From contig NC_068981.1 of the NCBI RefSeq assembly GCF_001194135.2, positions 173,228,277-173,292,276 of the forward strand: 64,000 nucleotides of DNA, written 5' to 3'. This DNA is from Octopus bimaculoides. Its lineage: Eukaryota. A model generated the notes under the pieces. That model did not search any database. It saw nothing but the letters and a program-made list of their open reading frames with translations, and had not been told where the DNA came from. How positions within the stretch are numbered: position 1 is the stretch's first letter; each line of letters opens with the position of its first letter. The position numbers and the translations under genes were made by a program. Of the stretch, positions 1-64,000 are shown one piece after another.

Positions 1-369
1 TTTATGCTATGACATCATTAAGTCTTACTTATGAATAATTAAGAAAGTATTTTAGGTACACTTTTGGTCTTTTATACCTATTTAGAATATTAAAATTATT
101 GATAAAACAAGCATTTTAGTTAGCAAAAATATGTTCATGAAACTGAAATACTGGTCTTAAATCCTATCTAAATAATAATTCTAATTATTGTTGCTTTAGT
201 GAGAATAAAACTCATGTAATGTTCCTAGTCGCTTCAATATGGCTGTCCGTTTGAATGGACTTTACTGCAATTTTTTAACCCCAAGAGGACTAGCTGGTTA
301 ATGATACACAGCTGTGTCCAATATATTGCGAGCAGGGAAGTGAACCCCTACCATCCTCTAGCAGCGGGA

Positions 370-419
370 CCAGCAGGCCAGCCTGGTTTCAGGCTATTTC
401 TGCCTCTCTTCAGTACTGG
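370..419 (-). ncRNA. Type I hammerhead ribozyme motif, probably inactivated (GUC to GCC)
   Basis: Reverse complement reads CCAGTA-CTGAAGA-G-AGGC agaaata GCCT-GAAAC-caggctg-GCC-TGCTGG. Stem I is 6 bp (one GU) and stem II is 4 bp. Confidence 0.65.
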
Positions 420-937
420 ACACCTCATCTACTAGAGATGGCAATAGCTTGCTTCTGCTTGCAATATATATAAATTCAAGCAACAAACAGTTGCTGATTT
501 TTGCAACCAGCAAAAATGTTAATTCTAAAATCTCTGTAAGAGATCATCGCAGTAGTTGTACTAACAAGTTATGTTTGCAGCCACTTCAACATGGCTGTCT
601 GTTCGAATGGAGGCAGAAATAGCCCGAAACCAGGCTGGTCTGCTGGTCCTATCATTAGAAGGTAGTAGGGGTTCACTCCCCTGCTCACAAAATATTGAAA
701 GCAGCTGTGCCTCGTTAACCAACTAGAGATGTCCTCTTGAGGTTAAAGAATTCACAGTAAAGTCTGTTCAAATGGACAGCCTTGTTGATGTGGCTATGAA
801 CATTACTTGTTAGTACAACTACTGTGTTGATCTCTTAGATTTTAGAAATAGCAATTTTGCTTGTCACAAAATCAGTGACTGTGTTGCTTAAATTTATATA
901 TACAGCGAGCTACTGCCATCTCTAGCAGATGAGGTGT

Positions 938-987
938 CCAGTTCTGAAGAGGAGCAGAAATAGCTTGAAACCAGGCAGGTCTGCTGG
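938..987 (+). ncRNA. Type I hammerhead ribozyme motif (all core nucleotides present, one stem I mismatch)
   Basis: CCAGTT-CTGAAGA-G-GAGC agaaata GCTT-GAAAC-caggcag-GTC-TGCTGG. Stem I CCAGT/GCTGG, stem III ACC/GGT, GUC cleavage triplet. Confidence 0.7.
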
Positions 988-2559
988 TCACATTGCTAGA
1001 AGGTAGTAGGGCTTCGCTTCCTTCGCAATATATCGGATGCATCGTTAACCAGCTAGAGGAGATGTCCTCTAGAGGTTAAAGTCTGTTCGAATGGACAGCC
1101 ATGTTGAAGTGGCTACAAACATTACTTGCTAATACAACTACTGCATTGATCTCTTAGAAAGATTTTAGAGCTAGCATTTTTGCTTGTTGCAAAACTCATG
1201 TACTTTACAACTTAACTTAACTTATAAGATTTATTGCCCTTAATTTAGGCTCAAATTACATGTTTTTGAAAATGTCAAAGATTCTGTAAGATATAGCTAG
1301 ATGAAGGATATTGTATGAATTGTAGAAAGGGAATTGCGAGAGAGCTGTGTGTGTTTTAAACTTTTTTTTTATAAATCTGATAAATTAAGAAAAATAGTTT
1401 AAAAATCTTATTTAGTTTCTTAATAGAGCATGTTTTTATTGTATTTTGTAAAAGTTACTTTACTTTAAACAGTACAGCCACCACCATCATTGTTTATTTT
1501 ACATTACTATAAGATGTAAATATTGTGTTTTGATTATATAAGGGAAGCTTGTTTGTAAGGTGTGCTATACTCAAATTTTCGGGGGGGTTTTTTGGGTTCT
1601 TTTGCATTAAATTGTGTTAAACTCGTTTATCCAAGTTGTTACATTCTTAATTTTCTTGCCGTATCTCTGCTTCAATTATTATCTAGCCATTTGTCTGTGT
1701 TATCTCCCTCTGTTTATTTCTTCTGTAACTATTATATAATCAACATTTATTTTATGTTTGACAATTTTATATTCATTTTGCACAAGTGTATTGTAAAATT
1801 TATTATTCATATTTTGCATCTAGTCATTAACAATTTATGCTACTAAATGTCTGATTTACTTTACAATGAGTACATAATATATATAGCACTCTACACTTTA
1901 TAAGGTGATTAGCCGATTAACATAGACAACTATAAGGAGGATTCTTTAGTCTTGCTGTTGACATGGCAACTCCTATTGTACTGGTGTTATAAGAAATTGC
2001 AGCCAGAGGATTACGTAAAGTGATTGACCAATAAGAATGGCATCCAATTTTGGAAAACATGTTAAAAATGGAATATAAGAAGTGAGATGTCCCAAAAAGT
2101 TTAAGTTTAAAATGAAAAAGGTTGAACATCAAAAGCAGCATAAATCACTTTTAAAATAAATAAATTCAATTTGATTCTTAACTCTTCTTTATTGAAATTA
2201 AAGCATTGTTTGAAAATAAAATTTTAGTGAATGCACCATGAAAGATTAAAATGAAATAAATTATATTCAAGAATATTGGAAAGTTTATCTCTACAAAATT
2301 TATTACAGAAACATTGTATCTTTTGAATGGTGGTTAAATTAAAAATCCAGATAAAAAATTTACTAACATTTTGTTCTTAGATAGATTTGTTTCTACTAGA
2401 TCCTTCTTCACAGAAGCCATTGGTTATCTTCAAATTAGAATCTGTGAAATTGAAAATTTTAATGTATTGTATTATTATATTTAGTAGGAGTCAATTCATT
2501 TTCACTGACTCCAACTCCACATCTGTGATGATGACAATAAAAGTTCTGTCAGTGTAACC

Positions 2560-2985
2560 TGAATAAGGTTAGAGTGGGAAAAGCTTGTGGAGCTATTAGT
2601 TGTGCTGGCAACATAGGGAAGTGTTGATACTGCAAAGCTTGGAGAGAAATGAAGCAAGCATGCTGTATTGGAATGTTAGTATGCATGAAAGATGTGGTAG
2701 AGATAAATTGGGTATAAGAGGAATCAAATGTAATGTGCAAGAATGAAGATTGTATTTGTATAGGCATGTGTGCTTATGGAGGAAAACATAGAGACAAAAA
2801 ATTACCAGGAGATTCAAGTGGAAGAAAATTTGGAAGAGGAAGACATTAGTGGAATTGGTAAAAACTGATGTTAGGATGCTGAACCTCACAAAGATGATTA
2901 AGGTGCACAATAGTGGTGAGATACTGTGTTGACAAGGATCCATCTAACCCATGTGAACATAGGAAAATAGACAAGACAATGACTG
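2560..2985 (+). mobile_element. Decayed RTE-clade LINE ORF2 3' fragment
   Basis: Degenerate similarity to the better-preserved copy at 8007-8357 (SML..NVS.H....KLGIRGIKCNVQE..L). Confidence 0.55.
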
Positions 2986-3959
2986 GTGGTGGTGGTGGTG
3001 GTGGTGGTGGCAGTGACGATTCTGCTATTGCTGTTGCTCAATTTATTTTGGTTGCATTCTTGCTTTCAATTAATGAAATGTGACTATAAGTTTTAGTTTT
3101 CTATGTCATCCCCCCCCCCTCCTATAATGTAAATAGATGGTTAGCTCATTTTCAATTACATGCAAAGCAAGATGAATATCAAACAGTTTAAATACATATA
3201 TTATTCCTAAGAATATATATATTTTTCTGGTCATTTATTTGCTGAAAAAGTAAAAAATTGTTATTCAAGTTTAATATATGGGAAGTATCAAATCTTAGTA
3301 TTTCTATTAATATGCCTACTAACAGAATAATTAAAATTGACCTTGTTACTAACCAATTACAAATACCAAATTAAAGAAGAAGAATTAACATCCATTTTAC
3401 CATGCCAGAATGGATTGGACAGAAAGTTATTGCCTGCACTAACACATGCACATGTGCACCAAACATATGTGTATACATGTGTATTTAGAAGGTGAAAATT
3501 TCAAGTTTGAATGGATTCTCAAGTTATACCAAATTATGTATCTTGAAGAATTGGAGATAATTTCTGTTCATGTGAGGGCATGGAAAGATTAATACTGAAT
3601 CATCATAATTGCTTTTGTCTTCGTTTCCCATGATGTTATGAGTTGGATACAATTCCTGTTATTTGTTAGGGTTAAAGTTATACACTAAATAACCAATATA
3701 TACAAAACCACTGTCATTGCCAACATACTATTTTCAAGATAGCATGTTAGCACTAGTATTTAATGTATGCATATGTGTATATACCCCCCCCCCTCACACA
3801 CACACACACACACAGAGGCATACATTGATTTGGAGATTGTTTTTGACAAGGTCCCTTTTACTGCTATGTACAAAGGAGCAGTCAGCAAGGTGAGATCTAT
3901 TAATGAGTTTAGTTTGTAGGTGTGGGTATACCAGAGCTCATTTCTCAACCCATTCCTAT

Positions 3960-4860
3960 TTATTATAGCACTCCATGCCAGAACAGGGAATTTTAGAAGA
4001 GCTACTTTTGGGAACTTACAGCTGATGACTTGGCATTTATTGCAGAATCAGAACTGAAGCTGAAGTTCCAGACACAGAAGCAAAATCTGAAAATGAAAAA
4101 TGTTAAAGTTCACTTAGGGAAAACGAAAGTTTTAGTTAATATTAAGGATGGTAGAACCCTTATAGAATCAGGGATAAGTTTGTGCTCTTCCAACAGAAAA
4201 ACAGTTGGTAAAAATTCCGAAAGATATGCCCAGTGTAATGGAAGCATGAAGGGTGTAGTGTAATCAAAAATGGCCTAACAGTAAAGGTAAATTTCATATG
4301 GTGCAGTGATCAATAAGAGAACCCAGGAAATAGATTCTCTTAAATACCTAGATGGCTCCCTAAAAGTAGCTGATAGCTTTCACTACCTAGTGATCAAATT
4401 AGTGAGAGTGGATATTCTGAAAGTGTGGTAGTCAGAATAAGAACATATTGGGGAATATTAGAAGAGCTATTAATTCTGCTGGCATTATCCCTCAAGATGA
4501 AGGGCAGATTGTATGATGTTTGTGTGCTAAATGTACTGCTATGTAGCCTTGAGTGAGGAAGGAATGCAAAAGTTTGGAAGAAAGGAGATAAACATGGTTT
4601 GCTGAATGTACCATGTTAATGTGCATAAACAACAAAGTGTAAATGAACTGAGGGACAAACTTGGTCTAAGAGGAATCAGATGTGTGCAAGAGAGGAAACT
4701 AGACATGTAATAAGAATGGAAGAGATTACAGCTGCATGAGCAAGTACTGAAAGGTACCTGTGGAGGAGAGAGATTGCAGAAGATTTGGTATGAGATGGTG
4801 AAAAATGATCTGAAGATGTTACATCTGATGAAGATGAGAGAAGATTGTCATCTACCAATT
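3960..4860 (+). mobile_element. Decayed RTE-clade LINE ORF2 (post-YADD and thumb region)
   Basis: ORF 4030-4263 MAFIAESELKLKFQ...KVHLGKTKVLV parallels LALIAESLSELEEKFQ...VNLAKTKILI in the 17309 ORF. Downstream stops and frameshifts. Confidence 0.65.
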
Positions 4861-5023
4861 AGTAGTGCTACAGAAGACTCAGTCTCATGTGCAAATTTAG
4901 TGCACATATCCCTCTGCACATTTTCTTCTTTCATTCATTCTATACCCTCATGGTGGAACACTAAGGTATAGAACGGATGAAATATAATACAAAAAAAAAA
5001 AAAACCTAATACAGATAATACAA

Positions 5024-5232
5024 AAAAAAACCTAATGTGTATATCTGAAAGTCAACTCATTGTATCCATTTGCACATCACGAAATAATACTTAAAAGACA
5101 TAACCATTATATCAGCAGGGTATATACTATACTTCTTTAATTATCTCCTACTTTAGTTAACACTAAATTAATTAAATATGAAGGAACTACACGTGTTTCA
5201 GTATTGGAAGATTATAATATATGTACATACAC
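5024..5232. repeat. Copy 1 of a ~210-bp repeat (copy 2 at 6992-7204)
   Basis: High visual identity, e.g. GTATATCTGAAAG...TAAATATGAAGGA.CTACACGTGTTTCAGTATTGGAAGATTATAATAT. Confidence 0.85.
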
Positions 5233-6256
5233 ACATCTATTCCTCCTAACTGGTTTGCCTATTCTGTACACTCTCATCTGCCAATCGTTTCTTTTATTCA
5301 TCATGATATGCTTCCCATAACTGAGAGTAGGAGCAGGAGGTACTTGATTTGTGTATATTGAATATCTCCTTTCCCCATACCACTGCCACCTATATCCTTG
5401 TGTTACTCTTTCCTCCAGAATCATGATGCTTGTGTGAGGAAGGATTGCATTCTGACTGCCTTTATCCAGCCTTCCTGATTCTCTTGGATGCACCATTCTA
5501 TCCATCCATATATAATGTGGAGCAAAATTCCACCTCCTCCAACACAGCACCATTCCTCCTTCCCACTCTGACTCCCTCTTACAAACCCATCACTACTTTT
5601 ACCTTTCCCTCCTGTTACTGCCTTCTCACATTTTATCCTAACTGAATGATATGGAGGAGTAACACTGCATCTCCTACTCAACTCTCTCTGCCATCCTATC
5701 ACTCTGTTATTAACCCTAGCAAATGGCCCAATGTGTGTTGTCATGGCAGACAGATTGACCTACTTCATCACTCTTGTTCACCTATTCAACCCACCTTATT
5801 TCTACTTTGTCCTTTTCCTCTTCTTAATACTGATTCCTGTCATCCTCCCCCTGTTTCAATTATTCCCACCACAATATTGTTCTCTCTACTATTCTCTCCA
5901 CTACCATCCTTGGAAACTGTCTCACTTTGTAAGCTGCTTGGCAATCCCTTGGAAAGCATCAAGTACACTTTGTTAGTGATTAGTAATCAAGTTGAGCAAC
6001 AACAAAGCAGGACTTGAAAGGGCTCTTTCATCTTGATGATGACATGGTAACCTCTGTAGTATCATGAAGAAATGCACCCAGTAAAGTGGTTGGTATTAGG
6101 AATGGCATCCAGTCATAAGAAACCATGCCAAAAAATGAAACATTGGACCAAGATGTAATCTTCTGACCCATTGAATCCTGTCAAATCTTTCTACCCATGC
6201 TAACATGGGAAATAGATGTATATATATATATATATATATATATACATACATATAGG

Positions 6257-6392
6257 CACAGGAGCTGTGTGGTAAGTAGCTTGCTTATCAACCACATGGT
6301 CCTGGGTTCAGTCCCACTGTGTCTTCTATAGCCTCGAGCTGACCAAAGCCTTGTGAGTGGATTTGGTAGACAGAAACTGAAAGAAGCCCATC

Positions 6393-6393
<1 letters not shown>
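6257..6393 (+). mobile_element. tRNA-derived SINE (family A), internally deleted
   Basis: GCTGTGTGGTAAGTAGCTTGCT...GGGTTCAGTCCCACTG head (A/B boxes) and GGAAACTGAAAGAAGCCC tail, repeated many times in the window. Confidence 0.8.
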
Positions 6394-6426
<33 letters not shown>

Positions 6427-6753
6427 NNNNNNNNNNNNNNNNNNNNNNNNNNNNNNNNNNNNNNNNNNNNNNNNNNNNNNNNNNNNNNNNNNNNNNNNNN
6501 NNNNNNNNNNNNNNNNNNNNNNNNNNNNNNNNNNNNNNNNNNNNNNNNNNNNNNNNNNNNNNNNNNNNNNNNNNNNNNNNNNNNNNNNNNNNNNNNNNNN
6601 NNNNNNNNNNNNNNNNNNNNNNNNNNNNNNNNNNNNNNNNNNNNNNNNNNNNNNNNNNNNNNNNNNNNNNNNNNNNNNNNNNNNNNNNNNNNNNNNNNNN
6701 NNNNNNNNNNNNNNNNNNNNNNNNNNNNNNNNNNNNNNNNNNNNNNNNNNNNN

Positions 6754-6792
<39 letters not shown>

Positions 6793-6991
6793 GAATAATT
6801 TGGGAAAACGAATTTCCAAATCAATCAGGTACAACCCTTCAGCATTACATGCATCTGCATATCGTACCTTGGGGTCTTATTTATCATATATTTATATATT
6901 TATCTATAAATATACAAAGTATCTAATGAAAGTTAATAATAATTCAAGTTTTAGGATTAATAGATATGCGGGTATTCTATTTCAGATAATA

Positions 6992-7204
6992 CAAAAAAAT
7001 AACCTGGGTATATCTGAAAGTAAACTCATGGTATCCATTTGCACATCGCAAAATAATACTTAAAGGACATAACTATTATACCAGCAGGGTATATACTATA
7101 CTTCCTTAATTATCTCCTATTTTAGTTAACACTAAATTAATTAAATATGAAGGACCTACACGTGTTTCAGTATTGGAAGATTATAATATATATACATACA
7201 CACA
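6992..7204. repeat. Copy 2 of the ~210-bp repeat, part of a ~400-bp element lying between (TA)n tracts
   Basis: Direct match to 5024-5232. The element is bounded by TA-rich microsatellite at 6754-6787 and ~7185. Confidence 0.85.
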
Positions 7205-7999
7205 ATTGTATACATATATAAACACATATGCAATCATCAGATTTACAATTATTCCAATACATCTTCCAGTTCTCTTTCAAAATATTATAAATCTAATTTT
7301 ACATGCCTTTAAAAAATAAGCAATAAAATTAAGCATTAAAGATGAAAAATTAAATAAAAAAATTATACTTTGTAATATTAAGAATTAAAATTTATAAATT
7401 ATACATTAAAAATATGAATTAATATATATATCAAACTTGTAAAATCAAGTATATAATGTCAGATACAAATTATAAGATATAAAATTATACTTCAGAATAA
7501 AAATGTCTCTGTTTAAATGTGAAATGTAACAAGAAAAATTCAAATACATATCTTCCTTTTTTGCTAGCACCAGGATTAGTTTTCAAAATGGCAATTAGAG
7601 GAAGATAGCATTGAACTATGGGAACTTATAGGTGATTAGTACCAAGTGGGGTAAATACACTATGCATAGTTTAAATTTAAACTATCCTCTATTACTATCT
7701 TCAATTTACCTATGTTGGGAGAAATATATAATTTGTTATTATATAATTTTAGTAATATTTAATTCATTTATTTAAATTATTTATTTATTTATATAGTCTA
7801 TTTAAGTGCTGTAGAAATAAAATTGTGTGGATATTTGATTCAAGGGTGGGGGTTCAGTATTTCATTTTATTGAAGGTAAAATTACTTCGGTGTCTACATT
7901 TACATCCACATTCATCATATGTGTTTAATAATTCATCTCTAGACTGTAGTAGTTTCGTAAATTCTGGTATGCATAATAAACACATTTTATTCCCAATAT

Positions 8000-8930
8000 T
8001 ATAGGAGTGGGCTCTACCATTATACTCCAATTAAGGGTGTACTCTCTTTTTCTAGATTTTAATTCCCATATGACTGCTGAGGACATGCGTAAGCTTGCAA
8101 GAAATGAAGCTAGTATGCTCCGCTGGATGTGTAATGTCAGTGTGCATACACAACAGACTGTGAGCATCCTGAGAGAAAAGTTGGACATAAGAAGCATCAG
8201 ATGTGGTGTGCAAGAGAGACTGCGCTGGTATGATAATGTGTTGCGTATGGATGAGGACAGCTGTGTGGAAAAGTGTTACAGCCTAACAGTGGGGGGAACC
8301 TGTGGAAAAGGTAGAGCCAAGAAGACCTGGGATGAGGTGGTGAAGCATGACCTTTGAACGTTTGGCCTCACTGAGGCAATGACAAGCGACCAAGACCTTT
8401 GGAGATATGCTGTGCTTGAGAAGACCTGGCAAGCCAAGTGAGACCATAACCGGCCCATTTAAGAGTACCCTTCAATCATTGGACAATAAACTATGCTTGA
8501 GAAGACCTGTTGAATCAAGTGAAATCATTGTCGTGGCCGATACCAGTCCCATTGGACTGGCTCACGTGCCAGTGACATGTAAAATGCACCAGTGCCGCTT
8601 GGCTGGTCCTGTTCCAGTAGCACGTAAAAAGCACCATTTGAGCGTGGCTGTTGCCAGTGTCGCCTGACTGGCTCCCCTGCTAGTGGCATGTAAAAAGCAC
8701 CATTTAAGCGTGGTTGATGCTAGTATTGCCTGACTGGCCCTCGTGCTGGTGACATGTAAAAAGCACCCACTACACTCATGGAGTGGTTGGCGTTAGGAGG
8801 GACATCCAGTTGTAGAAACCTTGTCAGATCAGATTGGAGCTTGGTGTAGTCTTTTGGCTTGCCAGTCCTCAGTCAAGCTATTCAACCCATGCCAGCATGG
8901 AAGGCAGATGTTAAATGATGACGATGATGC
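8000..8930 (+). mobile_element. RTE-clade LINE 3' end (ORF2 C-terminus, 3'UTR, (GAT)n tail)
   Basis: ORF 8007-8357 NEASMLRWMCNVSVH...VQERLRWY...GRAKKTWDEVVKHDL. The 3'UTR ends in AACCCATGCCAGCATGGAA...GTTAAATGATGACGATGATG. Confidence 0.85.
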
Positions 8931-8934
8931 TTTG

Positions 8935-9452
8935 AGTATTGTTGAGGAAGGGTCTTATTTTGAATAAGGGATCATGATTTTCATAATTTTCTTCCCTGCA
9001 TACTGGTGTACTGTTGTGTTTCTTATGTACAAGGATTGACATAAGTTCAAAAACCTTGTTTGTAGTCATGGTTAGCTTCTTAATGTCCATTATAATGTTT
9101 AAAATGCCCCAATTTCCTCCAGGCATGTGAGAAACTGCAAACTTCCCCTACCCCTCTTTGTTTTATAATTCTGTGTTACAGTTTGTTTCTGCAGTTACTG
9201 TTGGGAATTATTGAAGAGTAAAAAAATAATATAAAGAAATAGCCAATTGCTTTCAACTATTGGAAACACTGTGATTGGGTCCTATCTCTTTTGAAAAACT
9301 TAAAGGTACTTTCTAAGTACTTCATACTGTTTCTTGTAGACACTCCTCACTTTCATTATCATTATCAGAGCTATTATTGGAGTTACTGCTTTTGCAATTA
9401 GAAATTGAAATATCTGATTCTCCATTATGCACATTGTTATACTTGTTGCATG
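8935..9452 (-). mobile_element. piggyBac transposase remnant (PGBD-like N-terminal part)
   Basis: Minus-strand translation GILNIIMDIKKL...MTTNKVFELMSILV...DPLFKIRPFLN resembles the conserved piggyBac D.LyKIRP.l motif. An acidic Ser-rich N-terminus is cut by the gap. Confidence 0.6.
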
Positions 9453-11269
9453 NNNNNNNNNNNNNNNNNNNNNNNNNNNNNNNNNNNNNNNNNNNNNNNN
9501 NNNNNNNNNNNNNNNNNNNNNNNNNNNNNNNNNNNNNNNNNNNNNNNNNNNNNNNNNNNNNNNNNNNNNNNNNNNNNNNNNNNNNNNNNNNNNNNNNNNN
9601 NNNNNNNNNNNNNNNNNNNNNNNNNNNNNNNNNNNNNNNNNNNNNNNNNNNNNNNNNNNNNNNNNNNNNNNNNNNNNNNNNNNNCATGCTAGCATGGAAA
9701 GTGGACGTTAAACGATGATGATGGTGATGATATATATATATATTGAAAATCCTTCACTTCAAATTCTGAATCACTACTGGTGAATGTGAAACTGGTTTCC
9801 ATTTTTTCAGTTATAAAAGACAGAAAACACTTTGGGTGGTTTCAGGTGGGTTGATAATGAATATTTTCTGTCAGCTTTTTTCTCTTCAGCTTAGCTTTTT
9901 GAATTCAAGACTAGGCAGAGACTCTTTTTTTATTGCAAAAAAAAAAAAAAGAGACCCATCACAAAAATTTAAAACAAGTAATTTAGATTTTAAAATTAAA
10001 GCCAAAAGAATATTTCTGAAATTTAAAGGTTATTTAGTATTTGATGCTTTATCTTTTAATAATCACTGGTGGTTTAATGTAAACTGTCATATTGAACTTA
10101 TAAAATAGGAAGGAATTATCTCATTCAGTATCTTCAACAACTACCACCAATACTGCTAATTTCTCAGAATTTGCAAATTGGGCTGGTGGGGGGAAATAAT
10201 TCTAAGTTAGCCTTCCCTACATAGAATATCACAACATTACATCTAGAATTGTAAATGAAGTAATGCAAATATGTATCCTCTCATCCACTATTTTGTACCT
10301 AACACTTACTTGATCTTTTTACAAATCCTTACATTAGCACTGCCTCATATTACAACTGACATCACAGTTACCCTACCTTTTCTAGTCATTACTACATAAT
10401 GACTTCAACACAGCATCAACCATGTTCAAAGAGACTAGTAGCCTGTACAAAATCCACCTCCCCCAACCCTTGAGGTCAGCTTTCCCTCTTGGTCTTCTTC
10501 TTTTGCATGATCTTTCCACTTTACTTGCATGGAATTTGTTATAAGTATCAAATGTTAAAACCAATGTAGCATGCTACATGTGATACACTTTATACCTAAT
10601 TTTTTTCTTCGGCTCAGTTGTAATCTGCTGTTCAAGCATGCTAATGTTATATAGCCAGCAATGAATGCTTGCTTTTTTTTTTCAGCCTTCACAATACCTC
10701 AACATGAAATGCCCATGTTTTGCTCTCACACAAAATCAAACATCATACATAAGCATCATCCATGCAATCTACCCCTCAGAGAGTGAGTCCTAAGTCCTGG
10801 GGTCAATTTGTTCAACTAAAAGCATTCAAGGCAGTGCTCCAGCATGGCCGCAGTAAAAGAATGAAAGGATAGATATCAAACATTCAAACGTAACCACTTC
10901 TTAGATATTATTGTCTTCTTTACTGCTAACTAAAATTTTGTCTTTACTTCGGGGCCTTCAATTTTAGGATTTGCTTCCACATTTGGAATTTCTTTTGTAA
11001 TTCCTTGACAAAGAGCTGCCAGAATTAAGGTCATTGGTATGCAGAAGTTGCTATGGACAGCTGTCTTAACATAAGGACTGGAAATCTATAATAAACAGGA
11101 GGAAATTGAGAACAGCCCTGATGGACACCTTGCATGTTAAATGCCTTGCTAAACTCATTATTAACTCTCACCTTGCTGACAGTATTTTTATACATGGCTT
11201 GAATAGCTTTTATACACTATTCATCTACATCGTATTCTGTAGTTGTATCACTGGGAAGAAGTCATTGAT

Positions 11270-12250
11270 GAGACTCACATTCAGACATTAACCCAAACTG
11301 CATCTCATCTAAACTAATTCACTTTGTAGACATACTTGAATACTTTGTTTCTTTGTCCATCAATTAAAAATGTTTATAGTTACTCCTTTCTAGAGCATTT
11401 CTTTTGCTTTTGTAGCAGTTGATGGTGATACTACTATGGCTCCCCTTAACAGCAAAATTCCTTCAGATGACATACTTACTGCCCTGCACTTAGGAAAAAC
11501 ATTGAATATTCAAGGCTTTGATCATAGACCTAATCAACTGGAGTAGACCTGGAACAAATCGACAATAAACCTGATTGACTATGCAAGTGACAACTGCATG
11601 TCCTACTTTGCCAGACCTTTTCAGCACTTTAGTAACTACTTGTGATGGTCTAATCCTTAATAGTGCTTTCAACTATATAACTGTCAACTTCAATTGCTAG
11701 TTCTTCTATTGAGTCTAGCTGGAACCATGCTCCATCCTCACAAATCTTGTCTATGGCTCATAGCAAATTGTCTTATAGACATCCCAGTTATTCTTTATGC
11801 TGACGTTATCATCATATGCAGGTACATCTTCTTAACACCAGCTAGTATTTCTATGAGCCTATGTTTGGCTGGAGGGTCATTCAGCTTCCAAACTGTCCTT
11901 CCTTCTCCAGTGTCTCAGAATATGGCTAGCTCTTACCATGAGGTTATTGATCACTAGTCTAGGTTAAATTGTCCCTCCTTCACTTAGGAAGGACTCACAA
12001 CTGGTTACGGTCTTGTTTCTTGAGTGTGAAATCTATTTGGTATACATGTTCATCTGATTAGTAGATTTATACAGTGGCTGGTTGTTTGCCTGAAGTTATT
12101 GCTGTAATGGGTTAATTCATTTGTGTCACTGAGCTGCAGAAGCCTTGATTCCTCCTCATTCTTCATTCTTCATACCATAGAGTCTCATATTTACCAGAAA
12201 CAATCATCATGGTGTCGCTTAAGGAGTCCGTTTGTTACCTTGATAGTCAA
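11270..12250 (-). mobile_element. Decayed RTE-clade LINE ORF2 fragment
   Basis: RPSQVVTKVLKRSGKVGHAVVTCIVNQVY resembles the RTE pre-RT GPS.v.aemLK.sG.vG...vt.ivNqv segment. Confidence 0.5.
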
Positions 12251-12274
12251 AAGAGTTGTTTCACGCAAATAGCA

Positions 12275-12460
12275 CCCATGCTGGTGGCACATAAAAGCAT
12301 CCATTACACTCTCAAAGTGGTTGGCATTAAGAAGGGCATCCAGTTGTAGAAAACCATGCCAAATCAGATGAGTCTGGTGCAGCCTTCTAGCTTACCAGCC
12401 CTGGTCAAACTGTCCAACCCATACCAGCATGGACAACGGACATTAAATGATGATGATGAT
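12275..12460 (+). mobile_element. RTE LINE 3'UTR/tail fragment
   Basis: GAAGGGCATCCAG.TGTAGAAA...CCAACCCAT.CCAGCATGGA...TTAAATGATGATGAT, the same tail as at 8770-8930. Confidence 0.75.
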
Positions 12461-12653
12461 AACTTCACAGAAACAGTCCTTTTGCTCATTTACCAGTCCA
12501 GGTTATAGTGCACATATAGCGATAACTGTTACTGTTAAGTAACTCCTGATTAGTCTTTGCAAAGAGAGAACTCAATTATACCTCTCATCTCTGAACTCTG
12601 CAAAGTGTTTAGTAAAAAACATTTTATATTTAATTACAAACCAGATAGGGATT

Positions 12654-13175
12654 TACATTATTTACATTTGATGGATATTTGTCCTCATCTTGTTTGTTGT
12701 TAACACAATGTTTCAGCTGATATACCCTCCAGCCTTCATCAGGTGTCCTGTGGAAATTTCGAACCTGGGTTCTCATTCCTAAGGTATTTTTTGATGTTAT
12801 AACAATAATAATTACTATTATTATTCAGGTAACTGCCTGGAATCAAACTCGGAATCTTGGGGTTAATAGCCCACGCTCTTGACCACTACGCCATATGCCC
12901 ATGGGCATATGGTGTAATGGTTACCACTACGCCATAAACCCATGGGCATATGGCGTAGTGGTTAAGAGCGCGGGCTACTAACCCCAAGATTCCGAGTTCA
13001 ATTCCAAGCAGTGACCTGAATAGTAATAATAATATCGAAAAATACCTTAGGAATGAGAACCCAGGTTCAAAATTTCCCTAAGAAACCTGATGAAAGCTGG
13101 AGGGTATATCAGCCGAATTGTTGTGTTAACAACAAACAAGATGTGGACAAATATCCGTCAAATGTAAATAATGTA
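12654..13175. mobile_element. Head-to-head palindromic element: two inverted tRNA-headed SINE-like arms, each with a hammerhead-like motif
   Basis: 12654-12905 is the reverse complement of ~12935-13175. A box TGGCGTAGTGG at 12951-12961 and B box GAGTTCAATTC at 12994-13004. Central GCCCATGGGC-like palindromes. Confidence 0.85.
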
Positions 13176-13470
13176 CATAATTTCTCATCTCTTAAACATA
13201 GAACAGAAAGGGATTTGTTTGATAACTGTGAAGTTTCTAGTACTGACTTGTTCTAGTTTCTATGTACCGCAGTTTCAGTTGCTAAAAGATGGGTACTATT
13301 TTCCAAGCTTTTTATTTTTTTTCTACATATGTTTCATTAATATGAGGTTTTTTGTGTTTGAAATCCATTATTTCTATGAAGTCTGTTGTAAAAATTATTA
13401 TATATATTAATGTTATATAGGAATTTTTGAGTTACCTCTGATTATAGGGATGGTTTTGTTTTATTTTCAG

Positions 13471-14015
13471 ATTCATCTGTGTCAGCACCATTACAACCTG
13501 AAGAACCAGATAAGGATATTTCGACATCTGATAAGGATGATACAGAAATAAGTAAGGATGTATCTAATTCTGATGAAAAGGAAGAGGCTGATCTGGATAA
13601 TGATAACGGCAAAGAAGTTGACAGCAGTTCTGAAAGGCTTTCTAAAACACCATCTCCATTACAATTTTCAAGAAACAATTCCAATGAAGATTTGTCAAGT
13701 GTTACTAAGTCTTGTGAAATTTCAGAAAGCTGGGAAAATAACGATAAAAAAAGATCTGCTGAAGAAGCTGATGATTGGACTGATGCAGAAATTGCCCCAG
13801 TAAAACGATCTCGTTTAGATGATGTAATTGGTAACTTAGGGTCACGGATTGGTATTAAATTAGATTCTATCCCATTTGTTGACGAATTGGAAGAGTCTAG
13901 TAAAGACAGTGATTCTAGTGAAAAACCCTCTGAAGAATCAGTAACAACAGACGAAGAAGAAGATCAAGAAAAAACATCAAATTCAGACCAAAAGTACATC
14001 AAGATATCTGAAAAG
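13471..14015 (+). CDS. ATF7IP: ATF7IP coding exon (first visible; acidic N-terminal region; phase 1 in, phase 0 out)
   Basis: Acceptor TTATTTTCAG|AT and donor AAG|GTAGCA. Open frame DSSVSAPLQPEE...KYIKISEK, in phase with the next exon. Confidence 0.85.
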
Positions 14016-14489
14016 GTAGCATTCATTCATTTTGGAAATATCTTTGTTCCTAGATTACTGCTTCATTGTACTTTGAACTTAGATATTTTTGTCTCTCAAT
14101 TCAAAGGAACATTTTTCAAATATCATACCCTTTAACTCTTTTGTTATTATATTTCTGTTGACATACACCTCATTTGTTTCAGTTAATTTTCAGATAATGA
14201 AGGCATGAGTAAATTAACTTGTTATTATTAAACTGGTGTTTGGAACATAAACATGAAATTTTGATGGAAGGTTAAAACAGTATGCTTACATCATAGAGCT
14301 AGATGTGATCTTGGCAAGTTGGTATTAGCTAAATATTTCTGGATTAAAAGTGTCATAAGATTTCATTACCATTTTAGTAATATTTCATTATAAAAATACA
14401 AATTAAAAGAAGAAAAAAAAAATTAGAAAAAAAAAATTTAATGTAATGATATATTGATTACAGTTTTAATGCTTTATATATATTGTCGA

Positions 14490-14567
<78 letters not shown>

Positions 14568-14740
14568 TTAATGTCAGTTTTCCATGCTTGTATGGGTTGG
14601 ACAGTTTGACTGGAGCTGGCAAGTCAGACAGCAGTACCAGGCCCCAATTGTCTGTTTTGGCATGGTTTCTATGGCTGGATGCCATCCTAATACCAACCAC
14701 TTTACAGAGTGTACTGGGTGCTTTTTATGTGGCACACACC
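14490..14740 (-). mobile_element. LINE 3' tail with a long (CAT)n microsatellite
   Basis: (CAT)n at 14490-14565 followed by TTTAATGTC.GTTTTCCATGCT.G.ATGGGTTGGAC. Confidence 0.8.
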
Positions 14741-14829
14741 TCTGTTCTTAAATATAGATAACCAGAGAAAGGTTATCCCAGTTCTAATTGCTGTTTAATG
14801 ATTTTTCCTTCTTATTGTTCAAAATACTT

Positions 14830-14985
14830 GCACAATGGAACTTCTACTTACCAAATTCATTCACAAGGTTTTGGCTGGCCCAAAGCTATAGTAGAAGACA
14901 CTTGCTCAAGATACCATGTAGTGGGACTGAACCCAAAACCATGTGGTTGGCAAGTGAACTTCTTTTCCACATTGCCATACCTGCA
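14830..14985 (-). mobile_element. tRNA-derived SINE (family A)
   Basis: Reverse complement of the 6257 and 46578 family. Confidence 0.7.
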
Positions 14986-15371
14986 ACTCACATGTTGCAA
15001 GGTTATACGCATTTATTATTTAATTTTTTTTTACTATTAAATTACTCAGTACTATATTTTTCACTTCCAAGATACATCTGACAACAACTTGTACTGACTC
15101 TGGTCTTGTAACTCAATTACATCTATGTTGTATTCAAAACATTGGTAAAATTTCCCACTTCAAACACTAAAGAGCTTTCATACTTTTTAAATGTGATTTG
15201 TGTTGAGTAATTCTCTCCTGTGAGTATGAGGTACTGAAGACAGGAGGAGTATATTTGATTCATATTTAGTTAAACTCAGTTCTTTTGAATATTTAAAACA
15301 TACTTGCAGCAAATTATAGCTGTACTTTTTGATATATTAATACTAAACTGGGTTTTTGTTTTTAATCCTAG

Positions 15372-15581
15372 GAATTAGCTGAGATTGTAAAAAGAGAAGT
15401 TATAAATATTTTAAACAGTAAAGAAACCACTTTAGAAAGTCTTCAGGTTAAAATTGATGAATTACAAGCGACAAATGAATATTGGAAAACACAAGCAAAG
15501 GAGTTACATAAAGAAGTTCTTGAACTTACTGTGTTGCAGCAAAAACAAGAAAAACGAAAAGCTGCTGCTATTGCCCTTAAG
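15372..15581 (+). CDS. ATF7IP: ATF7IP exon: coiled coil (putative SETDB1-binding region)
   Basis: TAG|GAA...AAG|GTAATA, 210 nt. ELAEIVKREVINILNSKETTLESLQVKIDELQATNEYWKTQAKELHKEVLELTVLQQKQEKRKAAAIALK. Confidence 0.92.
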
Positions 15582-15805
15582 GTAATAAATAGTGTATTTG
15601 TTTTTGCTTCACCTGTTGTTTAAATTGTGTTATTGTTTTTATTTAATCCTAAAAACATCTGAACTCTTTTTGTCACTTTGAATTTTATGCTTTTAGCAAA
15701 TATGTAATTGGATATTCACAATTAGGAAGCAGACATTTCAGGAAAATTTAAGCTGTACATTCGAACTCTGTCAGAAATAATGTTCCTAGCTCTGATGTCA
15801 TCATC

Positions 15806-17343
15806 ATCATCATCATCGTTTAACGTCCGCTTTCCATGCTAGCATGGGTTGGACGATTTGACTGAGGACTGGTGAAACCGGATGGCAACACCAGGCTCCA
15901 GTCTGATTTGGCAGAGTTTCTACAGCTGGATGCCCTTCCTAACGCCAACCACTCAGAGAGTGTAGTGGGTGATTTTACGTGTCACCCGCACGAAAACGGC
16001 CACGCTCGAAATGGTGTCTTTTATGTGCCACCCACACAAGCCAGTCCAGGGGCACTGGCAACGATCTCGCTCGAAAATCCTACAGGAGCCAGTCAGGNNN
16101 NNNNNNNNNNNNNNNNNNNNNNNNNNNNNNNNNNNNNNNNNNNNNNNNNNNNNNNNNNNNNNNNNNNNNNNNNNNNNNNNNNNNNNNNNNNNNNNNNNNN
16201 NNNNNNNNNNNNNNNNNNNNNNNNNNNNNNNNNNNNNNNNNNNNNNNNNNNNNNNNNNNNNNNNNNNNNNNNNNNNNNNNNNNNNNNNNNNNNNNNNNNN
16301 NNNNNNNNNNNNNNNNNNNNNNNNNNNNNNNNNNNNNNNNNNNNNNNNNNNNNNNNNNNNNNNNNNNNNNNNNNNNNNNNNNNNNNNNNNNNNNNNNNNN
16401 NNNNNNNNNNNNNNNNNNNNNNNNNNNNNNNNNNNNNNNNNNNNNNNNNNNNNNNNNNNNNNNNNNNNNNNNNNNNNNNNNNNNNNNNNNNNNNNNNNNN
16501 NNNNNNNNNNNNNNNNNNNNNNNNNNNNNNNNNNNNNNNNNNNNNNNNNNNNNNNNNNNNNNNNNNNNNNNNNNNNNNNNNNNNNNNNNNNNNNNNNNNN
16601 NNNNNNNNNNNNNNNNNNNNNNNNNNNNNNNNNNNNNNNNNNNNNNNNNNNNNNNNNNNNNNNNNNNNNNNNNNNNNNNNNNNNNNNNNNNNNNNNNNNN
16701 NNNNNNNNNNNNNNNNNNNNNNNNNNNNNNNNNNNNNNNNNNNNNNNNNNNNNNNNNNNNNNNNNNNNNNNNNNNNNNNNNNNNNNNNNNNNNNNNNNNN
16801 NNNNNNNNNNNNNNNNNNNNNNNNNNNNNNNNNNNNNNNNNNNNNNNNNNNNNNNNNNNNNNNNNNNNNNNNNNNNNNNNNNNNNNNNNNNNNNNNNNNN
16901 NNNNNNNNNNNNNNNNNNNNNNNNNNNNNNNNNNNNNNNNNNNNNNNNNNNNNNNNNNNNNNNNNNNNNNNNNNNNNNNNNTATCTACCTTCCTACTTAT
17001 TAGGATTTTGGTTTTAGCTAGGTTGACTCTAAGGCCCTTCAATTCTAGACCTTGCTTCCACACCTGAAACTTCTCCTCTAGTTCTGATAGTGACTCTGCA
17101 ATTAGGGCAAGGTCATCAGCATAGAGGAGCTCCCAGGGGCAACCTGTCTTGAACTCCTCTGTGATTGCCTGGAGGACTATGGTAAATAAGAGGGGGCTGA
17201 GGACGGAACCTTGGTGGACCCCTACCTCTACCCGGAATTCATTGCTGTACTCATTTCCAACCCTCACCTTACTGGCAGCATCTCTGTACATGGCTCGCAC
17301 AGCTCTCACTAATCATTCTTTTATCCCAAGTTTCCTAATTTAA
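15806..17343 (-). mobile_element. RTE-clade LINE (RT domain plus 3' tail) interrupted by an assembly gap
   Basis: GVHQGSVLSPLLF and LLYADD RT motifs in ORF 16080-17309 (-). (CAT)n tail and 3'UTR at 15806-16097. Confidence 0.9.
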
Positions 17344-17935
17344 ATACCTCTAGCGGCAATAATTATCAATATATTGTGGTAGACACAGTTGAGTTTGTGT
17401 TTTTTTTTTATATATAAATTTTCATTTCATTTTTTATAATAGTCAGCAGGGGAAGGCAGTGTTCTTTTTTCTAGGGTCTCTGAAGGATTGGTAGGAGAAA
17501 AGGTGGAAGATACCCTTAGATCTGTGACCTAGCCCATATGCTAGCAGCAAGGAACATTCATGGGCCATTTATTGGTGTGAAACCTAGCAGTGGATTAAGT
17601 CTACTACTCAAGAGCAGGAATGATCCCTCTGACAGGCTCCCATATAGTTTCTGTTTACCTATTTTCTCTCTGAAGGCATTGGTCATTCTAAAGCCTTGAC
17701 AGTGATGCCATGCAATGGGATTGAACCTGAAACCATGTAGTAACTTAATCTTATGACCATGCCTATATACTTTTCTCACCTACAATATCATCTTTTTTCT
17801 TAATAAATAAATCTCATTCAATTTTAATAAAATAATTTAGAATATTTTATATTTTGTTAAAACGTTTTTGTTGTTATTTTTTCATGTTAAGGTTTTAGAA
17901 TGTAATTATTAATTACATGTTTTTTTCTCTTTCAG

Positions 17936-17980
17936 GCAATTACAGCAAGACATGTTGCTGTTCAGGTTGATGAAGGAAAG
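17936..17980 (+). CDS. ATF7IP: ATF7IP 45-nt exon
   Basis: TTTCTCTTTCAG|GCA...AAG|GTAAAA. AITARHVAVQVDEGK, phase 0/0. Confidence 0.88.
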
Positions 17981-19263
17981 GTAAAATATAATACAGTTTT
18001 GCTTTGTTTTTTAACTTGGCCCAGACTGTTGTTAGTACATATATTATCAGCCTACACACTTTAAAACAATTGGGGACTACTTGAAAATTGATATGTTGAA
18101 TTCAGAAGGAAGATCAATGCTGAATAACAAATTAAACCAATAAAACAAAGCAATTAAGCTTACAAGGATTCTTGTATCCTTTCCTCTTGATACTTTTTTA
18201 AAAAATTTATTGACAGCACAGTATTATGAGTTATAATTATGTCGTTTGTTAAAACTGATGAGACTATAGAAATATGGTAGGACTGTCATAAATAAAAATA
18301 ATCTATCATGAAGACAATTAGCTAACTGAATTTTTGAGACTTTTATAGTTTTTAATATTTTTAGACCCAAATATATTACTTTTTTGTTATTTGTGAAAAT
18401 TATTAGGTATTTCAAAGTGATTAAGTAGAGCAACAGACAGGCTAAATAAAACATTGTATTTTAGTTTTGTCTTTTATTCTTCCTGACTTATAAAATAATC
18501 ATCAGTAAGACTAATGAGTATTAATGTTGCTTAGCTGTGTTTTAGTCCCTTCTCCTTTTCATATGCCTTTCGAAATGCCAATTGCTTGAATGTTATGGGG
18601 AGTAGTTAATGTTTAAAGTAATCTTGAAGCTTTTATTTTGCAGTATTTTTAACTTGGTTTAATATATAATATGGTCTTTGGTTAAAACCTTGCACTGCCA
18701 TTAGTACACTCATTGTAATTTGCTTTTCATTTACAAGGTTAATTATATACGCATACTTTCATACACACTATGTGATGTTCACACCAACTGCGAATGTCAC
18801 ATTGTAGGTTATACTACATTGTTTAATTCTTATAAGGGGGGGGGAATAATAATAAAGTGGCTGCTAAATATAGATTGAGTGATGTTTAAGTTCAGTTTAT
18901 TGTATCCATGTGATAGTAGGAAAGTGATATTAGTAGCTATTCTTATAACATTTTTCACAAAAGTGAAGAGAATAAAATGGCTGCTTCTGATCCAATCCTT
19001 AGTTGTTTTTATGTAATCTAAATAGATTTTTAACTCTAGTGTATTTATGATCATAATCATTATCACCACCAGTATTATCATGTTTCATAAAAAATCAGTC
19101 ATTTATACTTTATAATTCTTATATATTTTGGCTATATGAAGGTGTTATGTTTTACACCTGTTGTGATCACGTCATTTAAAAAAAATATTGCAGTCATCCC
19201 AATAATCATACTTGTCATGTTTTACACCTATTGTGATCACATTTTTTTTTATCCTTGTTGCAG

Positions 19264-19545
19264 ACTTCCCAAACTCCCAGTTCAACTAAAACAGTCAAAA
19301 TAACCACACAAAAGAAATCCATTCAATCACCTTCCTCTTTATCATTTTCATCATCATCATCTTCATCACTCTCAGCCCCTGTGGCAGTTTCAGCAAATCT
19401 TGGCATATCTGAAAACTCATCCTCTCATTGGTCTCGTGCAATCACCACTCAAGATACTATACAGTCTAATTTGGTAGCTCAGCCTACAGTGACTTCAGGC
19501 TTACTGTCCAATAATACTACTCCCTTAGCAGTCTTTAAGAAAAAG
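19264..19545 (+). CDS. ATF7IP: ATF7IP exon (Ser/Thr-rich)
   Basis: TTGCAG|ACT...AAG|GTGAGA, 282 nt, phase 0/0. Confidence 0.9.
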
Positions 19546-20902
19546 GTGAGAAAATATTAAACATGGAAGATATTTAGTTGTCTTCTTTCATATTCACAAA
19601 TAATTCCATTTATGAATTTTTTTTTTGGTAGTCATGAATTATGAACCCATAAAATTTGACTAATAATTTTTATACATAATGTTTATACTTTTACAAATGT
19701 TTTAAGTTGTTGATAAATAAATTGTAGATTCTTGTAAGGTCTTTAAATATAATTTTTTTTAGGCTTACTAATATTGATAAATTTGTATAATCCTAAACAT
19801 ACTATAGATGCAGATATAGCATATTAATCGTGAATATTTGGATAAATCAATTAGTGATAAAATGTAGATGAAAAAAAGTAACCTGAACATATGATTTTAC
19901 ATAATTACCATAATAATTATGAATTATTCAGTTTTGCCCCAGTGTTAAAAATTCTTCACTACAATCCCTTTGGATTTCTAGAGTAGATATATTTTGTATA
20001 ATAATCTTCTAAGAATTAGTTTTGATTGAATTTATATTTCTAAATTTAGCCTTGTATAATAAATCTAAAAAAATATTTTGTTCCTGAGATAAAATCTCTC
20101 AAGGTGTTAGAGTTTCTGTATTTATTCATATTCGCTGATTTTTGTTTCAACCAAATATGTTTACTTTTTCTCTTTTACATGTGCTTCTCCTTTGTCATTT
20201 CAAACATTTTACCATGCATTTTCATATTTATATTAGATACTTCATTTAGAACATTTTTATGCTTTTCTTTTTCTTTTGTTAAAAAAAAATGTAGTAAAAC
20301 TTCTATTTAGATAATATATTTTCATTATGTGGCAACATTTTTGTAAGTGAAATATATTTGGATTGTCAAGTTGTTTGAAAATTGAGACTTCATGACACAA
20401 ATATGGAAACGTATTTTAATTCACATTAGTTAATATTTTGGGGATTTTTACATTCACACAAGACAGATAAAGAGAGTAATGTGATGGTTGAAGTATATTT
20501 TTCCCTATTTTCATTTACTCTATATAAATGCTTCTAATGACATTAAGGTTGAGGCTATCAGTGATCTCTCTCTATATAAAGAGGTTTTTAGATGTATGGT
20601 GAACATGTTTGTGAACACTATTATATAGTTTCCAGTAACATTATTTTATGCCAGCATCAGTTCTCCAAGATAAACTTGCTCTTCTTTCAGTTTTGTATAC
20701 AAGATTATTTTCATAAGTTACTCAAGTGGTAAAGGACATTGTTATTCTTTTTATATCTGTATGATCAATATAGTTGTTTTGTTAAAACTTCTGTAGATTC
20801 AAACTACTGATATATTTTTAATTTACCAAATTGTTGTGCAATTCATTTATTTTGTTGCTGAGAAACAAAATTTAATGAGGTTATTTAAATTTGTTATTCC
20901 AG

Positions 20903-21703
20903 ATTGTGCCACCTAATAATAGTAACAATAACAATAATCAGTCAAAGAATGGACAAGTGAGCAGTCAGTTAACTACACCAGTCACCAAATATCAGTCCAC
21001 AACAGTTAAAAGCTTACTTGATGCGTCACGTAATACAAACCAAGTGTCTACGCCACAAACTTTGCTTTACCAATCTTCTGGTCTAATTGTTGTATCTCCT
21101 CCAACTGCAACTGCAACAACAGCAGCAAATACTACTACTACAACCCGGAGTATTCTTACTAAACCAGTTACAAGTCAGGCACCATCTGGAGCTGTAAAAT
21201 TAATAGATTTAACAGGGGATGATGAAGCACCGTTTAAAAATCAAGCAAATGGAAAGAATGTTGTCCACACAGCTGCCATTGCACCCATGGGATCTGTGCG
21301 GTCAAACATTGTCTCCCAACAAGTTGTTCGTCAGGTAACACCAGTACAACAACCAAAAGTACCTTTTGGTACATCATTTCTTTTAAGTACACCTGCTGGG
21401 ACTCAAATCATCAGCCCATCAGTAACACAAGGTGTAGGAGCAGCAAAACCTGGTGTATGCCAGTATGTTCTTACATCGACACCCAATATCCGGCCGGGTG
21501 CATTAGTTACAGTAGTACCTACTACAGGAACACAGAACTCTTCAGTGAGACCACCAATTGTATCAAGTACAGTTGCAAATGCAGGTTCTTTACCACAGTT
21601 ACGGCCAGCTCAACAATCCACTGCAGTAGCCTCAGTTGATCTAACAAAGGCGATACGGCCACCTCCACCACTTCAAAGTGCCCCAGTGCAACAAAACACA
21701 CAG
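20903..21703 (+). CDS. ATF7IP: ATF7IP large low-complexity exon containing the SIM LIDLTGDDE (21200-21226)
   Basis: TTCCAG|ATT...CAG|GTAAGC, 801 nt, phase 0/0. The IDLT+acidic SUMO-interacting motif matches vertebrate MCAF1. Confidence 0.93.
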
Positions 21704-23479
21704 GTAAGCTGAAAAAAAAAAAATCATACTTCTTTCTTGGATTTGATATCTTAAGTGTTCCAGTTGAGCTTAGATAATGTTTTTAGCTTGGTTAATAACC
21801 AGAACCAAATTAGATATTGTATTTGCATTTAATTTGAAGGAGTATTGAAAATTTTATGTTAAATATTTTCTGGTATGAGTAGGTTACATGTTGTGAAGTA
21901 ATTTTTACCTCTACCGGAATACAGCACAGTGGTATTAATGTCCTGAATTTATATGTGTATAATACATGCTTCTTTTTTTCCAGAAATTTAAACTTAAACA
22001 TTTCAGTGTGTGCATGATGTGTGAGGCCTATTATGTTCTGGACCCTATGTATATTATTATATTTGGGATGACATGACTAAACTAAGTTAATCTATTATCC
22101 AAGCTAATTGATGTGTAACATAGCATTTTAATCATAATAATGTTACATTTTTCTATGATAATGATATTAAATTTTTGTTGTATTTCATAAGTATATCCAC
22201 ATTGGAGATTGTGCCTCTGTCAGTGTCTGAATAAATATAGCAAATGTTTGCTGGTAATTGGTGATATGAAGTAATCAGAAAGTAAAATTGACATTAGTAA
22301 CAAATTTTTTTTTTTTTTTTAATCTGACAAATCTGTGCTGTAAATAGATGCTATCTTGTGTGGTGTTGGCACAATTTATATCCCACAAAATTAACACTCA
22401 AAAATGTTGTGCACTATGGTTAGAATACTTTTTTATTTTTGCCACACGTAAAATACCATATTTTAATTTTAAGATTCTAATTTGTAAAAAAAACTTTCAG
22501 CTGATCCTGAATGTCTGTTGTTCAAAACATTAAAAAAGTTTCATAATGAAAATGTCAGGAGTTTTAAAATATGCACATTTTATAGAATAAGTGCTTTATT
22601 CTCTTTGTGACAATGTGACTGTGTGCATCACAACACAAACTGAATAGGAAGATTGAGACTGTACTTACTACACCATCATTATGAAAATCAAATTGATTTT
22701 CTAGAGCAAAAAAAAAAAAACCCAAAATAATTGTGTAGATTGTGTGATTCTATAATATTGATTTTACAGCAGGTGAACTTTCATACACTGTTAGAATGCA
22801 GAGGTCACTTATAATTTGCTTTACAGAAATTATAATTAATCTAAACACTTCTTTTCCTAAACATCATAGTACTACTAAAGAGAGATTTTTTTCCCTAGTA
22901 ATTAGTGGTGTGCATTGTGATAATTTATATACCTCGTAACAAATTTAATGAAAAGACATCATACTTCTCATTTAATGTAGTGGGTTTTTTTAATGATAAT
23001 TTTTAAGCCTACAGCACAATGTCTGTGGTTCATGCAGGGCTACTGCTCATGTACTCATATAGATCTGAGAATTAAGGATTCATTCTTTGAAAATAGCACT
23101 TAATATCACTACTATACTGGCAGTGGTAGTCAATGTTGAATGTCATATAAATCACAATAAGTACATCTTGCCCCTATTGATTTGTATTTTGGAAATCCCA
23201 GAAAAAGATAACAATTCCCATTGTTTAATAATCACTCTTATAATAAATGCTGTTGTCTATATATTTCATATCATGAAGAAAGATAACTCCACTAATATTA
23301 TAGTTACCAGTTATTTTCCTTTCTTTTCTGTGTGTGTGTGTCTCATTCACTCTTTGGTACCCAGCATCGTCTCTTTCTCTCATTGCTCCTTCATCCTGAA
23401 CCTCATTTTCTTTCACTGCCCTACACCTCAACACCCATTCTCATCTAGATTTTATGCCTACTTATTTCCTGTATATTGA

Positions 23480-24700
23480 GCATGGCTACTTCCCTGTAGA
23501 TACTGGAGACCTGTCTTCTAGGATTAGCTTCAGTACCTGGAATTTTCCCTCCAATTCCACAATAGATTCAGCTACGAGAACTAGAATATCAGTGTATAGA
23601 GATTAACATGGATAGCTGATATTAAATTTCTCTCTGATAGCTTGTTTATCTATAACAAATAAGATAGCACTGAGGACTGAACCTTGCTGGAGCACTAATT
23701 CCATGCTAAATTCATCTCTGAAATATTTGTTGACCTTCACTTTCTTTATGGCAGCTTTGTACATAACTTATACTGCCCTCACAAGCCATTTGTCTACTTC
23801 TAGTTTTCTTATTAATCTCCAAATTACTGAATGTGCTACTTCCTTCCTGTCAACAAATGCCAAGAATAGTGGTTCCCTCCTAAACAGGTATTTCTCCTGA
23901 GGAATGTTGCATAAGCAATGCTTTTGCTGGGCAGTCTATATCTCATCTAGGTCTACTTTGCTATGGATTAATTGTGCTATGATTCTTTATGACCTTTATA
24001 ACCTGACCCAACGGTTTTTTTCCTCTATAATTTCCTCTCTGTAAGGCATCTCTTTGGGTATTAACTATCCTGGTGGTTATCATGTATCCTACTCACCAGG
24101 AATTTTGAGCATCTCCACAATTATCCCTGATGGTTCAGTAGTTTTCCTCCCCTTCATGTCTCTAATCACCTCATCTACCACACTGCTGTCAATTTGAATT
24201 GTTGGCCTCTCTGAAGTGGTTAGCATGAGGTAGCACCTTCTTCCTATGTATTCTCCTCATTCAACAGCATTTCATGATAACACTTCCATGCCACTTTCTT
24301 GTCTTCTACAACGATAACAAAAATGCTTTCATTATTTCAGATGCATTCTTCCCCAATAATGTTTTGTTTCTCTAACACACTATCTTGCAATCCAGAAGAC
24401 CCCACATTACTGATTCCCATATTGCAGGACAGGTGCAAATCTCTTTCTCCTTCACTCTTAGCCAAGTACACCTGTTGCCTAATTTAATAATGCTTTCTAC
24501 TTCCCATGTTTTTTCTGGGTTTTCCAAGCTTGTCTTATAGCCATTACAGCCTTATCAACTGTGTCATTCCATCACCACATCATCTTTGATTTGGCTGGGA
24601 CTTTGCACCAACCACACATCTGATCTGTAGCCCAATGCATGTCATTTCATAGATTTCTCTGTTGTTATCTACGTTATAGGTATCTTATTCCTCCCTACAG
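23480..24700 (-). mobile_element. Decayed RTE-clade LINE ORF2 fragment
   Basis: Minus-strand translation includes EKYL...PLFLAFVD...VIWRLIRKLEVDKWLVRAVYVMYK, homologous to the 17309 ORF. Confidence 0.7.
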
Positions 24701-25949
24701 TCACATATATATATATATATATCAATCAGAAATTTCCCGTTTACTAAGCTCTCATTCTGAAGCCACAAGTCAATGTTGAGTAGTGCATATTTGTGTGAGC
24801 CATGTAAAGAAATTCAGTTTAAATAAACCATATATGCCACATGTATATCTTCCTCATCCGTCAGTGCTATCTTCCTTATCCATCAGTGTGGGGCAAGTTC
24901 TTTTGTTTATGATTCCTGTTTTTAGTGATTGGCCTCTGGTGTTCATTTTCTTAAGTTGTTTTTTATTAGAACTTTGTGGCCGTGCACTTCATTAATTAGT
25001 TTCTAATTTTCTCTTGTTATTTTGTTTCTTTGTTTTGTTAGACAGCATTTTAAAAATTTCCACCATTTGGTTTGTCACATATTCAATTACATTTTTATGG
25101 TTTTGTTTTTATTTATATAAACAAGCTTCTTATGAATACTTATATGTTTTGATATCAAAATGTTTTTTACCTTTGGTTTGGTGAGCATATTTCTTGCTTT
25201 TCAAAATCACTGTTCTTGTTTATTGTTTTTGAAATATAGTTTCTTAAGATGTTTTATTGACTGGCCCATTTTTTTGTTGTTGTTTGTATCCTATTTTTGG
25301 CAAAGGGCTGTTTGATATTTTTTACTCTATGGTGACTTTTTGTTTTTGTCAGTGGTGTGTGTTTATATGAATGTTAGCTGTTAGGGGTTCAATTCCAAAG
25401 TATTTCTATATGGAGCCTGGTACATCCTTCTGGCTTGCTAGTCCTCAGTCAAACCGTCCAACCCATGCCAGCATGGAAAGTGGACGTTAAATGATGATGT
25501 GAATGTAAGGGAATAAGCTAATAATAATTCAATGCTCGGAATTTGTTTTTCACATATCTCTCTTCTCTTATTTGTTGAGGAGAGGTCGTGGTGGTGTTAT
25601 GATCCTATTGACATCATTTTGTTTCTACTGCCTGTACATTGTTGGTGGTCTACCCCAGTTTGCAGTTGACACCATTTATTGCAGCTGAATTTATTTTAGT
25701 ATCTACATTGTGATGATCTCATTTCATTTCTTTTGCATAGAAAGTGTATGCAGTGTGAATATTGTATGGGGCATGTTATGAAATCTTTATGTAAGGAGTT
25801 GTGGAGTCTCTTATTTTTTATTTTTGTATTTATCTTAAATATCAAAGGTACTTTGACAAGGACATTGCATTTTTCTGCTATAATTCTAGAATATATTTGA
25901 ATGCATGTGTGCATACACAATATGTTGTGTTTATACTTTTAATTCATCC

Positions 25950-36890: not shown

Positions 36891-38324
36891 CTAAGGAAAT
36901 AAATTGAAATACTGCTTAAATGTTTTTACCTTTTTTTTTTTTCTGGTTTTGTTGTCTAGCATTTGAATGTCCTTTCCCTGTCTCTTTTTTTTAATTCTAA
37001 ACAAACCTTTAAAGTAAAAATATTTTTAAAAAAATCTGAAATAATACCAACTAAAGAATTTCATGACAGAGATTCATCTCAATAAATCAGAGAACATGTA
37101 AGATACAGATGTTAACACACACATACACACAAATGTAAAGGCTGAGCATATGGGAGTCATTGACAAGATATATTCCAAGTTCAACTCTAGGCCAAACCTT
37201 CAGTTCCTCCTCTTATTCATGCTTTGCTCTTGAGTTCTCTGATGTCTGGTGATTAGCTAACTTCTTGTTCCTATGAGTATAAGCAACTGTTCTGATTAAT
37301 TTTCTGCCTTAGAAGCACTACTACTGCCAACAAATTTATTTAAGATCTGAATCAGATGTGAAATCATTTGTGACTTTCTCTGAGTATATGCAACTAAGAA
37401 ATGGTCACATTTGCAATAATCTTAAAAGGTGTACACAAGAAATCTTGGTCCTATATGCCCACATATCATCATCATCATTATATATATATATAATTCTCCT
37501 TATGGTTCTCAAGCAGTTAGTTGTAGATTTGTATAAATTCTACACCCTGCTTGGTGATTTCTGGAATCATTATATTGCACTAGAATTAGCCCTCTCCAGA
37601 AACTTGGTTGCTGTTTGAATAGTTGCAAAACTTAGCAATAAGAAATATTTGGTCATATAGTGCTGCTGGGAAGGTTTCCTCAACTACATCTTTTTCACCT
37701 TTAATCAATGCATTCAGAAGACCTGGTTTATTTGTTCTATTTGTGATTTTTATTTACAGTGATGATATCAGGCCAGATACTTGGTTTAGAAACATTGATT
37801 GAATATGATAACTGCATGGTGACTTTGAAAACTTCTAACCTCTTACCAAGATATTCTTTATTAAATATTGTTTATTAGTTTGAGCTTTACACAGGCAAAC
37901 CCTAAGATCCATACCCTTCTCCCAAGGTCAAGCTTATCTTTATCATGTAACTTCTCTAAAGACAGACAATATGAAAATGTTTCATGTTTCCAACTATATT
38001 AAAAATCCAACTACTTTTTTGTCTTCTGTTTCCAAATGATTGGTTTGTTGAGATTACTAGTTTGTGTACTCCACATAGAGCGTGAATGAAGAAATCTACC
38101 TTCTTGGGTGTTGCTCTGAATGATCCTGATGGCATCTTCTTTGTTATACATCAGGGGACTGTTTTCAGGAGTGTTCCACTTAGGTAACATAGGGGTGGAC
38201 TCCCAAACACAAGGCAACAAAACAAAATAGTTAAAAAGATTTAAGCAACATTTCATTTCACTTCCTTTGGAAAACTGTTAAACATTTTTGTACCTGCAAA
38301 CAGATAAACTAAGAAATAATCTTT

Positions 38325-38530
38325 TGTACTCTAGGCACAAGGCCCGAAATTTTGGGGAAGGGGGCCAGTTGATTAGATTGATCCCAGTACACAACTGGCA
38401 CTTCATTTATCGACCCTGAAAGGATAAAAAACAAAGTCGACCTTGGCAGAATTTGAATTCAGAACGTAAAGACAGATAAAAAAATGCTAAGCATTTCTGT
38501 CAGCTCACCACCTTACATGAATTAAAAAAT
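38325..38530 (-). mobile_element. tRNA-derived SINE (family B)
   Basis: Reverse complement of the 31500 and 62780 family. Confidence 0.75.
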
Positions 38531-40188
38531 TAATACCAGAGTACCATTTGAGTACTGAGGTTGCTCCTTCAAAATTTCAGGCCTTGTGCCTATGGTAGAG
38601 AGGATTGTTTATATATAAACCTTATGTAGCAACAAAAGAAGTAGATCTCAATATCATTGAAAATAGAGGGCTAAATTTATTAAATGATGGATGTGGAACA
38701 CATTCAGGATTCAGTTTCTGTGTAACAACTCAGTGAGCTGCACTTCATCAGCATGCATTCGGCTTGCAATAACCAGTGAAATGTAGCATTCATCAAGTTG
38801 TACAGAAACTCAGAAGCCTGAATGTAAGTGTTCCATACCTGTGTTATTTAAAAAATATATATTCACACATATCTGGTTTTATATATCTTCTTTTCATTTG
38901 ATTATCTCCTTATGAATATACTGATATATTAAAATTGTCCCATTATGAGTGGGAATTTTCTAAACAACAAAACATGTATATGGCCTTCCTCATTCTAAAC
39001 AGTTGAAACTGTATTACTGTCCATTGTCAAATGAAATATCATTTTCATATACATCTGCTTTTATGTATATATATATAAATTAGTTTTTTTTTTATCCTAT
39101 GATATATTGTTGGAACAACTGGGAGTGAACATGAAACTGAAAAGATTTTTTTAAAGATATTAATGAAGAATATGACATGAAAATAATATTGCTATTTTTA
39201 GAGATTTCTATTCATTGATCCTAAGTTATATAATCCTATACTGATCCTACATGAAACAATAAAATATTGGCCTTATAACTTACTTTTTACTTTTACTTTA
39301 TTTTTACTTCAAAGTGAGTTTCACTTATATGGTTGCACTTTGTAGAGACAATAACTGTTCATAGCTAAATTAGTTTTTCTAGCTCTGAAGGGGAAACCTA
39401 GGCTTTGATAAGTAGTTACAGTTTACTTGTAACACTGAAAGGTCATCAGAGATTGAAGTCTAGTATTTGTGGTGGCTTTATGATTAATTAAATTGTGTTG
39501 TATGAAGCTGCACAAATGAATTTGCTGACATTGTGAAGCTGTTGTGTGTCCCCATCTCATGATATAAAGATTGTTTGATTTTATAAAGGGAACCCATGCC
39601 TGTGTGGAAAACTAATGTTAAAGGATGATGATGATGAGTAAATGGTAAAGTGATGAATGTGAGGCTTAGATTTGTTTCAATTCAGGTAGAATCTTTCTGC
39701 ATAAAATATTCTTCTTCTACAAGCAATTATTTCTGAATGATTTATTAATACTTTTTCATATCAAGATAATTCTAAATTAGGCAGATATACGTAATTTGAC
39801 ATCAGGGGCCTTTGTTCTTTTGATAAATCTACCACATTAACAGAATAAGTACTGAAATCAACTTTATTGACCACACTCTTATGGTCATGTCCCAGAATGA
39901 CTTGGCTGCAGTCCATTGGCCAAAACAAGAATTTTATATTATGTGTTAAACATTGTAGTACAATCTTAAATTGTGACACAGTGAGTGTCTAATATCAAGA
40001 TGTCTAATTTTAGTATTTATTTGAGGCTATAAGCGTCATATTACTGTAAGTTTATCATCTATATAAGTTCCTTCATCTTTTTATCACTTCTCTCAGTCTG
40101 TTAGTAATTTTTAGAATACCTGATTTGAAAAATCTCTGGATTTTGATTTAAATATATATATATATTTAATTAATTTTCTATATCTTAC

Positions 40189-40226
40189 CTTCTGGCCATA
40201 CTTTGTGTAAATGATTTTGCAAAGAT
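40189..40226 (-). CDS. Possible 38-nt exon of the unidentified minus-strand gene (may contain the ATG at 40199)
   Basis: TTATTTAG|ATCTTT...CAGAAG|GTAAGA, strong splice sites. All three frames are open. AGTATGG is a good start context. Confidence 0.35.
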
Positions 40227-40649
40227 CTAAATAACTGGAGGTCTGACTGAAAGGGGTCTTTTGTTTTATGGGAACACTTTATGAAATGGTTATGTATCAA
40301 TGAATGCTACTAATATTTTTAGATTTGACGAAAAGCAGGTTTCAACAAGTACAAACTCCTAATCAGACAGAACTATCTATACAACGTGACACTGATTAAT
40401 TGAGATTATCTCTACAATTACTAAACAGAAACTCCCTTCAGGGAGTGATATTCAAAATCTAGTAATAAGCAAGATAGACCCAACAAGTTCAATTAATTGG
40501 GATTTTTGAAAAATATTAACGATGCAGATGGGAGTGGATCTAGTCTTTAAGGCCAATAGGTAAAAGCAAGGGACAGGTTTCAGTCTTACTCAATATTCCA
40601 TGCAAACCATTCTGTTCAGTTGGCAAGACTAAAAGTACTCAAATATAGA

Positions 40650-40785
40650 CGGAGGCTTGGCAGTGTAGTAAGAAGTTTGCTTCCCAAATACATGGTTCCA
40701 GGTTCAGTCCCACTGTGTGGTACCTAGGGCAAGTGTCTTCTACTGAAGAGTGGATTTGGTAGACGGAAACTGAAAGAAGTCAATT
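40650..40785 (+). mobile_element. tRNA-derived SINE (family A), partial
   Basis: GGTTCAGTCCCACTG.GTGG.ACC..GGGCAAGTGTCTTCTACT...GGAAACTGAAAGAAG. Confidence 0.75.
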
Positions 40786-41252
40786 GAATATATGTATATG
40801 TGTTTATATATATATATGGATGGATGTATATATATAAACTTACAGTTAACAAAAATCTGGATGCATGGTGTTCAGTTACATAGGACAAACACAAAAGGGC
40901 CTTAATTCTTCATCAGTTATCAGCCAAAATACTAATACCCAGTTTCATGCCTTTAATGATAAGACTGAGAACTTCGTATATCGGCGGCACCTGCAAAACT
41001 TGCAGAGAATAAGAGCTCAAGTAAACAAAACAATACAGGTTGGACATATGAAAAGTAAACAAATGTAATTTGAAACAATAGAAAAAGACAGAATAAATAT
41101 AGCCTTTTGGCCAAACACGAGTATGGTGGCGTTGTGGTGCGAAACCTTGGATTACTCTATATAAAATTTTGTTGTAATAATTACTGCTCTATTTTTTTAT
41201 AGTATCCTTCTTTCTGATATGTTTTTTTTTTTATCAACCAATTATATATATA

Positions 41253-42473
41253 TTGGGTCATTCCATAAATAATGTGGTTTTTTATACTTCTTTTATTTTT
41301 CAAAATTAAGATAAACTTCTTTTTTAATCTTATATATTCTCTTCATTTTCTACAATGCTCTTCCATCTATCTGGTAGACTTGCAAGGCCCCTCTTCCAAA
41401 ATTCACTTGTCTGTGACAAAAAAATACTCCTCCAGTACTGTTCTGACTTCATCTACACGATTCATATTTTTTCTGTTCAAATTATTTTGAAGACTGCGGA
41501 ATAGATGATAATCAGATGAGGCAATGACGGGTGGGGCATCGTTTCCTATTCAAACTGCTCCGATCTTTGGAATGTCATCCTCACTATATGTGGCCAAGCA
41601 TTGTATTAAAACCAAAGATGGTCGCTTTTCTGCTAGTGTTAACTTATGCCGCTCAAGCTGCTTGCAGTAGATCTCCTTTGTTATTGTTTGATTAGGGTTT
41701 AAAAGTTCAAAGTGAACTAAACCTTTCATATCTCACCAAACAGATAACAACACTTTATGTGGGTGAAAACCTTCTTTAGCCTGGGGTGCCAGTGTTTCTC
41801 CTTTCCCTACCCACAGTCTTTGGCACTTGACATTTTTATAGAGAACTCATTTCTCGTCACCAGTCACTATTCAGTCCAAAAAAGGTTAATTTGCAAGACG
41901 TTACAGCAAAGAAGAGCACACTTTCACTCTATGCATGTGATTAGACTCGGAAAGTTTGTGAGGAACCCACTGACCTAATTTGCTGACTTTTCTGATGGCA
42001 TGCAGGTGTCAATGAAAGGTTGAATGACCAAATCTCAGATTCTCTGCTAGTTCCTCAACAGCTATGATGGGATTTTGTTCCACCAGAGTTTGCAGGACGT
42101 CCTCGTTGAGCTCTACAGATCTTCCAGGATGAGGTTTGTCTTCTAGTCTGGCTTGGAATTTCTGGGACTATCGTTGACGCTGGTTTACACTTATTGTCTG
42201 ATCCCCATACACCGCATTAATATTCCTTGCACTTTCGGTTATGTTGTTGTCTTTATTGAACTCATAAAGCAAAATATATCAAATATGCTCCTTTGTCACT
42301 TCCATTATAGCTTCGTAAAAATAACTGTTAAAATCGAACTGCACTAAGAATAAGCACAAGGTAAAATTACTACCTGCTTTTATAGCAAGTTGATACAGGT
42401 AGTTTATCCCGTCCCCTTCCTACTTTTAGTTCATGCAATTGAAAAAAACCGCATTATTTATGGCATAACCCAG
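41253..42473 (-). mobile_element. Full-length, decayed mariner (DD34D) transposon with TIRs and TA target site
   Basis: TA|TTGGGTCATTCCATAAATAATGTGG and its inverse CCGCATTATTTATGGCATAACCCAG|TA. Minus-strand translation includes KVLLSVWWDMKGLVHFELL and SDYHLFRSLQN. Confidence 0.9.
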
Positions 42474-43639
42474 TATGTGTGCGTGCGTGTCTTCGTGTCT
42501 ATGTTTTTGTTATGAATATCTGCAATACAGCTGAGTTAAAATACCTCAAGAGAGCGTTCTTCATAGTAAATAGTAAATACAAATATGGTAGCAGCTAACC
42601 GATGTAAATTTCGTTGAACTGAAATTGTCGGTGCAGGTAAGTTTAGTGAAAATCTGATGACGGAATTTGTATTGTTTGCTGTCATCGTCGTATACCCACT
42701 GCAGTGATTAATTCTGCCCATTCAAGGTGTCTTTACTCGTTATATGACCAGCGTGTTACTTGAATGACATCTCTTAATTTTATCAGGTCGGGTCTTTTAG
42801 ATTATAAAATTTCTTTTTCGGTTCCAGGTCAGCCTCATCAAGCCAAAAGGATTCCAACCAAAAACCTCCATCATTTTAAGCAATCTATGCCATTGTTTAA
42901 TGTATTCTTTTTAAAGAAGGTAAGGTGTGAATTCATGGAGATTTGACTACTATTTCTAGCAGACCTAGCAACTATGTGCTCTCAAGTTGGCTCGTTCATG
43001 ACAATGAAGACATTCGTGTCATCGACTTCCGGTTTACTGTCATAGCAACGAGGGTTCAGAGGTTTGATACAAAGAAACTCCAGCATGGAACTCGTTGTCG
43101 GCGATCTCGAAGCTATTCGTCGGAGTAAGATTGTAACGGAACACTATCCAAAAGTCGTTCCACACGAGAAACCATTAAATACTCAGGTCAGATTGTAGAT
43201 ACTGTTTCTTGCTTGAGTTACATAGAATCAAGATTTTAGTTTAGTTCAGGCATACCTCAACTTAATTGGTTCCATGATCCATGACATGCGACTCAACTAA
43301 AAAAAACTCAATAAACAATATTTAAAAAAAAGCATTAAAAAGAAATCATTAGCTCATATCTGTTTTTATAAGTGGTTTATACATATTTTATATTTTCACA
43401 TGTATTTTATTTGGTTTCCACTAAAGTATTGGTTTTTAGGCGTTTTGTTTTATAAATATGTTCACCGAAACGTTAAAGTCGGATAAATCGACGGTATCGA
43501 CTGAAGTTAAAGTTTATTTTCCTATTAATTTCTTCAAAAAAAAACAAAAAAAAACGTAAGTCGAAAAATACGTGGTGTTCTTTCGTTAACCTACGTAACT
43601 TGAAACTATGTAAGTTGAGGTTATGCTTGTAATATAATT

Positions 43640-43792
43640 TAATAGATTAAGGGCGCACATGGCAGAGATGTAAACGGAACCCGCCCCCACTTTTTTTTTT
43701 TACGGAATCCCGCGTTTTAGGCTAGGGAGATTCCGATTCTGAAAAAAAATTTTCAAAATTTCAATCCCCCCTCCCCTCATTTCTTCCGGATT
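43640..43792. promoter_or_regulatory. Candidate (bidirectional) promoter region upstream of WDR88-like exon 1
   Basis: Local CpG enrichment, a GC-box-like CCCGCCCC at ~43680, and an ETS-like TTCCGG at 43784, just before the gap that ends in an exon donor. Confidence 0.4.
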
Positions 43793-44681
43793 NNNNNNNN
43801 NNNNNNNNNNNNNNNNNNNNNNNNNNNNNNNNNNNNNNNNNNNNNNNNNNNNNNNNNNNNNNNNNNNNNNNNNNNNNNNNNNNNNNNNNNNNNNNNNNNN
43901 NNNNNNNNNNNNNNNNNNNNNNNNNNNNNNNNNNNNNNNNNNNNNNNNNNNNNNNNNNNNNNNNNNNNNNNNNNNNNNNNNNNNNNNNNNNNNNNNNNNN
44001 NNNNNNNNNNNNNNNNNNNNNNNNNNNNNNNNNNNNNNNNNNNNNNNNNNNNNNNNNNNNNNNNNNNNNNNNNNNNNNNNNNNNNNNNNNNNNNNNNNNN
44101 NNNNNNNNNNNNNNNNNNNNNNNNNNNNNNNNNNNNNNNNNNNNNNNNNNNNNNNNNNNNNNNNNNNNNNNNNNNNNNNNNNNNNNNNNNNNNNNNNNNN
44201 NNNNNNNNNNNNNNNNNNNNNNNNNNNNNNNNNNNNNNNNNNNNNNNNNNNNNNNNNNNNNNNNNNNNNNNNNNNNNNNNNNNNNNNNNNNNNNNNNNNN
44301 NNNNNNNNNNNNNNNNNNNNNNNNNNNNNNNNNNNNNNNNNNNNNNNNNNNNNNNNNNNNNNNNNNNNNNNNNNNNNNNNNNNNNNNNNNNNNNNNNNNN
44401 NNNNNNNNNNNNNNNNNNNNNNNNNNNNNNNNNNNNNNNNNNNNNNNNNNNNNNNNNNNNNNNNNNNNNNNNNNNNNNNNNNNNNNNNNNNNNNNNNNNN
44501 NNNNNNNNNNNNNNNNNNNNNNNNNNNNNNNNNNNNNNNNNNNNNNNNNNNNNNNNNNNNNNNNNNNNNNNNNNNNNNNNNNNNNNNNNNNNNNNNNNNN
44601 NNNNNNNNNNNNNNNNNNNNNNNNNNNNNNNNNNNNNNNNNNNNNNNNNNNNNNNNNNNNNNNNNNNNNNNNNNNNNNNNN
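43793..44681. other. Assembly gap (others: 6427-6753, 9453-9684, 16098-16981, 28133-28190, 45714-46149, 56199-56558)
   Basis: Runs of N. Confidence 1.
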
Positions 44682-44705
44682 TCTGAAAGAAATCTTTGCA
44701 GAAAG
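44682..44705 (+). CDS. WDR88: 3' end of probable WDR88-like exon 1 (remainder in the gap)
   Basis: AAG|GTGAGT consensus donor at 44706. Phase-0 reading SERNLCRK joins INSRIIKGH, like vertebrate ..SK|IPFKIL.GH. Confidence 0.5.
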
Positions 44706-45339
44706 GTGAGTAGAGTGATTACATATTTCTTTCATTATGTTATCGCAGTTTCTAGAATGTGGATAGCTTGCTTGAAGACCAAGGCCGTAGAATCGGGAGG
44801 AGGGTTGGGGTATTTTTTTTTTTAATGAAAAATTGAAATTTTACAAACAATTTTTTTTTTTTAGAATCATAAACTCCGTATTTCGTTGTCTTTAATCTAC
44901 CTTGTAATGACACTCCTTTTACTGTTTGGTGATAACTTCTTTCGATTCCACGCCTCTTCGCATGTCCCCATTTTAGTGTAATGTCTGGTTACCTGTCTCC
45001 CTATTTTACTTTGTCAGTCTTTCTGTCTCTCTCTTTAACTCATTCACTCACACACACACACACCCTTCAAACTTTAGTCATTGCTACCTAAAGATATTTC
45101 ATTTCCGAACCTGTGGTCGCTCGACTTGCTAGAAATATCGGCCGAATCTCATTCTAAAGCGCCAAATCCCGTAATATCTTTAGATGCACATGTTTTAAGC
45201 ATAGCAGATTACGTTTCGGGGGAGGGGCGAAAGAACACATTGGATTGTGTAATTTTAGATACGCTGTATTTGGAAAAAAAAACATAGTAATACGTTTCTC
45301 AATTCCAACGAACTTACTTAAATTCTTCAATTTTTATCA

Positions 45340-45570
45340 AGTGATAATCACTTGCACAGCACTAACTGTATTCAACTGAATAGACGTCAGTGATTAGTTG
45401 AAATTATCGAAATAAGACAATTTTTAACGTGAAATAACTTCGAATACAAAATTTTTTATCTGTTCTATACCACAAAATATACAAGTATACGAAGTTTGAA
45501 AGTGTTTCGGTACCAAAAACACTACATAAAAAAATGTTGCCCGTCAAATCACAAAGGCCCGATTATTTTG
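45340..45570. repeat. ~230-bp repeat, copy 1 (copy 2 at ~46225-46440, preceded by CCCTAA-like repeats at the gap edge)
   Basis: ACAGCACTAACTGTATTCA.CTGAATAGACGTCAGTGATT and TGTTGCCCGTCAAATCA are shared between the copies. Confidence 0.75.
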
Positions 45571-46577
45571 CCAATGTAGACCTTTCGTTTATCTGTAATA
45601 TAGTTTTTTTTTTGTTTTCATAACCTGGAAGAAAGACTTTTCAAATTGTAAAAGTACCATTATCTTTATGATTTGACAACATTTTTGGCAACATTTTTTT
45701 AATGTAGTGTTTTNNNNNNNNNNNNNNNNNNNNNNNNNNNNNNNNNNNNNNNNNNNNNNNNNNNNNNNNNNNNNNNNNNNNNNNNNNNNNNNNNNNNNNN
45801 NNNNNNNNNNNNNNNNNNNNNNNNNNNNNNNNNNNNNNNNNNNNNNNNNNNNNNNNNNNNNNNNNNNNNNNNNNNNNNNNNNNNNNNNNNNNNNNNNNNN
45901 NNNNNNNNNNNNNNNNNNNNNNNNNNNNNNNNNNNNNNNNNNNNNNNNNNNNNNNNNNNNNNNNNNNNNNNNNNNNNNNNNNNNNNNNNNNNNNNNNNNN
46001 NNNNNNNNNNNNNNNNNNNNNNNNNNNNNNNNNNNNNNNNNNNNNNNNNNNNNNNNNNNNNNNNNNNNNNNNNNNNNNNNNNNNNNNNNNNNNNNNNNNN
46101 NNNNNNNNNNNNNNNNNNNNNNNNNNNNNNNNNNNNNNNNNNNNNNNNNCTAACCCTAAAACCCTAAACCCTTACTAGGGAATAATAATATAATTAAACA
46201 GGAAATAACACACTTGACACCGAACAGCACTAACTGTATTCAGCTGAATAGACGTCAGTGATTGGTTGAAGTTACAGAAATACGACAACTTTAACATGAA
46301 ATAACTTGCGATGTACAGTTTTTTGTTAAGAAGGTTAAGAGAAGAAGTTGTTTTATATGACACATTCTACTAGTGTCCCAAGTTTGAAAGTGTTTCGTTA
46401 AGAAAACAAGTGTTGCCCGTCAAATCATAAAGATCCAATTACCATTAACTAGATACAGCTGTAATGTCTTCAGTTATAATTCTATACACATGCGAGATGC
46501 ATTTTTAGATGTTCAAAGTCATCTCAAAGAAAACCAGTACTAGTTTGTACCTTGAAAAAAAAATTTGACATACCTCA

Positions 46578-46952
46578 GGAGTGGCTGTGTGGTAAGTCGC
46601 TTGCTTACCAACCACATGGTTCTGGGTTCATTCCCACTGCGTAGCACCTTGGGCAAGTGTCTTCTACTATAGCCTTGGGCCAACCAAAGCCTTGTGACTG
46701 AATTTGGTAGATAGAAACTGAAAGAAGCCCGTCGTATATATGTGTATGTTTGTGTGTCTGTGTTTGTCCCCTCAACATCGCTTGACAACCGATGATGGTG
46801 TGTTTACGTCCCCGTAACTTAGCGGTTCAGCAAAAGAGACCAATAGAATAAGTACTAGACTTACAAAGAATAAGTCCTGGGGTTGATTTACTCGACTAAA
46901 GGCGGTACTCCAGTGTGGCCACAGTCAAATGACTGAAACAAGTAAAAGAGTA
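46578..46952 (+). mobile_element. Well-preserved composite tRNA-derived SINE (family A)
   Basis: tRNA-like head, central TA/TG microsatellite, and a 3' half matching 29797-30000 in reverse. Confidence 0.9.
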
Positions 46953-47179
46953 TACCTACACAGACGTGCCTCCCTTCTTTTCTCCTCAAAAGTTTAAAAA
47001 TTAAGGATATTTGTAAATAAAAATTTTCTATAAATATGCTTCAGAGATTATATCGATGGTTGGGACGGAAGTTTCGAAAAATTCCCACACACAAGTTGGC
47101 TTTGCTTCTTCATAAATTACAGAAAAATGTTTTGTTTTTTTTTGTTTATTCTTCTACAAATACCTTTCAGACTGTAAAT

Positions 47180-48810
47180 CAAGGATCACCAAACTTTTTT
47201 CACTGCCGGCCAGATAACTGAGAGAATGACAAGCACAGTCAACATTAACATTTTTCTCAATACAATATAGTGAATACAAAAAATAAAGACTTCCAACATA
47301 TTTATTTACCAAAAAGTTATCAAAGGAGGGGACGTTAGCAATAAGATAATTATATCACACCCAGTATGCACATATCCTAATCTGAGAAGCTAAGCAGCAA
47401 TAAAGGTTAGTGAGATTTGTGAAACTGGTGTTTAGATTTTAAAATATCATCAATATTTGCTTTGGAATTGCTTCATCCAACCAAGAGAATTGTTTTCAGA
47501 TGTTCGTCAGTCAACCTTGTTCGATGTACTGACTTCACATACTTAATTTTTGAAAATGTTTGCTCACAGACGTAACACTGAAAATGAAAGCAATTTCCTC
47601 ATTCCAGTTGTGCTTCAAACAATGAAAGCTTTCTCTGAAATCCTTTGATGATTCTGTACAGATTACAGATGAGGTTATCCTTTCCCTGAAGTTTCAAGTT
47701 CAATTCATTCGTGTGGAATGTGATGTCAATCATAAATGACAACTTTGACAGGTAGGATCTATTTCTCTTTGGGGCTTATAAAAATGAAACAGGACTTTAC
47801 CGCAGCTGAGCCACCTCACTGCTGTGTGATAAAGCAAGTCACAGAACTGAGAAACAATTTCTTCAAGAAAAGCCTGGAACTGGCGGTGATTAAGTGCATG
47901 ACCCTGAATGGAGTTAACCACAGAAACAATTGGTTTCAGTATGCAAGAAATGTTTAAGTCTTTTCCACAGAGTGTTTGCTGATGTATAATGCAGTATATA
48001 AACAGAGCACCCGAGAGTTGAAGATCTTACAACTTAGTCCTGAACTGCTCCACCTCACTCCAGCCATGTTTTTTTCCTCCATCAACTGTAACATTTCGAA
48101 GCTGATTACACTGAAGGTTATAGCCTTGCAAAGTTTTCTGCACTTCCATGAAAATGTCTTCCCCAGTTGTTGTTTTATGCATGCTGCAAATGGATGCCAA
48201 CTCTTCTGTGAGCTGAAAGTCGAAATTAACACCTTGAATGAGCACAAAAAATTATGATGCACTCGAGAGATCAGTAGACTCGTCCAGCATCAGAGAATAC
48301 CACAAGAATTTCCTAGTTTTCTCACATATCTGTAGCACTATGTTCTCTCCAAGTTCTTCTGTTCTCTGCACAACTGAACTTGCTTTCAAACAAAGCGGCT
48401 TTCTCAGGATACAAGTCATTTGCTGCTTCTATCATACACTCTTTGATGAAGTTGCTGTCAGTAAACAGTTTTCCTCCTTCTGCCATCTTATGCACTATTT
48501 TGTAACTTGTACAAGTGACATTCATTTTCAGCAAACATTCTCATGAAGAGATTCCTTTGAGTTTCTGAACTACGTTTCATTAACTCAAATTTTTCAGAAC
48601 ACAACTTTCCAGAAAACTTCAAGTATGTTGACAGACGTTTTGTTTCATAGTGACGCCAAAGATTGTACTCTTTCAAAACAGCAACATTTCCTTTATATAT
48701 CATGCAACTAGCTTTTCAGTTGTTTGTTTCCACAAAGAAGTACTTTTCTCCCCATTTTGCATTGAAAAGACGACGGTCCGCATCTACTTTTCTTTTATTA
48801 GTAGCTATAA
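47180..48810 (-). mobile_element. hAT transposon remnant (Charlie/SPIN, GTF2IRD2-like transposase)
   Basis: KRKVDADRRLFNAKW, VAVLKEYNLWRHYETK, DLLYHTAVRWLSCGKVL motifs. TIR-like CAAGGATCACCAAAC at 47180. Many stops. Confidence 0.85.
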
Positions 48811-48949
48811 CGATGGGTAAAGAAAACAGGATCTGAAAATGAAAAACAATTGTTTATTTACACATTGAATATTCTATCAAAAAAGTTTTAGAAAAATAAT
48901 TTTTCAACACTATTTTGACATGTATATAAACATGACAAACTAAATGTAA

Positions 48950-50250
48950 ATAGTCTAACACACTGTGCCATAATGCATGTGCATAAAAACTTGTGCAATG
49001 AAATGCTTTGCACATCCCCATGGAAAGTTTCATTGCCAAAATGAGAATAGAAAATTTTTTGGAATGATTTGAAGCACTTTTCCATATGTACAAGACAGAA
49101 TAAGCTGCGTTAGCACCAGCACTTGCTAGAATGAATAACAGCATCAAATGCTCTCCATTTTTCGACAATGTCATGCAATTATTTGGACAAAATTTCTTTT
49201 TCTGTCCACAGACCAGTAAGGAGTTTGATTTGTGATGACAGTGAGGGCAAATAAAAAGAAGGCAGGTATGCATTTTCAAGCTGAAACGTCCCAGAGCTGA
49301 CTGCCGATAACTACAAATACTCTCGCTCAGAGCATATGTGCATTCTCTCTTGCTAAAAGCAGCAATTCAATTAATTTTCAACGACATCAGTGATGCTGAA
49401 AAATTGCCAGTACCAGTCATTGATAACAGGGAGAGCACCTTCTTCAGTAGTTGTATGTCTGAAATGCAGTGGTGTATTCTTGGAACAAAACGTGTTCAGC
49501 ATTTTAACAAAATCAGCAGAGGACATTTCGCTGAAAATAGTTTTCAAAAACTTTCTTATTTCTCATTTTTAAAAGAGAGTTCTTCAACTTCTTGACCAGC
49601 TTCAAGCAGTCACCAACTGTTGTGCCTGGATGCTGTAAGCTACTTGCCACAGATTCACATATTCTAAATACATACCCAGCCACCTTAATACTGAACAAAG
49701 TGGAAGCTTTGCCAGATTGTTTCAGTAGTCATTTGACAGTAGCCTTTGTTGTTTCTCATAGTGATGTATGATTCAGACACTCCAGCAAGAAATCCTTAAT
49801 CTTCTTATAGTTGCTTTCCATCTGTTTTAGTGCTGTTGCTCTAATGCACTGAGTTGGATACACGGCTTGCAACATGACCTTCTCACCACAAAGTCTTGTC
49901 CATTGCACAACTTTTCTTTTTGGTGACTCTTTCAGAAGAATGGCACATTGGGAAACAAAGTTCAGTACATCAGCTACAATGGCAAGCATTGAGCCCAATT
50001 CTTGGAGGACAAAGTCCAGAAAGTGGTTTCCATAATGTGTAAAATATGTACCAGCAAACATGTATTTAATCTCTTTTGTATGCTTGAAATGTTTCCACTC
50101 AAGCTACTTGCACATTAAAATGAAAAGCAGCATAATTTTGAACCAAGCGAAGTGTTTAGGTGGCAAAAATCATCCAGAATAACGTTTGTGTCTCTGAAGA
50201 GCAGTCAGGAGGATTTTAAGTACAAGTTTGTCGACTCAATGCAACACACT
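48950..50250 (-). mobile_element. Second hAT transposase remnant (ZMYM1-like)
   Basis: HYGNHFLDFVLQE...SPKRK...YPTQCIRATALKQMESNY resembles the hAT hCyaH.lnLvlq..SpKR..lcpTRW segment. Confidence 0.65.
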
Positions 50251-50279
50251 TCACAAAATAGACTATATATATGTATGTA

Positions 50280-50492
50280 CAAGGGAGTGCTGAAAAGTTC
50301 TTGGCTTTAAGGGTATTGCCAAAGGCCTGGCTAGAAGCACTACCTACCAAGTTTTTTTACAGAGCTTAGAAAAACTGAAGGACTGCTGTAATAAGTGTGT
50401 GAATCTGAGAAGGCAATATTTTGAATAAAATCATAACTGATCCTCCTGTATTTTCTTTTATCCAAAGTCAGGAACTTTACAGTACACCCTCA
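50280..50492. mobile_element. mariner-derived MITE
   Basis: TA|CAAGGGAGTGCTGAAAAGTTC.TGGCTTT and AAAGTCAGGAACTTTACAGTACACCCTCA|TA are imperfect TIRs. Confidence 0.75.
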
Positions 50493-50582
50493 TATATATA
50501 TATAGTGTATTGTTCTATGATGGTAAAATCAACATAAAAAGTACTCGATCTGGTGAGAGATAAATATTTATTTTATAAATGT

Positions 50583-50998
50583 AATATATGTTTTTATGTG
50601 CTGTGAACATGCCAAACAGTGTTTTTTAACACATCTGGTGTCCTAGCCCAATCATCAGATACTGCCCACATGGCATAATAAACTAAAACTGGAATGAGAG
50701 AAAAGCAAGAAGGAAGTATATATAAAAATGGAAGGTTGAAAAACCAGAAAAACTGAATTTAGAAATAACTCTAATTCCAACTTTTGCTTCTTTCTAATTT
50801 CTTTTCCATTTTCTGATTTTTCAACCTTCCACCTTTTATATATACTTCCTTCTCGCTTTTTCTCTCATCCCATTTCTAGTTCGTTATGCCATGCGGGCAG
50901 TGTCAGATGATTGTGCTAGGACTCCAGATGTTTTAAAAAACATTGTTTGGCATGTTCTCAGCACATGAAGCTAATAGCAGCACATAAAAACATATATT
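50583..50998. repeat. Long imperfect palindrome (foldback MITE), arms ~170 bp
   Basis: GTGCTGTGAACATGCCAAACA...GAAGGTTGAAAAA is inverted against TTTTTCAACCTTC...TGTTTGGCATGTTCTCAGCAC. Confidence 0.9.
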
Positions 50999-51640
50999 GT
51001 GTTTATTAAATAATACATAGTTATTTGGGGAGATCGTTTACATCAACATAAACTTTAAAAAAAGTCTTTCACTTTGAACTCTGTATGAATGTATGTGCAT
51101 GATTAACAAATATTTTTACCAGCAGCATAGTATTTGTAGTTTACCCTTATAGTATTGTATAGTATTGACAGCATGGCACAACATACATAAATTAACACTG
51201 GGCCTCTAGACACATGATCCTCTGGGCAATTTCCTAGCATACCCATACCTTAAGATGACACTAGTCAGACTATTTCTTTACTAATACATAATGTCATGTG
51301 AGTTTTTATATTTTACTTTCATATGTTGTATTTGATACGTTTTTTTTTTTTTAGCTTGAGAATGGTTATGTGAAGTAGAATAGTTAGATTTCCCTTTAGA
51401 TAAGACATATTCTATTTAACTCATCTTGCTTGTGTGGAAAATAGTTATTACTCTAATTTCTGGTTGACTGATAGTAGCTATGAAAGATATCCAACTGTAA
51501 TGTTTGAGAAGTGTTTTGTGAACATATTTCTACATTAAGGAGCAGGTAAACCTTGCTAGCATGGAAAAAATGAATACAGATTGTTGAAAGAAAATGTATG
51601 CAATATCAGCTTTTAAAACTGTAAAATTATTTTACTTCAG

Positions 51641-51840
51641 ATTAACTCCAGAATTATTAAAGGACACCGATTATCTGTGAATTACTGCCAATTCTTGAAT
51701 GAGGATAGACTTATACTCAGTTGCTCAGATGACAAAACAACCAAACTTTGGAACCCTACAACAAGTAAATGTATTGAAACATTTCATTATGAAAAATCCA
51801 AAGCTATACGAAAGGCCCATGTTAACTCTAACAATTGCGA
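51641..51840 (+). CDS. WDR88: WDR88-like WD40 exon
   Basis: TTACTTCAG|ATT...GA|GTAAGT. INSRIIKGHRLSVNYCQFLNEDRLILSCSDDKTTKLWNPTTSKCIETFHYEKSKAIRKAHVNSNNC(E). Repeat order matches recalled human WDR88. Confidence 0.88.
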
Positions 51841-52199
51841 GTAAGTTACATTCAATTTTCTGAATAATTGATATTAGACTGCAGAAATATATTGTAACTT
51901 CTGATTGTGGAAGTTCCCCCATAGAGCATTGCCTTATAGTGAAATTACTCAAGTGTCCCAACCTTCATAGATGCTAACTTTGCTCTTGCCTTTCAAAGTG
52001 CAACTGAGACATTATATTTGTAGAATTCTGCAATCTCAATGAAGATAGATCTTTCTCTCAAGGACTGAAGTATTTTCTAGCCTTGGAGAGAAACCTATTC
52101 TTTAAATGCAATTTTATCTTGTAATTATTGTAAGGCATATCTTTTGTAGAGACATAGAGAGTTTTAGTTGTATGCTGTTCATGCATAAGAAGTATGTAA

Positions 52200-53870
52200 G
52201 GAAATACTATTTCTTTGATAGTATAGTACTTGTGTATTGGTACTATAGAAAATGACAATACTTCTATTAAAGATTGTTCTAAGGTCCCTAACCCTGTTCA
52301 TGGAATCAACATATAGAGTGGTGTGTCTAGGTTATGTTTGGAGGATAACTGTATGTGAAAAATTAAGAAGTGAATGGAGGTGTAATTTGCTTAAGAACAT
52401 GTGTGTTTTTAGAAATGCTAGCATTAAGGTCATTAATGATCAAATGAAAAGTGTTGGAGTCATAACTGAAACCTAGGAAACATCAAAGTTGATATATTAT
52501 GCAATAAAGAAGTCTAGCAGGAAATTTACTGTTGAAGAAATGAGAGTTGAATGGAGTAGTGCATCAGTAAGAAACTCAGCCAGATGGTTCTTAGGTTGGA
52601 CATAGTTAAGGTTTGGCTGATATCAAGAGTTATAATATTGCTTTCATCAAGAATGAAAGGCTAATGATATGTGACAAAAGAGAATTTGGAAACCATATTT
52701 GCAGTCACTGAGAAAGGAGAAAGATTTATAATGATAAAGGTGGTAGTCTTTATTGACTGTTTCCATACACTTTTGTAATGTTGAAAGGGCAATAAATTAC
52801 TGGTTAGTATGGTTAGAGTGTTGCTCCACTTCAGAAAGTGATACACTGACATGTGCTTCCATAAACTGTAGAGAAAGATCGAAAAGTTTATTAAGGACTG
52901 CAGTAACTCTGGAGTGATGAAAGGAACACCATTAGGACAGGTTGTCTTGCTGGGTTAAAGTGGTTGGAGAAGTTTACACACTTGGTAAGTGCATGGTTAT
53001 GGTGGCTGGAGATCAGGTTAACTATGAAGAGTAGACTCAATGTAAAGAACAGGATCAGTGCAATTGATACATGGGTTATCCCTTTAATGCAATATGGCAC
53101 AGGTGTTGTTAGATGGACAAAGAACAAGCTTGAGGAAATGGAGGAAAGTGATGACAATGACCAAGGAATTACACCCTAAAAGCAATGTCAATAGACTGTA
53201 AACAAGGGGCAAAGAGGTCTCATAAGATGTAAAATCTGTGTTATCAATGAGGAAAACAGTCTGGGATGGTATGTCAAACAGCAGTCTGAACCTTTGGTTG
53301 TTGCTGTTAAAAATAGCAATATGATACCGAGTGAAAGTGTGACATGCCCAAAAGAATTTAAGAAACAAAGAGAGCAAAGATTCAACAACTGGAAATTGAA
53401 AGACATGACCAACACCTAAAGGTGGCTAAGGAAAAATGTTCTGAAAGGATGCACTGAGACATTAATTTGCAGTGCTCAAGAACAAGCTTTGAGAACTAAT
53501 TACACCAAGTTCCAAATAGAGAAGAGTATTGAATTTCCCCCTTGTAGGATATGTGGTATCAAAAATGAAACAGTTTTACATATTGTGAGTGAGTGTAGCA
53601 AATTGGCTCAAAAGGAATACAAAAAGATGCATGATAATGTAGCTAAGTATGTTCATTGGAGAGTGTGTGAGAAGTACAGTCTTGAAAGGACATTGAAATG
53701 ATATGATAGAAAGTTAAGATAGACAAAATGCTGCTAAGCATTTTACTCAATGTACCAACAAATCTGCCAGCTTGTCACCTTAATAATAATAATAATAATA
53801 ATAATGTGGTCAATGAAGAGAGTAGCTGTGATACCAATAGTAATTGATGCACTTGGAAGTATGGTTGATA
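52200..53870 (+). mobile_element. R4/Dong-clade non-LTR retrotransposon remnant (RT thumb, CCHC knuckle, RLE fragment)
   Basis: KNRISAIDTW.IP...YGTGVVRW; CRICG...ETVLHIVSECSKLAQKEYK..HDNVAK.VHW; VIPIVIDALG. (TAA)n tract at 53780-53803. Confidence 0.75.
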
Positions 53871-53894
53871 AAGATTGGTGTAAGTGTGAAGGTA

Positions 53895-54148
53895 GAACAC
53901 CTACCTTCTGTTGCGTTGTTGCCTTTATTGAACACATAAAGCAAAATATGCTGAATATGCTCGTTTATAGCTTTGTAAAAATAACTGTTAAAATTCAACT
54001 GCACTCTTCAAAACTTGCACTAAGAATAAGCACAAGGTAAAATTACTACCTGCATTTATAGCAAGTTGATGCAGGTAGTTTATTCCATCCCCCTCCGACT
54101 TTTAGTTCATGCAATTGAAAAAAACGCATTATTTATGGGATGACCTAA
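53895..54148 (-). mobile_element. 5'-end fragment of the same mariner family as 41253-42473
   Basis: Near-identical to 42240-42473, including the TIR GCATTATTTATGG.AT.ACC.A|TA. Confidence 0.85.
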
Positions 54149-54523
54149 TATGTTAAATTCAGTGCACTTCAAAATAAGAGTCAGGTCTTTTAGAAAATGC
54201 TGCATGTGGTTGTCCAGCATACTAATGAAGGGGATTTATTTGTCATTTGCCTAATGACATTAAGTGGACCAATCCTAATATGTTTTTGAGATTATTTCCT
54301 GTGAAAAATCATTCATATTCTTAAAACTGTGTTGCACACTTATTTTAAACACAACTTAGAGATCTTGAACTAATAATCTAGGAGTTAGTTGATAGTGAAG
54401 TACACTTAACTAAAGTTTATATGTAGATGTTATAAATGTCAGTTTTATGCGATTTATATTAAGTTTATCTAAAATGCATCTCAATTGACTTTAATTAAAT
54501 ATCAGCATTTTCTTTGTTTTTAG

Positions 54524-54587
54524 GTTTGTTAATTGTGGCGATGACAAACGGGTTCTCTACTGGGATATGGAACAAAAACGAATGATA
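54524..54587 (+). CDS. WDR88: WDR88-like WD40 exon
   Basis: TTTTTAG|G TTT. FVNCGDDKRVLYWDMEQKRMI, phase 2 in. Donor is GTTTGT at 54588 (or GTATCT at 54592). Confidence 0.85.
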
Positions 54588-54879
54588 GTTTGTATCTTAT
54601 TGTTGTCTTTATGCACTATTATGTATGGTGTGGTATGTATGGTGTGGTATGTATGTATGTATATATGTATGTATGTATGGATGTATATGTATGTATGTAT
54701 GTCATTATTCAATTTTATTTCAGATTTTTTGCCAATAAAGAACTGGATCCAATGTTCCTTCATTGAAATTTCACCAACATCAACAGGGTATTTTTGCATG
54801 TTTGTGTGTATGTATGCAGCATTTGGAGTCACTGCACATGCAGATTGACTTGTTTGTTTGTTTTTTGTATTTATTTTTG

Positions 54880-55082
54880 TCTTTTACTTGTTTCAATCAT
54901 TTGACTGCAGTCATGCTGGGACACTGCCTTGAAGTGGTTTTAATTGAATGTTTCAACCCTAGTACGTATTTTTTTTTTTAAGACTGGTACTTATTCTGTC
55001 AGTCTCTTTTGCTGAACTGATAAGTTACAGGAACATAAACACACCTGCACTGGTTGTCAAGTGGTGGTCAGCTGACAAACTC

Positions 55083-55147
<65 letters not shown>

Positions 55148-55290
55148 AGTTTTCTTTCAGTTTCCATCTGCCAAATACAAGGTTTTGGTTGGCCTGAGGC
55201 TATAGTAGAAGACACTTGCCCAAGGTGTTACGCAGTGGGACTGAACCCTGAACCATGTTGTTGGGAAGCAAGCTTCTTACCACGCAGCCA
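54880..55290 (-). mobile_element. Composite tRNA-derived SINE (family A)
   Basis: Reverse complement of 46578-46952, with a GA/CA microsatellite centre. Confidence 0.85.
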
Positions 55291-55695
55291 TGATTATGCC
55301 TATGGTGATATTTGATGATATTTCAGAAAAACAAATAGCATGAGTTATCTGCAAAACTGGTTACAGTCGCTTAACCATTGTATTATATGAATTTGGAATA
55401 GTAAGAATATCAGAACTAATGTATAATCATAAACACAGGATCAAGAAACATAAGTTTTGGATGATGAATGAAAATGAGAAGTTGTTATATCTTTGCCTTT
55501 CCCCCATGTGCCTTAAGTATCAGTCGAAAAGACCCTACTCACTGAGGAAACAACAGTAACAAAAAGCAAACAAAGATATACTCCATGGTTAGCAAGAAAA
55601 TTAGCATCATTGACAGTAGCATTTTTTCTCTCTCTGTTCTTCTAAGTATACTTCATACATAGACACCAGCATTTGTTTTAATGGCATTAGTGTTG

Positions 55696-56082
55696 TGTGT
55701 GTGTTGGCATTCCGTCGCTTACGACGTCGAGGGTTCCAGTTAATCCGATCAATGGAACAGCCTGCTCGTGAAATTAACGTGCAAATGGCTAAGCAGTCCA
55801 CAGACATGTGTACCCTTAACATAGTTCTCGGGGATATTCAGCGTGACACTGTGACAAGGCTGACCCTTTGAACTACAGGCACAACAGAAAGAGGAAGTAA
55901 GAGTGAGAGAAAGTTGTGGTGAAATAGTACAGCAGGATTCGCCACCATCCCCTGCCGGAGCCTTGTGGAGCTTTCAGGTGTTTTCGCTCAATAAACACTC
56001 ACAACGCCCGGTCTGGGAATCGAAAACCGCGATCCTATGACCACGAGTCCGCTGCCCTTACCGCTGGGCCATTGCGCCTCCA
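55696..56082 (-). mobile_element. tRNA-derived SINE (family C), well preserved
   Basis: Minus strand starts GGAGGCGCAATGGCCCAGCGGTAAGGGCAGCGGACTCG...TTCGATTCCCAGACC (A/B boxes), followed by a CpG-rich body. Confidence 0.85.
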
Positions 56083-56689
56083 CAATGGCATCAGTAATAG
56101 TTATGGAAATAGCAGCAATAGAGACAGATATTCAAACAGCACCTAATTCCATTATTGTAATATTATTTTTTTACTTGATAAAAACTACATCTTTTAATNN
56201 NNNNNNNNNNNNNNNNNNNNNNNNNNNNNNNNNNNNNNNNNNNNNNNNNNNNNNNNNNNNNNNNNNNNNNNNNNNNNNNNNNNNNNNNNNNNNNNNNNNN
56301 NNNNNNNNNNNNNNNNNNNNNNNNNNNNNNNNNNNNNNNNNNNNNNNNNNNNNNNNNNNNNNNNNNNNNNNNNNNNNNNNNNNNNNNNNNNNNNNNNNNN
56401 NNNNNNNNNNNNNNNNNNNNNNNNNNNNNNNNNNNNNNNNNNNNNNNNNNNNNNNNNNNNNNNNNNNNNNNNNNNNNNNNNNNNNNNNNNNNNNNNNNNN
56501 NNNNNNNNNNNNNNNNNNNNNNNNNNNNNNNNNNNNNNNNNNNNNNNNNNNNNNNNNNCTGCAAGGTAATGCAGTATGTTAAAATATATTAAAAACAAAG
56601 TTTGTTTTTCACTTACTCTTCATCAAAGTGAATGTTTTTTTGTTTTACATCCATTTTACTATTATAGCATGGACAAGATGGTTTCCATT

Positions 56690-57170
56690 AGAGCCATAGA
56701 TTTTACAGCTAGATGCCATTCTCACAGTTAACTTGAGCAAAAGTGCACCAGTCCGATCACATCTGACACTCTTTCTGGCAGATCCAGTTAGTTTCCTTGA
56801 ATGTTTCCTAACCCAGGATGAGTGTTGGTTTCATCACTTTGAACCAGAGACAAAGAGACAAACCATGCAGAGGAAACACCCCTCCTCACCTGCTCCAAAG
56901 AAGGCCAAGGTCATTTCATCTGCAGAAAAGGTGAAGACCCTAGTTTTTGGGGCTGCAAAAGGCCTTAGGTTTGGAGAGTACTACGCTGACTTGCTGAGAC
57001 AATTATGATTGGATATCAAGAGCAAATACACAAGGAAACTGATGAAACCTGTCTTGTTTCATCAGGTCAATACAACAGCCCACAAATCCTTGGTTTCAAT
57101 AGCTACTGTGCATGACTGTGGCTTTGAACTGGTTCATCAGCCTCCCTTACCTGTACCACTCAAGTGTGGT
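56690..57170 (+). mobile_element. mariner transposase remnant
   Basis: FLECFLTQDECWFHHFEPETKRQTMQRKHPSSPAPKKAK...EYYADLLRQL...LFHQ.N..AH...GFELVH. Confidence 0.85.
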
Positions 57171-57320
57171 GAGTGATTTGTGTTGCTTTTTGTCCTTTGA
57201 TATTTCATTTGTGAAAATATTGGAGTTCCAGACATTCTTGGGATTAACAATGATAAGAACAAAAGGAAATCTGTGTCATTGTAGATGCTTAATTCTGGTA
57301 ATATATTACTTGTACATAAC

Positions 57321-57548
57321 TTAACCCTTTATCATTCAGAATATTCTGTCAAATGTAATACATATTTGTTCACATTCTTTTGAGTTCATCATGCATTATC
57401 TCATAGCTTTGAGATTTTGATGATGTGATTGTTTATTTTAAGAATGACATTGTCAGCTAGGTGTGAGAGGCTGAATCTAACAAGTTTGAACATAATGGAG
57501 GTAGAATATTTGGGTTGGATATGGCTGGTTTAAATGCAAAAGGGTTCA
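57321..57548 (+). mobile_element. piggyBac-type MITE
   Basis: TTAA|CCCTTT...AAAGGG|TTCA termini. Related pieces at 35430-35623 and ~63300-63480. Confidence 0.7.
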
Positions 57549-58463
57549 AGAAGCAAGAAGATGACAGTCATAAACTTAGGAGAAATAGAAAAATATTGCA
57601 TAGGACAGAAAATAAATATTTGTTGATTAAGTGGATTTGACAGCATGTAAATGAATGTATGCCATTGATTTGTTTTCTTGGTTATAAAACAATCTTTAAT
57701 GTTTCAAAGAGCTGAATATTGCTGGAAGCAAAGGTTTGAAAAAGTTATATGGTGTTAAAATAATGAAAATCCATTCTGAAGAAACATTTACTGATTATCA
57801 TCTATATAATTGCTGTGGAAGGATTTTGACCACCCTACTGTGACTAAAGGTGGAGTGAGTCATTTCTATTAAATAGACAACTGTCAGGTTGTGAGCAGTT
57901 TGTGTTGATAGCAGTTCACTGTGAGCCTTTAACATAGAGTGTTGAGTCTTGTTTAATAGTAATAATAGTGCGTTGTATATATACCACTGCTTTGTTATAT
58001 TATATATCTAAGACAAGGATATAAAAGTGGTGATGAGTTGTTTGAAGCTTGTGCTGGATGTTTAAAATTAATTGTATATAATGTAAAGTAATGATAAAAT
58101 ATTGCATAATAAGGAATATGCAATTATATATTGATTTTGTTGTTTCAATAGAATTAAATAGTTATGAATGATATCTGCATTAAGTATCTTCAACTTGATG
58201 ATAATGAAGTTAATATTCATGTACTCTCTTTTACAAAACATAAAAATAAGGTATAACTTTATATGTAGTTTTTATCTTGATTATTTTTCTACAGAAATAT
58301 AATGTTTGATTAGGGTTACTATATCAGATCTAGCTGGAGGTGTTATTTTATATATGTGTTCTAAAACCTAAAACAAATTCTGCATTTCAAATCACTGCTA
58401 GTCTAAAGAAAGATTGCTATAATTCTTTGCAGAAAGAAATACAATTTTTCTTGACGTTTACAG

Positions 58464-58590
58464 ATTTTCACAAAAAAACTTCGACATGTCTAAGGTTCAC
58501 ACAAGAGGATGATAAATTAGTTTCTACATCATTTGATGGTTCTGTGTCAGTTTTTGACTTGAGAACAAACAGAGCCACACTTACTTTGAC
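58464..58590 (+). CDS. WDR88: WDR88-like WD40 exon
   Basis: TTTACAG|AT TTT...AC|GTAAGT. (D)FHKKTSTCLRFTQEDDKLVSTSFDGSVSVFDLRTNRATLTL(T). Confidence 0.9.
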
Positions 58591-58985
58591 GTAAGTACAA
58601 TATTTCAAAAGTATAATCTAAAATAAATTGTTTTGATAGTAAATTTATCATAAACAACATACTCAGTTCTTCCTCTGAAATGCTTATACATGTTTGAGAA
58701 ACCTACTTCCTGTGAACTTTTCCCAAGCCATGGATAGTAATTTAAACAACATACTAACTGCACCAATTTGTCTTAACCAACTCTGCTGAAAGAAACTGAT
58801 TCTTTTTCAATTGACCTGCCTAATTTCTAAGTTGCTAAAAACAGCTTATATTTCTGAGGATTAATACATTAAAGCAACTGAATGGCTAATCCTATGAAAT
58901 ACCTGAAGAAATTCAAGTAATTCAAGTGTTATTCTTCATTTCATTATGACTCAGTTTTATTTTCTATTTCATGTCTTTTTGACAG

Positions 58986-59099
58986 GGGACACAATAATAT
59001 TGTTTCTTGCTGTGCACTGACTTTAAATGACCACTTCCTGGTCACTGGTGGATGGGACAAAATTGTAAATATATGGGATATTGCAATAGGAAAATACAG
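58986..59099 (+). CDS. WDR88: WDR88-like WD40 exon (last in window; gene continues beyond)
   Basis: TTTTTGACAG|G GGA...AG|GTGACT. GHNNIVSCCALTLNDHFLVTGGWDKIVNIWDIAIGKY(R). Confidence 0.92.
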
Positions 59100-59399
59100 G
59101 TGACTATTTTCAAAACATGTTGATTTTAGTTTTCATATTCTTTTATTCTTTATTTTTTTTACTTGCTTCAGTCATTGGACTGTGGCCATGCTGAAGGGTT
59201 TTAGTTTAACAAATTGATCCCAGGACTTATTTTTAAAGCCTAGTACTTATTCTATTGGTCTCCTTTGCTAAACTGCTAGGTTATGGAGACATAAACACAC
59301 CAATACTGGTTAACAAGTGGTGATGGTGGGGGAGAAAGCACAGACACATCTGCATACATACATACATATATATATATAGAGAGAGAGAGATGATGATGA

Positions 59400-59945
59400 T
59401 ATACGTATATATATATCATCATCATCGTTTAATGTCCGCTTTCCATGCTAGCATGGGTTGGACGATTTGACTGAGGACTGGTGAACCGGATGGCTGCACC
59501 AGGCTCCAATCTGATCTGGCAGAGTTTCTACAGCTGGATGCCCTTCCTAATGCCAACCACTCCGAGAGTGTAGTGGGTGCTTTTACATGCCAGTCACGTG
59601 GTACTGGCAATGGCCACGCTCAAAATGGTGTTTTTTATGTGCCACCTGCACAGGAACCAGTCCAGTGGCACTGGCAACAACCTCGTTCGAATGATTTTCT
59701 AATGTGCCAGTAAGGAGACGCTGGTAACGATTACGCTCAAATGGTGCTATTTACAGGCCACTAGCACGGAAGCCAGACAGCTACTCTGGCAATGATCACG
59801 CTCGGATGGTGCTGTTAGTGCTCTACTGGCACAGGTGCCGGTCATCGAATATGGTTCAATTACGATTTCGATTTCACTTGCCCCAACAGGTCTTCGCAAG
59901 CAGAATTTAGTGTCCAATGAAGGAGAGGTTGGCATGGGTGCCATA
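59400..59945 (-). mobile_element. RTE LINE 3'UTR/tail copy
   Basis: CATCGTTTAA.GTCCGCTTTCCATGCTAGCATGGGTTGGACG, matching 15817 and 62320. Confidence 0.9.
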
Positions 59946-60149
59946 TATGTGATGGGCTTCTTTCAGTTTCTGTCTCCCAAATCTAATCACAAGATTTAGC
60001 TTGGCCCCAAGGCTATAGTAGAAGACACTTGCCCAGTGTGCCATGCAGTGGCACACACACACATGTCAAGATAAGTAAAGCTCTGGCCGCCTCTACATTC
60101 AAGTATGTCGTACGTCCCTCTCTCAGCTGAGAGATTCTTCCCTTGAAAG

Positions 60150-60505
60150 CTTACGGATGCTGGTGCCACATAAAAGTGCCCATGCTGGTGCCACATAAAA
60201 GCACCTGTGCTGATGACATGTAAAAGTGCCAATGCTGGTGTCACATAAAAGTGTCCGTGCCGATTCCACATAAAGGCACCTGTGTTGGTGTCATGCAAAA
60301 GCACCCAGTACACTGTATGAAGTGGTTGGTATTAGGAAGGGTGTCCAGCTGTAGAATCCATGCCAAAATGGGCAACTGGAACGTGGGCAGCTCTTGAGCT
60401 GGCAGTTCCTGCCAAACTGTACAACCTATGCCAGTATGGAAAGCAGACATTAAATGATATGATGATGATGGTGATGGTGATGATGATGATGATGATGATG
60501 ATGAC
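60150..60505 (+). mobile_element. LINE 3'UTR with ~24-bp subrepeats and (GAT)n tail
   Basis: Repeated GCTGGTG.CACATAAAAG.GCC units, then GAAGGG..TCCAGCTGTAGAA and a (GAT)n tail. Confidence 0.8.
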
Positions 60506-62304
60506 ATCAGGCTTCTTCTAGTTTCCATAAACCAAATCCATTCAGTTGAATGACAAAGGAACAGGAATCACATAATCAACTTCATTAGCTCACAACTGTT
60601 TCAGTTATAAGAAACAGTGCATTCACAGCTGAGTGCTTATGGATCATCTTATAGCTTCATTGGAGCCTTTTAAACATACATACATACATACATACATACA
60701 CCCATGCTAACGTGTATGTTAGCTAATGAAGTTGATTATGTAATTCTTGTCTTGTCATTTGATTAATTCGTATTACACTCTGTACTCATCCAATGCTTTA
60801 TTCTGAAGCCTATGTATATTGAGTTCTGGCTGCAGGTTATTAGTATTGCTATGCCTAAGCAAAATCTTAAAATATATATGTATATCTATATATGTGAATA
60901 TATGTGTGTGTGTATATGAGTGAGTGTATGTATATTTGTATCTCCTTGTCTTGACATCATGTGATAGTTGTAAATAAGTGTCACTATCATACAAGCTGTA
61001 TCATTCATTTCCAATATTCTGTGATATTGTCTGGTGATGGGAAAACATTACTTTGCTTGGAAACAGGTGAATGTTGGCAACAAGAAGGGCATCCAGCTGT
61101 AGAAAATCTGACCCAATATCACTGTCTGCCCCATGCAAGCATAGAAAAGTGGACATTAAAATGATGCCACCTCCACTACTACTGCAGCCACTGCTGTCGC
61201 TACCACTGCAACCAGCAACAATGATGATGACACTACTGCTGCCAACACCGCTGACAACTGCAAAGAGCCAGAACAGGTACTGCATCACATGTCGTATGAT
61301 TCTCTAACAGTTCTGCAAATCTACCATCCTTAACTGGTACTTTATTTATCAGCACCCACTTTCCGTCAAATGGATGAAAGATACAGGTAACCTCAGTGAG
61401 ATTAGATCTCAGCATATGTAGAGCTGAAACAAGTACCACAAGGCATCCTCAATCATTCAAGACACTTGACACTTGATGCTGCTGCTGATGAAGATGATAA
61501 TAATGATGACAACGATGATAATAGGATAGGATTTTAGTGAAGTGATGATGATGATGGTGTTATGTTGGTGTTGTTGTTTAATCTCAGGTCAGTCTTAACT
61601 GAGCAGACCAATGAATGATTAAAGCATTCCAGCTATGACCTGCTTATAGGGCCGATGTAACTTGTCCTTATACAAGTTGTTGTGGTGTGATTTAAAAGAG
61701 ATTTGGTTGTTGTTTCTAGAAAATTGAATGACCATGTAGAAGCTTTCTTGGTGGCTCAGTAATAGTAGTGAGAATACTCACATGGGAAATTCTAACATTT
61801 ACTGTTCTTGTAAATATCAGTGATATTGCTAACTAATATGCAGCTTCCACTCATATTGACACACAAACCTCTGCTTCTACTGTTCATATTTCTGATGCTA
61901 CTAACTCCCCCATTGTTATTATTATTGCTGCAGTGAATAATATCAACACCACCATAGCCATCCATCTCTTTTATTGCTACTACTATTGTTACTATTGTGC
62001 TGTGCTGTGGCTAACACTACATCTGTTGCTGCTACTACTTATACTTCTAATGACAGTGCTATTGGTATAAATACTACTTTCTTTATTATGGAAAATTCAT
62101 CAAAAAGCTGGATAAGATGCTTTCGTTCTGCCTCTTTACATTGAATTCAAAACCAGCTGAGGTCAACTTTATATTTTATTCTGCCAGGGTTGATAAAATA
62201 ATGTATCTATCTAGACTGAGATATTATAAGTCTCCAAGGCAGGTGATTTAATCAACTAACACCCTATCCTTAAATTTCTGGTCTTGTGTTTACATTAGAA
62301 ACAT

Positions 62305-62765
62305 CATCATCTTCATCATCATCGTTTAACGTCCGCTTTCCATGCTAGCATGGGTTGGACGATTTGACTGAGGACTGGTGAACCAGATGGCTACACCAGG
62401 CTCCAATCTGATTTGGCAGAGTTTCTACAGCTGGATGCCCTTCCTAATGCCAACCACTCCGAGAGTGTAGTGGATGCTTTTATGTGCCACCTGCACGAAG
62501 GCCAGTCAGGCGGTACTGGCAACGGCCACGCTCAAAATGGTGTATTTTACGTGCCACCTGCACAGGAGCCAGTCCAGCAGCACTGGCAACGATCTCGCTT
62601 GAATGTCTCTGCATGTGCCACCGGCACAAGTGCCAGGAAGACGACGCTGGGCACAGGTGCCATCACGATTTCACTTTCGCCAAGTTTCGTGTCCAATGAA
62701 GGAGACGACATTGGCATGGGTGCCAGTCATTGAATTTAGTTCGATTTCGATTTCACTTGCCTCAT
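62305..62765 (-). mobile_element. RTE LINE 3'UTR/tail copy
   Basis: High identity to 15817-16097 and 59412-59945. Confidence 0.9.
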
Positions 62766-62779
62766 ATTATTATTATTGT

Positions 62780-63200
62780 TTAAGGTGGCAAGCTGACAGA
62801 ATCATTGGCATGCTGGACAAATGCTTAGCAGCATTTTTTCAAGCTTTATGTTCTAGGTTGAAATCCCGCTGAGGTCAACTTTGCCTTTCATCCTTTTGGG
62901 GTCAATAAAATAAGTACCAGTTGAGCACTGGGGACGATGTAATCGACTTACCCCTCTCCCGAAATTTCTGGCCTTGTTCCAAAATTTGAAACTATTATTA
63001 TTGTTTAAGGTGGTGAGCTGACAGAATCATTGACATTCCAGAGAAATCCTTAGCAGCATTTTTTTCTGGCTTTACATTCTGAGTTCAAATGCCACCAAGG
63101 TCAACTTCGCTTTCAGGAACAATAAAATAAATACCAGTCAAACACTGAGTTAATATAATTGATTTCCCCCTCCCCTCAAAATTGCTGACCCTGTGCCAAA
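62780..63200 (+). mobile_element. Tandem dimer of family B SINE
   Basis: TTGTTTAAGGTGG..AGCTGACAGAATCATTG begins at ~62776 and again at ~63001. Confidence 0.8.
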
Positions 63201-63519
63201 AATTAAAAAGAATAATCTTTATTGTTGTGCTATGGTGGAGTGATGGAGTGGCAGAAATGGTAAGGAACTGAGTTCAATGCTTCTCAGTATTTAACATTCA
63301 GATTAAATTGTATTACAATTTTTATTTATTGGCATTGTTTTGAATTAATCAGGCATTATCTTGCTACCTTCAAGATTTTGATGATGTGATTGTATATTTT
63401 TTGAATGACGTTGTACCATAAGCGCTAGAGATCCAAACTGTTTGGTTTGAACATAAAACAGGTAGAATATTTTGGCCTTGTGCCTGTAAGGTCAAATTTG
63501 CCTTTCATCCTTCCCTCAT

Positions 63520-63830
63520 CATCTTGATCATTTAACATCCGTTTTCCATGCTGGCATGGGTTGGATGGTTTGACAGGAGCTGGCCAGCCGGAGAGATACC
63601 TGGGCTCCAATTGTCTGTTTTGGTATGGTTTCTGCGGCTGAATGCCCTTCTTAACACCAACCACTTTACAGAGTGTACTGAGTACTTTTTACATGGTGCT
63701 AATATGGGTACTTTATACATGGCACTGGCACAGGTGTTTTACATGTGGCATTGGCACAGGTACTATATATGTGACACTGACATGGGTGATTCATACATGG
63801 CATCAGCAGGGATGTTTTTTTTTTATGTGC
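63520..63830 (-). mobile_element. LINE 3'UTR/tail copy
   Basis: CATTTAACATCCGTTTTCCATGCTGGCATGGGTTGGA. Confidence 0.75.
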
Positions 63831-64000
63831 ACTGACACATAAGTTGATAAAATAAATACCGGTTTATTGGTATTTTGATTTCAGTACTATTGGAATCAAA
63901 TCAAATTATTGCCTGGTTTGATTCTAGTACTATTGATATAAACACCACTTTTTTATTATAGAAAATTCATTAGAAAACCAGATAAAATGCTTCTGTTCTG

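What the first reader, a model, noticed from the sequence alone, without database searches (positions are those of the whole stretch)
360..990. ~341-bp tandem repeat whose unit encodes a type I hammerhead ribozyme (retrozyme-like locus)
Seen: three homologous motifs (370-419 minus, 610-646 plus and 5'-truncated, 938-987 plus). Their consensus is CCAGTA-CUGAAGA-G-[AGGC agaaaua GCCU]-GAAAC-caggcug-GUC-UGCUGG. This gives the complete hammerhead core, a 6-bp stem I, a 4-bp stem II, and a short near-palindromic stem III (ACCAG-G-CUGGU) ending in a GUC cleavage triplet. The plus-strand copies are 341 bp apart. Established: tandem 170-400-bp repeats with one type I hammerhead per unit are the hallmark of metazoan non-LTR retrozymes, which yield monomeric and circular RNAs and are thought to be mobilised by Penelope-like elements. 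Inference: this is an old insertion of such a family in a probable cephalopod. The minus copy has lost U16.1, while the 938-987 copy keeps all core bases. I cannot say whether this family has been described before.
Basis: partly seen in the sequence, partly recalled or inferred. Interest (0 to 1): 0.85.

Follow-up and report, generated by a model that had tools for sequence, protein, structure and literature searches.

The report
Decayed hammerhead-ribozyme retroelement insertion
This is an old, dead ~970-bp insertion of a small non-coding mobile element whose ~340-bp repeat unit carries a hammerhead self-cleaving ribozyme motif; animal "retrozymes" of this kind are already known, so it is a fairly ordinary find, though its head-to-head layout preserves traces of how it was inserted.

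Summary
The three motifs, their consensus and the 341-bp spacing are all present as described. The real feature is larger than the finding's coordinates. It is a 972-bp insert (219-1190) flanked by a 12-bp target-site duplication (207-218 and 1191-1202). It consists of a minus-oriented arm of about 1.15 units joined head-to-head to a plus-oriented arm of about 1.7 units.

Each unit carries a type I hammerhead-like motif with all 13 core bases. There is also an unpaired G between A9 and helix II, which is typical of Penelope-like-element hammerheads. A relaxed descriptor finds only these sites in the window, against 0.003-0.007 expected by chance.

Several results count against the hammerhead reading. 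Rfam models do not detect the motif even at E<=10. A model I built from validated retrozyme ribozymes scores it at noise level. No single copy is intact, and covariation rests on one pair.

A second, solo copy on an independent Logan contig keeps the core. The ribozyme region is the best-conserved part of the unit.

Verdict: a decayed member of the known non-LTR retrozyme / Penelope-dependent class, probably inserted by target-primed reverse transcription from both strands. Self-cleavage, circular RNA and the cephalopod origin were not tested. Moderate-low interest.

The parts
207..218 (.). Left copy of the 12-bp target-site duplication AAAACTCATGTA
   Evidence: It is an exact 12-mer, found only at 207-218 and 1191-1202 in the window, and it lies exactly at the two ends of the repeat. 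A shared 12-mer or longer between the two 111-nt boundary windows occurred in 43 of 20000 shuffles.
219..610 (-). Inverted (minus-oriented) arm of about 1.15 units. Its 3' end faces the left TSD and its 5' end lies at the central junction.
   Evidence: Inverted repeats I1-I6. BLAST of 213-607 against 767-1128 gave E 6e-75. Unit alignment.
370..419 (-). Hammerhead-like motif A. It has the full CUGAAGA and GAAA boxes, a 6-bp helix I and a 4-bp helix II, with C instead of U at 16.1. The predicted cleavage site is between 376 and 375.
609..612 (.). Head-to-head junction of the two arms. The minus arm starts at unit coordinate ~767/1086, and the plus arm starts inside helix II of the hammerhead (unit coordinate ~952). 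The two arms overlap by a few bases.
611..1190 (+). Direct (plus-oriented) arm of about 1.7 units, with a 5' end truncated inside the hammerhead.
   Evidence: Direct repeat families D1, D2 and D4-D6, spaced 319-341 nt apart. Alignment.
611..646 (+). Hammerhead-like motif B, 5'-truncated. It has no helix I 5' strand and no CUGANGA. It has GUC, with the cleavage site at 640/641, and an A.C mismatch at 10.1/11.1.
641..981 (+). The one complete monomer in cleavage-to-cleavage register (341 nt). It has no ORF longer than 86 codons in any frame.
   Evidence: The circular fold has z = -1.85.
938..987 (+). Hammerhead-like motif C. All 13 core bases are present, with GUC and the cleavage site at 981/982. 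Helix II is GAGC/GCUU, a compensatory variant of AGGC/GCCU. The first helix I pair is a U.U mismatch.
1191..1202 (.). Right copy of the 12-bp target-site duplication AAAACTCATGTA

Best explanation
The locus is one old insertion (219-1190, with a 12-bp TSD) of a short, non-coding, hammerhead-bearing retroelement. This is the class called metazoan non-LTR retrozymes, now regarded as non-autonomous derivatives of Penelope-like elements (PLEs).

**Proposed life cycle**
1. A source array is transcribed into multimeric RNA.
2. The type I hammerhead in each ~340-nt unit cuts after GUC. It probably acts as a dimer, because its short helix III is a near-palindrome (ACCAG-G-CUGGU) that pairs far better between two copies than within one.
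3. The monomer is circularised by a host tRNA ligase.
4. A retroelement reverse transcriptase, most likely from a PLE, copies the circular or multimeric RNA for more than one turn.

At this site, both 3' ends of a staggered break primed cDNA synthesis inward (twin priming). That produced two arms whose 3' ends face the TSDs and whose truncated 5' ends meet head-to-head at ~610.

**Shown here**
- The architecture, the TSD and the lack of coding capacity.
- The motif anatomy, and conservation of the core in four copies at two loci.
- The age of the insertion.

**Inferred, not shown**
- Self-cleavage.
- Circular RNA.
- The identity of the mobilising enzyme.

The copies here are mutated and are not expected to be active.
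For: **Architecture**
- The two arms have opposite orientation, each longer than one unit, with a period of 319-341 bp.
- An exact 12-bp TSD lies at the outer ends.
- There are no terminal inverted repeats, because the arms end at different unit coordinates (~1124 and ~1190).
- There is no ORF longer than 86 codons.
- The insert has 42% GC, against 34.5% for the window.

**Motif**
- It has CUGAAGA, GAAAC, GUC and three helices in type I topology.
- The chance expectation is 0.003-0.007 per window.
- The same descriptor accepts only 1 of 4 experimentally validated retrozyme hammerheads, so it is not lax.
- The unpaired nt between A9 and helix II, the palindromic helix III, and paired motifs 100-700 bp apart on opposite strands are all published hallmarks of PLE-associated hammerheads (PMC4209133).
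- Helix III gives -18.0 kcal/mol as a two-copy duplex, against -1.9 kcal/mol as a hairpin.

**Family**
- An independent solo copy lies on Logan contig SRR11869384_189878 (L002 201-534). It is 82% identical to the minus arm.
- It keeps CUGAAGA-G-AGGC-AGAAAUA-GCCU-GAAAC intact.
- L002 also shares the window's SINE-like repeat.
- The hammerhead region is the most conserved part of the unit: 41 of 50 invariant columns against 177 of 282 elsewhere, Fisher p = 0.005.
- Of the 13 core positions, one changes in one copy.
- Helix II shows one compensatory change, G-C to A-U.

**Other**
- Monomer RNAs fold better than shuffles: z = -1.85 and -4.7.
- The insertion layout matches the published PLE pattern of a partial tandem plus an adjacent inverted 5'-truncated copy (PMC8557442).
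- The class definition comes from PMC7229834.
- Retrozymes as PLE pLTR derivatives: bioRxiv 10.64898/2026.07.22.740005.
Against: - No Rfam hammerhead family matches at gathering score.
- None matches at E<=10 on 1-1600, 925-1000 or 355-432 either. The only trace is a 10.8-bit partial Hammerhead_II hit on CUGAAGAG.
- My covariance model, built from the coral, mussel and axolotl validated hammerheads, scores the two copies at 10-10.9 bits (E about 1-2). That is no better than unrelated sites.
- The extra base after A9 is a G. In a viroid hammerhead, G at this position was strongly detrimental (summarised in PMC3705267).
- 10.1-11.1 is A-U, G.U or A.C rather than the usual G-C.
- No single copy passes a strict descriptor.
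- The hammerhead fold is 7-8 kcal/mol above the MFE, because AGCCUG pairs with CAGGCU. The validated mussel ribozyme shows a similar gap of 7.4 kcal/mol.
- Covariation is not significant: one pair, with 240 of 500 shuffles as good.
- Only two loci are known, and two of the three full copies compared come from one locus.
- No PLE reverse transcriptase or GIY-YIG ORF is visible in the window (one search tested only ten selected ORFs).
- TRF does not call the array.
Confidence: 0.7

Rival explanations
1. The locus is not an independent non-autonomous family. It is a severely 5'-truncated insertion of an autonomous Penelope-like element, of which only the terminal (pLTR) region with its hammerhead was copied, in the usual PLE tandem/inverted fashion.
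For: - The unpaired nt between A9 and helix II, the palindromic helix III and opposite-strand motif pairs are PLE-hammerhead traits.
- A partial tandem plus an inverted 5'-truncated copy is the PLE insertion signature.
- PLEs expanded in octopus genomes at a JC distance of about 0.2, which is similar to the divergence here, if the host is an octopod.
Against: - The unit closes on itself with a 319-341-bp period at two independent unit-to-unit junctions, one in each arm. The template's full length was therefore about 340 nt, which leaves no room for an ORF.
- The L002 copy is also about one unit long.
- Helix II is 4 bp and helix I is 6 bp. That is the canonical retrozyme geometry, not the 6-8 bp and 4-5 bp of PLE minimal hammerheads. 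G10.1-C11.1 is absent.
- The distinction is partly semantic, because retrozymes are proposed to derive from pLTRs.
Confidence: 0.13
2. It is an ordinary short interspersed or tandem repeat, and the hammerhead-like motif is a non-functional coincidence. It never self-cleaved.
For: - Rfam and the ad hoc covariance model do not separate it from noise.
- The core context deviates from consensus: an extra G, and A-U at 10.1-11.1.
- A more stable alternative hairpin competes with the hammerhead fold.
- Covariation is not significant.
Against: - The full set of 13 core bases plus three correctly placed helices is expected 0.003-0.007 times per 61 kb.
- It sits in exactly the genomic setting where such ribozymes are known: a ~340-bp unit, low GC, with a TSD.
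- The core is invariant, apart from one base in one copy, across four copies at two loci that otherwise differ by 15-24%.
- The deviations from consensus are the ones documented for PLE-type and amphibian retrozyme hammerheads.
Confidence: 0.12
3. It is a DNA-level rearrangement: local duplication and inversion of a satellite, a foldback or MITE-type DNA transposon, or an assembly artefact. No RNA intermediate was involved.
For: The head-to-head inverted geometry could in principle arise by DNA-level rearrangement. A second head-to-head pair, of SINE copies, lies at 12640-13190 in the same window.
Against: - The arms differ by 15-24%, so this is not an assembly palindrome.
- The outer ends are not inverted repeats of each other.
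- A 12-bp TSD is outside the usual range for cut-and-paste transposons (my knowledge) and fits target-primed reverse transcription.
- A related copy lies at an unrelated locus.
- There is no other copy, and no satellite block, in the 64-kb window.
Confidence: 0.05

Closest known systems
Metazoan non-LTR retrozymes (Cervera & de la Pena 2020, PMC7229834; for example Mytilus Mg353, Acropora Amil224, axolotl Ax330/Ax353)
   Same: - A short non-coding unit: ~340 bp here, against 170-400 bp in the class.
- One type I hammerhead per unit.
- Helix I of 6 bp and helix II of 4 bp.
- A short palindromic helix III, which implies action as a dimer.
- GC below 45%.
- A TSD longer than 4 bp.
- Both tandem and solo copies.
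- The ribozyme is the best-conserved part of the unit.
   Different: - Only 1.7 plus 1.15 units, arranged head-to-head rather than as one array.
- An unpaired G between A9 and helix II.
- A-U instead of G-C at 10.1-11.1.
- Every copy carries a disabling change.
- Expression and circular RNA are unknown.
- There is no sequence similarity to the mussel, coral or axolotl units beyond the core.
Hammerheads in the pseudo-LTRs of Penelope-like elements (Cervera & de la Pena 2014, PMC4209133), and the PLE insertion architecture (Craig et al. 2021, PMC8557442)
   Same: [quoted passage not shown]
- Palindromic 15.2-16.2 and loop 3.
- Motif pairs on opposite strands a few hundred bp apart.
- An insertion made of a partial tandem plus an adjacent inverted 5'-truncated copy.
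   Different: - There is no RT/GIY-YIG ORF, and the unit is only ~340 bp.
- Helix II is 4 bp, not 6-8 bp. Helix I is 6 bp, not 4-5 bp.
- G10.1-C11.1 is not kept.
- Helix III is present, at 3-4 bp.
Schistosoma Sm-alpha and newt satellite 2 (the classic ~330-bp hammerhead repeats, summarised in PMC6155905)
   Same: A dispersed and tandem non-autonomous repeat of about 330-340 bp that carries a type I hammerhead. In the newt and axolotl the ribozyme is active mainly as a dimer, because helix III is short.
   Different: The sequence is unrelated. Those ribozymes have been shown to cleave, and this one has not been tested.
Twin priming in LINE-1 target-primed reverse transcription (Ostertag & Kazazian 2001; cited from my knowledge, not read here)
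   Same: - Two oppositely oriented segments.
- Their 3' ends abut the TSDs and their 5' ends are joined internally.
- There is short microhomology at the junctions.
   Different: - Each arm here exceeds one unit length, which requires a multimeric or circular template.
- There is no poly(A) tail.
- The enzyme is presumed to be a PLE reverse transcriptase rather than L1 ORF2p.

Membership tests
Hammerhead ribozyme, type I | Conserved catalytic core: C3-U4-G5-A6-N7-G8-A9, G12-A13-A14, A15.1-U16.1, H17 | tested here: met
   All 13 positions are present in copy C and in L002. Copy A has C16.1, and copy B is truncated before the CUGANGA box.
Hammerhead ribozyme, type I | Three helices around the core, with helices II and III capped by loops and helix I open | tested here: met
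   In the consensus, helix I is 6 bp, helix II is 4 bp with a 7-nt loop, and helix III is 3-4 bp. 84.7% of pair cells form standard pairs, against 15-44% for slid controls, although that control is biased because the structure was derived from these same sequences. Individual copies carry mismatches.
Hammerhead ribozyme, type I | A9 directly followed by helix II, closed by G10.1-C11.1 (the canonical consensus) | tested here: not met
   An extra unpaired G follows A9, and 10.1-11.1 is A-U, G.U or A.C. The unpaired nucleotide is documented as normal for PLE-type hammerheads, but G was detrimental at this position in a viroid ribozyme.
Hammerhead ribozyme, type I | Match to a curated covariance model (Rfam hammerhead families, which include Hammerhead_1, HH9 and HH10) | tested here: not met
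   There is no match at gathering score or at E<=10 on short stretches. My own model from validated retrozyme hammerheads gives 10-10.9 bits, which is noise level.
Hammerhead ribozyme, type I | Covariation that supports the helices | tested here: inconclusive
   Four copies show one compensatory pair in helix II, and 240 of 500 shuffles do as well.
Hammerhead ribozyme, type I | Site-specific self-cleavage | not testable with these tools
   This needs in vitro transcription of monomer and dimer constructs.
Metazoan non-LTR retrozyme | Short tandem repeat of 150-450 bp with one type I hammerhead per unit | tested here: met
   The period is 319-341 bp and there is one motif per unit. However, there are only ~1.7 direct and ~1.15 inverted units, and TRF is negative.
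Metazoan non-LTR retrozyme | Non-coding, low GC (below 45-50%) | tested here: met
   The longest stop-free stretch is 86 codons, and GC is 42%. The absence of LTR, PBS and PPT, which is also part of the class definition, was not specifically tested.
Metazoan non-LTR retrozyme | TSD longer than 4 bp when present | tested here: met
   The TSD is the 12-bp AAAACTCATGTA at 207-218 and 1191-1202.
Metazoan non-LTR retrozyme | [quoted passage not shown] 2026) | tested here: not met
   The plus arm has one complete and one truncated motif. The minus arm has one motif, with C16.1.
Metazoan non-LTR retrozyme | Multicopy dispersed family in the genome | tested here: inconclusive
   One further copy was found (L002). 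The source genome is not in any searchable collection.
Metazoan non-LTR retrozyme | Expressed as ~170-400-nt linear and circular RNAs | not testable with these tools
   This needs Northern blots or RNase R RNA-seq. The library type of SRR11869384 is unknown.
Penelope-like element (autonomous) | ORF that encodes an RT and a GIY-YIG endonuclease | tested here: not met
   There is no ORF in the locus. The only RT domain detected in the window is a gap-interrupted fragment (RVT_1 match in the ORF at ~16.98-17.31 kb on the minus strand). Its type was not determined, and only ten selected ORFs were scanned.
Penelope-like element (insertion mode) | Partial tandem plus an adjacent inverted 5'-truncated copy | tested here: met
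   compared with the description in PMC8557442.

The most novel reading that the evidence does not exclude
This family may be a sequence-level bridge between canonical retrozyme hammerheads and PLE minimal hammerheads. It has 6-bp and 4-bp helices I and II, like the former, and the unpaired nt at 9/10.1, like the latter. The locus may also be an unusually legible fossil of how retrozyme RNA is integrated. It has a 12-bp TSD, microhomology at both ends, and two oppositely oriented arms that are each longer than one unit. That pattern is the footprint of twin-primed, rolling-circle reverse transcription of a circular RNA. If many such loci exist in this genome, the so far hypothetical mobilisation step of animal retrozymes could be reconstructed from insertion anatomy alone.
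Probability: 0.25. Interest if true: 0.55.

Novelty: new member of a known kind. Interest (0 to 1): 0.33.

Why it matters
Retrozymes are the main genomic home of hammerhead ribozymes in animals, and they are a source of abundant small circular RNAs. How they are copied back into DNA is still only inferred.

This locus adds a family in a genome for which I found none reported. Two full-text searches linking retrozymes or hammerhead ribozymes with octopus, squid or cephalopod terms returned no such description. Its ribozyme mixes retrozyme and Penelope-type features, which fits the recent proposal that retrozymes derive from PLE pseudo-LTRs.

The insertion anatomy is the kind of evidence that can discriminate between integration models: a TSD plus two inward-pointing arms, each longer than one unit. 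On its own, though, this is one decayed copy of a known class. It is useful for repeat annotation and as a lead, not a discovery.

Tried and rejected
**RNA models**
- Rfam at gathering score on the whole window: no hammerhead match.
- Rfam at E<=10 on 1-1600, 925-1000 and 355-432: no hammerhead match.
- Covariance model R1, built from three experimentally validated retrozyme hammerheads taken from the supplement of PMC7229834. It was too weak to discriminate, so I count it as inconclusive rather than negative. The axolotl Ax330 sequence was left out because MAFFT misaligned its bulged helix II.

**Searches for further copies**
- Exact-pattern scans of the metagenome, viral and prokaryotic genome collections with two patterns: no matches.
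- Word-indexed protein search with the antisense ORF alignment: nothing. The same search with P0002: only P0002 itself.
- Two protein searches with LINE ORFs, meant to identify the host, failed on time-out.
- The full HMMER scan of representatives gave the one useful hit, P0002, which led to L002.
- It also gave two spurious tandem-repeat ORFs, P0003 and P0004. L003 has no homology to the unit and gave no hammerhead-core hits before the script stopped. The DNA for L004 was never available and was not examined.

**Host identification**
- The exon at 20.9 kb has only a 70%-identical relative, on ENA contig ERZ21867824:ctg122544l (L001). That locus carries no copy of the element.
- Ten window ORFs are absent from the protein collection.
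- SRR11869384 is not mentioned in any searchable paper.
- The taxon therefore stays unverified.

**Other ideas dropped**
- An inverted fragment next to the L002 copy: the alignment score of 20 is below the null 95% value of 23.
- A pol III-type tRNA head in the unit: ARAGORN finds nothing.
- The bacterial promoter and terminator scan is irrelevant to a eukaryote.
- The second hammerhead-core-like site at 12702-12742(-) lies in a SINE. Its inverted sister copy has GAAUU instead of GAAAC, so I treat it as chance.
Full report
**1. What is in the sequence**

- A = rc(370-419): CCAGUA-CUGAAGA-G-AGGC-AGAAAUA-GCCU-GAAA-CCAGGCUGG-CC-UGCUGG.
- B = 611-646: it begins at AGGC and so lacks helix I and the CUGANGA box.
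- C = 938-987: CCAGUU-CUGAAGA-G-GAGC-AGAAAUA-GCUU-GAAA-CCAGGCAGG-UC-UGCUGG.

The cleavage sites predicted for B and C (640/641 and 981/982) are 341 nt apart.

**2. The real extent and architecture**

Repeat finding and self-BLAST show that the repeated DNA runs from ~213 to ~1198 and occurs nowhere else in the 64 kb.
- It is not a simple array.
- A minus-oriented arm (219-~610) holds about 1.15 units.
- It abuts, head-to-head, a plus-oriented arm (611-1190) of about 1.7 units, with a period of 319-341 bp.
- TRF does not report it, because there are fewer than two direct units, at about 85% identity over ungapped columns with several indels.

An exact 12-mer, AAAACTCATGTA, lies at both outer edges (207-218 and 1191-1202). 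It occurs nowhere else in the window, and a shared 12-mer between the boundary windows arose in 43 of 20000 shuffles. I read this as a target-site duplication, so the feature is a single 972-bp insertion.

Other properties of the insert:
- The outer ends fall at different unit coordinates and are not inverted repeats of each other.
- The plus arm's inner end is truncated inside the hammerhead.
- No frame is open for more than 86 codons.
- GC is 42%.

**3. Is the hammerhead real?**

Evidence for:
- All 13 core positions and the three helices in type I topology are present in the consensus.
- A descriptor that allows 0-1 unpaired nt after A9 finds only these two sites in the window, against 0.003-0.007 expected per shuffled window.
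- The same descriptor accepts only one of the four experimentally validated retrozyme hammerheads in the supplement of PMC7229834, so it is not lax.
- The extra G after A9 looks like a defect at first. [quoted passage not shown]
- Here helix III (ACCAG-G-CUGGU) gives -1.9 kcal/mol as a hairpin but -18.0 kcal/mol as a duplex between two copies. This is the classic dimer mode of newt, axolotl and PLE hammerheads.

Evidence against:
- No Rfam hammerhead family matches at gathering score, or even at E<=10 on 76-78-nt stretches.
- My covariance model from the coral, mussel and axolotl ribozymes scores the two copies at 10-10.9 bits, level with unrelated sites.
- In a viroid hammerhead, a G at the extra position was strongly detrimental.
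- 10.1-11.1 is not G-C.
- The active fold is 7-8 kcal/mol above the MFE, because AGCCUG pairs with CAGGCU. The validated mussel ribozyme shows a 7.4 kcal/mol gap.
- No single copy passes a strict descriptor. A has C16.1, C has U.U at 2.1/1.1, and B is truncated.

**4. Related sequence from elsewhere**

DNA pattern scans of the three collections found nothing, and so did the word-indexed protein search.

A full HMMER scan with the translated antisense frame of the unit found one strong hit: P0002, E = 9e-23.
- Its contig, Logan SRR11869384_189878 (L002, 1255 bp), carries a solo copy of about one unit at 201-534. That copy is 82% identical to the window's minus arm.
- L002 also begins with the SINE-like repeat present three times in the window. 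It therefore comes from the same or a related species, but from a different locus.
- Its motif keeps CUGAAGA-G-AGGC-AGAAAUA-GCCU-GAAAC exactly. It has lost two helix III pairs and one helix I pair.

Conservation across the three full copies:
- The hammerhead is the best-conserved stretch: 41 of 50 invariant columns against 177 of 282 elsewhere, Fisher p = 0.005. The peak extends over 908-987.
- Covariation is minimal. There is one compensatory G-C to A-U change in helix II of copy C, which is not significant.
- Most helix changes are disruptive, as expected for neutral decay after insertion.

**5. Age**

K2P distances are 0.15-0.24 between units within the locus and 0.20-0.24 to L002. Transitions dominate and CpG is depleted. 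If the units were identical at insertion, each has accumulated roughly 0.08 substitutions per site, so the insertion is old.

A conversion to about 20-35 My is possible only if an octopod rate applies. Using the calibration quoted in PMC13282606 (JC 0.2 at about 56 My), that figure is an inference resting on an unverified taxon.

**6. Mechanism proposed**

Two observations are best explained by target-primed reverse transcription from both strands of a staggered break (twin priming) on a template longer than one unit, that is, a circular or multimeric RNA:
- The two arms have 3' ends facing the TSDs and 5' ends meeting in the middle, and each arm spans more than one unit.
- There are short matches between target and unit at both outer junctions: AAAA on the right, and 5 of 6 of CATGTA on the left.

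This layout is the one described for PLE insertions, namely a partial tandem plus an adjacent inverted 5'-truncated copy (PMC8557442). It also agrees with two published models: retrozyme circular RNAs are copied into tandem cDNA (PMC7229834), and retrozymes are non-autonomous PLE derivatives.

The monomer RNAs are more structured than shuffles (z = -1.85 and -4.7). Helix I extends into a long imperfect helix, like the "highly self-paired" retrozyme circles.

Self-cleavage, circularisation and the PLE enzyme are inferences. No PLE ORF was seen in the window.

**7. Comparison and verdict**

The locus works like, and by most tested criteria belongs to, the metazoan non-LTR retrozyme class.
- It fails the criterion for an active retrozyme, which requires two consecutive complete hammerheads.
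- It fails the Rfam models.
- Its ribozyme is intermediate between canonical retrozyme and PLE minimal types.

I found no description of a cephalopod retrozyme in the searchable literature. The class is, however, reported from molluscs and most metazoan phyla. The cephalopod assignment could not be tested.

I rate it as a new member of a known kind, of moderate-low interest. The insertion anatomy is its most informative aspect.

Noticed in passing
window 245-260, 597-612, 762-777, 1081-1096; L002 ~522-537: The unit's 16-nt near-palindrome (GTCTG-TTCGAA-TGGAC) reads in the same absolute orientation on the + strand in all four window occurrences, although its flanks are inverted between the two arms. 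In the antisense L002 copy it reads CA..CA, as expected. The core therefore looks 'flipped' in both units of the minus arm. This could reflect local gene conversion through the palindrome, hairpin-templated repair, or a subfamily difference.
   Followed up: partly
window 12640-12905 (-) and 12940-13190 (+): This is a head-to-head inverted pair of copies of a SINE-like repeat. The alignment has 91% mean column identity, and by eye the shared 5' end looks tRNA-derived, although ARAGORN calls no tRNA. The geometry is the same as at the hammerhead locus. One arm contains CUGAUGA-A-[6-bp helix]-GAAAC at 12702-12742 (-), a PLE-minimal-hammerhead-like core expected 0.025 times per shuffled window. 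It has no helix I, and the sister arm reads GAAUU, so it is probably chance.
   Followed up: partly
window 391-396 / 381-386 and 963-968 / 972-977 (within the motifs): AGCCUG (the helix II 3' strand plus G12) is the exact complement of CAGGCU (in helix III). Together they form a 6-7-bp hairpin that sequesters GAAA and beats the hammerhead fold by 7-8 kcal/mol. This may be an inactive conformer of the kind proposed to protect monomeric circles from re-cleavage.
   Followed up: partly
window 13479-14135, 15372-15518, 19255-19560, 20891-21712, ~29599-29769 (+): These are probable exons of one plus-strand gene: acidic/serine-rich, coiled-coil and S/T/P/Q-rich segments with no Pfam match. Its only relative found is 70% identical at the protein level, on ENA contig ERZ21867824:ctg122544l (L001). 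A second conserved block lies at 29.6 kb. The hammerhead locus lies at least 12 kb upstream.
   Followed up: partly
window 16982-17312 (-), 8007-8357 (+), 53420-53557 (+): There is a reverse-transcriptase fragment (Pfam RVT_1, E = 3.7e-15) cut by the N gap at 16098-16981. By eye, two further ORFs resemble LINE C-terminal regions, but neither has a supporting Pfam match. None looks Penelope-like.
   Followed up: partly
window 51617-51772 and 58478-58591 (+): WD40-repeat exons (Pfam WD40 / WDR3-type beta-propeller hits) of a second plus-strand gene.
   Followed up: no
window 47877-48715 (-), 56799-56912 (+), 27168-27278 (+): These ORF fragments look, by eye, like a hAT-type transposase, a mariner-type transposase and a basic arginine-rich repeat protein. 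None has a Pfam hit at E<=0.01.
   Followed up: no
window 8781-8912, 59440-59562, 62328-62459; L002 2-138: A SINE-like interspersed repeat is shared between the window and the Logan contig at 69-74% identity. It is the only evidence that links L002 to the same or a related species.
   Followed up: no
L003 10001-11611 (ENA ERZ26859072) and L004 10001-10912 (ENA ERZ25073254): Long ORFs run through tandem repeats (roughly 98-aa and 51-aa periods by eye) in unrelated eukaryote-like contigs. They surfaced as weak profile hits. L003 has no homology to the unit and gave no hammerhead-core hits before the script stopped. The DNA for L004 was never available and was not examined.
   Followed up: partly
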